53,974 nucleotides of DNA. It comes from SAR324 cluster bacterium. Lineage in GTDB: Bacteria; SAR324; NAC60-12. This document shows, piece after piece, positions 1-53,974 of the stretch. Every line of letters begins with the position of its first letter. Position 1 is the stretch's first letter. The DNA lies in NCBI GenBank assembly GCA_028282505.1, contig JANQHV010000554.1, positions 1 through 53,974 of the forward strand, written 5' to 3'. Below the pieces are notes generated by a model. The model was given only the letters and a program-made list of their open reading frames with translations, was not told where the DNA came from and ran no database searches. Position numbers and translations under genes: made by a program.

Positions 1-2
1 TG

Positions 3-797
3 GGGGGAGATGAACTGAATGCCGGAGAATATGAATATTTTTTCTTTTTCTTTGCCGATCTCAAAAGGGCCAACCGTTTGCACGACTTGGAACAGGAAAC
101 AGACAAATGGATCCTTTATCATGATCATCCCATTTTCAAAAAAAATACTCAGGTTAGGGATGCAGGACTGAGCAAGTTAGTCGACTTTGAACAACCAGGT
201 AGATGTCTACCAGACCCACAACGAATGAAACGGTATATTAAAACGCTTAATCAGGAGTTCTTTGATTTAGAGCAATTCACTCCAATCATGGACCATCCAT
301 TTTCAAGTTATCTAAAAAACAGAACATATCAGGACATTTTTCGAGAAACGGCTCCCTGTTGTTTGCGTGCCGAAGACCGGCAGACCAATAAATTCAACCT
401 GGATAACTTTTTACCTTTTTTTGATTATCGATTGGTCGAATTCATGTTCACCATTCCAGGACAGTTAAAAATTCGTGAAGGGGTGACGAAATGGTTGTTA
501 CGGGAAGCGATGAAAGACACTTTACCTGAAGAAACCAGAACCCGTATTAAAAAAGTGGGGTGGAACGCACCAGCTCATCGATGGTTTTCTGGAAAAGGAA
601 AATCACAACTTTTGGATTTAGTGCATTCTCAATCTTTTCGCCAAAGAAAAATTTACAACGTTGAAGAAGTACTGCGATTGATTGATGAGCATGAAGAAAT
701 TGTAGCATCTGGAAAAAACGAAGACAACCACATGATGTTTTTGTGGCAATTGGTCAATTTAGAGCTATGGTTGTCCAAACTAGATAGACATAAATAA
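3..797 (+). CDS. asnB: Asparagine synthetase-like (AsnB family) amidotransferase, C-terminal part, 5' truncated by the window edge
   Basis: Frame is open from base 3 and reads GGDELNAGEY. Later motifs PFFDYRLVEF, TKWLLREAM, R.KK.G..AP and LWQLVNLELW are typical of the AsnB synthetase domain. Lies in a glycan locus, so probably a sugar amidotransferase. Confidence 0.85.
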   Translation, partial: GGDELNAGEYEYFFFFFADLKRANRLHDLEQETDKWILYHDHPIFKKNTQVRDAGLSKLVDFEQPGRCLPDPQRMKRYIKTLNQEFFDLEQFTPIMDHPFSSYLKNRTYQDIFRETAPCCLRAEDRQTNKFNLDNFLPFFDYRLVEFMFTIPGQLKIREGVTKWLLREAMKDTLPEETRTRIKKVGWNAPAHRWFSGKGKSQLLDLVHSQSFRQRKIYNVEEVLRLIDEHEEIVASGKNEDNHMMFLWQLVNLELWLSKLDRHK

Positions 798-799
798 GT

Positions 800-2317
800 A
801 TGAAGACATCTCAGCTGCATGTAGCGATTGCATTTATTTTAATTAACATCTTTTCATTTACTTATATTTTCACGTTCAGTGGTTTTTTCTTCCGAGATTA
901 TTCCATCATCTTTGACGGTGGACTCCGGATTTCTGCTGGACAAGTCCCTTACCGGGATTTTTATTTACCCATTGGCCCAATGGTTTTGTACTTACAGGCA
1001 TTTTTTAATTGGGTTATCGGAGCTGGTACAAACTCCTTGCTGCTGCATGCCAGTGTCTTAAACAGTATTGTCCTTTCCTGCTTCTTTCTATATGCTCAAA
1101 AACATATCAATCTCATTCCCGCACTTGGCCTCACATTCATTTTCCATTTTTTTTATTATGGTGCCACCGTCAATCCCTGGTACAATCACACAGCTCTTTT
1201 CTTTTATATCCTGGCTCAACTGCTGTTGTTGAATGAGTGTGAAAAAGAGTTTCGGCTTTCATGGCTAACACTGATAATGCTTGGCTTCCTTTCGACACTG
1301 AGCTTATTTTCCAAACAAGATATAGGCGCTTTAGGCATTGCTTTCATTGGTAGCCAAATCGTTTTTTTCTCGGTAAATCGCTGGAGAGATCTCATCATTT
1401 TTATTGTCACAATCGTTATATTCACCTCCCTCATCGTAGTCATTTACCAACAAGTCAGCGATTTTGGTTATTGGTTCAACTATGGACAGCCTCCTCATAG
1501 TTCAAGAATCCATCGCTTGAGCGGTCTCGTCGGGAAATACATGATTCGGGATGTGCGGTGGCATATTCTGGTGATTGTTCCTGTCTTGTTCCTCCTCCTG
1601 AAAGATTTTCGTCAAAATACCTGGATGCATCTGTATTTAACCTTGGGATTTGCCGGTTTCAGTTTGATTATCTTTCATACTTCTGGCCAATCCAGATGGA
1701 CGGCTTATTTTGCATTGCCTTTCGTAGGAGTATTCCTTATTCGACTTTTAATAGAGAATAAAAATTTCATACTTGCTGAAAAACATAAGAATACGGTGAT
1801 CTACCTGATATGTTGGATACTACTGGCCTATTGTTATCCCATTGCTTTGAAAAATATATCCCCTGTTGGTCTGAATCTCAATAAGTCGTATCACCCTTTG
1901 CAAAATAGTTCTTATCAAGGGATGCTTTTTCAATCCGAGGTTTTGGCAGGCATTGAAAAAATCAAAGCAGAGCTGCAAAACAAAAAAAGTAGTGATGATT
2001 CAGAGTGGCTACTCAACATGTCTTCTTATACTTTTCTTTACCAGGATTTTGGAGTAGTACCACCTGTAGGCACACATCTTTGGTATCATTTTGATGTGAC
2101 TACATTTGAAGAGGATTATCGTCGATTTAAAGAACGATTGCGGGAAAAACCTTTTGAATATATCTTATTGCAAGAAATGTCTTCAGGTACTCCAGAATCA
2201 GAATTTCATCAATACTTAGCATCAATTGGTTATCAATCTCTTTTCTCCGTTCCAACTCCTAAATCGGGCCGAGACAGACGATATGATCTAACCGTGTATC
2301 GATATTCGAACAAATAG
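800..2317 (+). CDS. Polytopic membrane protein, putative GT-C-fold glycosyltransferase
   Basis: About 10-11 hydrophobic segments, first loop RD...GQVPYRDF..P.GP, SKQD motif, soluble C-terminal tail. Confidence 0.6.
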   Translation: MKTSQLHVAIAFILINIFSFTYIFTFSGFFFRDYSIIFDGGLRISAGQVPYRDFYLPIGPMVLYLQAFFNWVIGAGTNSLLLHASVLNSIVLSCFFLYAQKHINLIPALGLTFIFHFFYYGATVNPWYNHTALFFYILAQLLLLNECEKEFRLSWLTLIMLGFLSTLSLFSKQDIGALGIAFIGSQIVFFSVNRWRDLIIFIVTIVIFTSLIVVIYQQVSDFGYWFNYGQPPHSSRIHRLSGLVGKYMIRDVRWHILVIVPVLFLLLKDFRQNTWMHLYLTLGFAGFSLIIFHTSGQSRWTAYFALPFVGVFLIRLLIENKNFILAEKHKNTVIYLICWILLAYCYPIALKNISPVGLNLNKSYHPLQNSSYQGMLFQSEVLAGIEKIKAELQNKKSSDDSEWLLNMSSYTFLYQDFGVVPPVGTHLWYHFDVTTFEEDYRRFKERLREKPFEYILLQEMSSGTPESEFHQYLASIGYQSLFSVPTPKSGRDRRYDLTVYRYSNK

Positions 2318-2339
2318 AGGCCATTTCTTATCAAAATCC

Positions 2340-4511
2340 TTGCTCATGCTCAGACCTCACCTTCGTATTATCACGCAACACCCTCTCTTTTGGTGGATAT
2401 TGATCCTCAAACTGATAATGGGCATATTTTTGGGAAGTACATTCATCCGGGATCTATTTGCGCCATTTGTCCATTTTACAGCCATGCATCCTTTGAGTAA
2501 TCCGTGGGATTATTTTCATGCATCTGGACACGTCAAAAACTTTCCATATCATCTAGGGCTATTGTTCCCCTTGGCCATCACTCGTACACTGCTACTATGG
2601 CTACCTGATGCAGGGTATATGGTCACCACTTTTGTGGACTTTTTTGCGATCCGTCTTGTTTATCTCGTTGCCGATTTGTTGATCTATTTGGTGTTGACTA
2701 AAATTTTTCCAAATAGGATCTATCGCATCCTTTGTATATACTGGGCCAGCCCCTTGGTGTTTTATGCGGTTTATTTTCATGGACAGGTTGATTTAGTGCC
2801 CATTTCTGTTTTAATCCTGAGCATGTATTATCTCTACCGAAACAGGCTCAATCGCGTGGCGATTCTGTGTGGCCTGGCAATTGGGATGAAAACCACGGCC
2901 ATTTTAGTTGTACCTATCTTTTTTATCTATCTTCTGAAAAATCGAGGAACCAGGAACGCCATTCAGTTTGCGAGTGTGTGTGGATTAACCAGTGCATTTT
3001 TGATCTTTCCTTTGATTGCCAGTGAAGGCTACCAAAATATGGTATTAAAGGCAGAAGAACAAAGTTGGTTGTTTAGCCTTAAATACTATCTGCCATATAC
3101 CCAGGCCCATGTACTATTTGCTCCCGCAGTACTGGCGATTATTATCATTCGATTTACCTATTTTCCAAAAATCAATTTCGACTTGATGGTACTCTATGTT
3201 GGACTTTGTCTAGGAGTGATTGTCCTCTTGACACCACCAATGCCAGGCTGGTACCTGTGGATGTATTTTTCTTTAATCTTTTTTGTCGTAAAATTACGAC
3301 ACATTGCTTTAATGAGCTGGGCCTTGCTACATCTCGCTTATGTCCTATATTTTCTGGTATTTGCACCAACAGCTGACTTGTTTGATGGCTTCCAGTTGGT
3401 CATCCCAGCTGTAGTTAATTTAGAGCATCCACTGGAATTATTAAAAGTGTGGAACTTGCCGACTTTGTTACTCAAAGACCTCTCCATTACTTTCCTGAAT
3501 GCCATGCTGGTCATTCATCTGTATTGGCTTTATAAAGCAGGAATTCACTCTAATCAGATATTTCAACCACGAAAGCAACCCTTGATCATTGGAGTTGCGG
3601 GAGACAGTGGTACCGGTAAAGATACATTTTGTCACTTAATCACAGAATTGATGGGAGATAATCGTTTTACACGAATTGATGGGGATGATTACCATAAGTG
3701 GGAACGAGGAGACGAAAATTGGAAAATTCTGACTCATTGCCATGTTCAAAGCAATAAATTACATGAACAAATGCAAGACATCAATGGCTTAGCCTTTGGA
3801 GAAACCATTGAAAAAGTCCATTATGACCACGGTACCGGGCGTTTTACGAAACGACAGAGTGTCAACCCTAATGATTTTTTATTCATTAATGGATTACATA
3901 CATTTTACCTGGAAGATCTTCGAAATCTGATCGACCTGAAAGTTTTTATGCTGCCTGATGAACAAATCCGAAGATTTTGGAAAATTCAACGTGATGTCAA
4001 AGAACGTCAGCACAGCCCACAACATGTTGATGCAGAAATAAAAAGAAGGCTTCCCGACAGTCAAAAATATATCTATTCTCAGGCCCGCTACTCTGACATT
4101 GTATTCAGTTACCAACTCATGGAACCTCTCAATGAAAAAGCAATAGAACTCGAACAATTACCCCCTATCCAATTATTGATTGAAGGTTCTAATTCTTTTT
4201 ATTGGGAAGGCATCGTCCAACGCTTGAAAGAAGAAAAAAATTTGAGCGTTGATCATGAAATGGATGATATTGCTGTCAGGCAAAAAATAACCATCTCTGG
4301 AGATATCTCTCAACAAACCCTGATAAAGCTCGCCTCAGAAACCACTCCTAATCTTCATGAATTGGTCACGGAAACAGAAGCATGGTCTTCTGGACTTAAT
4401 GGAATTGTTCAGTTAATCACCATCCTTGGCATTTCTCACAAAATGCGGCTGAAACGAGATAGAAATGAAGGGATGGGACAAATGTCAACTTTCTATTCAT
4501 TTGGAGAATAA
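2340..4511 (+). CDS. Fusion of a GT-C-like (GT87/PigM-like) membrane domain and a phosphoribulokinase/uridine-kinase-like P-loop domain
   Basis: Residues 1-400 are polytopic with YFHGQVDL and GMK motifs. The C-terminal part has IIGVAGDSGTGKDT, GDDYH, YDHGTG, GLH and WKIQRDVKERQH, matching PRK-family motifs. ATG 2346 is an alternative start. Confidence 0.8.
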   Translation: MLMLRPHLRIITQHPLFWWILILKLIMGIFLGSTFIRDLFAPFVHFTAMHPLSNPWDYFHASGHVKNFPYHLGLLFPLAITRTLLLWLPDAGYMVTTFVDFFAIRLVYLVADLLIYLVLTKIFPNRIYRILCIYWASPLVFYAVYFHGQVDLVPISVLILSMYYLYRNRLNRVAILCGLAIGMKTTAILVVPIFFIYLLKNRGTRNAIQFASVCGLTSAFLIFPLIASEGYQNMVLKAEEQSWLFSLKYYLPYTQAHVLFAPAVLAIIIIRFTYFPKINFDLMVLYVGLCLGVIVLLTPPMPGWYLWMYFSLIFFVVKLRHIALMSWALLHLAYVLYFLVFAPTADLFDGFQLVIPAVVNLEHPLELLKVWNLPTLLLKDLSITFLNAMLVIHLYWLYKAGIHSNQIFQPRKQPLIIGVAGDSGTGKDTFCHLITELMGDNRFTRIDGDDYHKWERGDENWKILTHCHVQSNKLHEQMQDINGLAFGETIEKVHYDHGTGRFTKRQSVNPNDFLFINGLHTFYLEDLRNLIDLKVFMLPDEQIRRFWKIQRDVKERQHSPQHVDAEIKRRLPDSQKYIYSQARYSDIVFSYQLMEPLNEKAIELEQLPPIQLLIEGSNSFYWEGIVQRLKEEKNLSVDHEMDDIAVRQKITISGDISQQTLIKLASETTPNLHELVTETEAWSSGLNGIVQLITILGISHKMRLKRDRNEGMGQMSTFYSFGE

Positions 4512-4516
4512 ATAAG

Positions 4517-6142
4517 ATGCATATCATCATCCCAATGGCAGGCATGGGAGATCGTTTTGTAAAAGCAGGATACAAAACACCCAAGCCACTGATTGAAGTA
4601 GATGGATCTCCTGTCATTTCCCATATCTTGAAACAGTTCCCTGGAGAGGAACACATTACATTTATTTGCAATTCCCTTCATATAGAGACGACCAACCTAC
4701 GAAACATTCTACAATCGCTAGCACCCTCTGCACAAATTTGTGTGATTGATCCCCATAAACAAGGCCCTATTCATACTGTTCAACAAGTTTATGATCAAAT
4801 CGATGATGAGAAAGAAGTTCTTGTCAACTATTGTGACTTTCTATGGACATGGGATTATCAAAAATTTCAACAAACGGTTGCAGAACAACAGGCCGATGGA
4901 TGTATCCCGGCTTATATTGGTTTTCACCCTCATAGCCTTGGCCCTAATTTGTATGCTTATATGAGAGTTGAAGGCAATCGAGTGCTGGAAATTAAAGAGA
5001 AACATTGTTTCACTGATAACAAAATGCAGGAATATGCTTCATCAGGCACTTATTATTTTCGCACAGGCGCTTTACTCAAACATTATTTTGACAAAACAGT
5101 TGCCGCGAATGTCCACTTCAATCAAGAATTCTATTGCAGTTCCCCATTTGACTTGATGTGTCAAGATAATCGGTTGGTCACTGTCTATGAAGTAGATTCT
5201 TTCCTACAGTGGGGGACTCCAGAAGATTTGGAGGAATACATGGGATGGTCTGATGTATTCTTCAGGAAAACAGAAAACACTGCTCCTCCTTCACACACTA
5301 CTGGAAACCTCACAACCATTGTCCCAATGGCAGGACTGGGTAAACGTTTTGCTGATGAAGGTTATACGACCCCTAAACCATTAATTCCAGTTTCAGACCG
5401 ACCCATGGTGGAACAAGTCATTCGCAGTGGTCCACCTTCTGATAAAGTAATCGTGGTCGCTCAAAAAGCACATATCACCGCCCACCCTGAACTGAAAGAA
5501 ACATTACATCAATCTCATGATTCTTTAGAAATCATAGAGCTCGAAAAATTGACAGAAGGACAGGCTTGTACATGTTTGGTTGCTGCTGAAAAAATAGATG
5601 ATCAAACACCTCTCTTTATTGCCAGTTGTGACACACAACTGATGCTGGATTATCAAGCATTTGAGAAATTGCTGCAGAATCCTGAAATAGATGCCGCAAT
5701 TATTGGATTTACTCATTATCAACCTGCAGCAAGAAATCCGCAGGCATATGGCTGGCTCTTGCTTGATGAAGACAAGGTGCAAAAAGTTTCCACCAAAAAA
5801 CCTGTCAGTGAGACTCCCTTTCACGATTATGGAGTGGTTGGAGCATTTTATTTTCGTAAAACACAATTTTTTGTTGAGGGGGTAAAATCGCTGATTGAAA
5901 AAGATCGAAGAATCAACAATGAGTTTTATGTTGATGAAACGATGAATGAGCTGATTGAAACAGGATTAAATGTGGTGATGTTTCCTGTCATTCATTATAT
6001 TCCTTGGGGAACCCCTGATGAATTAAAGACATATCTTTATTGGCAGAACTATCTTCATCAAGCCGATCACCACCCTTATTTTATGCAAAACGACCCGGAC
6101 TTCATTTCTGAACATTTCAAAGAGTTAGGAAATCGAATTTAA
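4517..6142 (+). CDS. Tandem two-domain sugar-phosphate nucleotidyltransferase (GT-A/GlmU-like)
   Basis: IIPMAGxGxRFxxxGYxTPKPLI occurs twice (residues ~4 and ~268). Each half ends in NxEFY...WGTPE/DxL. Confidence 0.85.
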   Translation: MHIIIPMAGMGDRFVKAGYKTPKPLIEVDGSPVISHILKQFPGEEHITFICNSLHIETTNLRNILQSLAPSAQICVIDPHKQGPIHTVQQVYDQIDDEKEVLVNYCDFLWTWDYQKFQQTVAEQQADGCIPAYIGFHPHSLGPNLYAYMRVEGNRVLEIKEKHCFTDNKMQEYASSGTYYFRTGALLKHYFDKTVAANVHFNQEFYCSSPFDLMCQDNRLVTVYEVDSFLQWGTPEDLEEYMGWSDVFFRKTENTAPPSHTTGNLTTIVPMAGLGKRFADEGYTTPKPLIPVSDRPMVEQVIRSGPPSDKVIVVAQKAHITAHPELKETLHQSHDSLEIIELEKLTEGQACTCLVAAEKIDDQTPLFIASCDTQLMLDYQAFEKLLQNPEIDAAIIGFTHYQPAARNPQAYGWLLLDEDKVQKVSTKKPVSETPFHDYGVVGAFYFRKTQFFVEGVKSLIEKDRRINNEFYVDETMNELIETGLNVVMFPVIHYIPWGTPDELKTYLYWQNYLHQADHHPYFMQNDPDFISEHFKELGNRI

Positions 6143-6271
6143 GATTTTTGACATAAATCTGTCAAACTCAGGAAAAAGAGGGGGATTTCATTTGAGTTTT
6201 CTTACATAATCTATGTTTACACTTGCTTAAAAAAATATCGTGATAATTTAATTTCTTTCAAGAATGACTTA

Positions 6272-6323
6272 GAACCCATCAGAGAATGACAAATCGTAAA
6301 AAAACGAATTCTCTAACAGGTTC
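6272..6323. mobile_element. 52-bp IS5-like miniature relic
   Basis: Imperfect terminal inverted repeats GAACCCATCAGAGAAT / ATTCTCTAACAGGTTC (13/16), with TTA on both flanks (6269-6271, 6324-6326). Confidence 0.5.
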
Positions 6324-6565
6324 TTAGTCTTCAACTCACTAATATTTGCGTTAGGCGAGTATGCAGAGAGACTCTTTCTTTTTCAAAAGATACCAAGTGG
6401 CTCACTTGGACTTTAAAAGTCGTTTTCTGGAACTAAAATCAAGAAATCAAATCAGTTTAAGTGCGACACTATCCACAAGCATCCGTCACCGGCCAAGTCA
6501 AAACATCAAGTGAAACTATCAACTTTAGTGATGAGAATTCGGCAAATTTTAAGCGATTTTTGAAC

Positions 6566-7072
6566 CTAGCTCAAATGGGAGCATTGGTTCGCCAGAGCCG
6601 GCTTTTCGCGTAGCTGTTCTTTGAATTGTTGAAGAAACTGTGACACTCGCTCTGGCGATTGATCCAGCTGACCAAACAGGTCCACATAGTGCTTTTGAGC
6701 GACCTCTGCAATTTCTGTGTGCTGATCTTGAGGACACCCCAATAGCATAGCGAGTGAGTCCAAGTGGTCGCCAGAACCCATTGAAGCTTCTTCTCGAAGC
6801 TGCGCATGGATATTTTTGACATAATTCTCTTGAATCTCAATCATTGAAAAATTGCCAGAGCAATTTGATGTACCTAAAGTCGTTCCCACAGCATAAGTCG
6901 GTAATGATGTTGAGATGTTGATAATAAAATTGGCAACACCTTTGATACCACCACCTCCACCCGTGACGAGTGAGGGAACTCCACAACTAGTTGGAGCATT
7001 GGCCCAGATGTGACTTGGTACGACGATGAATCCAAGAATCGTGATGAATAACAAGAGTTTGTTTTTTTTCAT
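6566..7072 (-). CDS. Secreted DUF3015-like protein
   Basis: Signal peptide, CG...GTSNC and E.S.GSGDHLDSLA.LLGC pattern, C-terminal Cys. Confidence 0.65.
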   Translation of the reverse strand: MKKNKLLLFITILGFIVVPSHIWANAPTSCGVPSLVTGGGGGIKGVANFIINISTSLPTYAVGTTLGTSNCSGNFSMIEIQENYVKNIHAQLREEASMGSGDHLDSLAMLLGCPQDQHTEIAEVAQKHYVDLFGQLDQSPERVSQFLQQFKEQLREKPALANQCSHLS

Positions 7073-7358
7073 AGCTTTGTCCTCATAATGCTTTCAATTG
7101 ATACAACAGGGATAAGACTGTCTCCATCCAGTAAAGCGTTATACCCCTCTGTCTGAATAACTTCCGAACACATTTGTCTCTATTTTTTCCCTCCATGTCA
7201 ATAAATTTTTAATTTTTTCATGATCTCCTTGAAAGAACCAGAAAAAATCGAACTCCAAAAAGAAGAAATGGAGCGTTCACTGGATCACCTCGTATCCAAT
7301 TGATTATAGAATTGAATTGCAGATCAAGTGTACTCGATTCCTGAACCTCAAAAAATGA

Positions 7359-8243
7359 TTAAAGTTTTCTATTCAAAACCTCTAATTTATCAGGATTGCG
7401 GATACCGTAAATGCGTTGGATTACTTGTGCATGAATGTCCATAGTAATTGCAGTTGTTAAAGCTCCATTTTCAAGGATGAGAGCCCCTGGAGCACCATTG
7501 AACCATTGGGGAACAAATTCAACATTGATATTGTTTGCTTTATATTGTTTCCAAATGTTGATAAAAAATTTTCCAATGGATTCAGCACCTATCAGAACAT
7601 CAACAAGAGCATTCACTTTTCCACCGCCATCTGCATATAACTCAGCATTATTCGCCAATATTTCCTTAAAAAGTTCCAATTTCCCCTGTCGAGAAGCTTG
7701 AAAAAAGACCTCCAAAAATTTTTGCTGTTCTTCTGGAGTTGTCTGAAATCTAGGTTTGTCTTGGTGAATGTGTTGACGTGCTCGTTTTGCAATCTGTCGG
7801 CAGTTGGTACTAGTTTTCCCGACAATTTTTGCTATTTCGTCAAAAGAATAATCAAAAACTTCATAAAGTAGATAAACGGCCCTTTCCATGGGCGATAATT
7901 TTTCGAGTGTCATTAACAAAGCCACTGAAACGGTTTCATCAAGCTGCATTTGTGCGTACGGTTCAAGATTGGTTTCCTGCACTAAAGGTTCAGGAAGCCA
8001 TAGCCCGAAATAAGATGTCCTCTTCACTCGCACTAATCGCAATGCATTGAGGGACAGGCGACTACAGACTTTGATCAACCACGCACGTGGGTTTTGGATT
8101 GTATCTAGCTTTACGTTTTTCCACTCAAGATAGGTATCTTGTACCACATCTTGGGCTTCAGCCAAAGAACCGAGCATTCTGTAAGCGAGCCCCTCTAACG
8201 TTTGGCGATTTTGTTCAAATATTTGTGTTTTTTTCTGTTCCAT
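7359..8243 (-). CDS. sigJ: ECF41 (SigJ-type) RNA polymerase sigma factor with SnoaL-like C-terminal extension
   Basis: AYRMLGS.AEAQDVVQD in region 2, plus the ECF41 signature motifs WLPEP, DGGG and NPDKL. Confidence 0.9.
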   Translation of the reverse strand: MEQKKTQIFEQNRQTLEGLAYRMLGSLAEAQDVVQDTYLEWKNVKLDTIQNPRAWLIKVCSRLSLNALRLVRVKRTSYFGLWLPEPLVQETNLEPYAQMQLDETVSVALLMTLEKLSPMERAVYLLYEVFDYSFDEIAKIVGKTSTNCRQIAKRARQHIHQDKPRFQTTPEEQQKFLEVFFQASRQGKLELFKEILANNAELYADGGGKVNALVDVLIGAESIGKFFINIWKQYKANNINVEFVPQWFNGAPGALILENGALTTAITMDIHAQVIQRIYGIRNPDKLEVLNRKL

Positions 8244-8252
8244 GAGAATCCT

Positions 8253-9263
8253 TTAACACGGGTTGGACATCAATACAGCATAACGCCACCCTTTTGAAGT
8301 TAAACGATAAATGTGTGTATATTTTTGATATGTCGAATAAACCCCATTTCTTTCAGAGCAATTTTCCATTTCCACTTCTTGACGCCCTGTCTCCACTACA
8401 ATCGATCCACTACGTTCGATTTTTTCTGGGTATTTTTGAAACTTCACGAATGAAGCTTTCTGGAAAAGTTGCTCTTCAGCGATCTGTAACTTTTCTCGTC
8501 CCATAATGATGTCATGCCCAGGAATCATTAATTGTACATCTTCCGTGCAAACATTGGCATAGGAAGCGGCATCTCCATCAATAATTGCTTGGGTTTGTTG
8601 GGCTCTCACCAGGCCAATTTCTTTTTTTTCTTCTGCCGTAATTTCTCCAATCCATTTTGGCATTTCTGGTGTTTGGAACAGAGCATCAATCTGTCGCTGA
8701 GCTTGTTGGAAAAAACGAGAACGTTCTTTTTCCTCCAATGCAGTTCCTTCCAAAATCACTGTTTTCACAGGCTCAATTCCAATAAAATTTAGAATCGCTT
8801 GTAAGTATTCAGTTTGAAAATCCTCATTAGATCCCCCATTAGAAACTCCTCCTCTGACTGAAATGACAGCAGCTTGCTTGCCTGCTAGCAGTCCCTGATA
8901 TTGTTCATCTTTTACCTGGAATGTCAGTCCGTCACGTACTACGTAATCAAAATAAGCTTTGAGAGAAGATGGGAGAGTGAAATTATACAATGGGCTGCTG
9001 ATCAACAAATGATCCATCGATTTCAGTTCCTGAATCAACATATTGGATAATGCTGTTTCAGGGATCAGCTGGCCTCCTGACTTGTGAAAAAACTGAATCA
9101 TCTCATTCGAAATATGGGGAATTGTATCAATGGCAAGATCCCTTACCAAGACCTTTGCTTGAGGGAATTGTTTTTCCCATCTGCTTTGAAAATAGTCCGC
9201 AATATTTCGTGAATGTGAACCGTTGATTCTGGCACTTGTATTAATTCGTAATAATGTTGTCAT
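8253..9263 (-). CDS. azoR: FMN-dependent NADH-azoreductase (AzoR/AcpD) fused to a C-terminal SnoaL/NTF2-like domain
   Basis: TSAR..GSHSR, PLYNFTLPSSLKAYFD, GLL.GK, RGG and FIGI in the first ~200 aa. The last ~130 aa read like DUF4440 (GDA..YA..CTEDV.LM.PG...GRE...W). Confidence 0.8.
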   Translation of the reverse strand: MTTLLRINTSARINGSHSRNIADYFQSRWEKQFPQAKVLVRDLAIDTIPHISNEMIQFFHKSGGQLIPETALSNMLIQELKSMDHLLISSPLYNFTLPSSLKAYFDYVVRDGLTFQVKDEQYQGLLAGKQAAVISVRGGVSNGGSNEDFQTEYLQAILNFIGIEPVKTVILEGTALEEKERSRFFQQAQRQIDALFQTPEMPKWIGEITAEEKKEIGLVRAQQTQAIIDGDAASYANVCTEDVQLMIPGHDIIMGREKLQIAEEQLFQKASFVKFQKYPEKIERSGSIVVETGRQEVEMENCSERNGVYSTYQKYTHIYRLTSKGWRYAVLMSNPC

Positions 9264-9320
9264 GAGATTTCCAAGATTGAAAGGTTGCTTAATATAAACT
9301 GTTTGAGGTCTTATAAGTAA

Positions 9321-9347
9321 GACACATCAATCTGTTAAAATGTGACA
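9321..9347 (-). promoter_or_regulatory. Putative ECF41-dependent promoter of the azoR-sigJ operon
   Basis: Minus strand reads TGTCACA-N16-TGTC, ending 58 bp before the ATG at 9263. The ECF41 consensus is TGTCACA-N16-CGTC. A second match, TGTCACA-N16-AGTC, lies at 9475-9501. Confidence 0.75.
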
Positions 9348-9594
9348 CCCAAGCAAAAAAATTATAATATGACTGTATAATCACCAAACTTTTTGTTGGA
9401 GAATCCATCAAGAGCCTAAAGTTTTTTCTTTCTATATTTGGGAACAAATACAACATGATATTTGCAATCCCAACGACTATGGTTTAAACTTTGGTGTGAC
9501 ATAATATTCTCCTGTCACTAATGTCCGGTTAGTATCTCAGATGCAAATTTTTAACTGGATATTACTGAAACCATTACCATACCCCTTTGAACCT

Positions 9595-10305
9595 ATGTTC
9601 TCTGCTAAAGCCATTTTATTAGATCTTGATGACACATTATATGCTTACTCTCCTTGTCATCAAGCAGGTTTGGATGCTTTTTCGGCAACTTGGGAAAACC
9701 TGAATCTTGGCGATCAAGAAGAAGCCCTTAAATATTATCATGTTGCAAGAAAAGAAATCCATGCCACCTTAAAAGGATCTGCGGCCTCTCATCACCGGCT
9801 TCTCTATGTCCAACGCGCACTGGAAAAACGATTAGATCATTTGGATGTAAAAAAAACATTGAAACTGTATGACGCCTATTGGTCAGCTTATTTAGAAACA
9901 ATGGTGCTATCCACAGGAGCCAGAGAATGGCTGGAATGGCTACAATCCAAAAAGATTCCTGTGGTGATTGTGACGAATCTCGTGACAGAAATACAGTTTG
10001 AGAAAATCTGCAAACTTGGTATTGAAGGACTGATACAATTTATAGTCACCTCAGAGGAAAGTGGACATGAAAAGCCTCATACCGATCCATTTTTATTAGC
10101 CCTCAAGAAACTGAATATTCCGATTGATCCTGATGTTTATGTAGTGGGAGACTCGTTCCGCGCTGATGTCACTGGAGCACAGTCTTTGGGATTGTCTTGG
10201 ATTTGGATTGCATCTAGCCATGAGGATAAGATAGTATCTGAACTTCCTGAACAAGGAATCTGTGTACATTCTTTTGAAGAATTAATAACCATGATGGAGG
10301 AATAA
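9595..10305 (+). CDS. HAD-superfamily phosphatase (class IA)
   Basis: Motifs DLDDTL, VTN, EKP and VGDS...D. Likely start is ATG 9595. Confidence 0.9.
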   Translation: MFSAKAILLDLDDTLYAYSPCHQAGLDAFSATWENLNLGDQEEALKYYHVARKEIHATLKGSAASHHRLLYVQRALEKRLDHLDVKKTLKLYDAYWSAYLETMVLSTGAREWLEWLQSKKIPVVIVTNLVTEIQFEKICKLGIEGLIQFIVTSEESGHEKPHTDPFLLALKKLNIPIDPDVYVVGDSFRADVTGAQSLGLSWIWIASSHEDKIVSELPEQGICVHSFEELITMMEE

Positions 10306-10335
10306 CTGAAACAGAAATCTCTCATCAACTCCGGT

Positions 10336-10740
10336 TTGTTTTGCCGCTTAAAGCAGGAAGTTTATAATCCGACGACCAGGAAACAGATACTCCGATTTTT
10401 AGTTGCAGGGTTCTCAGCAGTGGGGACTGATACGATTGTATACTTTGTCTTGCTATCTGTACTCGGACATAATGTTGCCAAAACAATTTCTTTCATTTCA
10501 GGAAGTATTGTTGCCTTCCTAATTAACAAATTCTACACTTTTGAACAGCATCTTCTTTCCTGGCAAGAAGTCGTGCGTTTTGCTGTACTTTATATCAGCA
10601 CTCTCTTTGCCAATGTTGCGGTAAATGCCGGTGTTTTATGGATATTAACCGATTGGGTAAAGTTAGCATTTTTAATGGCTACAGGCACTTCGACGGTGCT
10701 TAATTTTTTAGGTCAAAAATTTTGGGTATTCAAGAAATGA
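10336..10740 (+). CDS. GtrA-family lipid-linked sugar flippase
   Basis: Four TM segments, RFLVAG....D, FLINKFYTF and NFLGQKFWVF. Confidence 0.9.
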   Translation: MFCRLKQEVYNPTTRKQILRFLVAGFSAVGTDTIVYFVLLSVLGHNVAKTISFISGSIVAFLINKFYTFEQHLLSWQEVVRFAVLYISTLFANVAVNAGVLWILTDWVKLAFLMATGTSTVLNFLGQKFWVFKK

Positions 10741-11477
10741 CAAAAACTCGATTTTCTATCATCATTCCATGTTATAATGAAGAAAAAAATATACCGTTGA
10801 ATTTGGAACGGTACAGTCAGGTCATTCAGCGCTCCGATATAGAATTGGTCATTGTCAATAACGGTTCAACCGATGGTTCTGCGCAAGTTTTGGAGGAACT
10901 CCTTCCTCAATACTCATTTGCCAGAGTTGTCAATGTCGAGAAAAATCAAGGATATGGTTTTGGTATTCTTTCCGGATTACGAGCTGCAAAAGGTGATTTT
11001 CTCGGGTGGACTCATGCTGACATGCAAACAGACCCGGCTGATGCTTTGACAGCATTTGCCATTATGGAACAACAGAAAAATCCGGAATTGACCTATGTCA
11101 AAGGGTTACGTGAAAATCGTCCCTGGATGGATGAATTTTTTACAAAAGGCATGAGTCTTTTTGAAACACTTTACCTGGGTCAAAAGTTATACGATATCAA
11201 CGCACAACCCAACCTATTTCATCGCTCTTTTTTTGAATCATGGAAAAATCCTCCCCATGATTTTTCCCTCGATTTGTACACATTCTATGAAGCCCGACGT
11301 CATCGTTTGAGAATCATTCGATTTTCCGTTCTATTCCCAGATCGTATTCATGGCGAATCCTCCTGGAATACGGGACTGGCGGCCAAATGGAAATTTATCA
11401 AGCGTACTTTAGACTTTAGTGTGAAACTGAAAAAAAGTTTAGGAACTCATGCACCTCATCTCACATCGCCGGAATAA
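10737..11477 (+). CDS. GT2 glycosyltransferase (DPM1/GtrB-like)
   Basis: SIIIPCYNEE, NNGSTDGS, NQGYG, HADMQTDP, R.HGES. The ATG overlaps the gtrA stop codon. Confidence 0.9.
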   Translation: MTKTRFSIIIPCYNEEKNIPLNLERYSQVIQRSDIELVIVNNGSTDGSAQVLEELLPQYSFARVVNVEKNQGYGFGILSGLRAAKGDFLGWTHADMQTDPADALTAFAIMEQQKNPELTYVKGLRENRPWMDEFFTKGMSLFETLYLGQKLYDINAQPNLFHRSFFESWKNPPHDFSLDLYTFYEARRHRLRIIRFSVLFPDRIHGESSWNTGLAAKWKFIKRTLDFSVKLKKSLGTHAPHLTSPE

Positions 11478-12030
11478 AATTCAAGAATTGATCGACACCC
11501 CCAAACAATATGGAGTTGAAATCGATTTACGCTCTTGGCAAAACACACTCATTCTTCAGCACGATCCTTTTGTGGAAGGTGAGCCCTTTACCGAGTGGAT
11601 AAAGCACTACGACCATGGCACCTTAATCTTAAATATCAAAGAAGAAGGCATTGAATATTTAGCAAAAGAAATTGTGGAAGCCCAAGGCATCCAGGATTAT
11701 TTCTTTCTCGACCTCTCTTTCCCATTTCTCATCAAAATGATGAAGACGGGAGAATCACGAATTGCAGCACGCTTTTCTGAATATGAATCCCTCGAAACCG
11801 TGTTAACACTCCGTGAAAAAATCGAATGGATTTGGGTAGATTGTTTTAATGATTTACCGCTGACTGAGGAAAACTACAATCAATTGAAAGAAGCGGGGTT
11901 TAAGCTTTGTCTGGTCTCTCCAGAACTCCAGGGAAGACCAGAAGAACTGAAAGCTTATCAGGAAACTCTTGAAAAAAATAGTTGGCGTTTTGACGCGGTT
12001 TGTACAAAAAGAGTGGACTTGTGGTCCTAG
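11449..12030 (+). CDS. GDPD/PI-PLC-like TIM-barrel phosphodiesterase family protein
   Basis: ISHRRN, GVEIDLR, HD, NIKEEG, WVD, VSPELQ, DAVCTK. Confidence 0.7.
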   Translation: MHLISHRRNKIQELIDTPKQYGVEIDLRSWQNTLILQHDPFVEGEPFTEWIKHYDHGTLILNIKEEGIEYLAKEIVEAQGIQDYFFLDLSFPFLIKMMKTGESRIAARFSEYESLETVLTLREKIEWIWVDCFNDLPLTEENYNQLKEAGFKLCLVSPELQGRPEELKAYQETLEKNSWRFDAVCTKRVDLWS

Positions 12031-12058
12031 CATAAAAAGTATTTAGAAAGGAAAAGAC

Positions 12059-12931
12059 TTGTTAAAAATAATTGAGGACCTTGGAGTTAAAAGAGCATTT
12101 TTAGAACTTAAAAAGCATAATACAGTTCCCTTATACGAAGCCTCAAAAAATTGGATAAAAAATAAACACATCCCATACCAATGGATTGTACCAGAGCAAT
12201 GGCAAAACTTCAAAACCAGCGATACTGTGTTTCTGTTTGGTTCAGGTCCCTCTATTAATGACATTACTGAAGAAGAATGGAAAATCATCAAAAGTCATGA
12301 TTCCTTTGGGTTGAATTTTGCGTTTTTGACTTACACTCCGATGACTTTTTTTTATTTGGGGTATGAGCCATCCTCTAAGCAGATTATATTAGATGCATTT
12401 AACGAAGAAATCCGCAAAATTTACAAAGACACTTTATGGTTTGTTCCCTCCAAAGTATTATGTCGACTGGTTCATCCCCGGACAATCCCTGAATTTTTTC
12501 CTCCTTCTCCCAAATTAGCAAATTTTAACTTACCTAATGCCATTTATTTAGAAGCAGATCGTCCTTTTCAAAGGGAAGATTTCCAAAATAGCTTGATGTA
12601 TCGTGGGGTGATGGGTGTAGGAATACATTTAGCCAATCAATTAGGATACCGCAACATTGTTCTCATGGGAGTTGATCTACACACTTATCATCATTTCTTT
12701 GATGATTTTGAAGTAACCAAAGAAGAGCGAAAAATCTATAATCAAAAAATGGCTCCAGGGAAAGTATTTGAAGCCATGATTCCAAAGTATGAAAAATATA
12801 GAACCATGGAAGAATATTATTATGCCTTGAATGAATTATACTTTCCATCCAAAGGAATGCACTTATATGTAGGCAACAAAAACAACATGTTGAGCCCTCG
12901 TATTCCTATTTTTCCTGAGTTTGATAAATGA
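12059..12931 (+). CDS. Maf/DUF115 or Cst-like putative glycosyltransferase
   Basis: FLFGSGPSI near the N-terminus and LGYRNIVLMGVDL near the C-terminus. Confidence 0.55.
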   Translation: MLKIIEDLGVKRAFLELKKHNTVPLYEASKNWIKNKHIPYQWIVPEQWQNFKTSDTVFLFGSGPSINDITEEEWKIIKSHDSFGLNFAFLTYTPMTFFYLGYEPSSKQIILDAFNEEIRKIYKDTLWFVPSKVLCRLVHPRTIPEFFPPSPKLANFNLPNAIYLEADRPFQREDFQNSLMYRGVMGVGIHLANQLGYRNIVLMGVDLHTYHHFFDDFEVTKEERKIYNQKMAPGKVFEAMIPKYEKYRTMEEYYYALNELYFPSKGMHLYVGNKNNMLSPRIPIFPEFDK

Positions 12932-13641
12932 CGTTTGATAAATATCAAAAATATGGGGCTTATCATTGGAATGACATAGACACTAGTACTTTCAAGCGAC
13001 TACTCAATCGTTCCCTTCCTTTGTACACACGCTATGATCAATGCCTTAAAAATATACCCTCAAACAGTGAATATGGTATTGAAATAGGTTGTGGTGACGG
13101 CGCATTGAGTTATTTGATTGCCCAACATGGAGTCAATAAAGTATTGGGGTGTGATACCGATCCTACTGCCATTGAACTGGCCCAAAACCAGGTAATGAAT
13201 TTACCACTCAAGCACAGGATTCAATTCGAATGCGCCCTCTTTGAAGATTGTAATATCCAAACAAGTAGTGTTGATGTTGTTGTACTTGCCGATGTGATTG
13301 AACATTTAGAAGACCCTATCTCTTTGTTAAAAGAAATTAAACGAGTCGGAAAAATTGGAGGAACACTAATAGTGACAACACCGAGGGCTCGCCCAGATAG
13401 ATTATGGGATACACATCATGTCACTGAATACACAGAAAATTCTTTAGAAGTTTTATTAAAACAATGTTTCTCTCACGTGGAAATCGTTGTGTTCATGCCT
13501 ATAGTTTTTTATCGCTTATACACTCGATTTCGAATCTGTCGCAACCTTTTTAATTTGTTTACTCAAATGGGGATCAATCCATTCAATTTCCGAATTCCTT
13601 TTCACAATCATGCCATGTTACTCGGCGTGTGCCATTTTTAA
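12928..13641 (+). CDS. Class I SAM-dependent methyltransferase
   Basis: IEIGCGDG, DVIEHL.DP, GG.LIVTTP. Confidence 0.9.
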   Translation: MTFDKYQKYGAYHWNDIDTSTFKRLLNRSLPLYTRYDQCLKNIPSNSEYGIEIGCGDGALSYLIAQHGVNKVLGCDTDPTAIELAQNQVMNLPLKHRIQFECALFEDCNIQTSSVDVVVLADVIEHLEDPISLLKEIKRVGKIGGTLIVTTPRARPDRLWDTHHVTEYTENSLEVLLKQCFSHVEIVVFMPIVFYRLYTRFRICRNLFNLFTQMGINPFNFRIPFHNHAMLLGVCHF

Positions 13642-13688
13642 ATATTTCTGCTCGCTATCTCGAATCCGATCTATACAAAATCTTACCA

Positions 13689-15077
13689 ATGGAAAAGCAC
13701 CGCTTCGCTCTACAAAGTTTACTATCACCTGCACAGGTCATCACTGAGGATATCCGGTCATTTGGTCATGACCGAATGCCACGTTATATTTCGGCTTCCA
13801 ATCCCATGATGGTGGTCTTGCCTCAAAGCACAGAGGAAGTCCAAAGCATTCTTCAGTATTGTACAAAACACCAGCTTCCCCTGGTACCATCTGGTGGACG
13901 CACTGGATTATCAGGAGGGGCCGTAGCAGCAAAGGGTGAAATTGTACTGTCGTTGTCTAAAATGAATCGTATTGTGGATATCGACCCCGTCAATCAATCG
14001 GTCACTTGTGAGGCAGGGGTGATTCAGGAGAATTTAGACCAAGCATTGGAACCTTATGGAGCAACATTACCATATACCTTAGGCTCTAAAGGTTCCTGTC
14101 AAATTGGAGGCAACGTTTCCACTAATGTAGGAGGATTGAAATATAGTGAATATGGCCCATTACGTAATTATGTCCTGGGTTTGGAAGTAGTGTTGGGCAA
14201 TGGTACGGTCTTGGATTTGAATCACAAAGTGCATAAAAACAATGCAGGAGTGGACCTCAAACAGCTTTTCATTGGAGCTGAAGGAATTTTAGGAATAATT
14301 ACTCAGATCACCCTCAAATATGTTAACAACGATCCCCATTTTCATTTGTTCATGTTGGGGACACACTCAATGGATCAAGCCGTAGAAAGTGTGCTAACAC
14401 TCAAAAGGCGAAGGTTTACACTGAAAGCGGTAGAATTTCTTTCAAGGAACTGTTTAGAATCGGTGGTTGGAAACATACCTTCCATGAAAGATCCATTCCT
14501 GACTCCTCATAATTTTTATCTTTTATTTCAGATCAATGCCCGCCAGCATGAGGAGATATCGGTCTTTGACGTGTGCAATGATTTACTGGAACAAAACTTG
14601 GCCCAAGATTGTGTATTTGCGCAAAGCACTATGGAACGTCGACTATTGTGGGATTTGCGGGAGAACATTTCCGAAAGTTTGAATCAACGAGGTGCGGTAC
14701 ATCGCAATGATTTAGCATTGCCCTTGAGTCAGTTATCAGATTTTGTTAAAGCGCTGGATACTTTGATCCAAAAAGAATACTCTCCCTTTCAGGTCTATCG
14801 CTATGGACATTTAGGGGACGGTAACATTCATTTGAATATCCTTGCTCCCTCAAATTATGCACAAGAACGATTTGAGAAACGTTGCGATGTTTTGGATGAA
14901 CGATTGTTCCAACTGGTTCACGAATTCGGAGGTGCAATTAGTGCTGAGCATGGTATTGGCCTATTACGCAAACCATATGTGTCACTGACAAAATCCCCTG
15001 AAGAACTCTCCCTACTCCAGCAGCTCAAAACAATTTTTGATCCACACGGTATCCTCAATCCTGGTAAGGTAATTTGA
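13689..15077 (+). CDS. FAD-linked oxidoreductase, D-2-hydroxyacid dehydrogenase (D2HGDH/GlcD) family
   Basis: GGRTGLSGG, CQIGGNVSTNVGG, KNNAGVDLKQLFIGAEG, GHLGDGNIH, SAEHGIG, DPHGILNPGK. Confidence 0.9.
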   Translation: MEKHRFALQSLLSPAQVITEDIRSFGHDRMPRYISASNPMMVVLPQSTEEVQSILQYCTKHQLPLVPSGGRTGLSGGAVAAKGEIVLSLSKMNRIVDIDPVNQSVTCEAGVIQENLDQALEPYGATLPYTLGSKGSCQIGGNVSTNVGGLKYSEYGPLRNYVLGLEVVLGNGTVLDLNHKVHKNNAGVDLKQLFIGAEGILGIITQITLKYVNNDPHFHLFMLGTHSMDQAVESVLTLKRRRFTLKAVEFLSRNCLESVVGNIPSMKDPFLTPHNFYLLFQINARQHEEISVFDVCNDLLEQNLAQDCVFAQSTMERRLLWDLRENISESLNQRGAVHRNDLALPLSQLSDFVKALDTLIQKEYSPFQVYRYGHLGDGNIHLNILAPSNYAQERFEKRCDVLDERLFQLVHEFGGAISAEHGIGLLRKPYVSLTKSPEELSLLQQLKTIFDPHGILNPGKVI

Positions 15078-15099
15078 CCTGATAAAAAGCAAGCCTCCC

Positions 15100-16854
15100 A
15101 TGTTACAGCGATTTAAAATCTTATACTTACTGTGGGGACTGTTGAAGCACCACAAAGTACAATTTTTGTTATGCCTGTTTTTTGTATTTTTGAATTCTAT
15201 CCTGCTCGGGGGAATTTTAAGTTTTTTAATGCCCGTGATTAATCAGTTTTTTGCACTAGATACGGTTGTTACTAAAACAAACAACGGATATTTTGGAAAA
15301 ATTTTAAACATTTACCAAAGTATCATACGTGATTTTGAGTATAAGGAATTAATTGCCATTGGAGTGCTTTTTCTAATGATGATCGTGAATTCAACGGTTA
15401 AATTTTTGATTATCTATGTCAATAGTGGTTTGATGGCAAATATGACATACGAATTCCGCAGGCAGATTTATTGGATTATCCAAAAGTTGCGATTTGTTGA
15501 AGTTTCCACAGAAGCAAAAGGCACCTTCATTCAACTCATTATCACGGAAACCAAAAGCATCAACAATTTATTCAAACATGGACTTTTACTGATTACAGCA
15601 ACTGTCAATGCTTGTATCATTGCGTTATTGTTAATGCTTCTTTCATGGAAAATGTGTGTGGGGCTATTATTGGGCTACCTCGTTGTGCTTTATATCAATT
15701 CATACATCATTCGAGGAATAAAGATTCTGGGAAAGGAGGCCCTTAATTTGCGATCGGAGCTGGCAAATCATATTACAGAAGGGATCTGGGGACTGAAGCA
15801 ATTAAAGATAATACAGGCCGAAGCACTGGAGAAACAAAAAATAAACCAGGTGTCATTTCGCTCAGAATTCAAAGCACGGACACTCGTCGTCAAAAATGGT
15901 TTACTCAAATTTACCTCCCAAAGCCTTTCTACCATTTTGGTCTTTATCATTTTTGTTTTGTGGTTTTATTTTCCAGTTTTGTCGGAAGATATACCCCGCA
16001 AAGCAGGATTTTTAACATTTTTGATTCTGTTGAGCCGACTGGCACCTCATGTCAATGCCATTTCCAGTAATTACGGTCAATTGTCTTCCATCTTGCCTTC
16101 CATTTTACGACTTCATGAGTTTTATACAAAAGAACTCGAACCCGAGCAGAGTGGTTCTTTAAAGCCTGAGCCTTTTTTGCAAGAAGAAATTCATCTGCAA
16201 AATGTTGAATTTGGATATCTTGACGATAAGCCAATACTCAAGGGTATCAATTTAAAAATACAAAAGGGTGCCTACATTGGGATTGTCGGAAATTCTGGTG
16301 GAGGCAAATCAACTTTGTTGAACTTATTTCCTCGCCTTTATGCTCCTGATAAAGGAAAAATTTTGATTGATAATGTAAATGTCGAAGAATTCGATCTATC
16401 GTACCTTCGCGCAAAAATTGGGATAATTTCACAAGATTTTGTTCTATTCAATACAACGATTCGTGAAAATCTAGCCCTGGGCAAACCACAAGCTTCTGAA
16501 GAAGAATTATGGCAGGCGCTTGAAAAATCAGGTTTACAGCAATTTGTTCAGGCTCAGGAGGATGGCCTTGATTATCAGGTCGGAAACAATGGTAGTAAAT
16601 TATCAGGGGGCCAACGTCAACGCTTATCATTGGCCTCCCTGTTTTTACAAGACCTGGAGTTAATTATCCTGGATGAGGGGACGAGTTCTGTTGATCCCGA
16701 AACAGAAAGGCATATCTTAAATTCTTTACAAGAACTGCATAAAAAAGGGATCACGATTATTTCCATTGCCCATAAAGAAAGCGCATTGGCTGATGCAGAA
16801 TGTATTTATGAATTGAGTGAAGGTCACTTACAACTAAAATCTCCTGCAGTGTGA
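15100..16854 (+). CDS. ABC exporter, fused permease and ATPase (MsbA/PglK-like), copy 1
   Basis: Six-TM N-terminal domain, Walker A GNSGGGKS, LSGGQRQR, ILDEGTS, IAH. Confidence 0.9.
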   Translation: MLQRFKILYLLWGLLKHHKVQFLLCLFFVFLNSILLGGILSFLMPVINQFFALDTVVTKTNNGYFGKILNIYQSIIRDFEYKELIAIGVLFLMMIVNSTVKFLIIYVNSGLMANMTYEFRRQIYWIIQKLRFVEVSTEAKGTFIQLIITETKSINNLFKHGLLLITATVNACIIALLLMLLSWKMCVGLLLGYLVVLYINSYIIRGIKILGKEALNLRSELANHITEGIWGLKQLKIIQAEALEKQKINQVSFRSEFKARTLVVKNGLLKFTSQSLSTILVFIIFVLWFYFPVLSEDIPRKAGFLTFLILLSRLAPHVNAISSNYGQLSSILPSILRLHEFYTKELEPEQSGSLKPEPFLQEEIHLQNVEFGYLDDKPILKGINLKIQKGAYIGIVGNSGGGKSTLLNLFPRLYAPDKGKILIDNVNVEEFDLSYLRAKIGIISQDFVLFNTTIRENLALGKPQASEEELWQALEKSGLQQFVQAQEDGLDYQVGNNGSKLSGGQRQRLSLASLFLQDLELIILDEGTSSVDPETERHILNSLQELHKKGITIISIAHKESALADAECIYELSEGHLQLKSPAV

Positions 16855-16943
16855 TCCTTAAATATCCTATTTAATTCTTTTTCGATAATGAGAATGATGT
16901 GATCCAAATTGAAGTCATCGTACCTGTTTCATCAGCTATTCCC

Positions 16944-17298
16944 ACAAAAAGGAGTCCGTTGTTGGTTTGCGCATGAAGATATGAAAATTGGTGACAAAAT
17001 ACAGCAAACGATTACCGATTCTATTCGCGTGTATGACAAACTCTTGTTGATCTTTTCTGATAATTTTGTGGAGAGTGAATGGGTTGAAAAAGAGGTGGAA
17101 ATGGCTTTTAAAGAAGAACGTCAACGCAAAATGACTGCTTTGTTTCCAGTTCGTTTGGATAGGGCTGTCATGGAAACCAGTCAAGCCTGGGCGGAAGATA
17201 TCTATAATTCTCGTCATATTGGCGATTTTACCAATTGGAAAGACCATGATTCGTACCAAAAAGGGTTTGATCGATTGTTACGAGATTTGAAATACTAA
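16944..17298 (+). pseudogene. 5'-truncated TIR domain gene
   Basis: From QKGVRCWFA onward it parallels the TIR domain of 17894-18901 but lacks the FISYS strand and first helix, and has no credible start. The last 82 bp are 80/82 identical to 18814-18895. Confidence 0.8.
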
Positions 17299-17332
17299 CG
17301 ATGAGTTCAGTATCTCGCCTGTTGGAATGGCT

Positions 17333-17418
17333 TATTAGAGCGGGGGAAGGCAATAACTTGTGGTGAGCGGTACAAATTGATATAGTGACGGATTGATAAC
17401 CGTTGCTGTAGAGGATAG
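17333..17418 (+). repeat. R1 repeat copy 1 (structured intergenic element; other copies 18942-19027 and 20776-20858)
   Basis: Shared core AGGCAATAACTTGTGGT followed by hairpin TAGTGACGG/CCGTTGCTG (17383-17408) and GAGGATAG. Confidence 0.85.
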
Positions 17419-17474
17419 TCAAAAATCACCTAAGGCACAACGGCACTCATCCTATATAAAAAGAAGGATATCCA

Positions 17475-17753
17475 ATGAGCACAATGATTGCAGAAGTTTA
17501 TGAGGCCCTTAAAGAAGCTGGGGCTTCTGAAGAGAAATCAAAAGCAGCATCACAGGCCATTGCTGATTATGAGGAACGTATTAGTAAAGCTAATATATCC
17601 ATGCGTGAATTGGATAAAAAAATGGAAGTGGGGTTTGCTGAAATGAAAATCCAACTGACGAAAATTGATGGTGAGATTCGTGTACTCAAGTGGATGCTTG
17701 GTGTGCTCATCGCTGGTATCGTCTCATTGATTCTGAAATCGTTTTTAATATAG
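17475..17753 (+). CDS. Small coiled-coil protein with C-terminal TM helix (DUF1640/CCDC90-like)
   Basis: YEALKEAGASEEKSKA start, heptad region, LKWMLGVLIAGIVSLI tail, AAGGA ribosome-binding site. Confidence 0.7.
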   Translation: MSTMIAEVYEALKEAGASEEKSKAASQAIADYEERISKANISMRELDKKMEVGFAEMKIQLTKIDGEIRVLKWMLGVLIAGIVSLILKSFLI

Positions 17754-17763
17754 TAAAAGCCTA

Positions 17764-17962
17764 ATCAACGGTTATCAATAATTATCTGAGACACAACGGC
17801 ACTCATTGAGAGTACGCTATGAGGAAACGGTGGGTGGTGAAATTCAGTATATTAATAAATGAATGTTGAGATTCACTCAACTTGGAAACTAAAATGGCCA
17901 ACGAACTGAGACAAATCAGCGAATCAGAACTCCAGGAAATCCTGAATAAGCATGAGGAGTGG
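17764..17962 (+). repeat. Leader plus N-cap direct repeat copy 1 (copy 2 at 19311-19510)
   Basis: About 130 nt of non-coding leader plus the first ~23 codons are nearly identical between copies. Its 31-bp sub-motif TCAAAAATCACCTGAGACACAACGGCACTCA also occurs, slightly varied, at 17419-17449. Confidence 0.95.
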
Positions 17963-18901
17963 CTGGAGTCTAAGCAAACAAAAGGCGAGCAAGCTGATCT
18001 CATTGAAGCCAATCTCAGTTACACCGATCCCACTGGTGCCGATCTCAGGAAAGCCAATCTCACTGGTGCCAATCTCATTGAAGCCGATCTCACTGGTGCC
18101 AATCTCAGGGGAGCCAATCTCAGGGGAGCCTATCTCATTGAAGCCGATCTCAGGGAAACCGATCTTTTTGAAGCCGATCTCAAGGGAGCCAATCTCAGGG
18201 GAGCCAATCTCAGTGAAGTCAATCTCAGTGAAGTCAATCTCAGTGAAGTCAATCTCAGTGAAGCCCATCTCTGGAACACTATTTTTGCTGATGTGGATCT
18301 TCGAGAAGTGAAGAGGCTTGAAACTGTCAAGCACCGTGGACCATCTACCATAGGACTTGATACCATTTATCGATCACAAGGAAAGATTCCCGAAGTGTTT
18401 TTGAGAGGCTGCGGGGTTCCTGATAACTTTATTGAATACATGCACTCGCTCACTGGATCAGCGATTGAGTTTTATTCCTGCTTTATCAGTTACTCCAGCA
18501 AGGATGAGGATTTTGCACAACGGCTTCATGCGGATTTACAGCAAAAAGGAGTCCGTTGTTGGTTTGCACCAGAAGACATGAAAATAGGTGATAAAATACG
18601 ACAAACCATCACAGATTCTATTCGAGTGCATGACAAACTCTTGTTGATCCTTTCTGACAATTCTGTAGAAAGTGAATGGGTTGAAGATGAGGTAGAAGAC
18701 GCTCTGGAACAAGAAAAGAAACGTAATGGTAAACCAAATGTTTTATTTCCAGTTCGTATCGACGATACAGTAATGAACACGAATCATGCTTTTGCCGCTA
18801 AAATACGTCGAACTCGTCACATTGGCGATTTTACCAATTGGAAAAACCATGATTCGTACCAAAAAGGGTTTGATCGATTGTTACGAGATTTGAAAGCCTA
18901 A
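17894..18901 (+). CDS. Pentapeptide-repeat protein with C-terminal TIR domain
   Basis: N-cap ELQEILNKHEEW, about 20 A(D/N)Lxx repeats, then FISYSSKD...SEWVEDE with the WxxxE catalytic Glu position retained. Confidence 0.92.
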   Translation: MANELRQISESELQEILNKHEEWLESKQTKGEQADLIEANLSYTDPTGADLRKANLTGANLIEADLTGANLRGANLRGAYLIEADLRETDLFEADLKGANLRGANLSEVNLSEVNLSEVNLSEAHLWNTIFADVDLREVKRLETVKHRGPSTIGLDTIYRSQGKIPEVFLRGCGVPDNFIEYMHSLTGSAIEFYSCFISYSSKDEDFAQRLHADLQQKGVRCWFAPEDMKIGDKIRQTITDSIRVHDKLLLILSDNSVESEWVEDEVEDALEQEKKRNGKPNVLFPVRIDDTVMNTNHAFAAKIRRTRHIGDFTNWKNHDSYQKGFDRLLRDLKA

Positions 18902-18941
18902 TGAACAAATTCAGCAGTGCTTGCACCTGCTGGAATTTTAT

Positions 18942-19027
18942 GATTAGGCGGGGTAAGGCAATAACTTGTGGTGAGTGGTACAAGTTGATACAGTGGCGGT
19001 ATTGATAACCGTTGCTGTAGAGGATAG
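18942..19027 (+). repeat. R1 repeat copy 2, ending in the RBS of the HTH gene
   Basis: Hairpin CAGTGGCGGT/ACCGTTGCTG at 18991-19017, then GAGGATAG and the ATG. Confidence 0.85.
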
Positions 19028-19261
19028 ATGAGGAAAAAGTATATGACCGTTGAAGAGTTAACTGTATTCACAAAAGAAAAAGTAAAACAAGCTGGCATGA
19101 CTCAAGTGTTTTTGGCGCAAGAATTGGGAGTAACTAAAGCGACGATCAACCATGCTCTGAATCGTGCTCAATCTCAATATAATGGAACGCGGGCTAAAAT
19201 CCTTAAGCACTTGGGATATAAATTGAGCGATCCTGCTTACACGGTCGAGAAGGTATATTGA
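19028..19261 (+). CDS. Small XRE/Cro-like HTH protein
   Basis: GMTQVFLAQELGVTKATINHAL helix-turn-helix. Confidence 0.85.
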   Translation: MRKKYMTVEELTVFTKEKVKQAGMTQVFLAQELGVTKATINHALNRAQSQYNGTRAKILKHLGYKLSDPAYTVEKVY

Positions 19262-19279
19262 TTTAGCTTACTTTAGAGC

Positions 19280-19308
19280 TTGACATGTATATCAAATTAA
19301 CCTACTTT
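19280..19308 (+). promoter_or_regulatory. Sigma70-type promoter with overlapping imperfect palindrome
   Basis: TTGACA-N17-TACTTT starting 19 bp after the HTH stop. TTGACATGTATATCAA (19280-19295) is an imperfect inverted repeat. Confidence 0.65.
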
Positions 19309-19310
19309 TA

Positions 19311-19510
19311 ATCAACGGTTATCAAAAATCACCTGAGACACAACGGCACTCACTTAAGAGTACGCTATGAGGAAACGGTGGGTGGTGAAATTCAGTATAT
19401 TCATAAATGAATGTTGAGATTCACTCAACTTGGAAACTAAAATGGCCAACGAACTGAGAAAAATCAGCGAAGACGAACTCCAGGAAATCCTGAAGAAGCA
19501 TGAGGAGTGG
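19311..19510 (+). repeat. Leader plus N-cap direct repeat copy 2
   Basis: Near-identical to 17764-17962. Confidence 0.95.
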
Positions 19511-20656
19511 AGAGGTTCTTTTGGAGGCATAGGCGAAAAAGCCGATCTCCGTGGAGCGGATCTCCGTGGAGCGGATCTCCGTGGAGCCAAGCTTAGTTAC
19601 TCCGATCTCAGTGGAGCCGATCTCACTGAAGCTAATCTCAATAGAGCCGATCTCAGTTACGCCAATCTCGCTGGAGCCGATCTCAGTTACGCTGGTCTCA
19701 CTGGAGCCAATTTCTTTGGAGCCAGTTTCTTTGAAGCCGATCTCACTGGAGCCAAGCTTAGTTCCTCCGATCTCAGTGGAGCCCAGCTCCTTAGTACCAA
19801 GCTCATTGGAGCCAATCTTGTTCTAACAAAGTTTAATGAAACGCTTATTGAACGTGTAGACTTTACTGGCGCAAAATTAAACCTTTTATCACTCCAAGGA
19901 GTTAAGTTTGGTTCAATTAAAAGTTGGGAAAATGCATCTTTCAAACAAGTGACTGTCGATCAGGAAGTCTACAATACCATTCCCTATAACTTGAAAGAGA
20001 AGTACAAGGACACGTTGGTGGTGAGTAATGTGATAGTGGATAAGGAAGGGGTGAAGGCTTCCTTTGAGTTTCCTAAGCATCTAAGAACCGCTTGTGAGCA
20101 ATATTTGATGTATTTCGGGGAATTTTTGAAAGATTTGGGAACTTCGGCTGACGTCACCGTAAGAAAAAAAGGCCAAGAAACATTATTCTCAGTGATTCCC
20201 GAAAAGCAGGAAAAAGCATTAGAAAAAATTAAAGATGCGTTATCATTCTATATTGGACTAACCATTGTTCCAGAAGATGAGATTCATATTGAACAAACAG
20301 AAGATCTAAGACAACAAATTTCGTTGAGTCGGCTTAAAGCTGAATATCACGATCTTAAAAAGAAAATTGAATCCAATGACGCAGAAAACGCGGCATTACA
20401 AATTGCGGTCAATGCTTTACAAGATAATGTTAAAATGAGCAAGGAAGCTCTCAGTGCTGTAATTTTGTTGTCTTTTAAGTCCATTGAAAAACAGGGCAAA
20501 AAAGAAGATAGCGAGAAGTTTCTAGAAGATGCGATCAAATTAACAAAATTGAGATTGCCAGGGGTCGAAATCGATTTACCTAAAGTGGTCGAGCAAAGTC
20601 GAAGGTTATTGCATCTCGACAAGAAGCCATCTACTCGAAAGAAAAAGGTGAAATAA
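19442..20656 (+). CDS. Pentapeptide-repeat protein with unnamed C-terminal domain and coiled coil
   Basis: Same N-cap (MANELRKISEDELQEILKKHEEW), about 25 pentapeptides, then FEFPKHLRTACEQYLMYFGEFLKDLG and a heptad-rich tail. Confidence 0.88.
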   Translation: MANELRKISEDELQEILKKHEEWRGSFGGIGEKADLRGADLRGADLRGAKLSYSDLSGADLTEANLNRADLSYANLAGADLSYAGLTGANFFGASFFEADLTGAKLSSSDLSGAQLLSTKLIGANLVLTKFNETLIERVDFTGAKLNLLSLQGVKFGSIKSWENASFKQVTVDQEVYNTIPYNLKEKYKDTLVVSNVIVDKEGVKASFEFPKHLRTACEQYLMYFGEFLKDLGTSADVTVRKKGQETLFSVIPEKQEKALEKIKDALSFYIGLTIVPEDEIHIEQTEDLRQQISLSRLKAEYHDLKKKIESNDAENAALQIAVNALQDNVKMSKEALSAVILLSFKSIEKQGKKEDSEKFLEDAIKLTKLRLPGVEIDLPKVVEQSRRLLHLDKKPSTRKKKVK

Positions 20657-20775
20657 TAACGAGATCACCTGCTGAACCATGTCGCGCAGTATGAACCCGA
20701 TATAGGGCCTCTATTTATTTTATCATAGATAGGTTAAATATATGTCCGCATATGGTTCAGACAGGTGGATTGGCT

Positions 20776-20858
20776 GATTAGGTGACAGGTAGGCAATAGC
20801 TTGTGGTAGGCAGTAGGCTTTGGTACAGTGGCGATTATTAATCGTCACTGGAGTGAAT
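20776..20858 (+). repeat. R1 repeat copy 3 (diverged), ending in the RBS of the second HTH gene
   Basis: GATTAGG..AGGCAATAGCTTGTGGT..TACAGTGGCG, hairpin CAGTGGCGATT/AATCGTCACTG (20826-20850), then GGAG and the ATG. Confidence 0.75.
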
Positions 20859-21089
20859 ATGGAAGAAAAAATAATGGACATTCAAGAATTAACCGATTTT
20901 GCCAATGAGTTGTTTGAAAAGTCAGGAAAGACCAAGGTTGCTTTTGCTGAAGAATTAGGTATTTCTCGCACAAATCTATATAAAGCCCTGACTGAGCCTA
21001 ATCCGTCATACGTGGCAACCAAAGAAAAAGTCTTGAATGCCTTTGGTTACGGTCTGCATGGGACAAAGTATAGTGTAGTTAAACTGTAA
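20859..21089 (+). CDS. Small XRE/Cro-like HTH protein, paralogue of 19028-19261
   Basis: GKTKVAFAEELGISRTNLYKAL. Same length and layout (M...EL..F....L...GY.L....Y.V.K). Confidence 0.85.
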   Translation: MEEKIMDIQELTDFANELFEKSGKTKVAFAEELGISRTNLYKALTEPNPSYVATKEKVLNAFGYGLHGTKYSVVKL

Positions 21090-21142
21090 TCTAAAAAAGA
21101 TTTCAAAATAACTTGACAGTATAATCTAATATAGATTACATT
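21087..21142 (+). promoter_or_regulatory. Sigma70-type promoter with palindromic operators
   Basis: TTGACA (21113-21118)-N18-TACATT. Perfect inverted repeat TAATCTA-ATA-TAGATTA (21122-21138) and a related AATCT-N5-AGATT (21088-21102). Confidence 0.7.
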
Positions 21143-21214
21143 AAAAACAGCAGATACGGAAATCCAACACGGAAGTTTTATAAAGTAATTCAGATGAACA
21201 AATAACTGAGCACT

Positions 21215-22324
21215 ATGTTCGACAAACTGACACACATCAACAAAAACGAACTCCAGGAAATCCTGAAGAAGCATGAGGAGTGGTTGGAGTCTGGCTACAA
21301 AAAAGGTGAAAGAGCCAATCTCAGTGGAGCCAAGCTCAGTTACATCAATCTCAGTGGAGCCAATCTCAGTGGAGCCAAGCTCAGAGAAGCCAATCTCAGT
21401 GGAACCGATCTCAGTAAAGCCAAGCTCAGTGACGCCGATCTCAGAGAAGCCGATCTCAGTAAAGCCAAGCTCAGTGACGCCTATCTCAGGAAAGCCAATC
21501 TCATTGAAGCCAATCTCACTGAAGCCGATCTCAGAGAAGCCGATATACATAATGCTACTTTTTCAAATGCTAATTTAGAGCGTGCTAATTTTCAACAAGT
21601 GAAATGCATCTCTATTGGGAATTGGGCGGGAGCTCAGTGTCATGGCACGATCATGGATGGGTATCTTTATCAAAAGCTCCAAAATGACTTGAAAGAGAAG
21701 TACAAAGACACGTTGGTGGTGAATAATGTGATAGTGGATCAGGAAGGGGTGAACGCTTTCTTTGAGTTTCCTGAAGATATCCGAACCGCTTGTGAAGAAT
21801 ACTTGATGTATTTTAGGCAATTTTTGAAAGACCAGGCTCTCACAGCAGAGGTCATGGTTAAAAATGAGGGAAAGAGCACGCTGTTTTCTGTGAAGCCTTC
21901 AGATAGGGGTGAAGCGCTGGAAAAGGTTCAAGAAGCACTGGGGATTTATCTAAATTTGCCTCAAGCATCGGAAAGCGACCTAAAAGTTCTAGAAGAGACA
22001 AATTTTAAGCAGCATATGGCCTTGGTTCGTTTGAAGCAAAAATGCCAGATGTTTAAATCACAGGCTGAAGTTTTTCAAAGTGAAGCCAATACCTTGAAAG
22101 AGTTGGTAAAAACCAAAGAGGAAGTTGTCAGAGCAAAGCAACAGACGATTGATATTGTCCAACATGACTTGAAGCTAATTCTGTCTTATTCTTTGCAATA
22201 TGTCAAAATCCATGGAAAACAGCAGAATCGGCAATCGTTTTTGGCAACCGTTGCTCAAAAAGTTGCAGCACCCGCACTCAAGCGGATTGTTGATAAATCA
22301 TTAAAGGCATTGCCTGAAGCCTAA
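21215..22324 (+). CDS. Pentapeptide-repeat protein with the same unnamed C-terminal domain and coiled coil
   Basis: ELQEILKKHEEW N-cap, about 20 pentapeptides, FEFPEDIRTACEEYLMYFRQFLKD. Confidence 0.88.
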   Translation: MFDKLTHINKNELQEILKKHEEWLESGYKKGERANLSGAKLSYINLSGANLSGAKLREANLSGTDLSKAKLSDADLREADLSKAKLSDAYLRKANLIEANLTEADLREADIHNATFSNANLERANFQQVKCISIGNWAGAQCHGTIMDGYLYQKLQNDLKEKYKDTLVVNNVIVDQEGVNAFFEFPEDIRTACEEYLMYFRQFLKDQALTAEVMVKNEGKSTLFSVKPSDRGEALEKVQEALGIYLNLPQASESDLKVLEETNFKQHMALVRLKQKCQMFKSQAEVFQSEANTLKELVKTKEEVVRAKQQTIDIVQHDLKLILSYSLQYVKIHGKQQNRQSFLATVAQKVAAPALKRIVDKSLKALPEA

Positions 22325-22653
22325 TAAACAATTATACAGATCCGCATAATATTACAAATTGAGTGTTATACGGATAAAAAATGATCAAAATTTCAAAAAT
22401 ATAATCTTTTTAGTATGAGATATACAGGACATTATCAAAGAAAATGTCTCAGAAACGATCAGGGCGGTATTATTCAAACCAGAGGACATAATACGAATTA
22501 ATTTTTTTCCAGTCACTTGCACTTTCAGAACCTGTATTGTCCTGCTTTAAGTGGATAGTCCGTTTCAACCAAGTGAAAATTACTTATGTTTCTTTGTCTA
22601 ACCTAAACTGTCAATAAAATAATATTTTAAAGTTAATTTAGAAAGGAAAAAAT

Positions 22654-22911
22654 ATGGAAAAAGCACGACTAACGAAACCCGAAATCAGTAAAAAGATAGA
22701 GAACAATACCACCATTCTTTCAGCACTTCGTCATTTGACCAAATGCCTTGGAGAGGAGGGAATAGAAGACAATGAAGAGGTGATTTCCACAATGGAGGCT
22801 TTATTTTTTTATCTGGAGCACCAATTTGAGAAGATCCAATATGACGTACTTCGTCTTCATACCGTTACTGTTTCTCCCGGAGAAGGATTTGATCCAACTC
22901 AACAATCGTGA
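22654..22911 (+). CDS. Small hypothetical helical protein
   Basis: ATG with AAGGA RBS. No recognisable motif. Confidence 0.5.
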   Translation: MEKARLTKPEISKKIENNTTILSALRHLTKCLGEEGIEDNEEVISTMEALFFYLEHQFEKIQYDVLRLHTVTVSPGEGFDPTQQS

Positions 22912-22949
22912 ATGACACCATTTAGTATTTATTCTCAACTCCAACGGAG

Positions 22950-23243
22950 ATGACCATGTTTGACACTTTTCAGGAACATCCATCCCAAGATTCCGGCGCT
23001 GCTGATTGGACTGCTATTTATGATGAGTTGGATGAATTCAGTGATTATTGTTGTTTTTTGTGTGATGCTTACGCCCTTATTGTCACTCGCTCCGAAGATG
23101 AGGTCATCGGAGAGAGAACCATCAGTGGAATCCGACGTTCTGCCAATTGGATGAAAGAGCGGCTAGAAGAAATCAATGCCAAATTCAGAAAAGCACAGGA
23201 ACAATCTTGTGAGGAAACAAACAAGAAAAAAGACACAATGTAA
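22950..23243 (+). CDS. Small acidic hypothetical protein
   Basis: GGAG RBS, co-oriented with the previous ORF. No recognisable family. Confidence 0.5.
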   Translation: MTMFDTFQEHPSQDSGAADWTAIYDELDEFSDYCCFLCDAYALIVTRSEDEVIGERTISGIRRSANWMKERLEEINAKFRKAQEQSCEETNKKKDTM

Positions 23244-23522
23244 ATTCCCCACCTCATATTCCCCATTTCTCTATTGATGTTTCACTGTGAGGATGCTAGC
23301 TAAAATTTAGTATTTCTCACAGATGAAACGCAAATCAATTGACTATCATTTCTTGACTCAAGGTCTGTGATAGAAATCAAGAAAATCAGAAATTTTTGCG
23401 AACAAACACATTCACACAGACCTGGAACCTTGCGCTTTTTTGCCAGTTTTTAGGAAATTTAAGTCGTTCGCTTTTTTGTCATGATGTGGCAAAATCACGG
23501 TACTATAGTGAAAATAATTTGA

Positions 23523-23591
23523 ATCTAACAACACGCTGCGAGGGAATTGCCTATATTGTACTTCGACAATCCCCAGAGCGCAGTGCTATCC
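23523..23591 (+). other. Degenerate integron attC-like site
   Basis: ATCTAAC-aacac-GCTGCGAGGGAATTG...CAATCCCCAGAGC-gcagt-GCTATCC: R''/L''/L'/R' spacing with an imperfect stem. R' has GCT instead of GTT. Confidence 0.45.
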
Positions 23592-23620
23592 AGCTAAGGA
23601 TGTAACTTTTTCCAAAATTA

Positions 23621-24133
23621 ATGAGTAATCAAATGAAACAATTGTCAATATTTTTAATTTCTATATACTTTTTTATCCTATCAGGTTGCTTTGCAGTTGA
23701 GACAAATTCAGATGAAAATGAATTTGTCACGTTTCAAATTCCTATCAACAAAGCCATTTTTTCAGAAAAAGCTGTATTAAATGTCAGATTGTATACAGAA
23801 GAACAATTGAAGATATTGGAAGAACAAGATTCCTGCTTTATTTCATATGACCAACAAAATGGAGAAAAAATCTCTTGTCCTGATGGCGTTGAATACCAAA
23901 AAATAATCCCGGAAGAATTTACATTCTTTATTCAGGATATTGAGAACCAGATTGAGGTTAAAAGTGTTTTTATTCAAACCGGGAAAAAATATCGCTTATT
24001 GGTCACCGGTCTGTACAACGATAATTGTAATACAACATCAGGTGGTATTATAGCAATTGCTCGTAGTGAAACAATCAAATTAGATGAACTATTTTGGATA
24101 ACGACAGCGATAGGATGCTTCTCAAATGGTTAA
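23621..24133 (+). CDS. Putative lipoprotein
   Basis: Lipobox LSGC after a hydrophobic signal. The stop codon lies inside GGTTAAC, which resembles an attC R'' box. Confidence 0.7.
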   Translation: MSNQMKQLSIFLISIYFFILSGCFAVETNSDENEFVTFQIPINKAIFSEKAVLNVRLYTEEQLKILEEQDSCFISYDQQNGEKISCPDGVEYQKIIPEEFTFFIQDIENQIEVKSVFIQTGKKYRLLVTGLYNDNCNTTSGGIIAIARSETIKLDELFWITTAIGCFSNG

Positions 24134-24266
24134 CAATTGGGTAGAGGCCGACCGGATGGGTAGCACATTTTTCCACAATTCTGGCGAATTATAGGTACGT
24201 TACTTTTGTATAAGCCTATGTTCCCATTTAGCAAATCGCGCAAGCGTTCGGCCGGAGATAACTATC

Positions 24267-24878
24267 ATGTTTCAAGACCAGATAATTCTTAGAACGGCAA
24301 AACCTAACCTTGATGAAGGACGATTGTTTGCCAACTTTCTCGACAGAGCAGCTGAAGGTTTTTTTCGTTTCTGGCTTGGTCCCAACGCCGTGGATATAGT
24401 TGCCGCAGCATTTATCCAGCCAAACCATGATTTGTCTTACCAGAATGTAATCTTCGCTGAACATGACAGGGTCATTTTGGGAATGACCTTAAGCTACACA
24501 GCCGAGCAGCATCGCAGCACATCAGACCAACCCTTGAAGTTGGCAGCAGGTAGATCTAGTTTGCGGATGAGAGCCATATCAATACTGTTTGCACCACTTC
24601 TGCGAATTATTGACACCATTCCCGATGGCGATTTCTATCTGCAAGCTATTGCGGTTGACAAGGAACTCGAAAGCAAAGGTGTTGGTTCGATTTTACTAGA
24701 TTGGATTGAGAACCGAGCTATTGCCTGTGGATCAGCAAGACTCGTCCTCGACGTTTCAGCAAAGAATGAGCGAGCTCGAAGTTTCTATGAGCGCCGTGGG
24801 ATGACCATCGAGTCGCAGTGGCCAAAGCGATTGCCTATATCAGGATTGAAATTCTATCGAATGGCAAAAGCACTCTAA
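24267..24878 (+). CDS. GNAT-family N-acetyltransferase
   Basis: FYLQAIAV.....SKGVGS.LL and LDV...NERARSFYERRG. Confidence 0.9.
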   Translation: MFQDQIILRTAKPNLDEGRLFANFLDRAAEGFFRFWLGPNAVDIVAAAFIQPNHDLSYQNVIFAEHDRVILGMTLSYTAEQHRSTSDQPLKLAAGRSSLRMRAISILFAPLLRIIDTIPDGDFYLQAIAVDKELESKGVGSILLDWIENRAIACGSARLVLDVSAKNERARSFYERRGMTIESQWPKRLPISGLKFYRMAKAL

Positions 24879-24911
24879 GTTCTAATAGATATCATCTCTG
24901 AATGCATATTA

Positions 24912-25086
24912 GAGGGTGTTTAAAAATTATGTTCCTACTGCAAAACTGCCAAAAATGGAGCGGATTTCCGGAATGCCGGACCACCAGAAATTCTCGTTAA
25001 ATAGTTCGCTATTCGCCTCAAATTTCTGAAAAATCTCTCTCATTTTGGACGATTTTTCGTCACGGAAATAATTTTTAAACGCCCTC
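24912..25086. mobile_element. 175-bp MITE, IS5-family-like
   Basis: 19-bp TIRs GAGGGTGTTTAAAAATTAT / ATAATTTTTAAACGCCCTC (18/19) with TTA duplicated on both sides (24909-24911, 25087-25089). Confidence 0.85.
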
Positions 25087-25166
25087 TTAGACTCCACCCA
25101 CTCCTTGTGCTTCTTCAGGATTTCCTGGAGTTCGTCTTTGCTGATTTTTCTCAGTTCGTTGGCCAT
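25087..25166 (-). pseudogene. 5' remnant (N-cap only) of a fourth pentapeptide-repeat gene, cut at the MITE
   Basis: MANELRKISKDELQEILKKHKEWVES matches the starts at 17894 and 19442. Similarity stops exactly at the MITE end. Confidence 0.85.
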
Positions 25167-25184
25167 CGTTGTTAGTCTCTGGGG

Positions 25185-25397
25185 TTAAGCTGGAATTTTG
25201 GTTACTTTGGGTTCAGGTAATGTGTCACCATGCTCTTGTGCGCTTTCTAACCATAAATCCATCGCTACTTTTACTTCGTGGAGTGCTTCTTCATAGGTTT
25301 CACCAAATGCAGAGCATCCTCTCAATTCCTCGACAATGGCAATGAACCCTTCATCTTCGAGACTCCAGAAAATCTTGATCGTGTATTTTGTTTCCAT
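25185..25397 (-). CDS. hicB: HicB-family antitoxin, short form without a DNA-binding domain
   Basis: YTIKIFWS.ED.GFIA.V.EL.GCSAFGETYEEAL......W......G..LPEP. Confidence 0.9.
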   Translation of the reverse strand: METKYTIKIFWSLEDEGFIAIVEELRGCSAFGETYEEALHEVKVAMDLWLESAQEHGDTLPEPKVTKIPA

Positions 25398-25398
25398 C

Positions 25399-25635
25399 TC
25401 ATTCTCCGTCAATTGCTTCTAGTGCTTGCTTGATTTGATATGGTTTTGCATTACCGGATTTGTCTGGTTGGAAATTCAAACGCCTCCTTGTTAGAGGATG
25501 TAAGAACAAATGATGACTTCCTCTCGTTCGATCTAATACAAATCCTTGATCCTTCAGCCATTGTACCACATCCTTAAACTTTATATTATTGGGATTGTTT
25601 CTAATTCTTTGATCCAGTTTTTCTTGTTTTCCCAT
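25399..25635 (-). CDS. hicA: HicA-family toxin
   Basis: NPNNIKF.D....L...GF...RTRGSHH.F.HP and AKPYQIKQ. Confidence 0.9.
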   Translation of the reverse strand: MGKQEKLDQRIRNNPNNIKFKDVVQWLKDQGFVLDRTRGSHHLFLHPLTRRRLNFQPDKSGNAKPYQIKQALEAIDGE

Positions 25636-25670
25636 CAAGTTTCCTTAACCTGTGTTTCAGTGTTAAGGTG

Positions 25671-25699
25671 ATTGTGCTTATTATGCACAATAGTGTCAA
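25671..25699 (-). promoter_or_regulatory. Sigma70-type promoter of hicAB with palindromic operator
   Basis: Minus strand reads TTGACA-N17-CACAAT. Perfect inverted repeat ATTGTGC-N7-GCACAAT (25671-25691). The -35 begins 16 bp after the stop of 25951-25715. Confidence 0.7.
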
Positions 25700-25714
25700 A
25701 TTTTATTGTGTCGA

Positions 25715-25951
25715 TTATGCACTTTTATCAAAATTAAGAAAAGTCTGAATGATACCCTTCACGTTTTTTGGTATGCCGTTCGTCCTCCACTTCGGGAACT
25801 GGGTACGATCAATCGGGTTTTCATCATCTCTCAAATGCTCAGATAATTTGGTAGCCAATTCGGTATCATCACTACAGCCCAACTTTTCCATCAGCTGAGC
25901 CAGCAATTCAACTGATTCCTGATCCTGATCTTTTTGAGGTTTACCTACCAT
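25715..25951 (-). CDS. Small CI/Cro-like HTH protein
   Basis: LMEKLGCSDDTELATKL...IDRTQFPKWRTNGIP resembles phage repressor HTH N-terminal domains. Confidence 0.55.
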   Translation of the reverse strand: MVGKPQKDQDQESVELLAQLMEKLGCSDDTELATKLSEHLRDDENPIDRTQFPKWRTNGIPKNVKGIIQTFLNFDKSA

Positions 25952-26009
25952 TCTTCAATTTCTGTTTGAGGTTAAAACCTCAGATTATCATCACCCGCGC
26001 AACGCACCA

Positions 26010-26059
26010 GCCTAATAATGTACATCGAGCAGACGAGCTGCTCATGTGGCTCATTATCC
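26010..26059 (+). other. Short degenerate attC-like hairpin
   Basis: GCCTAAT-aatgt-ACAT(C)GAGCAG-acgag-CTGCTCATGT-ggctc-ATTATCC: perfect stem with one extrahelical C at the L'' position. AAC/GTT is replaced by AAT/ATT. Confidence 0.45.
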
Positions 26060-26108
26060 CCTTTGGTATGGAGCCAATGACTTTTGGATTTGTCGAGATT
26101 CTTTGCAA

Positions 26109-26176
26109 GGTGAACGAGAAAATGAGCCATTTCAAAACCGCAGGGATTGAAATCTGTCTCAATTGGCTTGTCATGT
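26109..26176 (-). other. attC-like site downstream of the HigA-like gene
   Basis: Minus strand ACATGAC-aagcc-AAT(T)GAG..ATTTCAA...TTGAAAT..CTCATT-ttctc-GTTCACC. R'' matches GTTATGT at 26946-26940 upstream of the TA pair (6/7). Confidence 0.6.
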
Positions 26177-26187
26177 CATGCGCTCTA

Positions 26188-26511
26188 TTACGCACTCAAT
26201 CTATAGTCGAGTAGTTCTGGAAACCTGTCCAGTAACTCAAGGAGAACCTTTGTTGAGCCAGTAGGTTTTCTTTTTCCCTGCTCCCATTGTCTTACAGATG
26301 AAGGGCTAACATTTAGGACTTGAGCAAATACCGTTTGGCTCAGATTCATATTTTTTCTTATTTTTTGAATTTGTTGCGGAGATAAATCTATCTTTGGAAT
26401 CTTAACGCCCAGAGTATCTAATTCTTTCTTGGTGAAAGATGTTTTTAATCCAGCATTAAGCATTTGTTGAACAGTATCTCCTACTGCACTTGTTATTGAA
26501 TCTCTCATCAT
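26188..26511 (-). CDS. higA: HigA-like XRE-HTH antitoxin
   Basis: IQKIRKNMNLSQTVFAQVLNVSPSSVRQWEQGKRKPTG. Overlaps the toxin stop. Confidence 0.88.
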   Translation of the reverse strand: MMRDSITSAVGDTVQQMLNAGLKTSFTKKELDTLGVKIPKIDLSPQQIQKIRKNMNLSQTVFAQVLNVSPSSVRQWEQGKRKPTGSTKVLLELLDRFPELLDYRLSA

Positions 26512-26879
26512 TCATCCTCCAAATCAAATAATACTTTTTCAAGTATTGCCTGCTTTAATTCTTCTGAATTTAAATTCAAAAGATCACTCCCCAATTTTTT
26601 GAAATATTTTAATTCTGTTTTGCTGATATTATCTTTTTCATTTTTCCCAAAACCATATAGAAAAATAGCTCTGTCCTCTTTTCTATAAACTATGATTGTC
26701 CTAAAGCCTGAGCTTTTACCACTATGTTCTCTTTTTACACGAATTTTAAAAAGATCACTTCCCAAATTCGATGTGGAGAGATCCAATTCTAGATCTTCAA
26801 TAGCATCTAGTAAATCTTGGTTGCTCAACTTCACTTTTTTTGACCATTTTTGGAACCATTTGGTAACTAATTTATCCAT
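26508..26879 (-). CDS. higB: RelE/ParE (HigB-like) toxin
   Basis: LG..LFKIRV.R...GKSSGFRTII......IFLYGFGKNEKDNIS..E. Toxin-first gene order. Confidence 0.88.
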   Translation of the reverse strand: MDKLVTKWFQKWSKKVKLSNQDLLDAIEDLELDLSTSNLGSDLFKIRVKREHSGKSSGFRTIIVYRKEDRAIFLYGFGKNEKDNISKTELKYFKKLGSDLLNLNSEELKQAILEKVLFDLEDE

Positions 26880-27072
26880 AAAATCACTATACTACATTGT
26901 GATATAGTTAACAAGCAGGTTTCGAGGGATGAATGGAGGACATAACAGAGTCAATGGATCTTGCGGTATCTCCACTATTATGGAGGGAAACCTATCCAAT
27001 GGGAGATAGGAAGTCAATCATTTCATCTGCCAACTGTTTCGCCCCAGGAAGAAAATCAAACGGTGTTTTGGA

Positions 27073-27132
27073 TATACTCATGTGATGAAAAAAGACATTG
27101 ATGGACTACAAAGCCCTTTGGATCAATGGTGA
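27073..27132 (+). pseudogene. C-terminal remnant of an integron-integrase-like tyrosine recombinase
   Basis: Translates YTHVMKKDIDGLQSPLDQW*, the YTHV...SPLD tail typical of IntI-type integrases. Upstream codons do not continue the match. Confidence 0.65.
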
Positions 27133-27355
27133 TCCCCCATAAAAGCATGATTGGAAAAATCATCTTTGTTTTTCCTATTTCAGAAAACTTGAACATCGGA
27201 CGAAAGCGTGATATTTGTTGCTTGTTTTTCCTGGCTTGCGTGGTATTGTTCAATAGGAATAGCCTGAGAAAACCAAATTCTAACACCCCACCTATCATAA
27301 GCCTCACAGCCTACAGAAAACTTCTGCTACATGATTATTAGGGATATAGAATCTA

Positions 27356-29104
27356 ATGTTATCTCGAGGAATTGATACAGTTAATTTACTGTGGAGCTTT
27401 TTAAAACCTCGGAAGCAAAACTTCATTCTTTGCATTTTCCTTGCGTTTTTCAGCTCTATCATACTTGGAAGTGCCCTCAGTTTAATATTACCTGTCGTGA
27501 GTCTTGTTTTTTCCTCTGAATTATTCACAAGTCACGAAAATCTTGGATATTTTCAACAAATCATTCAAGCATTTCAAAATACTATAGCTGATCTTGAGCA
27601 CAAAGAAATTTTTGCTGTCGGCATTCTTTTTCTCATGGCCACTTTCAATGAAGGAATACGATTTTTAGTAATATGTGTAAATAGCAGTCTGACTGCAAAA
27701 ATAACCTATGATTGTCGGGATCGTATTTACAGTGTAATTCAAAATATGCAGTATGGTCATTTCTCCAGGCATCCTCACGGGATGTTTATTCAATTGTTGA
27801 TTACTGAAACTCGAAGCGTTTATACTGTATTTAAACATCTGTTGAGCATCGTGGTGACCTCGGTCAACTCTTTTGTTTTAATTCTGTTAATGATGCTCCT
27901 TTCCTGGAAATTGAGTCTGCTGTTATTGGCATGCTTTCCTGTTATTGTTTTAATTAACTTAAAAATAGTTAAAAATATCAAATTATTAGGAAAAAAAGCA
28001 ATTAATTCACGTGCTAATCTGACAAGCCAGGTGGGTGAAGGAATTTTAGGTCTCAAGCAGTTGCGTTTGCTTGGAGCAGAATCCCAAATAGCAACAAAAG
28101 TTAATAAAATCTCATTTCGATTGGAGCAAATTGTTAAATCAATTCAGATTAGAAATAGCTTCCAGTCCTTTATTTCCCAAAATCTTTTCATTCTTGGGGT
28201 TTTGGGTATTTTCAACGTTTGGTTTTTTTTGCCAGTCTTTGCTGAAGGTATCCCCCGAAAAGCAGGAATTGTCACCTTTTTTATACTTGTCAGCAGATTA
28301 GTTGAATATTTGAGTTCTGTCGCAAAAGACTATGGAGCTATTTTTGCGAACTATCCTGCTCTTAAGCGTGTTAATGAATTTCTAGAAAAAAAACATGTCA
28401 TGGAACAGGGTGGTTCCATACAACGGGAATTATTGTGTCACACAGGAATCAATTTAGAAAATATTCACTTTGCCTTTTCAGCAGATACCCCCATCCTCAA
28501 AGGCATTTCATTGCAAATTAAGAAGGGCAGTTATATAGGGATTTTAGGTACTTCCGGAAGTGGAAAAACAACAATGTTTAATTTACTTCCTAGAATTTAC
28601 GATCCGACTGAAGGCAAGATTTTAGTTGATTCAGTGGATATTCGTGAATTCCAATTACAATACTTACGCTCAAAAATTGGAATGATCTCACAGGATTTTT
28701 TCCTTTTCAACAGCACGATCCGGGAGAATCTTCTTTTATCCAAACCAGATGCTGAAGAAAATACCATTTGGACATCATTGGAAAAAGCAGGATTGTATGA
28801 ATTTGTCAAATCTCAGGATCAAGGGTTAAACAGTCTTGTTGGTAACAATGGCGATCAATTATCAGGAGGGCAACGTCAACGTTTATCCCTGGCGATGCTG
28901 TTTTTACAAAATCCAGAAATAATTATCATGGATGAAGGAACGAGCTCTGTGGACCAGAAAACAGAAAAACATATCTTGAACACACTACGTGAATTACACG
29001 AAAAAGGAAAAACCATTATCTGTAGTACTCATAAAGCAAGCACACTCTCTGATGCGGATCATGTTTATGAGATGCGAAACAATACCCTGGAAAAGATTCG
29101 ATAA
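27356..29104 (+). CDS. ABC exporter, fused permease and ATPase (MsbA/PglK-like), copy 2
   Basis: GTSGSGKT, LSGGQRQR, IMDEGTS. Shares FIQLxITET and IPRKAG with 15100-16854. Confidence 0.9.
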   Translation: MLSRGIDTVNLLWSFLKPRKQNFILCIFLAFFSSIILGSALSLILPVVSLVFSSELFTSHENLGYFQQIIQAFQNTIADLEHKEIFAVGILFLMATFNEGIRFLVICVNSSLTAKITYDCRDRIYSVIQNMQYGHFSRHPHGMFIQLLITETRSVYTVFKHLLSIVVTSVNSFVLILLMMLLSWKLSLLLLACFPVIVLINLKIVKNIKLLGKKAINSRANLTSQVGEGILGLKQLRLLGAESQIATKVNKISFRLEQIVKSIQIRNSFQSFISQNLFILGVLGIFNVWFFLPVFAEGIPRKAGIVTFFILVSRLVEYLSSVAKDYGAIFANYPALKRVNEFLEKKHVMEQGGSIQRELLCHTGINLENIHFAFSADTPILKGISLQIKKGSYIGILGTSGSGKTTMFNLLPRIYDPTEGKILVDSVDIREFQLQYLRSKIGMISQDFFLFNSTIRENLLLSKPDAEENTIWTSLEKAGLYEFVKSQDQGLNSLVGNNGDQLSGGQRQRLSLAMLFLQNPEIIIMDEGTSSVDQKTEKHILNTLRELHEKGKTIICSTHKASTLSDADHVYEMRNNTLEKIR

Positions 29105-29128
29105 GCTTGCTTTGTAAAAATCCCAAAA

Positions 29129-29294
29129 GGGTATGATCATATTTGTAACCTGTTGTGAAAAAATAATTTCCCCTCCTTTTCAAGGAGGGATTAGGGGAAG
29201 TCGTAGACATAACAAATTCTCCCTAAGCGAAGATTAGCCCCACTCTCTTGAAAAGGGGAAGAACTTCCACGTAGCCGAAAATATGATCAAGTCC
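29129..29294. mobile_element. 166-bp MITE-like element with internal CCCTCC/GGAGGG palindromes
   Basis: Termini GG...TGATCATATTT / AAATATGATCA...CC, near-duplicated 8-bp flanks TCCCAAAA / TCCAAAAA. Partial copies at 41462-41525 and 45009-45090. Confidence 0.6.
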
Positions 29295-29324
29295 TCCAAA
29301 AACCTAAGAAAGATTTGATATAAT

Positions 29325-30479
29325 ATGACATCAACAGTTGGAACATATGATATAATTTTACTGTATATCCATTGCAGGGAGCATTATTACTATTTGAACC
29401 TGGTTAAGTTTCTGGCTCCAGAATATTCTATTGGGATTCTACTGATCACAGACCCAAAACCAGCATGGAGACGTGTCAAAACGACGGAAAGCAATCAAAT
29501 GTTAATGGATATGTGTCAGGATATGGGAGCTCACATCCTGGATATCAACAAACGTTATGATTGTAAATTGCTGCTTGCTCCTCAAGCCGACTATAATGAA
29601 GATTTTACAGTAAAAGTCACCAGTAAAGTGGCCGTTGTCCTACATCGCTTTGGTTCAGGAAGCCAGGGGTTGGAAACCTTCAAAAAAATGGGAATCAACA
29701 AGATTTGGGTCTATGAAAACAAACTTTTCTTCGACGTAGCAGCCTCTGAACAAAAAGCAGATTTAGCAAACCAATTTGATGTGTCTGAAATGGGAAGCCC
29801 CTATGCCAGATATCCGGCATTTGATTTTTCGCCTTTAAACATTGACTACCTGATTGCTTACCCCACACTCATGTTGATTCGAGAACCACAAAAGAAGATA
29901 CAATTGTTAGAAAGTATCAATCTTCTGATTGATCGCATTCCCAATGACAAAGTCGTTTGTCTCAAACCTCATAATACCGAGGATGGTGGCGCCATTATTG
30001 GCAGAAATTCCATGCTAAAAAAATTAGGAGGACTCACTGTCAAATCATTGGATCAGACCAGTTCCGTTTTCTTTTCCACAGTCTCTATGCTCAACTTGGG
30101 TGAATATGTTCCAGATCGTATTTACAATAAAAGAATAGATATTCTTGAAACTTTGCTCGAAAACAAAGTAGTTTTCTTATCCGATCTTTCAGAATATTAT
30201 AACTTTGGCATTGAACATTTTCTCCCATTTGTCAAAGAAGGAGTCATTACAGGGATATCGTCATGTATCTGGCATTGTTTGTATAACCAACTGCCTGTGT
30301 ATAATTGTGACAATCAACCCTTTGGAGAGCATATCATCAATTATGCCGTGTATGAGCATTTTTATATTCCGTTTTGTCAAGAACAACTGGATTTTAATCC
30401 AGCTTATTATAACAAAGTGAGTGAAACAGCCAAACAAGCTGACCTGATCACAATGATTAAAAATGAATTAAATGGTTGA
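29325..30479 (+). CDS. Hypothetical protein, possible GT-B-fold (sialyltransferase-like) enzyme
   Basis: Alpha/beta pattern with LKPH and VITGISS motifs. First gene of the neu block. Confidence 0.4.
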   Translation: MTSTVGTYDIILLYIHCREHYYYLNLVKFLAPEYSIGILLITDPKPAWRRVKTTESNQMLMDMCQDMGAHILDINKRYDCKLLLAPQADYNEDFTVKVTSKVAVVLHRFGSGSQGLETFKKMGINKIWVYENKLFFDVAASEQKADLANQFDVSEMGSPYARYPAFDFSPLNIDYLIAYPTLMLIREPQKKIQLLESINLLIDRIPNDKVVCLKPHNTEDGGAIIGRNSMLKKLGGLTVKSLDQTSSVFFSTVSMLNLGEYVPDRIYNKRIDILETLLENKVVFLSDLSEYYNFGIEHFLPFVKEGVITGISSCIWHCLYNQLPVYNCDNQPFGEHIINYAVYEHFYIPFCQEQLDFNPAYYNKVSETAKQADLITMIKNELNG

Positions 30480-31296
30480 CGATATTCAAAAACAGTGTCG
30501 TGTGTGTGGGCATCAAGAATTTTCCATGTGGGGAAATCGTGATGGACTACCTCTATATCAGTGTAAAAATTGCGAGCTTGTCTTCTTTTTTCCTTATCCG
30601 ACACAGGAGGAACTGGAAGTCTACTACAACAGTTCCTACCATGCCGAGCGAGGTTATGGAGGGAGTGGCAACGCAGGACAACTTAGAAAACAAATGTACG
30701 AGTTAGACATCAAAGATTTAGAAAAAAAACTCAGGAGTTACGGTCGTTTTCTTGATGTGGGCTGTGCCGAAGGTGTCTTCTTGTCGATGCTCAACAACCG
30801 ATGGGAAAAGTGTGGAATTGACATTTCTCAACCAGCGGTAGAACAGGCACGACAAAAAGAAGGGATTGAAGCGGAAGTTAAGGAAATTTCAGAAGTAAAA
30901 GATAACTCTTTTGATGTTGTCCACCTACGGGGGGTCTTTGAGCACATGCTCGATCCTCTTGAATTCGTAAAAATATCGAACCAAAAATTAAAGAACAATG
31001 GTTTTTTAGTATTGAGCAATACTCCAAATATTGGTGGACTGGTTCCAGCTCTTTTTCGGGGAAGGTTTAAACTGGTTATTCCGAATGAGCATCTGCATTA
31101 TTTTTCCGTGCGCACCATGCATACTCTCGCTGAATTGGGAGGGTTTGTGATAAAAGACATCACGTATCCGTATTTTGGTTCGCCCTACTGCTCATTTTGG
31201 AAAGATATGATAGACATTCCGATTAACCTGGTAACTGGTAAAATGTCTCCTCCCTTCTGGGGAAATATTTTTACAGTCTACATGCAAAAAATTTAA
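30472..31296 (+). CDS. Class I SAM methyltransferase with N-terminal CxxC...CxxC
   Basis: CRVC, CKNC, LDVGCAEG, VFEH..DP, EHLHYFS. Confidence 0.9.
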   Translation: MVDDIQKQCRVCGHQEFSMWGNRDGLPLYQCKNCELVFFFPYPTQEELEVYYNSSYHAERGYGGSGNAGQLRKQMYELDIKDLEKKLRSYGRFLDVGCAEGVFLSMLNNRWEKCGIDISQPAVEQARQKEGIEAEVKEISEVKDNSFDVVHLRGVFEHMLDPLEFVKISNQKLKNNGFLVLSNTPNIGGLVPALFRGRFKLVIPNEHLHYFSVRTMHTLAELGGFVIKDITYPYFGSPYCSFWKDMIDIPINLVTGKMSPPFWGNIFTVYMQKI

Positions 31297-31307
31297 TAAT
31301 AAGTAAA

Positions 31308-31991
31308 ATGTCAAAAACAGTTGCTATCATTCCAGCTCGTGGAGGATCAAAGGGGATTCCCAGAAAAAATATCCGTGATTTTTGTGGCAAACCATTGATC
31401 GCTCATTCCATCCTGGCAGGGCTTCAAGCACAACAGGTCCATGAAGTGTATGTTTCCACAGAAGATCAAGAGATTGCTGAGGTTGCTAAAGCTTGTGGGG
31501 CTCAAATCATAGCACGTCCGATGGAGCTTGCTTCAGATACAGCGTCTACTTTTTCTGTTCTGCATCATGCCAGCAGTGTTCTCAATTTTCCTGAAGTTTT
31601 GGTCACTTTACAACCCACTTCACCTCTGAGGACGGCTGAACAGATTGATCATGCAATCAATCTCCTGGACGGCCAGACAGAAACGGTGGTTTCCGTTTGC
31701 CCCACTCATCGGTATCATTGGCGTGAAGAAAATGGATATGGCCTGCCAAATTTTGAGTCACGTCGCAGGCGCCAGGAAATGGGCACGCAATTTATTGAAA
31801 ATGGTTCAATTTATGTAACTCGCAAGTCCGTATTCCAGCGAGTAGATGATCGTCTCGGCATGGGAATTACTTCTACCGGCAAAATCAAACTATATATAAT
31901 GGATGAACAATACTCCGTGGAGCTTGACTCAGAAACAGACTTCACGATCCTGGAACAGCTATACAAATCAAAGGAAGAAAAGGAAAATTAA
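31308..31991 (+). CDS. neuA: Acylneuraminate cytidylyltransferase
   Basis: IIPARGGSKGIPRKN, VSTED, LQPTSPLR, RRQE, ENGSIY, ELDSETD. Confidence 0.92.
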   Translation: MSKTVAIIPARGGSKGIPRKNIRDFCGKPLIAHSILAGLQAQQVHEVYVSTEDQEIAEVAKACGAQIIARPMELASDTASTFSVLHHASSVLNFPEVLVTLQPTSPLRTAEQIDHAINLLDGQTETVVSVCPTHRYHWREENGYGLPNFESRRRRQEMGTQFIENGSIYVTRKSVFQRVDDRLGMGITSTGKIKLYIMDEQYSVELDSETDFTILEQLYKSKEEKEN

Positions 31992-31992
31992 A

Positions 31993-32868
31993 ATGGATGC
32001 TTTTAAGATTGGAAATCGATGGGTGGGAGAGGGATATCCAGCTTTCATCATTGCAGAAATAGGTAACAATCATAATGGTGATTTCAACATGGCAATCAAG
32101 CTCGTCGATAAAGCCATCGAATGCAAAGCAGATGCTGTTAAATTTCAAGTCAAAGACATTGAGACGGCATTTGCCAAAGATCTTTTAGACTCTCCGTATT
32201 TGGGACCTAACTCTTTTGGAAAAACGTACCGAGAACACAAACAAGCGATTGAACTGTCTCATCAAGAATATGCTGCAATCAAAGAGTATTGTGATCGAAA
32301 AAACATTATCTTTTTTGCCACACCATTTGAGGTAAAATCATTACAATTCATTGAATCTTTGGCAGTGCCTGCCTATAAAATTGCTTCATTTCACTTAACC
32401 AATGAAGAATTGGTTCGTGCCGTATGTGGGATGAAAAAACCGGTGATTCTCTCAACAGGGATGTCTTCATTAGAAGAAATTGATAAAGCTGTTTCTATTC
32501 TTAGAGAAACCAATACTACTTTTGCTGTGCTCCAATGCACTTCTTCTTATCCTGCCAATGATGAAGATATTCATCTTGCGGTTATTCCCGAATTCAAAAA
32601 ACGCTACAATTGTGTTGTGGGTTATTCCGGGCATGATCGGGGAATCTCGATTCCGGCTGCATCCGTTTGTTTTGGGAGTAAGATCATTGAAAAACACTTT
32701 ACCTTAGACCGAACTTTAAAAGGAACTGATCACGTATTATCTCTCGAACCAAAAGGATTGTCTGCTTTTGTGGAACGTGTTCGTCTTCTTGAAAAAAGTA
32801 TTGGTTCTCCTGATAAGCGAGTCCTCGAATGTGAATTAGCAGCCCGTAAAAAAAATAGAAATTATTAA
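31993..32868 (+). CDS. neuB: N-acetylneuraminate/nonulosonate synthase family, short form without C-terminal SAF domain
   Basis: IIAEIGNNHNGD, DAVKFQ, KIAS, ILSTGM, CTSSYP, GYSGH, IEKHFTLDR. Ends at 291 aa. Confidence 0.92.
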   Translation: MDAFKIGNRWVGEGYPAFIIAEIGNNHNGDFNMAIKLVDKAIECKADAVKFQVKDIETAFAKDLLDSPYLGPNSFGKTYREHKQAIELSHQEYAAIKEYCDRKNIIFFATPFEVKSLQFIESLAVPAYKIASFHLTNEELVRAVCGMKKPVILSTGMSSLEEIDKAVSILRETNTTFAVLQCTSSYPANDEDIHLAVIPEFKKRYNCVVGYSGHDRGISIPAASVCFGSKIIEKHFTLDRTLKGTDHVLSLEPKGLSAFVERVRLLEKSIGSPDKRVLECELAARKKNRNY

Positions 32869-32869
32869 A

Positions 32870-33577
32870 ATGTTGTCTTTTGAACACCTCAAAAATAAAT
32901 ATTCGGGTTCTCGGTGTGTTGTCTTTGGGAATGGTCCATCTTTGACCATAGAACTGATACAACAAATTCAGGAAGCAGACCTGTTCACCTTTGCTGCCAA
33001 CGGATTTTGTCTGCTTTTTGACAAAATCGATTTTCGGCCTAGTGCGGTATGCATGTCCAATTATGATGCTATTCAAAAATTTGGAGCTTCCTATACAGAA
33101 ACTCCTTTTAAATTTTTTAAAGCAGGATGGCAAAACCACACAAATCTGGAACATGCCATTGGTAATGTTTATGATTTACCATTCAGTTGTAATCACGATT
33201 TAGGTCAGCATGGCTCTGGCTTTATCAAAGACAGAAATTTCACGCTCGATCCCTCTCAGCAAAATTATTGTGGGGATACGGTTTTGTTGGATTTTGCCAT
33301 TCCATTAGCATTTTATATGGGATTCCATGAAATATATCTTTGCGGAGTCGATTGTGACTACTCGAAAGGATATTTTTCTAAAGATTATACCATCTCAGCC
33401 CGTAGCACGTTCAAGGGGATGGTGAATGGAGATTATTCCATTGCGATTCCTTCTTACCAATACACAAAAGACTTTTTAACTTCCCATGGACGTCACTTAT
33501 ACAAGTTAACTCACAGTACACCCCTCAGTTTTATTGAAACATCTCAACTCCAGCATGCCTTGAGAAAGTCTATATGA
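32870..33577 (+). CDS. Maf/DUF115 or Cst-like putative nonulosonate transferase
   Basis: CVVFGNGPSL and AFYMGFHEIYLCGVD. Confidence 0.65.
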   Translation: MLSFEHLKNKYSGSRCVVFGNGPSLTIELIQQIQEADLFTFAANGFCLLFDKIDFRPSAVCMSNYDAIQKFGASYTETPFKFFKAGWQNHTNLEHAIGNVYDLPFSCNHDLGQHGSGFIKDRNFTLDPSQQNYCGDTVLLDFAIPLAFYMGFHEIYLCGVDCDYSKGYFSKDYTISARSTFKGMVNGDYSIAIPSYQYTKDFLTSHGRHLYKLTHSTPLSFIETSQLQHALRKSI

Positions 33578-34542
33578 TTAATGACAGACCCCAATATTGC
33601 CTGTTAACTGGACCCAGTCGGTCTGGTAATCACTATCTTCATTCGCTTTTAGATTCTCACCCCCAGCTTTTGATATCGCCAGAAGAGGATTTTTTTGTCG
33701 ATTTCATGATTCGAAGACACCGGACTTCTTTTTTAAGAGAATTGGCATCCAATCGGGATTTATTGTTTCCTAAATTTTGTATTGATAAATTGTTATCCAT
33801 GAACAAAGAAGATAACTGGCAAAAGTTGACCTCTGGTGAAAAAGCCCCTCAACATAATTTTAGCGAGGAAATTCCATTTAATTACAAGAGATACCAGGAG
33901 CTTTTACGATCCAACATGCCTTTATTGTACAAAGGATGCAGTGATATTGTCTTGCGATACCTGGATTGCCTCTTCCAGGCAGTAGAAACTCCTTTAAATA
34001 ATCATACGGATTATCAATTCGTCTACATGTGCCCAAATATAAAAGAAGGTCTCCGTTTTTTTATTTCTGAATTAAAATGCAAAGTACTCATTATTATCAG
34101 GGACCCCGTGCAACGAACAGCGTCTCTGATTAAATCCAGAAAAAATGTGACCACTGACCACCAGATTAAAACTGTAGATAACCTGATAAAATACTTTGAA
34201 CACGTTCTTTTACTGTTAAATGATCCAATTCTTAGCCAACAAATATTGGTCCTGGACTACAGTTATTTGAAAGGTCAAACAGAGCATGTTATGTCATCCG
34301 TGGCTTCATTCCTGGAAATGCAGTTTCATGCTAATTTGATACAAGCGACTCTCTATGGCAAACCAACAACTCCCAATACTTCTTTTAAAAACAATGAAGT
34401 AGAAAAATTTTCAAATAAGCCTGGAGGTTATATCAAAGAAGTTCTGGATGAAAGTACCATTGAGTATATACAACAAGCAGCACATCCCGTTTATTTAAAA
34501 CTCAGAGACATTGCTGTCCAGAATCCACAAACGATGAAATAA
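33574..34542 (+). CDS. Sulfotransferase family protein
   Basis: GPSRSGNHYLHSLLDSHP (5'-PSB-like) and IIRDP....S (3'-PB). Confidence 0.75.
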   Translation: MINDRPQYCLLTGPSRSGNHYLHSLLDSHPQLLISPEEDFFVDFMIRRHRTSFLRELASNRDLLFPKFCIDKLLSMNKEDNWQKLTSGEKAPQHNFSEEIPFNYKRYQELLRSNMPLLYKGCSDIVLRYLDCLFQAVETPLNNHTDYQFVYMCPNIKEGLRFFISELKCKVLIIIRDPVQRTASLIKSRKNVTTDHQIKTVDNLIKYFEHVLLLLNDPILSQQILVLDYSYLKGQTEHVMSSVASFLEMQFHANLIQATLYGKPTTPNTSFKNNEVEKFSNKPGGYIKEVLDESTIEYIQQAAHPVYLKLRDIAVQNPQTMK

Positions 34543-34606
34543 CAACCAAGTACCATATTTGATTTTGTAAAACATACCCAGCAGAGTGTTATTGGAAAGG
34601 AAAATT

Positions 34607-35761
34607 ATGCTAGCTGCAGTCATCCAAGCTAGAACATCAAGTCAAAGGTGCAAAAACAAAATGTTGCGCAGTTTCGCAAATACCAACCTCATTTCTTTGG
34701 CCCTTGAAAAATATTCTCAACCCACCAAAGCGTTCAAACTTTACTTTGCTGCCTATGAACCAGAATTGCTGGAAATTGGGAGACAATACAATTGCACAAT
34801 CATTCAAAGAAATCCAGAAAGTGCAAATGGAGAACGGATCGAGATCGTCATGAATTACATGTCTGAAATACCTGAAGAGATGGTCATGTTTATCAATCCA
34901 TGTCACCCCTTTATGGAAATGGAAACCCTGGAAAAGGCAGCACTCTACTTTGAGAAGAAACAAATGATCAGCATGACTTCTGTCGTCAAATCCCATACCT
35001 GGTATTATTTCATGGATGGCAGAGCCATCAATTTTTTAGATCCGACCAACCTCAACACAAAAACCACAGAACCCCTTTATCAAGTCGCTCATGCTTTCCA
35101 CATTTTTAACAGAAAACGTTTTCTCAAACATCACTATTTTTGGACACATCAAAAAAATGATCCATTCTTCTTTGAAATTTCAGAAAAAGAGGCAATTGAT
35201 ATTGATACGGAATTAGATTTTGCTAAAGCAGAAGCTTTGTATATTCGTGAATATGGTTATCACACCACTTTGCTAAAAGAAAAATTCAAGAAAATTAAGA
35301 TGTTGGTGATGGATGTAGATGGTGTACTAACCGATGCGGGGATGTATTACTCTGAAGAAGGAGATGAATTGAAAAAATTTAATACTCGTGATGGCATGGG
35401 CTTAAAACAACTGAGGGAAGTTGGTATCCAACAGGCCATCATTACTGGTGAAGACACTGCAATTGTCCAAAATAGAGCAAAAAAATTAAAAATAGAAGAA
35501 GCGCATCTCGGCATCACAAATAAACTTGAAGTGATGGAATCCATTCTCGCAAAATATTCACTAGCTTCTGAAGAAGTAGTCTACATTGGTGATGATATCA
35601 ATGATTTGTCTATAGTTGGAAAAGTGGGGGTTTTTGTTGCGGTTGCTGATGCACTGGAATCGTTAAAAAGCCAGGCTGATTATATAACAAAGGCACGAGG
35701 TGGGGAAGGAGCAGTTCGAGAAATCTGTGACATGATTTTATCCTCTCTCCCGAGCTGCTAG
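34607..35761 (+). CDS. Cytidylyltransferase (NeuA/KdsB-like) fused to KdsC-type HAD phosphatase
   Basis: N-domain QARTSSQRCKNK...DIDTELDF. C-domain MDVDGVLTD, FNTRDG.G, IGDDIND, GG.GAVRE. Confidence 0.88.
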   Translation: MLAAVIQARTSSQRCKNKMLRSFANTNLISLALEKYSQPTKAFKLYFAAYEPELLEIGRQYNCTIIQRNPESANGERIEIVMNYMSEIPEEMVMFINPCHPFMEMETLEKAALYFEKKQMISMTSVVKSHTWYYFMDGRAINFLDPTNLNTKTTEPLYQVAHAFHIFNRKRFLKHHYFWTHQKNDPFFFEISEKEAIDIDTELDFAKAEALYIREYGYHTTLLKEKFKKIKMLVMDVDGVLTDAGMYYSEEGDELKKFNTRDGMGLKQLREVGIQQAIITGEDTAIVQNRAKKLKIEEAHLGITNKLEVMESILAKYSLASEEVVYIGDDINDLSIVGKVGVFVAVADALESLKSQADYITKARGGEGAVREICDMILSSLPSC

Positions 35762-35932
35762 TACATAGGAAATCGCCTTAGAACCTGTTTGGAAAAGATG
35801 GTTCGTCGCGAAAAATCGACCTCATTGAGTTGTCCACCTAGCCTCAGGAAGTCGATTCCTCCCTCTTGGAGAAGAATTGTAAGGTAAAAAACCTTTGACC
35901 CCATGTATTAATTTTCACATAAAAAATAAATA

Positions 35933-37972
35933 ATGAAATATTTTCTTCGGTGTCATAAAAATTTTTTGATCACATTTTTGATTATTTTAATTTTTCGGTT
36001 AGTTTTTATGGTCACCTACCCTCTAAACGTAGCTGGTGATGGAGATGCCTACTTTAGAATGATAGGATATGGCAGGAGCCATTTAATTCATGCCAGTGGA
36101 TATCCTTTTATTTTTGGATTACCCTTTCAAATTTATCGATCCATCACTGGTTTACAGCTCACAGATGAGCGTTTAAAAAAGGTAACACAGCCGATGGATG
36201 GGAGTAATGAACAACAAGAAAGCACATTATCAGAACAAGAAAAGAAGCCTCTTGAAAATCCCAGCCCAAACGCAGGCAATCCACCTCAAATAGAAGTAAT
36301 GATTACCCAAAAAACCCTGGATCTGGTCAATAATTCAAACTTTACCAGCCAATTTAATACGTCTTTCAACGAAGAACTCTTTGTTGCATTGAAAACACAC
36401 TTAAATAAAAAAATGTATTTTCAACAACTCTTGGATGAGTTAAAGCAAAAACACTCCATTCATTTATCTGATACCGACAAAAAAGCCCTGTTGAGAGCAT
36501 CCATTCTTAGAGAACCCCAATATAGCTCCAAAAAACTTCTATTTCGCCTGATGTTATTAATCACACAACATTCAGTAGATCTATTGATGATCGTTGCATT
36601 ATTTTTTCTGGTTCAACATATTTTTGGACAAAACGCTGCGATTCTTTCTATCCTGCTATACGGATTGGATGTATTTAATATCGCTTATGTCTCACAAACT
36701 CGTCCTGCATGGTTTCAAGGAGTGTTATTAGTTTTCTTTCTTTGGAGTATCCATCGGGCATACCAATCAACAGAAGCATCAAAAAAAATAACAAGCTACG
36801 CATTATCCGCATTTATATTCAGTTGGATGGTTCTAGTAAAATATAATGCGTTCATGCTGGTTCCAGTATATTTAGTCACTTTATTGCATGAGAAGACTAG
36901 TTGGAAAATACGAATAATTTCTCTGACAGTCATTTCTTTTGTTTTCTTAAGCGTTGTACAAAGTTATATTCTTTTTTTCCACAAGCCAACAACAGGAACA
37001 AAGGACTTGAATTATGATAGTGGACTCATCATGAGAAAAGTAGCGCCCGATTATACTCCAGAAAAAAAATTATCCGCTCAAATGGGAATACATACTAAAA
37101 GATATTTGGTGGTGGGTTGGTTACTACACGATAAAAAGCCTGTCCTTAGTCAACACAGTGTCTATGAACACATTGATTCTTTACCACCAGAATATAGGGC
37201 CCCTTATCGTCAAAAATACCTCTATTTATTAGATGCTGATCACAAAGTGCTCGATGATCTCATCAAAACAACTAACATGCCTGACGATTATGCTGGAGAT
37301 TATACGAAGGTTGTATATTTCCTTGGTCTCAAAGTCGCAGACCAACTAGGCAAAAAAATGTTTTTCGAAGTAATTACTCAAAATTTTCTCACTTATCTAA
37401 AAATCACGTTGGCCAAATGTTGGAACAACTTGTTTCGTCCTTTTATTCCCACTTATTTAGTGCATGCGAATTATGGTTGGGGTGAAAATTTACAAAATAA
37501 CATTTTTTATGAGAAGCAATACGATGCACTGCTTCATCAACGTAAAGTGATTCTTCATGATGAAGTGCCGAGGAATATATTAAATTTCGGCTTCGTGGAG
37601 TATTTTAACGAAACAACTCGAACCATTGGATATGAAAGAACTATTCTGTGGAAACCAGGAGTGATTCTGTTCTCTTTACTGGCTCATTTGAGAAATCCAT
37701 TGTCATTGCTAAATTGGATTTGTCTTGGGCTATTATTGGTTTTAGCCCTCAAAAAAGGAATGCAGGAAAGCTTTACCCAAGAAAATACAGGAATTATTAT
37801 CTATCTGGTATGCATGATTATCGGTTTTATCATTGGATCCAATTCATTTTTCCATTTCCGCTCTAATGAATTGAGATTTATACAACCTGTTCTCAGCACT
37901 TTAACTGGTGTAAGCCTTATTTGGATTTATCAAGCATTATTGGGCAAAAGAAAAGTACCTTTTCCCTCTTAA
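35933..37972 (+). CDS. Polytopic membrane protein, putative GT-C-fold transferase
   Basis: TM1 then GDGDAY...HASGYP, multiple TM segments, large periplasmic loop, C-terminal R-F/Y motif. Confidence 0.55.
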   Translation: MKYFLRCHKNFLITFLIILIFRLVFMVTYPLNVAGDGDAYFRMIGYGRSHLIHASGYPFIFGLPFQIYRSITGLQLTDERLKKVTQPMDGSNEQQESTLSEQEKKPLENPSPNAGNPPQIEVMITQKTLDLVNNSNFTSQFNTSFNEELFVALKTHLNKKMYFQQLLDELKQKHSIHLSDTDKKALLRASILREPQYSSKKLLFRLMLLITQHSVDLLMIVALFFLVQHIFGQNAAILSILLYGLDVFNIAYVSQTRPAWFQGVLLVFFLWSIHRAYQSTEASKKITSYALSAFIFSWMVLVKYNAFMLVPVYLVTLLHEKTSWKIRIISLTVISFVFLSVVQSYILFFHKPTTGTKDLNYDSGLIMRKVAPDYTPEKKLSAQMGIHTKRYLVVGWLLHDKKPVLSQHSVYEHIDSLPPEYRAPYRQKYLYLLDADHKVLDDLIKTTNMPDDYAGDYTKVVYFLGLKVADQLGKKMFFEVITQNFLTYLKITLAKCWNNLFRPFIPTYLVHANYGWGENLQNNIFYEKQYDALLHQRKVILHDEVPRNILNFGFVEYFNETTRTIGYERTILWKPGVILFSLLAHLRNPLSLLNWICLGLLLVLALKKGMQESFTQENTGIIIYLVCMIIGFIIGSNSFFHFRSNELRFIQPVLSTLTGVSLIWIYQALLGKRKVPFPS

Positions 37973-38016
37973 AACAACAAAAGATAAACGAACTCAAATT
38001 ATAATAAAGGAAAAAT

Positions 38017-38589
38017 ATGGAAGTTCATGTCGAAACCACAGCACTCAAAGATGCTGTCATCATTTCAAACGAGATATTTGAAGATGACCGAGGTTTTTTT
38101 ATGGAGGTTTATCGAAAAGATATTTTCGAAAAAGCAGGGCTTCCCACAGATTTTGTACAGCTCAACCATTCTCGCTCAACCAAAGGAGTTGTGAGGGGGC
38201 TGCATTTTCAATGGGAACCTCCAATGGGAAAATTAATTCGAGTCACTCAGGGCACAGCTTATTTAACGGCAGTTGATATTCGGAAAGGATCACCAACATT
38301 TGGGCAATGGATAGGGATGGAATTTGATGCCAAAGAGAAAAAGCAATTTTATGCTCCTGCTGGATTTGCTCGCGGATTTTGTTGCCTGTCGGATGTCGCT
38401 GAACTGGAATATTTAACGACAGGCACTTATAATGGTTCCTGTGAAGCCAGCATTTTATGGAATGATCCCGAAATTGGCATGGAGTGGCCAATTTCGAATC
38501 CCACACTTTCAGAAAGAGATATCAATGCGTTAACTCTATCTCAATGGATGGAGAGTGAAAACTCCAATCATTTTATTTATAGTCAATAG
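38017..38589 (+). CDS. rmlC: dTDP-4-dehydrorhamnose 3,5-epimerase family
   Basis: DDRGFFME, QLNHSRS..GVVRGLHFQ, DIRKGSPTFGQW, WNDP. Confidence 0.9.
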   Translation: MEVHVETTALKDAVIISNEIFEDDRGFFMEVYRKDIFEKAGLPTDFVQLNHSRSTKGVVRGLHFQWEPPMGKLIRVTQGTAYLTAVDIRKGSPTFGQWIGMEFDAKEKKQFYAPAGFARGFCCLSDVAELEYLTTGTYNGSCEASILWNDPEIGMEWPISNPTLSERDINALTLSQWMESENSNHFIYSQ

Positions 38590-38601
38590 AGAATTCATAA
38601 T

Positions 38602-39498
38602 ATGGAAAAAATGCGCTTATTAATAATTGGAGGTAATGGACAACTAGGCTCTGATTTCAATAGATATGCCCCACTTTTGAAATACGAGGTTTGTAATTTA
38701 ACTCATGAGGACGTGGAAATTACCAACAGAGATTCTGTTTTCAATACATTAAATACATTGAACTTCGATGTCATCATCAATACGGCAACATACCACGGCC
38801 AGAAAGCATATGAAGACAAGACTCCCGATAACTCTTATGCCGTCAATATGTTTGGACCGTTTTATCTTGCACAATATGCTCAGGAACATGGGAAAAAATT
38901 TGTCCATTTTAGCACAGACTATGTATATTCTGGGAATGTCGACTGCCCAGAAGGTGGATTTTCAGAAGAAGATTTGCCAATTCCAGGAAATATTTATGGA
39001 ACTTCCAAGTTGGCAGGAGAGCATTTGGTAGGCATTACTTGTGAGCAGTCTTTGATCATTAGAGTAGCCTCACTTTACGGGTATAATGGGTGCCGAGCAA
39101 AAAACAATTCTAACTTTGTTGAAATGATGATGGCTAAGATGAGAAACCATGAAAACATCAAGGTAGTGGATGATATTTTCATGAGCCCCACCAGTACTAA
39201 ATCCATCGTCCAATGGACAGTCAAACTATTGGAAAACAATCAGACGGGGCTTTATCATTTGGCAGGCTCAGGGGGCTGCTCATGGTATGACCTGACCATT
39301 GCCATTGCTAAATTTTTAAATTATCCTGAAAACTTGATAGAACGCTCTTCTACACGGCATATCCAACAGGAGGTAAAGCGTGGGAATAATACTGCATTAC
39401 ACAATAAAAAACTCCAAAAAACTTTAGGAAGCAATCTCCCCCATTGGCAAGAATGTTTGCATGAGTATTTAACAGAAAGAGACAAGTACATCACCTGA
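38602..39498 (+). CDS. rmlD: dTDP-4-dehydrorhamnose reductase family SDR
   Basis: GGNGQLG, STDYVY, YGTSKLAGE, VVDD..MSPT. Confidence 0.85.
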   Translation: MEKMRLLIIGGNGQLGSDFNRYAPLLKYEVCNLTHEDVEITNRDSVFNTLNTLNFDVIINTATYHGQKAYEDKTPDNSYAVNMFGPFYLAQYAQEHGKKFVHFSTDYVYSGNVDCPEGGFSEEDLPIPGNIYGTSKLAGEHLVGITCEQSLIIRVASLYGYNGCRAKNNSNFVEMMMAKMRNHENIKVVDDIFMSPTSTKSIVQWTVKLLENNQTGLYHLAGSGGCSWYDLTIAIAKFLNYPENLIERSSTRHIQQEVKRGNNTALHNKKLQKTLGSNLPHWQECLHEYLTERDKYIT

Positions 39499-39513
39499 AT
39501 TTTTACTATCTTG

Positions 39514-39660
39514 ACGTGATGTGCGACTTTTTTTGTCATTCCGGGCTTGACCCGGAATCTAAGAGCTTACACACGTTTTCTGGATACTGGATCAAGTCCA
39601 GTATGACATGCTCTGTTATAATAATATCAATCACTTACAAGAAAAAGTTGCACACGGCGT
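39514..39660. mobile_element. 147-bp MITE with 7-bp target duplication and internal REP-like pair
   Basis: TATCTTG at 39507-39513 and 39661-39667. TIRs ACGTGATGTGCGACTTTTT / AAAAAGTTGCACACGGCGT (15/19). Internal GTCATTCCGGGCTTGACCCGGAATC and an inverted variant. Confidence 0.8.
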
Positions 39661-39702
39661 TATCTTGATGAAAACCAATAGAAAGTTAACGAGGAGCATT
39701 GA

Positions 39703-40674
39703 ATGATTGTTTCCAGAACCCCATTACGTATCAGTTTTGTAGGTGGGGGAACAGACCTGCCTGCATTTTATAACGAAAATGATTACGGATGTGTGATCAG
39801 TTCTGCCGTTGATCGCTATGTCTATATTGCTGCAAATTACCGTTTTGATGGCAAGATACGGATGGCCTACTCTGTCAATGAAGTGGTCGATAACATCGAA
39901 AATATTCAAAACGACCGCTTGCAGACGGTCTTGAAACGGTTGAATATTACCGATAGTATCGAAATCTTTTATATTTCTGATATTCCCAAGCAACTTGGTT
40001 TGGGAGGCTCCAGTGCCTTCACCATTGGAGTTCTGCATGCGTTGTATGCTTACAAAGGACAAAAAGTTTTCCCAGAACGCTTGGCGCGGGAATCTTGTGA
40101 GATTGAAATTGATGAATTGAAAAATCCAATTGGAAAACAAGATCAGTATGCTTGTGCCATTGGAGGCATGAACTATCTTCAATTTTGCAATGACGGTACC
40201 GTTGTGCAAAAACCAATTTTGATCGATGAAGACCTCATTTTGAAAATATTTGATGACCTCATTTTTATTTACCTGGGACAGAGTCATGATGCCTCAAAAA
40301 TACTCTCCGGTGTGAATAATAATATGGGGACCAACCATAAAATATTAATCCAAATGAGGGAAATTACAGAACAACTGTATCGGGAATTAATGAAAAAGAA
40401 TATTGATCAGTTTGTCTATGCGCTAAAAGAAAATTGGTTACTCAAAAAAAGTACATCCAATGAGATTTCCAATGGTCACATCGAAGAACTTTATGAGAAA
40501 GCAGTGCGTCATGGTGCGCTCAGTGGCAAAGTATTGGGCGCGGGTGGAGGAGGTTTTTTGATGATGTATGTCCCTTTAGAAAAACAAGAATATTTCTTTC
40601 AGAAAATGGAGGGCATCAAAATGTTAAAATTTTCCATCGCCCATGAAGGCAGTCAAATCCTGACAGTGGCCTGA
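39703..40674 (+). CDS. hddA: GHMP sugar kinase, HddA (heptose-7-phosphate kinase)-like
   Basis: TPLRISFVGGGTD, GLGGSS, GKQDQY, GKVLGAGGGGF. Confidence 0.8.
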   Translation: MIVSRTPLRISFVGGGTDLPAFYNENDYGCVISSAVDRYVYIAANYRFDGKIRMAYSVNEVVDNIENIQNDRLQTVLKRLNITDSIEIFYISDIPKQLGLGGSSAFTIGVLHALYAYKGQKVFPERLARESCEIEIDELKNPIGKQDQYACAIGGMNYLQFCNDGTVVQKPILIDEDLILKIFDDLIFIYLGQSHDASKILSGVNNNMGTNHKILIQMREITEQLYRELMKKNIDQFVYALKENWLLKKSTSNEISNGHIEELYEKAVRHGALSGKVLGAGGGGFLMMYVPLEKQEYFFQKMEGIKMLKFSIAHEGSQILTVA

Positions 40675-40698
40675 CAATTTTTATCATAAAAATAGGCA

Positions 40699-41427
40699 AT
40701 GAAAGCATTTTTATTAGCAGCAGGACTGGGTAAACGCTTGAGGCCCATCACATTGCACACCCCCAAATGTTTGGTGCCCATTCACAATATTCCTTTAATG
40801 GACTATTGGCTCAAGATTTTTGAACAGGCCAACATTGATAATATCCTGATCAACCTGCATCACCTCACAGAAAAAGTAGAAGAGCATGTCAAAGCATATC
40901 AGGGGCCTGTTCAGGTGGAGATTGTTTTTGAAGAAGTACTCTTAGGCAGCCTGGGCACTATTTTAGCGAACAAACAGTTTTTTGAGAATGATCAATCGAT
41001 TGTCATTTGTTATGCAGACAATTTTACGAACTTGAATTTACAGGCAATGCTGGATTTTCACGATTCACACAGCTTCCCTTTCACCATGGGGTTGTTTGAA
41101 ACAGATCAACCAACGCAGTGTGGAATTGTTGAAATGGATAATAATTCCCTGATCACTTATATGGAAGAAAAACCCAAACATCCCAGGTCGAACCTGGCCA
41201 ATGCTGGGGTGTATGTGGCAGATACCACTGTCTTTCACAACATGGAGTATGATGGAAAGACCCTGTTAGATATTGGCTATGACTTACTGCCCAGGCTGGT
41301 CAATAACATGGCAGGCTATCGAATTCCTGAGTTTCTGATCGATATCGGAACCCCAGAAAAACTGGAATTTACCAATGAATATGTCAAACAACACATCGAT
41401 GAATTTACGCCATACTTTACTAATTAA
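40699..41427 (+). CDS. Sugar-1-phosphate nucleotidyltransferase (HddC/mannose-1-P guanylyltransferase-like)
   Basis: LAAGLGKRLRP....PK, EKP, NAGVY, DIGTPE. Confidence 0.85.
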   Translation: MKAFLLAAGLGKRLRPITLHTPKCLVPIHNIPLMDYWLKIFEQANIDNILINLHHLTEKVEEHVKAYQGPVQVEIVFEEVLLGSLGTILANKQFFENDQSIVICYADNFTNLNLQAMLDFHDSHSFPFTMGLFETDQPTQCGIVEMDNNSLITYMEEKPKHPRSNLANAGVYVADTTVFHNMEYDGKTLLDIGYDLLPRLVNNMAGYRIPEFLIDIGTPEKLEFTNEYVKQHIDEFTPYFTN

Positions 41428-41461
41428 CTCATTACATTCAGACAAAAGTTTTTATATGCTA

Positions 41462-41525
41462 ACCTTGAAAAAAGGGGAAGAACCAGCTTCCCTCCTTACC
41501 AAGGAGGGGTTGGGGGAGATTCTTA
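41462..41525. repeat. Partial copy of the CCCTCC/GGAGGG palindromic repeat
   Basis: CTTGAAAAAAGGGGAAGAAC and CCCTCCTTACCAAGGAGGG match segments of 29129-29294. Confidence 0.6.
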
Positions 41526-41586
41526 AGAATCCTTAAAATATATAAAAGCCTTTAATGCAATCACTCATTCATAAAAAAGGAAATTA

Positions 41587-42522
41587 ATGCACATACTCGT
41601 TACAGGAGGATGCGGTTATAAAGGAACCGTTCTCACCAAAAAATTATTAGAAGAAGGATATCAGGTCACTGTATTGGACATTATGTGGTTTGGGAATTAT
41701 TTACCCGAACATAAAAACCTCACAATCATTAAAGAAGATATCCGAAATATCGAAGCCATTTCTCTGAAAGATATTGATGTCATCATCCACTTGGCAAATA
41801 TTGCAAATGACCCCAGTGTAGAATTAGACCCCACTCTGTCTTGGGAGGTCAATGCGCTGGGAACCATGCAACTTGCCGATTATGCGGTACGAAGCGGAGT
41901 GAAACGTTTGATTTACGCCAGTTCGGGTAGCATCTACGGAGTCAAGGATGAGCCAGAAGTGACCGAAGAACTCACACCTGTTCCTCTTTCAGTGTATAAT
42001 AAAACCAAAATGGTGGTTGAACGAGTCTTGTTGAGTTACAAAGATGACATGATCATTCAGTGCATTCGCCCAGGAACCGTATGTGGCTACTCTCCCAGGA
42101 TGCGTCTGGACATTGCTGTCAACATGCTCACCATGCAGGCTTTATCAAACGGAAAAATCACGGTTTTTGGTGGTCCTCAAACACGACCCAATCTCCATAT
42201 CCAAGACATGATTCGAGTCTATCTGCATTTTTTGGAGAACGACCAGCTACAAGGAATTTTTAATGCAGGATTTGAAAACATTTCTATTATAGATACTGCC
42301 AAAAAAGTGACGCAAACCGTCCCTGCCGAAATTGTTGTCAGTGAATCCAATGACCCTCGTTCTTATCGTCTCAATGCTGATAAACTCCTTCAGACTGGTT
42401 TTACTCCTGAATATTCGGTCCAGGATGCAATTGATGAGATCTATGAAAGGGTAAAAAGTGGGGAATTGACTGATGAGGAGCATTGCTACAATGTAAAATG
42501 GATGAGAAAGGTTTTGCAATAA
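41587..42522 (+). CDS. NAD-dependent nucleotide-sugar epimerase/dehydratase (extended SDR)
   Basis: TGGCGYKG, HLA, ASSGSIYG, YNKTK. Confidence 0.9.
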   Translation: MHILVTGGCGYKGTVLTKKLLEEGYQVTVLDIMWFGNYLPEHKNLTIIKEDIRNIEAISLKDIDVIIHLANIANDPSVELDPTLSWEVNALGTMQLADYAVRSGVKRLIYASSGSIYGVKDEPEVTEELTPVPLSVYNKTKMVVERVLLSYKDDMIIQCIRPGTVCGYSPRMRLDIAVNMLTMQALSNGKITVFGGPQTRPNLHIQDMIRVYLHFLENDQLQGIFNAGFENISIIDTAKKVTQTVPAEIVVSESNDPRSYRLNADKLLQTGFTPEYSVQDAIDEIYERVKSGELTDEEHCYNVKWMRKVLQ

Positions 42523-42574
42523 GCTAAAAAATCGATTGTCGAACAATACAAATTTTGTAAAGCAGATAAATTCT

Positions 42575-43609
42575 ATGAAAATCAGTTGGTTTGTTCCTCC
42601 AGTTTCCAAGTACTCTTTGCTGCCAGATTGGATTTCCCGAAAAATGCGGATTGGGTACTATCATTATGATCATGTGCCAGGTTCCGTATACCTCCGTTGT
42701 AGTTTATTGATTTATTACCTGGAAGAACAGGGAATTCGATGTTATCTTAATAATCCATCTGCAGATGCCGATATTGCTGTTTTTGTGCGTTGGCAGGATG
42801 AGCAGGCCTATCAGGAACTACAACGGCAAAAAGGCAAAGGCAGGGTGACTGTTTTTGATCAGGTGATCAATTATTTTGATGTTGCCGGAATATTTCCTGG
42901 TAACTACGGAAGTACGGAAGAACAAAAAGCACAGATTTTGCAAATGGTTAACTCAGTAGATGCCTTTACGTGCTCTTCTGAATTCATTCGCCAAAGAGCC
43001 AATCAGCAAGGAATTACCGGTCACTACATCCCAGAGACTGTCGATTTACGACATTTTCGTGATTATAAAAAGAAAGAGAGTTTTCATAAAAAATCCATTA
43101 CTGCCATTTGGTCAGGACAGCCGGTGAAGGCAACAGAACTGTCCGAGTTGATTCCCTTATTGCAAAAAAGAGATATTTCCTTGACAGTCATTGCCTCCAG
43201 AAAGCCTGATATTTCAGGCCCATTTGAATGTATACCTTATTCCTACAACACATTTCCTCAAAGTATCCTGGCAGGAGATGTTTGCGTTTCTCCACGCAAA
43301 ACCGACAATACTTATGATTTGGGGCACAGCTATTGGAAAATTGGCACCTTCATGGTTTGTGGGGTCCCGGCACTTGCTGCTCCAATTCCGTCTTATGTCG
43401 AAGCGATTGGAAAGACAGGAGGAGGAAGAATTTGTGAGTCCACTGCCGATTGGGAATCTGCACTGGATTACATAGCCGAGAATCGAGATGTTCTTTGGGA
43501 ATGGTCCCAGGCAGCCCGTGAGGGGATGATTGCCCACTATTCTACAGAAAATGTCGTCAAACAATATATTGCACTTTTTGAAAAACTCCTTGATTCTCGA
43601 AAATCATAA
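42575..43609 (+). CDS. GT-B fold glycosyltransferase (GT4-like)
   Basis: K...FMVCGVPALA.P..SY motif and C-terminal YS.ENVV.QY. Likely ATG at 42575. Confidence 0.7.
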   Translation: MKISWFVPPVSKYSLLPDWISRKMRIGYYHYDHVPGSVYLRCSLLIYYLEEQGIRCYLNNPSADADIAVFVRWQDEQAYQELQRQKGKGRVTVFDQVINYFDVAGIFPGNYGSTEEQKAQILQMVNSVDAFTCSSEFIRQRANQQGITGHYIPETVDLRHFRDYKKKESFHKKSITAIWSGQPVKATELSELIPLLQKRDISLTVIASRKPDISGPFECIPYSYNTFPQSILAGDVCVSPRKTDNTYDLGHSYWKIGTFMVCGVPALAAPIPSYVEAIGKTGGGRICESTADWESALDYIAENRDVLWEWSQAAREGMIAHYSTENVVKQYIALFEKLLDSRKS

Positions 43610-43660
43610 AAGAAACGTCCATATCGATTACTAGAGTAGTTCAGCATTGGCTGATATACT

Positions 43661-43748
43661 AGTCCCGAAGGGACGACAAGCAATAGCCCAGCTATTTATG
43701 ACTGGGTAAGAGTTATGAAACATTTATCAGTCCCGTAGGAACGATACA
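43661..43748. repeat. REP-like palindromic cluster
   Basis: AGTCCCGAAGGGACGA and AGTCCCGTAGGAACGA flank CCCAG...CTGGG. Confidence 0.5.
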
Positions 43749-43915
43749 AATTGGGAATGCACCCGACAAAACGCCAAAGCGATCTCAGGAAATAGATTTT
43801 TCGTACGGTTGACATTCCGTTTTTTTGTGAGGGTCCAACCTTTCGATTTCGTGGACTCCATCAAATTATCGTCCAGCTTAAATGGGTAGCCAAAAACCTT
43901 AACCAACTAAAAACC

Positions 43916-44992
43916 ATGAGTTTTATCACAGAATTCAATCAGCATGTCCAAGATAAAAATTTAGAAGGAGTGGTAGACACTCTGAAAACCCTGCCGGAAC
44001 GGGTGACTGTCAAACTGAATGAGTACAACCCTTTGCCTCCGACGAAACCAGCACGAATTTGTATTGAATTGACCAATCGTTGTAATTTGAATTGTCCTTT
44101 TTGTCTGGTTGGACAGCAAAACCTGCAAGAATCCGTCGCTCACGATGATTTGAACCGAGAAGCAGGTGGAATGGACATGGATTTGTGCCGAAAAATCATT
44201 GCTGACGCCAAAAAATTTGGCATCAAAGAGATTTTGCTCACCTTCCAAGGGGAACCATTGATGTTCAAGCGGCAAAATTTTATTGAATTGGTTAAACTTT
44301 CCAAGGCAAATGGCCTCAAAACCATTGTTTTTACAAATGGTCTTTTATTGGACCCCGTTTTTTCCAGAGCCATTGTGAAAGCAGGCTTGGATGTGATGCG
44401 ATTTTCCGTTGATGGTGCAACACAAGAGATTTACGAACTGAACCGGGTGGGTGGTAAATTTGAAAAAGTGCGCACCAACATGAAAGATATGGTGCAGATT
44501 GTCAAAGAAGAAAAAAGCAAACTTCAATTGATCTGGCAATTCATTGCCCTCAAAAATAACGAACATCAAATCGAATTTGCCGAAAAAATAGCCGAAGAAA
44601 TTGGTATTCCGTTTCTCATCAAAACATTTGCTGAGAGCATCCCCGCACTGGTTCCAGAAAACCCAGCATATCATCGAAAGTATTTATCAAAAACTTGCCA
44701 TGATATTTATAAGTCCATCTGGGTGTATTGGAATGGCGATGTGGTGCCATGCTGCTATGATTTAGATGGTAAAGAAATCTTGGGCAATATTAACCAAAAT
44801 ACGATTGAAGAAATTTGGGATGGAGAAAAATATAAAAATTTGAGAAAACGAGTCAATGAAGCCCTAATCCATCCAGAAAATGAGCCCGAATTGTGTAAAG
44901 GGTGTTTGAAATATGCCCCCCCAGAAAAACTAGGCATTGATCCTGCTGCTGCTAAATTGAAATCTTATTTGCAACAACCCTTTTTGAAATAA
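43916..44992 (+). CDS. Radical SAM protein with SPASM/twitch domain
   Basis: CNLNCPFC, GEPL, TNG, SVDG. C-terminal C...GDVVPCCYD...GN...CKGC. Confidence 0.92.
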   Translation: MSFITEFNQHVQDKNLEGVVDTLKTLPERVTVKLNEYNPLPPTKPARICIELTNRCNLNCPFCLVGQQNLQESVAHDDLNREAGGMDMDLCRKIIADAKKFGIKEILLTFQGEPLMFKRQNFIELVKLSKANGLKTIVFTNGLLLDPVFSRAIVKAGLDVMRFSVDGATQEIYELNRVGGKFEKVRTNMKDMVQIVKEEKSKLQLIWQFIALKNNEHQIEFAEKIAEEIGIPFLIKTFAESIPALVPENPAYHRKYLSKTCHDIYKSIWVYWNGDVVPCCYDLDGKEILGNINQNTIEEIWDGEKYKNLRKRVNEALIHPENEPELCKGCLKYAPPEKLGIDPAAAKLKSYLQQPFLK

Positions 44993-45008
44993 TCCAATAG
45001 TCCCAAGT

Positions 45009-45090
45009 GGGGTTGGTCATATTTTTGATCAGTTGTGAAAAAATGATTTCCCCTCCTTTCCAAGGAGGGGGTAGGGGAGGTTGTAGGTAT
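45009..45090. repeat. Truncated left part of the 29129-29294 element
   Basis: TCATATTT..GTTGTGAAAAAAT.ATTTCCCCTCCTTT.CAAGGAGGG..TAGGGGA.GT.GTAG is shared. Confidence 0.75.
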
Positions 45091-45107
45091 ATATCACCAG
45101 TTCATTT

Positions 45108-45992
45108 ATGAAAAACGAAAAAGTTTTTATTTCCATTAAACCCCATGATGGGATGAAAGGAGGAGGCTCCAACACGTTCGCATGGAATTTTCAACGGTAC
45201 CTGATAAAAAAGCAAATTCCCATAGCCAATCATTTGTGGGGAGCATCCAAAGCCATCATTATTGCTGACAAAGTCAATTTAATGGCCTTAAAAATTGCTA
45301 AACTCATGGGATGTTATATTCTCCATCGCCTTGATGAAGAATTTAGAGAAGATGAACCGCCAGTTGTCCGAAAACGACACAACAAAATTGTTCAGATTAA
45401 TAAACTGGCCGATCACACGGTTTTCCAGAGCCAGTTTGTCAAAAACAACGTATCCCCTCACTTGAATCCAAAAGATTGGAGCATCATTATCAATGGAGCG
45501 GACTCTTCCATTTTTCATTATCAGTCACATCAAGGACAATACATTGGTCATATCACCAATTCGGTGGGAGAGAAAAAACGCCTGGATTTATTAGAAAAAG
45601 CCATCCAAAAATATCCAGACGAACAGTTCATGCTGGTTGGCAATCATGAAAACTCCTCCATTGACTTTTCCCAATACAAAAATGTCACCATCGTTGGTCC
45701 TGTTACCAAAACCGAACTGGTCAAATATCATCAACAAATGAAATGCCTTTATTTTCCTTCGGAAAGAGACCCATGCCCTAATACGGTTGTAGAAGCAATC
45801 CTGTCTGGCATCCCAGTCTGCTATAATCAACATGGAGGCACTAAGGAAATTGTCAGAGACTGTGGCCTTCCTTTGGAAAATTTTAATGAATTACTCAGTC
45901 AGCTTGCAGTGTTTCAAGAAAAATGTGCTCATCGCAATGATCTTTATTTTGATTCGGTGGCTGCAAAATATTTAAGTTTGATGCCGGGCTAA
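45108..45992 (+). CDS. GT4 glycosyltransferase
   Basis: GGSNTF, INGAD, KKR, DPCPNTVVEAILSGIP. Confidence 0.85.
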   Translation: MKNEKVFISIKPHDGMKGGGSNTFAWNFQRYLIKKQIPIANHLWGASKAIIIADKVNLMALKIAKLMGCYILHRLDEEFREDEPPVVRKRHNKIVQINKLADHTVFQSQFVKNNVSPHLNPKDWSIIINGADSSIFHYQSHQGQYIGHITNSVGEKKRLDLLEKAIQKYPDEQFMLVGNHENSSIDFSQYKNVTIVGPVTKTELVKYHQQMKCLYFPSERDPCPNTVVEAILSGIPVCYNQHGGTKEIVRDCGLPLENFNELLSQLAVFQEKCAHRNDLYFDSVAAKYLSLMPG

Positions 45993-45993
45993 C

Positions 45994-47040
45994 ATGTTAA
46001 AAATCCACATTGTTTATAATTTTACCGATGCCCCCTTCGGAGGCTCCAATCAATTTCTCAAAGCCTTAAAAAACTATTTCATCCAGCAGAATGTCTATTC
46101 CGAGCAGATAGAACAGGCCGATATTGTTATCCTGAATAGCCATTTATTTGGACAGGGAAAAACCCTCTTTGGCATCATCTGGGCAAATCGCCGTTTATTT
46201 CAACAAAAAACGATCTTGCACCGAGTCGATGGACCGGTTTCTCTCTATCAGGCCAATAACCGATTTTCTATCGATAAATACGTTTTTAAAATCAACCGCT
46301 TTGTGGCAGACGGGACGATCTTTCAGTCAGATTGGAGTCAGAAAAAATGCAAAGAAGTGGGAATGCCAACCAAAGCCTTTGAATTGGTCACATTCAATGC
46401 CCCCGACCCTGCCATCTTCTTTCCTTCCATCATGGAAACACCACAACCTGGTGCTAAATTCAAAATCATCGCCACCAGTTGGTCCACCAACCCTAATAAA
46501 GGTTTCGATATCTATGAATTTTTGGACAAACATCTGGATTTTGATAAATATGAAATGACCTTTGTGGGCAGATCCCCCATTGCTTTCAAAAATATTCAAC
46601 TCATCGATCCCTTACCCAGTCCACAAGTGGCGGAACAACTCCGGGCTCATCATCTCTTCATCTCAGCCTCCTTTTTAGAGGCATGCTCCAACTCACTGCT
46701 GGAAGCTATCCACTGCGGATGTGTTCCGATTGCCAGAGATACTTCGAGCCATCCTGAGATGATCGAGAAATTTGGAATTCTCTTTCAAGACAGCTCTGAT
46801 ATTTTGCAGGCCATCGATATGGCAGCCAAACAGTATCAAGACCTGAAAGCCAACTTGACGTTACCAACTCTCGAAGAAATTGGAGCACGGTATTATCAAT
46901 TCTGCCAGAAAGTTCATCAAGGCCGCCAACAGGAACAAAGACCTCTGACCTTTTCAAAAGCTTTGTCCTTCAAGTTCGATTCACTCCGGTTTCAACTGGA
47001 ACAACGGCTTGGGCAAATTGATGCAAAAGTGAGTAAGTAA
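45994..47040 (+). CDS. GT4 glycosyltransferase
   Basis: GGSNQF, HRVDG, NKG, EACSNSLLEA..CG..P. Confidence 0.85.
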   Translation: MLKIHIVYNFTDAPFGGSNQFLKALKNYFIQQNVYSEQIEQADIVILNSHLFGQGKTLFGIIWANRRLFQQKTILHRVDGPVSLYQANNRFSIDKYVFKINRFVADGTIFQSDWSQKKCKEVGMPTKAFELVTFNAPDPAIFFPSIMETPQPGAKFKIIATSWSTNPNKGFDIYEFLDKHLDFDKYEMTFVGRSPIAFKNIQLIDPLPSPQVAEQLRAHHLFISASFLEACSNSLLEAIHCGCVPIARDTSSHPEMIEKFGILFQDSSDILQAIDMAAKQYQDLKANLTLPTLEEIGARYYQFCQKVHQGRQQEQRPLTFSKALSFKFDSLRFQLEQRLGQIDAKVSK

Positions 47041-47712
47041 AACTTACAGCAATTTTACAAGCATAAGAAATTTTTTCAGTATATTTTAGTCACAGAGGGA
47101 CAACACACCTAAGATCATACTTGATTCTTGACTTATCCCTTAATTCAGCATGAAGGCATTAATCGAATAAGGAGAATATGGAAAAAAAACAGGAATACAC
47201 AGTAGTCTTGCGCGATGCAGGAATTGGACATGAAGAGTTTGTAGCGTTGGGGAATTTCCGCTCATGTGGAAGGAGTTCCAACAGAGGATACGGGTGGAAA
47301 GAACATCATCATCATTAAAAAATCGGAAACGATCATTATTCAAAAAAACGATTAGTTACAATTTGAAATTACGGGAAACAGTCAGTTTCACGCCTTGCAT
47401 TGGGATCCGATTTTGCCCGTTTTATCTCTCAATCACATTTGGAGCTTTTCAATGACAAAAACCGCAGAGTCTATTTCAATCAGATGATTGCTATGGAAGA
47501 TTGGATGTTACCCGTTGTTTTTCAGCACAGACCATCTCAATTTTACCTGCCGGTCAACTTCCTCGCCGTTTTGCCGCCATGTAAGGCGACACTACCGTTA
47601 ATTTGTTGCCAATTCAACATACCGTGGCAAAACACCAGAACAATTTTAGCAAATAGATTTTTCGTGCGGTCAGTGCTCCGATTTTTGAGGGTTGGTGGAA
47701 AATCTACCTTTA

Positions 47713-47779
47713 GCCACTAGAAACTACAAAACAACATTAAAAGATCTTTTTTTAGTGTTTTTTTGTGGGTTTCGTGGCC
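47713..47779. repeat. Imperfect intergenic inverted repeat
   Basis: GCCACTAGAAACTACAAAACAACATTAAAA versus TTTTAGTGTTTTTTTGTGGGTTTCGTGGC. Confidence 0.45.
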
Positions 47780-47935
47780 ATTAGCAAAAAACAAAAATTT
47801 TTTAAATGGTTTAAATTATTACCTAAAAAGATCTCTCTGGAGAATTAGATAGCTCTTTTCCATGTACAAAAATTTCTTATTTTGCTATAGCATTTCGAAA
47901 GTTCATAATTTCCCAATAATGTCAAAAATTTAAAC

Positions 47936-48697
47936 ATGGACCGTGAGAGCTATTTGAAATGTTCCCTTGAGGAATTATATGACGTTCATCGACATATAGA
48001 TAAAGAAAAATATCCAGAACGGGTGCAAGTTCTGTTAGAAGTAATTTCTGAGAAGGAAGAACAGGGGGAGACCCATTTAGAAAAGAAGAAGGATGAATTG
48101 TTTATTTTTGCACAAAATTCACAAAATTCCAGCCAAGGCTTTTCAAAAGACAACGACCCTGCTCATGACATAAAAAAGGAATCCAACATATATGCTCCTC
48201 CCCAATCCATTTTAGAACAAACAACCAAAGGCCAAGAGGGGATCTACAAAATTGCTACCACTTCTCAACGCTTTATCAATTATATCATTGATCATTTCCT
48301 CATTTCTTTTTTTGCCTTTTTATTGGGAGCAATTTTAGCATGGATAGAGAGGGACGTTGCTATGCTCAAACTCTACGGTTCCACACTCGGCATAGTCATG
48401 ACAATCACTTATTATTTTATTTGTGAGAACGCATTTTTAAAAACTTTGGGAAAGATTATCACAAAAACAAGAGTGATCAGTATAGATGGAAGTGATCCAA
48501 CAGCAAAACAGATCATTATCAGAACACTGTGTCGACTTATTCCTTTTGAGGCTTTTTCATTCTTTGGGGGAAATGGACACCCTGTTGGCTGGCATGATCG
48601 TCTATCACGAACAAGATTGATTTCTATCGAACCAGAATTCTCGGAACTCATCAAAAAAGATGAAGCATTGAATAAGCATTGCAATTTGTTTGGTTAA
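47936..48697 (+). CDS. RDD-family membrane protein
   Basis: QRFINYIID, KTLGK....RV, IRTLCR.IPFE, WHDRLS.T. YAPP motif upstream. Confidence 0.88.
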   Translation: MDRESYLKCSLEELYDVHRHIDKEKYPERVQVLLEVISEKEEQGETHLEKKKDELFIFAQNSQNSSQGFSKDNDPAHDIKKESNIYAPPQSILEQTTKGQEGIYKIATTSQRFINYIIDHFLISFFAFLLGAILAWIERDVAMLKLYGSTLGIVMTITYYFICENAFLKTLGKIITKTRVISIDGSDPTAKQIIIRTLCRLIPFEAFSFFGGNGHPVGWHDRLSRTRLISIEPEFSELIKKDEALNKHCNLFG

Positions 48698-48710
48698 TTA
48701 GAGGGTCTCT

Positions 48711-51191
48711 TTATGCTTGAATGTACTCAAAAACCACCAGGGTAATATCATCATTGGTTTCTTTTCCTTGAGCATATGAATTCACATGCTCCAGTAACAT
48801 GGACAGCAGTGAATCAAGATCACAGGTACGATTTTCCTTTAAGAAAAGAAGCAATCTTTTTAATCCAAACATCGTTTCCTCTAAATTTTCCCTTTCTGTT
48901 ATTCCATCGGTATACAGTATTCCTCTATCGCCAGGCATCATCGTGTATTGTGTTTCCTGGACTTTATATTCCGACTTAGGAAGAATACCAAGAACCATTC
49001 CACCTCTTTCCAGAAGAATGGGATCTTCTCCGTTCGCTGGAATCAGAATCAAAGGAGCATGTCCGGCAACGATTTGTCTCAGTTTCCCCTCATGATTGAT
49101 ATTAACTAAAATCGCAGTCATAAATTGATGATGTGGTAAATGTTGTTCAAATAATTCATTAATGTGTTCCATGATTCGCGTCAGAGAAGTGTGCCGGTCT
49201 TCCAATAAAATAACATTAGCCATGACTGTTGATAACGCCGCCGCAATCCCATGTCCGGTACTGTCTCCTAAAAATAAATTGTATGTCCCGTTCTTGTAAG
49301 GGTAGATTTTATAGATATCACCAGAAACATGGGAGTGAGGAATGAATCGGGTCGCTATTTTGAGATAAGAAGGACATGTATACTCAGTAAACAGACGTTT
49401 TTGAACACTTTCTGCAAGCGTTAAATCCTCGGTGATTGTTTCATTTTTTTTAGCCAACTCCTTATTCTTTTCAGATAGTTGTTGAGTGCGTTCAGCAACT
49501 TGTGATTCCAAATCAATATTCAATTCTTTCAATTCCTGTGTTTTTAATTCAACCATCGTTTTAAGTTTTCTATTATGCCAGAAGAGAAAACTGATTATTA
49601 AAATAATCACCCCAAAAATTTGTGCGACCAGTACCCAGTCGATCTTCTTGATAATGGTAATGTTTGCCCATTTATTATTAATATGATTCATTTCCTCTTC
49701 ACTAACATTTTGCATGGCCTTTTCCAATATCTGATGCAACATGGGCCAGTCTTCTCTTATACCGATGTGCAAAGAGGTTTGGCGTTGTTCCTCATCCGTC
49801 ATATTTATAAAATCGGAAAGCCGAATGTTTTCAATCTGATTTTCCCTGGCAAGGTAATGGAATACAAAGGGGTTTCCAATGATAACATCCAGTTGTTTTG
49901 TCGCTAGTTTTCGAACCAAATCCACTTTTTTTTCGACTTCAATGATTTCAATTGCTGGTATCTTTTTTTTGAGTAACGGGATGCTCCCATGTGATGTTTC
50001 CATCCCGACCTTCTTACCTAACAGATTGATATTCCAGTCTTGTTCGTCAATATGGGTAAACATTCCGAGTTTTCCCTTGTAGTAAGGCTTGGTATAAAGA
50101 GTAAATTTCTTTCGTTCTTCAGTGATATAAAGAACTGGCATGACATCGATTTTTTTTTGCTGAAACAGTTCAATTAATTCCATCCATGTATAACCATAGA
50201 TGAATTCAATCTCTACTCCAATTTTTTGAGCCAGTAATTGGATATGATCGATGGCCAGACCTTTGGCAATACCAGATTCGTTAAAATCAAAGGGCGGCCA
50301 GTCTGTTTCATTCGCGACACGAATAACAGGGTGCTTTTTTAGCCACCTTTTCTCACCTTTTGTAAAATTAATTTTGTCTTTGGGCTGTCGCAGAGAACGC
50401 TCCGGAGGATCGACCCGGAACCATTTTTTGTAAATAGTATCGTGCGTCTCGATTGGTATCGCAGCAAGGCTTTTGTCAATAATCGAAACTAGCTCGGGCC
50501 AATCTTTACGAACTGAATAAACAACTTCTAATTCTTTTTCAGTAGCGACATAACCGATTTTTATTGATTTAAGAAAATGTTTTTGTTGGCTATAGTATGT
50601 TGATGTACTGGTCAGACTCGCATCGGCTTTGCCCTCCAGCATTATTTTAATGGATTCAAGCTCGGATGCTGCTTCAACAATTTTTATAGTAGGATGAGGT
50701 TGAATCAGAGAGACATAGAACTCATTTCCTTCTTGAAAAGCAATTCTTTTTCCTGACAGGTCTGTAATTTTTTGAATATCCAACTGACTTTCAGAAGGTA
50801 ACACAACAATTGGAAATTCACTGACATACGTCTGTGAAAAATCAAAAAAGGGCTTTCTTGCCTCTAGAGGTGAAGATGTGGCAAGTCCATCAATTTCATG
50901 TCTTTTGGCCTTTTTTACTATTTCAACCCATTGACCTGTGACAAGTTGGATATTGGCTCCAGTTGTTTCATTGATATAACGTATAAAGTCCACATCCAGA
51001 CCTTGTAATTCACCATTGATGTCCCTGGAGATGTAAGGTTTCCAGGTTTCATCGGTGCCAAACCTAATCACTGGATGAGCTTGAAGAAAGGCTTTTTCTG
51101 TTTCTGTTAATTGGATTTTTAACGGTTTTGCTAAAAGAGCGGGAACGAGCGATGAAAATATAATGAAGACCAACAGTAAATTTTTATGCAT
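48711..51191 (-). CDS. Membrane sensor phosphatase: two family-3 solute-binding domains, TM helix, coiled coil, SpoIIE (PP2C) domain
   Basis: Repeated LT..EK.FL..HPVIR...W.P. domains. SGDIY, GDSTGHG..AA, AGH, LYTDG..E and DDIT. Likely ATG 51191. Confidence 0.9.
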   Translation of the reverse strand: MHKNLLLVFIIFSSLVPALLAKPLKIQLTETEKAFLQAHPVIRFGTDETWKPYISRDINGELQGLDVDFIRYINETTGANIQLVTGQWVEIVKKAKRHEIDGLATSSPLEARKPFFDFSQTYVSEFPIVVLPSESQLDIQKITDLSGKRIAFQEGNEFYVSLIQPHPTIKIVEAASELESIKIMLEGKADASLTSTSTYYSQQKHFLKSIKIGYVATEKELEVVYSVRKDWPELVSIIDKSLAAIPIETHDTIYKKWFRVDPPERSLRQPKDKINFTKGEKRWLKKHPVIRVANETDWPPFDFNESGIAKGLAIDHIQLLAQKIGVEIEFIYGYTWMELIELFQQKKIDVMPVLYITEERKKFTLYTKPYYKGKLGMFTHIDEQDWNINLLGKKVGMETSHGSIPLLKKKIPAIEIIEVEKKVDLVRKLATKQLDVIIGNPFVFHYLARENQIENIRLSDFINMTDEEQRQTSLHIGIREDWPMLHQILEKAMQNVSEEEMNHINNKWANITIIKKIDWVLVAQIFGVIILIISFLFWHNRKLKTMVELKTQELKELNIDLESQVAERTQQLSEKNKELAKKNETITEDLTLAESVQKRLFTEYTCPSYLKIATRFIPHSHVSGDIYKIYPYKNGTYNLFLGDSTGHGIAAALSTVMANVILLEDRHTSLTRIMEHINELFEQHLPHHQFMTAILVNINHEGKLRQIVAGHAPLILIPANGEDPILLERGGMVLGILPKSEYKVQETQYTMMPGDRGILYTDGITERENLEETMFGLKRLLLFLKENRTCDLDSLLSMLLEHVNSYAQGKETNDDITLVVFEYIQA

Positions 51192-51328
51192 GAGAAAAAT
51201 CTTTAGTAAATGGAAAAAGCTCGTGAAGGCAAAAAATCCCTGAAACATGCCAAACATCATCCACACAATAAGATTAATATCTGGTTTAGGTGAGAAAGTG
51301 TGTTATGCTTAGATGAAACGGGTGATGC

Positions 51329-51598
51329 ATGCCTTGGGTATTTATATATTGGGTTGAAGCATATTCTGCAAGCAATATGAAAGGGTTGAATATAATTCTG
51401 CACAGCTTAGCAACAGAACCAGAAGCATGGTCTGTTGATGAATACTGGGCCAAACATGAGAAAGGATTGAAAATCTGGATTGGTCATGGTTTTTTTAGTT
51501 GTCGCATTGAAAAACCATTTTATCAGGAATTGGGATTGTTTGAGCGTATCAAGTTGTATAAAGCAATCAAGCAAATCAAAGCGGAAAACTCCAGGTAG
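51329..51598 (+). CDS. Hypothetical protein
   Basis: Short ORF filling the intergenic space. Start uncertain (ATG 51377 possible). Confidence 0.35.
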   Translation: MPWVFIYWVEAYSASNMKGLNIILHSLATEPEAWSVDEYWAKHEKGLKIWIGHGFFSCRIEKPFYQELGLFERIKLYKAIKQIKAENSR

Positions 51599-51607
51599 GT
51601 TATGGTT

Positions 51608-51841
51608 TTATAAATATCGTTTCCACCAGTTCAGGATGAGAGTTTTCTCTCTTTCCCGAAAGGTTTCTTCGTCAATTTTTCCTTCTTTTCGTCCTTGTCG
51701 AAGATAGTGGAGTTTGGCCAGCCATTCGTTTGTTGTTTGACATACACTCCAGCCATATTGTTTCTGTTGGACCAGCTGTTCGTAATCATTGGCAGGAACC
51801 TCGATGGGCAGATTAATGGCATTGGGGGTTAAGGAGATCAT
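51608..51841 (-). CDS. Small hypothetical protein divergent from ligA
   Basis: ATG with AAGGGA RBS and protein-like composition. Confidence 0.55.
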   Translation of the reverse strand: MISLTPNAINLPIEVPANDYEQLVQQKQYGWSVCQTTNEWLAKLHYLRQGRKEGKIDEETFREREKTLILNWWKRYL

Positions 51842-51903
51842 GGTTTCCCTTATGGATTGACATTACGTCTTGAATTGTTAGAACTGAAACGGTTTTGAGG
51901 TGA

Positions 51904-53970
<2,067 letters not shown>

Positions 53971-53974
53971 CAGT

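Follow-up and report, generated by a model that had tools for sequence, protein, structure and literature searches.

We describe a widespread and horizontally mobile cassette of six to seven genes, built around a protein (K) in which a GT-C glycosyltransferase domain is fused to a phosphoribulokinase (PRK)-type domain. The cassette probably constitutes a GtrA/GT2/GT-C system that decorates an extracytoplasmic glycan or protein via a polyprenyl-phosphate-linked sugar, with a precursor drawn from the pentose-phosphate pool. The copy analysed here lies in a 53,974-nt contig of a SAR324 cluster bacterium (hereafter the window), which is itself a large surface-glycan region. All six genes named in a preliminary description of this DNA were found at the positions given there (Table 1); family matches upheld the identities of the HAD, GtrA and GT2 genes, as did the fold for the GDPD-like gene.

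Table 1. Features of the cassette and its surroundings in the window
Feature	Position	Strand	Basis
K: GT-C domain and phosphoribulokinase-type domain, single ORF	2340..4511	+	Pfam, NCBIfam, AF2, alignment
K, GT-C domain (residues ~6-413)	~2355-3578	+	Fold match
K, PRK-type domain, complete (residues ~412-707)	~3573-4460	+	Fold and family matches
N: tandem nucleotidyltransferase	4517..6142	+	PF00483 and PF12804, two stretches
H: HAD-IA phosphatase	9541..10305	+	NF053830, E 1.9e-56
A: GtrA-family small membrane protein	10336..10740	+	PF04138, E 2.3e-18
G: short soluble GT2	10722..11477	+	PF00535, E 2e-22
U: 193-aa GDPD/PI-PLC-fold phosphodiesterase-like protein	11449..12030	+	AF2 model and Foldseek
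Three-gene insertion outside the system: DUF3015, SigJ-type ECF sigma factor, flavodoxin-like/DUF4440 reductase	6566..9263	-	Pfam, NCBIfam
Second polytopic PMT_2-like (GT-C-like) membrane protein, context only	800..2317	+	PMT_2, E 9.8e-5, below cut-off

The fusion protein and its linked genes

K is encoded by one open frame of 723 aa with a TTG start; since its database copy (P0003) has 721 aa, the true start is probably the ATG at 2346. Of 59 other database proteins found, 55 match along 78% or more of the fusion, far beyond chance, and the GT-C domain is rarely seen unfused (among the 150 best representatives, 123 are 600 aa or longer). The fusion reported earlier is thus real, and a frameshift artefact, the doubt raised along with it, is excluded.

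In Pfam the membrane domain gives a weak PMT_2 match (residues 101-224; 22.4 bits, under the cut-off of 26.1); the GT-C assignment was confirmed by the fold of the AF2 model (pLDDT 87.6). VIA-align matched residues 6-413 to GPI mannosyltransferase I (9wno) with Z 26.1 over 350 residues; further matches include ALG3 (Z 24.6), ALG6 (24.2), ArnT (18.9) and PimE (18.5). In a 26-sequence alignment residues D112, D151, K184 and P302-G303-W307 of the domain are invariant. Many GT-Cs have a catalytic Asp in the first extracytoplasmic loop, and that loop of K (residues 31-71) holds no invariant acidic residue in the same alignment, which counts against the glycosylation reading.

Linkage was assessed in 80 related loci, 46 of them complete with full flanks. 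In the complete loci K is accompanied by N (46), GT2 (45), U (43), HAD (43) and a class II aldolase-like gene, Ald (43), and in all 80 by N (76), GT2 (75), U and Ald (69 each) and HAD (61). Hence the genes do travel together in other genomes as one conserved, co-inherited unit, as had been supposed. Other loci encode K fused with its partners, in the arrangements GtrA-GT-C-PRK (GtrA at the K N-terminus, loci L016 and L041), GT-C-PRK-HAD and GT-C-PRK-aldolase. The GtrA gene is present in only 30 of the 80 loci (18 of the 46 complete ones), an argument against the glycosylation reading.

Relatives of K occur in at least 464 species genomes, among CPR bacteria, DPANN archaea, Firmicutes, Bacteroidota and others, as well as on plasmids of E. 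coli and Azospirillum. The E. coli IncR plasmid bears the whole cassette adjoining IS26, and the Azospirillum plasmid bears it adjoining wzm/wzt, gmd, fcl and GT1 genes. The full fusion was found in none of 40 relatives of the window's genome.

The gene order in the window, K-N-[insert]-H-A-G-U, differs from that of the sister locus L005, K-Ald-N-H-G-U. Each of the three minus-strand genes between N and H is found in 0 of the 80 loci, so the earlier label ‘unrelated insertion’ is fair; the only repeated stretches flanking 6566-9263 were of chance size. The window locus has no Ald gene, and the sole match to the Ald profile within the genome (88% complete) is a bifunctional aldolase/SDR protein of 661 aa on contig C78. 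Lacking Ald and split by the insert, the window copy may make the untailored sugar, use a gene elsewhere or be decaying. There is perhaps one chance in several that it is incomplete or decaying, which is compatible with the other readings: the lost Ald, kept in 43 of the 46 complete loci and in the sister locus, and the three foreign genes would fit this. The six remaining genes, on the other side, are intact frames with their invariant residues, the K-N junction is tight (5 bases), and Ald may lie elsewhere, as ~12% of the genome is unassembled.

Two other genes of the window were compared with the cassette. The PMT_2-like gene directly upstream of K occurs in 0 of the 80 loci and is thus no conserved member; PMT_2 is found in 14-34% of the members of its Atlas neighbour clusters, and its product matches the K family with an hhalign probability of only 37%. 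A GlcD-like FAD oxidase gene at 13629-15077 also occurs in 0 of the 80 loci.

Enzymes of the proposed precursor branch

The kinase domain of K matches Pfam PRK PF00485 at residues 416-590 (E 1.5e-30). All comparisons place it nearer to PRK than to uridine kinase: NCBIfam gives 184.8 bits for PRK NF005655 (below its curated cut-off of 236) versus 77.5 for uridine kinase, PDB sequences give E 5e-33 versus 5e-13, and VIA-align gives Z 30.5 over 283 residues, C-terminal part included, versus ~21. The earlier judgement that the domain is PRK-like thus agrees with sequence and model comparisons, and the motifs quoted for it are all present in the translation (GVAGDSGTGKD, GDDYHKWER, NGLHTFY and WKIQRDVKERQHS). 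Residues D449 and H497 correspond to the PRK catalytic Asp57 and His105, and R456, Y495, R551, D552 and R556 to the Ru5P-binding Arg64, Tyr103, Arg159, Asp160 and Arg164; all seven are invariant in 26 of 26 sequences. K therefore shares fold, P-loop, catalytic dyad and Ru5P-binding residues with the PRKs of cyanobacteria, plants and methanogens (6hzk, 6kev, 9qko, 5b3f). Unlike them it is fused behind a GT-C domain of ~410 residues, and RuBisCO was not found in six of six host genomes (the window's genome, 88% complete, and five cassette-bearing isolates).

It is improbable that the likeness to PRK is ancestry only and that the kinase acts on a nucleoside, another small molecule or a lipid-linked sugar held by the GT-C domain. 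PF00485 spans PRK and uridine kinase, the public annotation of K is ‘uridine kinase’, and a kinase anchored next to a membrane domain would be well placed for a lipid-linked substrate; the score below the PRK cut-off and the structural match to uridine kinases point the same way. Against it stand the seven invariant residues, the PRK-specific C-terminal part, and partners (HAD and Ald, each also found fused to the kinase) from families acting on RuBP and ketose-1-phosphates.

The best family of H is ribulose-1,5-bisphosphate 5-phosphatase NF053830 (191.3 bits, below the cut-off of 330; next family 104 bits). All 28 members of the H family match it, and D28xD30 is invariant. This lends independent support to the kinase-phosphatase-nucleotidyltransferase logic suggested earlier. 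The scores below the curated cut-offs for PRK, RuBP phosphatase and PMT_2 count, in turn, against the glycosylation reading. The haloarchaeal enzyme, as described in PMC9700705, is strictly RuBP-specific and yields cyclised Ru1P; its gene and that of a class II Ru1P aldolase lie in one operon.

Ald is a seventh core gene, which the preliminary description missed because the window lacks it, so that its six-gene scheme was incomplete. The protein (~360 aa) carries an additional, conserved region at its C-terminus; its metal ligands and phosphate loop are invariant, and full-length homology connects it with the aldolase half of aldolase/SDR enzymes. In the PDB it is most similar to class II aldolases, and its closest relatives are true aldolases; a true aldolase would destroy a pentulose instead of tailoring it, a further point against the glycosylation reading, as is the absence of Ald from the window.

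The same facts could indicate a catabolic shunt, Ru5P -> RuBP -> Ru1P -> DHAP + glycolaldehyde, amounting to the haloarchaeal non-carboxylating pentose bisphosphate pathway with PRK as its entry point, with the linkage to glycosylation incidental or with glycolaldehyde or DHAP as building block. HAD and Ald, with its full metal site, do form the exact RuBP phosphatase/Ru1P aldolase pair of that pathway (PMC9700705), in which RuBP comes from nucleosides via R15P isomerase; in the cassette it would come from PRK. We nevertheless regard a shunt as very improbable. The genes are linked to the nucleotidyltransferases, GT2 and U in 43-46 of the 46 complete loci, the enzymes are physically fused to GT-C, and DHAP needs no special supply. 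Moreover, Ald is missing from the window and from three of the 46 complete loci, scattered over the K tree, while the cassette persists, which fits a tailoring step better than a product-making one.

Proposed activation and transfer

N holds two NTP-transferase domains (residues 7-189 and 269-400), in accordance with the double nucleotidyltransferase noticed before. Its parts N1 (residues 1-~258) and N2 (~259-541) are two separate genes in many other genomes; N1 is present in 71 loci, N2 in 72 and both in 69. Each retains PMxGxGxRF...KPLI and has motifs of its own.

G is a candidate polyprenyl-phosphate glycosyltransferase by its similarity to DPMS (5mlz, E 4.9e-10), ArnC (6.7e-9) and the GtrB-type sll0501 (3.7e-8) among PDB sequences. 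Its top PDB match, chondroitin synthase, is not a polyprenyl-phosphate transferase, and G lacks the C-terminal membrane helices of GtrB; both count against the glycosylation reading.

U gave no Pfam or NCBIfam match, and neither a signal peptide nor a membrane segment was evident. Its AF2 model (pLDDT 96.6) resembles GDPD TIM barrels (Foldseek E 2.4e-6, TMq 0.67-0.77). Within the HR..N, E.D and HD residues E24, D26 and H38 are invariant among 28 homologues, and H6, R7 and N9 are at least 90% conserved. In PGAP annotation the plasmid orthologues are labelled PI-PLC/GDPD family.

In the proposed route the cytoplasmic PRK domain, tethered to GT-C, would convert ribulose-5-P to ribulose-1,5-bisphosphate, and HAD would strip the 5-phosphate to give (cyclised) ribulose-1-P. 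In most genomes the Zn-type class II aldolase-like enzyme would then tailor the ketose-1-P, most likely by epimerisation via retro-aldol and aldol steps. Conversion to a nucleotide-activated donor would fall to the GDPD-fold enzyme together with the two distinct nucleotidyltransferases; GT2, aided by GtrA, would then put the sugar on polyprenyl phosphate, and the GT-C domain would transfer it outside the membrane. We infer every substrate, the order of the third and fourth steps, and the sugar, which we take to be either a pentulofuranose or a pentose made from it.

In ribulose-1-P the phosphate is at C1, whereas the anomeric carbon is C2. Activation by an ordinary sugar-1-P nucleotidyltransferase, followed by GT2, would therefore yield no glycosyl donor, and the scheme needs an extra, hypothetical step. 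The preliminary description, which had the ketose phosphorylated, dephosphorylated, activated, loaded on lipid and transferred, stands in its kinase/phosphatase logic but skipped this obstacle and left the GDPD-like protein and the second nucleotidyltransferase without a role.

In a rival reading the end product is an aldopentofuranose, either D-arabinofuranose or D-ribofuranose. Here ribulose-1-P would become an aldose-1-phosphate, the reverse of the MtnA/ribose-1,5-bisphosphate isomerase reaction, which would be activated and loaded on polyprenyl phosphate as a PRPP-independent counterpart of decaprenyl-P-arabinose for GT-C. An aldose-1-phosphate would be an ordinary substrate of the NTP_transferase-type enzymes and of GT2, and the polyprenyl-P-arabinofuranose users AftA and AftB are among the structural matches of K (Z 11.8-13.0). 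Also in its favour, Devosia submarina has polymers of D-Araf alongside polymers of D-xylulofuranose (PMC8707391). We still hold this end product to be unlikely. The GT-C domain is matched best by enzymes that use Dol-P-Man and Dol-P-Glc rather than by arabinosyltransferases, and the MtnA/e2b2 isomerase family is not represented among the conserved cassette genes. Enolisation by class II aldolase-fold enzymes takes place on the C3 rather than the C1 side, and U and the second nucleotidyltransferase again get no role.

Relation to known systems

GtrA/GtrB/GtrV in O-antigen glucosylation, CsbB-GtcA-YfhO in teichoic-acid glycosylation and PpgS-Rv3632-Rv3779 are three-component polyprenyl-P-sugar systems. 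The cassette is like them in encoding a GtrA-family protein, a GT2 and a GT-C that would act outside the membrane. They use housekeeping UDP-sugars, whereas the cassette supplies a precursor branch of its own, counted as five enzymes (PRK, HAD, the aldolase-like enzyme, two nucleotidyltransferases and the GDPD-fold protein), with the first enzyme of the branch fused to the last of the pathway.

In GDP/ADP-heptose synthesis a kinase (HddA/HldE), the HAD phosphatase GmhB and a nucleotidyltransferase (HddC/HldE) act in turn; the cassette would likewise make a 1,n-bisphosphate, remove the distal phosphate by HAD and then nucleotidylate. Heptose kinases, however, act at the anomeric C1 of an aldose and PRK at the non-anomeric C1 of a ketose, and the enzyme families differ. 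The decaprenyl-phosphoarabinose pathway (PRPP + decaprenyl-P -> DPPR -> DPR -> DPA, used by GT-C arabinosyltransferases) also places a pentose from the pentose-phosphate pool on polyprenyl phosphate for GT-C, but the cassette has no conserved UbiA-type phosphoribosyltransferase or DprE1/E2. The haloarchaeal pathway shares with it the RuBP phosphatase family HAD and a class II aldolase-family protein (PMC9700705); that pathway is catabolic, and the cassette genes are locked to glycosylation genes, with a HAD of 191 bits against the equivalog cut-off of 330 and an Ald extended at the C-terminus.

A literature search found no published study of a GT-C-PRK fusion cassette. If the glycosylation reading is true, this route from the pentose-phosphate pool to a sugar precursor has not been described before; its product is probably an unusual five-carbon sugar, carried on a lipid and then attached to the cell surface.

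The GT-C–phosphoribulokinase fusion protein

The preliminary description had proposed a six-gene lipid-linked ketose/pentose pathway around K, a protein in which a polytopic GT-C domain is joined to a phosphoribulokinase (PRK)-like domain. The gene layout that it gave was reproduced by the ORF list and family scans of the window (see table), and all of the PRK-type motifs that it listed were found in the K translation. The true start of K is probably the ATG at position 2346; the database copy of the protein has 721 aa. A frameshift artefact as the origin of K was ruled out by the single ORF and by conservation of the fusion in relatives.

Public annotation calls K 'uridine kinase' or 'phosphoribulokinase/uridine kinase', and an alternative to a PRK function is that the kinase acts on some other substrate. 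Family PF00485 matches residues 416–590 (E-value 1.5e-30; 106.9 bits vs the Pfam cut-off of 22). The score of K with the NCBIfam PRK model NF005655 (184.8 bits, under the cut-off of 236) is 2.4 times higher than that with the NCBIfam uridine kinase model (77.5 bits); in sequence searches of the PDB the kinase domain matched PRKs at E 5e-33 and uridine kinases at E 5e-13. We also structurally aligned an AlphaFold model of K (26 homologues as input; pLDDT 87.6, pTM 0.82) to 48,161 PDB representatives. By this model, residues 412–707 form a complete phosphoribulokinase (9qko_B, Z 30.5, 283 residues aligned within 412–701; Methanospirillum PRK 5b3f, Z 28.7). Uridine kinases reached Z ∼21 over the core only, and the C-terminal part of PRK that they lack is present in the K model.

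The catalytic dyad of PRK is described as Asp57/His105 (PMC9978339). In CrPRK numbering, Arg64 and Tyr103 are assigned to the Ru5P phosphate site, Asp160 to catalysis, and Arg159 and Arg164 to Ru5P binding (bioRxiv 10.1101/422709). The K counterparts, mapped by motif through alignment to a cyanobacterial PRK rather than by a numbered alignment, are D449/H497 for the dyad and R456, Y495, R551, D552 and R556 for the Ru5P site; all seven are invariant in 26/26 family members.

In the membrane domain, the match to PMT_2 (22.4 bits) is below the cut-off of 26.1, and relatives of K carry scattered precomputed assignments to GT-C families PF03155, PF09594, PF26314 and PF06728. The model assigns residues 6–413 to the GT-C fold, with matches to GPI mannosyltransferase I (9wno, Z 26.1, 350 residues aligned), ALG3 (9s6r, Z 24.6), ALG6 (6sni, Z 24.2), ArnT (5f15, Z 18.9), PimE (Z 18.5) and PIG-U. 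Among 26 aligned sequences, D112, D151, K184 and a PGW motif at 302–307 are invariant and E240 is nearly so; with invariant polar residues of its own, the membrane domain is under selection too. The first extracytoplasmic loop (residues 31–71), the site of the catalytic acidic residue in many GT-C enzymes, contains no Asp or Glu invariant in this alignment.

Gene content and distribution of the cassette

A genome scan with the single K sequence returned nothing; an alignment-based scan, with one genome per species, recovered relatives, and at least 464 stretches were found to encode one. Among the hosts are CPR bacteria, archaea (DPANN and others), Firmicutes (Paenibacillus, Virgibacillus, Halobacillus and Lachnospiraceae), Bacteroidota, Melainabacteria and members of Leptospira and Acetobacter. 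Virgibacillus necropolis, Halobacillus halophilus, Paenibacillus tianmuensis, Zeaxanthinibacter enoshimensis and Acetobacter lovaniensis are cultured carriers. In a collection of 5.8 billion proteins, 59 other proteins were found, of which 55 matched over 78% or more of the query with identities of 26–40%. The GT-C domain alone, compared with 1.84 billion representatives, matched 745 clusters at E ≤ 0.001. Since 123 of the best 150 of these matches have at least 600 aa, this GT-C subfamily is almost always kinase-fused; several ∼830–840-aa representatives in this comparison have the architecture GtrA-GT-C-PRK.

We retained 80 of the K-relative loci for neighbourhood analysis and counted genes by tblastn of the window proteins. 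The six genes grouped in the preliminary description do recur together, GtrA being the least frequent, and its view of the three genes between N and H as an unrelated insertion is borne out by the same counts. For GtrA we also used a clean profile built from stand-alone sequences only, as an iterated profile had drawn in GtrA-K fusions. The locus maps showed a regular ∼1.1-kb gap, which proved to hold a seventh gene, encoding a ∼360-aa protein of the class II aldolase/adducin family (Ald); in the complete cassette of Virgibacillus necropolis it is located at L079:12645–13733. Single-linkage clustering of all locus ORFs, in which families merged, yielded no further widely shared partner gene; large proteins of ∼530–610 aa that adjoin some cassettes have no Pfam family.

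Features of the window and of other loci, with occurrence of genes in 80 loci encoding K relatives and in 46 complete loci (at least 8 kb on each side of the fusion)
Feature	Location	Strand	Description	Loci of 80	Complete loci of 46
K	window 2340–4511		GT-C-PRK fusion; single open frame, 723 aa; ∼410 N-terminal residues polytopic
N	window 4517–6142		541 aa, two nucleotidyltransferase (NTase) domains	76 (tblastn)	46
Three-gene insertion	window 6566–9263	minus	DUF3015, SigJ-type sigma factor, flavodoxin-like reductase	0 each (tblastn)
H	window 9541–10305		HAD	61 (tblastn)	43
A	window 10336–10740		GtrA, PF04138 (E 2.3e-18)	23 (tblastn); 30 (clean profile)	18 (clean profile)
G	window 10722–11477		GT2, 251 aa, PF00535	75 (tblastn)	45
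U	window 11449–12030		193 aa, without match in Pfam or NCBIfam (E ≤ 0.01)	69 (tblastn)	43
Ald			aldolase-like	69	43
Genes directly 3′ of cassette	window 12059–15077		290-aa protein without family, class I methyltransferase, GlcD-like FAD oxidase
ABC exporters	window 15100–16854; 27356–29104		MsbA/HepA-like, 49% identical
TIR/pentapeptide-repeat stretch	window 16909–22324		TIR-domain protein, pentapeptide-repeat/TIR fusion, two more pentapeptide-repeat proteins
Toxin-antitoxin pair	window 26188–26879	minus	RelE-family toxin, HTH/MqsA-like antitoxin
Second glycan block	window 29325–47040		see text
Aldolase/short-chain dehydrogenase	G000:C78:4598–6583	minus	661 aa, bifunctional
Stand-alone PRK-like genes (examples)	G033:C4:415796–416344; G037:C431:2504–3052; G011:C68:13996–14559		relatives of the window organism
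Complete cassette	L085, NZ_CP145712.1 6022–14984; also NZ_JCAPUP010000005.1		E. coli IncR plasmids, ∼33 kb
GtrA-GT-C-PRK fusion	L016:3150–5636; L041:9587–12067		∼826 aa, archaea
GT-C-PRK-HAD fusion	L012:1827–4610		927 aa, Lachnospiraceae
GT-C-PRK-aldolase fusion	L027:9929–13105; L028:4155–7331		1058 aa, CPR bacteria; L028 has the same length as L027

The cassette is patchily distributed and mobile. In 40 genomes of the genus, family or order of the window organism, no match to K extended beyond the kinase domain. Several of these relatives have stand-alone PRK-like genes (frames of 313–383 aa, 29–34% identity to the kinase domain, no GT-C part; three of them are in the table). Azospirillum brasilense and E. 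coli both have plasmids with full-length copies of K. In Azospirillum plasmid p5 the neighbours of the cassette are gmd, fcl, GT1 genes and genes for a wzm/wzt-type ABC transporter. Among 5426 complete E. coli genomes, two were found to carry the cassette, each time on a ∼33-kb plasmid; the order in NZ_CP145712.1 is NTase, GtrA, GT2, PI-PLC/GDPD-family protein, K (as 'uridine kinase'), HAD, class II aldolase and a 586-aa hypothetical protein, and an IS26 transposase gene adjoins the cassette on the IncR plasmid. The phage collection gave a single match, to the kinase part only.

The window copy has no aldolase-like gene, with 5 bases between K and N; in L005, the sister locus, the order is K-Ald-N-H-G-U. 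In a K tree (FastTree, midpoint-rooted, 79 sequences with K of at least 600 aa) the loci without Ald are scattered, which makes its absence from the window copy a case of secondary loss or relocation. A profile search of this organism's genome for a cassette-type aldolase gene gave only an aldolase/short-chain dehydrogenase on contig C78, whose N-terminal ∼400 residues are homologous to the full-length Ald family, and a weak FucA-like match on C363. Around the three-gene insertion, a search for flanking repeats found only short, chance-sized matches.

The window cassette sits in a large surface-glycan region. The membrane domain of K and a 505-aa membrane protein encoded upstream of it are not paralogous (hhalign probability 37%). 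Neither this upstream protein nor, among the genes directly 3′ of the cassette, the 290-aa protein and the FAD oxidase (which has faint DprE1 similarity, E 3.7e-13) were found by tblastn in any of the 80 loci; the methyltransferase has relatives in four. The second glycan block encodes NeuB and a CMP-sugar synthetase, an MptE-like protein, a sulfotransferase, a CTP_transf_3-HAD fusion, a 679-aa PMT_2 GT-C (the third PMT_2 protein of the region), rmlC/rmlD products, a GHMP kinase and an NTase, an epimerase, a radical SAM/SPASM protein and two GT1s. The TIR/pentapeptide-repeat stretch, located amid glycan genes, may be a defence island; the two ABC exporter genes flank the TIR/toxin-antitoxin island.

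Partner enzymes and a putative pentulose donor pathway

The best NCBIfam family of H is ribulose-1,5-bisphosphate (RuBP) 5-phosphatase, NF053830, with 191.3 bits, below the equivalog cut-off of 330; the next family scored 104. All 28 H relatives matched NF053830, and D28 and D30 of the HAD DxD motif are invariant in 28 sequences. In the Ald family, PF00596 was detected with E 5e-15 (locus L079) and 8e-17 (locus L076). The family keeps the phosphate loop and a conserved C-terminal region; across 22 sequences there is no variation in E108, H121, H123, H186, GGGNxSxK or KxSG, and we take E108 and the three histidines to be the equivalents of the FucA metal ligands. Of the solved structures, that of an uncharacterised aldolase domain (3m4r, E 1.5e-27) is the closest to the family; fuculose-1-phosphate aldolases come next.

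Protein U had been described as GDPD-like, and its fold agrees. A profile search of the PDB gave nothing relevant, and the model of U (pLDDT 96.6) matched GDPD TIM barrels in Foldseek (3ks5, E 2.4e-6; 7e0v, TMq 0.75; 51 chains at E ≤ 0.001). Residues E24, D26 and H38 are invariant, and H6, R7 and N9 show conservation of at least 90%; the pattern HR ... E.D ... HD is that of the catalytic residues of the GDPD/PI-PLC superfamily. The two NTases of N fall into two distinct orthologous groups, which occur together in 69 loci. A GxGxR...K signature is found in each, along with motifs specific to it, so that, judging from sequence, both appear catalytically competent and different from each other. 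In the PDB the GT2 protein matched DPMS, ArnC and GtrB-type chains (E 5e-10 to 4e-8) and chondroitin synthase (E 5e-11).

The cassette probably combines three-component polyprenyl-phosphate glycosylation with a precursor branch of its own. In the branch that we propose, the PRK domain would convert Ru5P to RuBP, the HAD protein would take off the 5-phosphate, and the aldolase-like enzyme would tailor the resulting ketose-1-phosphate. Activation by the NTases and U would follow, then lipid loading by GT2, with or without GtrA, and transfer outside the membrane by the GT-C domain. PRK is toxic in E. coli without RuBisCO, RuBP being a dead end; this would be the reason why the phosphatase travels with the kinase. 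No RuBisCO large subunit (PF00016) was found in the genome of the window organism (88% complete) or in five cassette-bearing isolate genomes.

RuBP 5-phosphatase is described as strictly specific for RuBP, with cyclised ribulose-1-phosphate (Ru1P) as the product, in the paper that defined the enzyme; its gene and that of a class II Ru1P aldolase belong to one operon (PMC9700705). The soluble enzymes of the cassette might, alternatively, form a catabolic shunt. The permuted fusions, in which GtrA, HAD or the aldolase is joined to GT-C-PRK, suggest a membrane-tethered assembly.

The main gap of the donor scheme is chemical: the phosphate of Ru1P sits on C1, and the anomeric carbon is C2. One alternative is that Ru1P is isomerised to an aldopentose-1-phosphate, giving an Araf or Ribf donor. 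A way around the 'wrong-carbon' problem would be a phosphate relay, offered as a proposal only and, in our estimate, improbable. The first NTase would activate pentulose-1-phosphate at its C1 phosphate to NDP-1-pentulose; through U, the C2 hydroxyl would attack this phosphate and NMP would leave, giving pentulofuranose 1,2-cyclic phosphate; ring opening would place the phosphate on the anomeric C2; and the second NTase would make NDP-2-pentulofuranose, a true ketofuranosyl donor for GT2 and then GT-C. The relay is the only reading with a use for both NTases and U. It has precedents: synthesis of fructose-2,6-bisphosphate runs via a 1,2-cyclic phosphate, and spider phospholipases D, which have the GDPD fold, form cyclic phosphates.

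Implications for glycan biosynthesis

To our knowledge, no donor has been described for xylulofuranose. This sugar is a rare known glycan component (PMC8707391, PMC9614988), reported from E. coli O95, Y. enterocolitica O:10, C. jejuni RM1221, Eubacterium saburreum and Devosia (PMC8707391). A distant blastn search with K, HAD and Ald in the 5426 complete E. coli genomes hit the two plasmids only and says nothing on a link to O95, as a DNA search is blind to distant homologues and O95 membership of the set is unsure. As a source of the donor for pentulofuranose residues, the cassette is a concrete candidate. If the relay is true, no earlier biosynthetic route to activated pentulofuranoses (ribulo- or xylulofuranose) would precede it, and PRK and RuBP would have a new role outside photosynthesis. 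The seven cassette proteins are small, mostly soluble and easily assayed.

In textbooks, PRK and RuBP serve as markers of the Calvin cycle. The fusion described here, of a complete PRK with a membrane glycosyltransferase, occurs in hundreds of species that are not autotrophs, among them tiny-genome CPR bacteria and DPANN archaea, and a PRK match in a metagenome is therefore not to be taken for carbon fixation. Our literature search for PRK or Ru1P combined with glycosylation or O-antigen genes found no published account; the sections of Jaffe et al. that deal with CPR PRK homologues describe stand-alone genes only (PMC6389311). Being self-contained, mobile and plasmid-borne (also in E. coli), the cassette can alter the cell surface in one transfer, a change that bears on phage receptors and serotypes.

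Follow-up and report, generated by a model that had tools for sequence, protein, structure and literature searches.

Proteins in which pentapeptide repeats (PRP) are followed by a linker and a TIR domain are annotated as 'toll/interleukin-1 receptor domain-containing protein' or 'YjbI with pentapeptide repeats', and no experimental study of this PRP-linker-TIR family was found in a literature search. One gene of the array described here, PRP-TIR, has the same domain order. Most of these relatives begin with another kind of N-terminal helix (...WNxWR...), and the array gene, unlike them, is clustered with PRP-X genes, HTH genes and common non-coding blocks. The closest solved relative of the TIR domain (E 7.3e-11) is AbTIR (PDB 8g83), one of the bacterial TIR NAD+ hydrolases (also 7uwg, 7uxr); AbTIR, however, is devoid of a pentapeptide domain, and its identity to PRP-TIR is confined to about 95 residues. 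TIR defence proteins in PADLOC (Thoeris ThsB, PDC-S66, SAVED-TIR, TIR-pAgo partners) were matched at E 3.5e-14 to 1e-3, but these matches span the TIR part only, and no model for ThsA, SAVED, Argonaute or another partner was matched in the window, i.e., the whole analysed stretch of 53,974 nucleotides from a SAR324 cluster bacterium (GCA_028282505.1). The DNA-mimicking Qnr and MfpA proteins have the pentapeptide beta-helix in common with the array, but they lack a fused effector, and their NCBIfam models scored 37.8 bits against a cut-off of 240 and 36.9 against 360, respectively.

In Rhs and contact-dependent inhibition loci orphan C-terminal toxin modules, truncated or alternative, are arranged in tandem, and their C-terminal domain can be exchanged by recombination at short conserved junctions. 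The logic of the array resembles these modules, with a pentapeptide beta-helix as its constant part; in contrast to them, no secretion-related domain was found among the Pfam matches reported and no obvious immunity gene was seen.

Conflict systems of multicellular bacteria that, like the array, combine constant with rapidly varying modules were described by Kaur et al. (eLife 2020, 2021), where pentapeptide repeats figure as one of the repeat domains and TIR as one of the effectors. The systems treated there centre on NTPases, caspases, effector-associated adaptor domains (EADs) or TRADD-N, and bacterial TRADD-N proteins are presented with C-terminal repeats and an N-terminal effector, opposite to the order in the array. 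Families of NTPases, caspases or TRADD-N did not occur among the Pfam matches reported for the island ORFs.

The locus as a whole is best read, with slightly better than even confidence, as a cluster of single-chain PRP effector genes, putatively of conflict type, which is specific to this genome and expanded in tandem, and in which recombination may swap the C-terminal domains.

Array genes and their C-terminal domains

The array is part of a 10.5-kb accessory island (16855-27355) flanked on both sides by ABC-exporter genes, in which HicAB, a RelE-type pair and a GNAT gene are also located; the features given below lie on the plus strand unless stated otherwise. ORF calls, repeat search and recomputed identities recovered the gene order, repeats and patchy identity of the initial annotation, as well as a common N-terminal helix and pentapeptide beta-helix, the latter of variable length, with swapped C-terminal domain, and small HTH genes between the effector genes. 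A 5'-truncated TIR gene remnant comes first (homology 16928-17298, ORF 16909-17298; Pfam TIR_2 E 2.3e-17), its homology beginning 73 nt past the stop codon of an ABC-transporter gene. It is 72% identical in amino acids to the TIR domain of PRP-TIR and lacks the N-terminal strand, since the match covers only positions 18-122 of the 122 in the TIR_2 model. A fourth N-cap, claimed at 25087-25166, is present at 25089-25166 on the minus strand (three inverted repeats, 82-92%), but it belongs to a PRP gene remnant: past residue 26 the ORF enters a short repeat element that cuts the gene off, and ORF residues 26-79 have matches on over 40 contigs.

PRP-TIR (17894-18901, 335 aa from ATG, alternative start 17882; Pentapeptide E 7.9e-35, TIR_2 E 7.1e-27) consists of N-cap helix, pentapeptide beta-helix, helical linker and TIR. 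In the AF2 model (pLDDT 86.6) helix 10-26 precedes the beta-helix, whose strands of one or two residues recur every 5 residues to about residue 130, followed by helices 155-193 and TIR 195-334. By its sequence the protein is a member of a very large conserved family, so that the architecture, initially called unrecognised, proved to be a routinely annotated one in this case: 7995 of 8000 scored candidates reached E<=0.001, and the best 120 relatives all combined pentapeptide repeats and TIR at 48-70% identity over about at least 90% of the length. In an alignment of 65 sequences (PRP-TIR of the window and 64 of the best 120 relatives) linker and TIR show strong conservation; PRP-linker-TIR relatives keep both the linker (GPSTIGIDTIY...FLRGCGVPD) and the C-terminal motif, the latter nearly invariant across phyla. 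Residue E266 is invariant in all 65 and aligns with the Glu in the WTNYE segment of AbTIR, which we take to be the catalytic residue of that enzyme, and the TIR domain thus appears to carry an NADase-type glutamate. Linker plus TIR was matched in four of 30 relatives.

PRP-X1 (19442-20656, 404 aa, alternative start 19430; Pentapeptide E 4.8e-28) displays N-cap, pentapeptide repeats and, at about residues 162-404, the domain X, which is 36% identical to that of PRP-X2 (21215-22324, 369 aa; Pentapeptide E 3.1e-32). X gave nothing above curated cut-offs in Pfam or NCBIfam and no match whatever in PADLOC or PHROGs, and neither a conserved residue pattern nor a fold match hinted at an enzyme. The AF2 model of PRP-X1 (pLDDT 77.9) predicts X as a small generic alpha/beta sandwich with a helix of roughly 55 residues and a basic tail; Foldseek had no hit at E<=1e-3, and the highest VIA Z (7.3) was reached by generic sandwiches. 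An exhaustive profile search yielded 1664 clusters at E<=1e-3 (793 of them at E<=1e-30), whose N-terminal domains are mostly of other kinds: among 30 clusters scanned with Pfam two carried pentapeptide repeats (one being X2 of the window itself), two a receiver domain, one a weak match below cut-off, and 25 no family. X is fused to differing N-terminal partners and is therefore a portable C-terminal module. At 12 loci of other genomes the neighbours of X genes were varied, some of them housekeeping genes. From its position X may be an effector.

Small genes and non-coding blocks

HTH1 (19028-19261, 77 aa, Xre-type) matched Pfam HTH_3 (E 1.6e-5, 25.3 bits against a cut-off of 23) and transcriptional regulators in PHROG. 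HTH2 (20859-21089, ORF from 20820), a small DNA-binding protein of 76 aa, is 35.5% identical to HTH1 (E 5.5e-11) and 85% to a paralogue on contig C272; it matched the transcriptional repressor phrog_4268 (E 2.7e-5), with every Pfam match under cut-off. The small gene at 17475-17753 is not a regulator but encodes a 92-aa protein with a coiled coil and a hydrophobic C-terminal tail, XhlA/'hemolysin'-like, with a weak match to the phage 'hemolysin' phrog_1193 (E 2.5e-5), no Pfam match above cut-off and a paralogue on C272 (67% identity). The cluster is closed by a conserved gene pair (22654-23243) of 85 aa (22654-22911) and 97 aa (22950-23243), neither of which had a Pfam or PHROG match, preceded by the 3' part (22568-22653, by-eye comparison with the cassette-leader alignment) of the long leader that lies 5' of the 85-aa gene in six stand-alone cassettes. 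With a small HTH gene and the leader shared with the array, this pair makes up a cassette of which the genome has at least six further copies.

Paralogue clusters occur on other contigs of the same genome. That on C272 comprises HTH, R1 twice, a small coiled-coil gene, PRP-X, a truncated 85-aa homologue and a 97-aa homologue, and that on C36 HTH, a coiled-coil gene, PRP-TIR and a 97-aa homologue; in both the 97-aa homologue lies 3' of the PRP gene.

Copies of the non-coding block R1 were located by repeat search at 17340-17391, 18948-18999 (90%) and 20783-20834 (65%), with further copies on C272 (two), C513, C36 and C551. R1a (17334-17418; 91.9% over 86 nt to 18943-19027) stands past the stop codon of the TIR remnant and, with its inverted repeat AACTTGT-N10-ACAAATT, is a candidate operator or promoter; in R1b (18943-19027, delimited by repeat search and R1 alignment), which ends at the start codon of HTH1, the inverted repeat is perfect (AACTTGT-N10-ACAAGTT). 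R1c (20783-20858), a divergent subtype before HTH2, is 65% identical to R1a and 88% over 59 nt to the copy preceding an HTH2-like gene on C272. The former 'promoter' labels found no support, as a sigma-70 scan gave 11 sites against 14.7 +/- 4.0 expected in shuffles.

Leader A (17762-17893, core 17786-17840) lies 5' of PRP-TIR and leader B (19309-19441, from repeat and leader alignments) 5' of PRP-X1. Leader starts were found at 17762-17805, 19309-19352 (93%) and 17406-17449 (68%); within the last, an extra copy (17419-17449, 93.5% over 31 nt to 19322-19352) is joined directly to R1a, and the HTH1-type gene of the next unit is missing there. The leader core was also detected on six other contigs (80-93%) and the leader 5' of six copies of a genome-specific two-gene cassette. 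Compensatory changes in a leader RNA fold were seen in 0 of 15 pairs.

These small genes bear on the reading, possible but rather unlikely in our judgement, that the cluster persists and expands as selfish DNA made up of toxin-antitoxin-like addiction modules and not of phage defence, with each small HTH protein as antitoxin and autorepressor of the adjacent PRP effector, or with the 85-aa/97-aa pair as addiction unit. HTH1 resembles HipB-type antitoxins and HTH2 an 'addiction module antidote' model, HicAB and the RelE-type pair share the island, and the 97-aa gene has 19 matches in its own genome and none in 30 relatives. However, these antitoxin matches are weak and all under the curated cut-offs, the gene 5' of PRP-TIR encodes the coiled-coil protein and not an HTH protein, and in the relative G009 PRP-TIR and PRP-X stand alone, with no HTH among the ORFs listed for about 1.5 kb on either side.

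Mosaic identity between array copies

Self-BLAST E-values of 1e-115, 5e-114 and 2e-49 placed the internal matches far above chance, and repeat search aligned 16928-17129 with 18525-18726 (80%), 17210-17301 with 18813-18904 (95%), 17806-17962 with 19354-19510 (96%) and the repeat-to-X junction block 19986-20133 with 21684-21831 (88% over 148 nt). Recomputation gave 189 matches in 200 columns for leader plus N-cap (17764-17962 vs 19311-19510) and exactly the claimed 81/86 for the repeat-to-X linker (19989-20074 vs 21687-21772); at the TIR 3' end the high identity stood, but the figure is 78/82 and not 80/82 (87/92 for the 92-nt repeat). A 30-nt identity profile agreed with the claim of peaks at module borders: 57-70% at 17108-17221 gives way to 59/60 at 17222-17281, 15/26 at 17311-17336 to 87-100% at 17337-17425, and 90-100% at 17771-17919 to 26/30 at 17920-17949 and 18/30 at 17950-17979. 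Beside repeat tracts of about 60-70% the non-coding leaders A and B are 95% identical over 121 nt.

Such patchiness could also have arisen by plain tandem duplication and divergence under uneven purifying selection, with no exchange between copies, a reading which we regard as improbable. Part of the TIR 3' peak does reflect protein constraint, because the encoded motif is nearly family-invariant; the N-cap is likewise conserved as protein family-wide, retention of the leader core in eight copies suggests a function, and the synonymous test of X1 against the C272 copy was not significant (46/72 vs 11/24, p=0.15). Between X1 and X2, however, nucleotide identity in the block at the repeat-to-X junction (alignment columns 204-256) is 130/150 (87%) against 215/483 (45%) outside, equalled by none of 300 permutations, and where both copies have the same residue its codon is also the same in 31/37 cases inside the block and 14/41 outside (Fisher p=1e-5). 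Because synonymous codons match far more inside the block, this points to a gene-conversion tract between the paralogues. Furthermore, the 59/60 identical nucleotides at 17222-17281 include third codon positions, and the same flanks enclose different cassettes, the coiled-coil gene in one case and HTH1 in the other. The C36 TIR is a mosaic, nearer to the fragment of the window in its 3' part only: codons 256-315 match the fragment at 156/174 and the intact gene at 124/174, while over codons 211-255 both are equidistant (110-111/135).

Of the proposed module shuffling, the recombination is thus real, as seen in the codon test, the leader and the C36 mosaic, but no dedicated mechanism was found, and recombinase families were absent from the Pfam matches of the 19 island ORFs scanned. 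Ordinary homologous recombination between paralogues is enough. Because the array copies traded short DNA stretches, X is likely to be an exchangeable effector.

Putative role of the cluster

That the genes are ordinary cellular PRP regulators, acting in cell differentiation or protecting DNA-binding enzymes, with TIR and X in signalling or scaffolding and without a role in conflict, appears more doubtful still. Consistent with it, HetL and Alr5209-type pentapeptide proteins head the NCBIfam matches, followed by Qnr and MfpA, the X core resembles dimerisation sandwiches, and receiver-X fusions suggest that X is a signalling output. The scores, however, are far under cut-off (e.g., HetL 81 bits against 260), the genes are accessory, with X matched in one of 30 relatives (2/31 genomes searched) and the leader in none (1/31), and the island also holds toxin-antitoxin pairs and gene remnants.

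An assembly artefact, in which similar strain or paralogue genes were collapsed or mis-joined into a chimera, might be suspected in a metagenome-assembled genome of 692 contigs (88% complete, 2% contamination) and from one run holding the stretch, perhaps the source sample, where no contig spans the array and breaks fall at repeats, but it is highly improbable, as repeats of 80-96% and not 100% identity leave reads placeable and mismatch-free contigs cover 16000-17229, 18469-18842, 18966-19340, 19481-20829, 20801-21275 and 21452-22563, and therefore bridge R1b-HTH1-leader, PRP-X1 to R1c, HTH2 into PRP-X2, and X2 into the downstream spacer.

As to the claimed defence system, PADLOC detected no named or complete one, but only generic TIR matches in the window (PDC-S66, SAVED-TIR, Aga TIR, ThsB-like) with no named-system partner and, among the 19 island ORFs, generic HTH matches to one ORF only; a putative role in defence or conflict is suggested by the domains. 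In the favoured reading of a tandem PRP-effector cluster, the proteins would be conflict-type effectors, abortive-infection or toxin-like, whose beta-helix may sense or hold a partner, with TIR, by NAD+ cleavage, or X as the executing domain. The HTH proteins would repress transcription via R1 and/or the leader, and the conserved blocks would offer patches of homology where ordinary recombination may swap C-terminal domains together with the intervening small genes.

Layout and genomic setting of the array

Gene order, repeats and Pfam domains in the window confirmed the tandem array reported in the initial annotation, and a repeat finder together with self-BLAST reproduced every repeat block named there. 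On the forward strand, the array opens with a 5'-truncated TIR gene (16909-17298), which covers only positions 18-122 of the 122 of the Pfam model TIR_2, and continues with an open reading frame (ORF) for a 92-aa protein (17475-17753). These are followed by PRP-TIR (ATG at 17894, to 18901), a gene with Pfam pentapeptide repeats (PRP) and TIR_2, the ORF of a small HTH gene of 77 aa (HTH1, 19028-19261), PRP-X1 (19442-20656), a second small HTH gene (HTH2, 20859-21089, inside the ORF 20820-21089) and PRP-X2 (21215-22324). In both PRP-X genes, Pfam detects the pentapeptide repeats, and these are fused to an unnamed domain, X. The N-cap, an N-terminal helix common to the PRP genes, occurs a fourth time on the reverse strand (25089-25166), in the remnant of a PRP gene whose ORF enters a short repeat element after residue 26. 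This element (24911-25087) has inverted ends of 47 nt (24911-24957 and 25041-25087; 74% complementary). Matches to its translation lie on more than 40 other contigs of the genome, frequently at the end of a contig; the element, probably a MITE-like repeat, has truncated the fourth PRP gene.

In one public sequencing run, labelled as coral metagenome and possibly the source, 85% of the words sampled are present; the stretch is all but missing from two other runs of that study, and no RNA run containing it was found among those listed. Contigs of the first run match the unique parts without mismatch and bridge several junctions, namely R1b-HTH1-leader, PRP-X1 through R1c, and HTH2 into PRP-X2 (R1 and leader being conserved non-coding blocks between the genes). 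They end at repeats and none spans the whole array; the order of its units is thus plausible, resting on this assembly.

The island harbouring the array (16855-27355) parts two ABC-exporter genes inside a glycan-biosynthesis cluster and also contains a GNAT gene, HicAB and a RelE-type pair. The flanking exporter genes (15100-16854 and 27356-29104) are similar to each other, with transmembrane and ATPase domains, as if one pair had been split; when the ABC-transporter protein was compared with five relatives in search of an empty site, no clear orthologue was obtained (best identity 32%). On the reverse strand at 25185-25951, a small HTH gene of the cassette type is followed by HicA, HicB and then the truncated N-cap, and the HTH-first layout seems to carry differing payloads. 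A RelE-family toxin gene (Pfam E 4.4e-34) lies with an HTH_3/MqsA-like antitoxin gene at 26188-26879, again on the reverse strand.

Among the 31 genomes searched, this one included, X was present in two, the leader DNA in one and TIR with its linker in five. In a genome of the same genus, 92% complete, the search found neither X nor leader nor TIR with linker, which is not equal to absence, and in one relative (G009) the PRP-TIR and PRP-X genes with the N-cap are isolated.

The initial annotation had read the array as a conflict or defence system, and PADLOC found no named system complete within the window. Identity with Qnr or MfpA can be dismissed (NCBIfam equivalog scores of 37.8 bits against 240 and 36.9 against 360). 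Thoeris consists of a ThsB-type TIR protein plus a ThsA gene (SIR2 or Macro with SLOG); ThsB models matched weakly (E 3e-8 or worse) and no ThsA model was found in the 57 window ORFs scanned. In theme the array matches the modular conflict systems of Kaur et al., but none of the NTPase, caspase or TRADD-N components by which these are defined was among the Pfam hits of the island ORFs. A protein of the glycan cluster (43916-44992) matches PADLOC viperin models (E 3.9e-15), which may only mirror a protein superfamily that it has in common with viperins.

TIR and X domains behind pentapeptide repeats

The three long genes belong to PF00805, for which eight or more contiguous A(D/N)LXX-type repeats and a score above the Pfam cut-off were demanded (118.5, 96.8 and 110.2 bits against 20.2), and the PRP genes contain 15-nt periodic arrays of 14-18 copies. 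The AF2 model of PRP-TIR (pLDDT 86.6) consists of a helix at residues 10-26, a beta-helix, a helical linker and a TIR fold, and the helix ahead of the beta-helix supports the label 'N-cap'. Since the repeat region is modelled as strands of one or two residues every five residues to about residue 130 (pLDDT 89-98), the protein is predicted to form a quadrilateral right-handed beta-helix with a terminal capping helix; such helices are a known feature of pentapeptide repeat proteins, as a PRP review describes.

In the family search, 7995 of 8000 scored candidates reached E<=0.001, and each of the best 120 matches combined pentapeptide repeats with TIR at 48-70% identity over 89-100% of the query, labelled at source 'TIR domain-containing protein' or 'YjbI with pentapeptide repeats'. 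Judged by sequence, PRP-TIR is therefore a member of a very large PRP-linker-TIR family, including linker and C-terminal motif, most relatives bearing another N-terminal helix than the protein of the window. Linker and TIR domain are strongly conserved across an alignment of 65 sequences (that of the window and 64 of the best 120 matches). The TIR fold itself is recognised by TIR_2 (94.8 bits against a cut-off of 28) and by strands alternating with helices in model residues 195-334. E266 is invariant in 65/65 aligned sequences. Its aligned counterpart in AbTIR, an NAD+ hydrolase and the best relative of this TIR domain with a solved structure (E 7.3e-11), is the Glu of the WTNYE segment; this Glu we take to be the catalytic residue of AbTIR. 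PRP-TIR thus possesses the conserved glutamate after the third strand that characterises TIR NAD+ hydrolases, and such an activity is predicted. PRP-TIR proteins are very common, though no report of a tested function was found in the literature searched.

For X, no model exists in Pfam, NCBIfam, PADLOC or PHROGs. A word-based protein search (8 proteins) had given an impression of rarity, which was overturned by an exhaustive profile search with 1664 clusters at E<=1e-3, 793 of them at E<=1e-30. Proteins of this family are typically about 370 aa long with X at the C-terminus. A Pfam scan of 30 members detected pentapeptide repeats in two (one being X2 of the window), a receiver domain in two, one weak match below the cut-off and nothing in 25; in two proteins (P0080, P0081) X is located behind a response-regulator receiver domain. 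Most proteins of the X family have another domain in common within their first 100-150 residues, for which Pfam has no model. Named genomes with X, from a genome-collection scan (28 loci), include Acidobacteriota, Paenibacillus, Chryseobacterium, Longimicrobium, Nostoc, Adonisia and Leptolyngbya. At 12 loci the neighbours were varied, with integrase, transposase, KAP NTPase, HEPN, DUF6414 and Phd antitoxin as well as DnaK and MiaB-like genes. The 50,697 phage records searched gave no match to X, and the 72,556 plasmid records gave a single one, in a Pseudoalteromonas entry of 1.2 Mb.

The model of X (pLDDT 77.9) shows a sandwich of two hairpins and two helices (33-112), a helix (128-183) and a small basic C-terminal part. 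Foldseek returned no PDB match at E<=1e-3, the VIA wide fold search reached at best Z 7.3 with generic alpha/beta sandwiches and coiled coils, and the ESM Atlas yielded no usable match. Likeness to TRADD-N was seen neither as a Pfam hit nor as a TRADD entry among the matches listed by two fold searches, and a homodimer prediction (score 0.02) is evidence neither for nor against a dimer. Because X replaces TIR behind the same beta-helix and occupies the site of output domains after receiver domains, its position suggests that it may act as an effector.

Leader, R1 and the wider cassette family

The leader has a core of about 55 nt (window 17780-17850 and 19328-19399; loci L008-L013 on other contigs). 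Its segment 17786-17840 occurs in eight copies in the genome, two before PRP genes and six before a pair of 85-aa and ~97-aa genes, and the leader is shared upstream of PRP genes, a small membrane-protein gene and the 85-aa/97-aa cassettes. The core is a candidate cis-regulatory RNA or operator. An Rfam search of window 16000-26000 at E<=1 gave one chance-level lncRNA match and placed the leader in no known family; an 8-bp outer stem is possible, but with one-sided changes only and 0 of 15 pairs compensatory the fold was set aside as evidence. A promoter and terminator scan revealed no enrichment over shuffles.

R1 carries the inverted repeat AACTTGT-N10-ACAAGTT immediately upstream of the small genes. 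An HTH gene is adjacent to PRP-X1 and to PRP-X2, but not to PRP-TIR. As candidate antitoxins of a type II toxin-antitoxin pair (Xre/HipB type), the small HTH proteins score 18.7 bits as HipB (cut-off 79) and 22-24 bits as dnstrm_HI1420 (27 in Pfam, 53.7 in NCBIfam), and HTH_3 passes its cut-off in HTH1 only (25.3 bits against 23).

The window has its own 85-aa/97-aa pair after PRP-X2 (22654-23243), which has kept only the 3' part of the long leader. The six leader-bearing pairs elsewhere in the genome each have a small HTH gene ahead, and PRP-X1, HTH2 and PRP-X2 appear to be lodged within such a cassette. The 97-aa protein was matched 19 times in this genome but in none of 30 relatives, and a search of 5.8 billion proteins produced nine hits, all nine on contigs that match this assembly in length; summed contig depth is 239 over its gene against about 10 for unique parts. 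The pair, with HTH gene and long leader, is also found on contigs C236, C103, C89, C15, C249, C199, C513 and C391. Some cassettes are flanked by ORF repeats, by eye resembling transposase fragments (L013 on C199, 92-1140 and 4165-5165; L010 on C89, 107-679).

Further PRP paralogues are present on five other contigs: C272 (HTH, R1 twice, a small coiled-coil gene, PRP-X, a truncated 85-aa homologue and a 97-aa homologue), C36 (HTH, a coiled-coil gene, PRP-TIR and a 97-aa homologue), C314 (PRP-X), C358 (a PRP gene whose C-terminal part beyond the repeats is just a short tail) and C553 (a divergent PRP-TIR). The array hence belongs to a larger family specific to this genome. Coiled-coil proteins of 94-123 aa lie beside PRP genes on C272 (L001, 4872-5216), C36 (L002, 4013-4384 and 4837-5121) and C358 (L004, 3859-4203), with weak PHROG matches to families of unknown function.

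Recombination, selection and proposed mode of action

Identity between the paralogues is patchy. The two copies of the leader plus N-cap block share 189 matches in 200 columns, and for the repeat-to-X linker our recomputation agreed exactly with the 81/86 given initially. At the TIR 3' end the peak is present, though its value of 80/82 had to be corrected to 78/82 over the last 82 nt. Unit A (TIR fragment, R1a, 92-aa gene, leader A) was compared with unit B (PRP-TIR 3' end, R1b, HTH1, leader B) in a 30-nt profile. Identity is 57-70% at 17108-17221, rises to 59/60 at 17222-17281 and drops to 15/26 directly past the stop codon; R1 reaches 87-100%, the small-gene stretch is without homology, and values of 90-100% over 17771-17919 fall to 26/30 at 17920-17949 and 18/30 at 17950-17979. 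The same flanks enclose different content, the 92-aa gene in unit A and HTH1 in unit B, and in unit A, R1 abuts a 31-nt copy of the start of the leader.

The initial annotation attributed this pattern to recombination, and selection on the protein has to be weighed against it. At the TIR 3' end selection accounts for part of the peak, since the encoded motif is nearly invariant in the 65-sequence alignment, drawn from many sources. At the repeat-to-X joint, X1 and X2 agree in 130/150 nt, against 215/483 over the remainder of the domain, a value reached by 0 of 300 codon permutations. Where both have the same degenerate residue, they also use the same codon in 31/37 cases within the block and in 14/41 elsewhere (Fisher p=1e-5). 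Such a codon excess would not be predicted from purifying selection on the protein and points to a recent conversion tract. The same test was weaker for X2 and the copy on C272 (p=0.011) and not significant for X1 and that copy (p=0.15). Recombination is also supported by the non-coding leader (95% identity over 121 nt between the two window copies) and by the TIR on C36, which is equally distant from both window copies over codons 211-255 (110-111/135) and closer to the fragment than to the intact gene over codons 256-315 (156/174 against 124/174). Patchiness is thus due to both recombination and selection, and we conclude from these comparisons of sequence that the PRP paralogues exchange segments through homologous recombination. 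Nothing points to a dedicated shuffling machinery: among the Pfam hits of the 19 island ORFs scanned there was no recombinase family, and PADLOC gave generic HTH-model matches to one of these ORFs only. The initial interpretation as a diversifying conflict or defence system holds in part.

In the mode of action that we propose, the beta-helix would be the sensing or partner-binding part; upon activation TIR would cleave NAD+, with X as an alternative output. The HTH proteins would repress transcription, the inverted repeat of R1 being a candidate site, and the conserved blocks would serve as homology patches for swaps. A more far-reaching reading, which we consider improbable as a whole, would regard the array as a natural domain-swap experiment: X (~1,700 clusters, many phyla) would be a new cell-autonomous effector, or an effector-recruiting oligomerisation module, taking the place of a TIR NADase after a shared pentapeptide sensor, and the leader would be both a portable regulatory RNA or operator and the homology patch by which the genome assembles new sensor-effector operons.

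The locus documents gene conversion making new domain pairings within one genome, a process that is usually only inferred for conflict genes. With its invariant residue of catalytic type, the PRP-TIR locus offers a direct test case for expression and NADase assays, and one beta-helix with TIR or X in adjacent paralogues provides a guilt-by-association lead on the X family. Of most use are the PRP-TIR locus, which is open to testing, and this clue to a large domain family still without a name.
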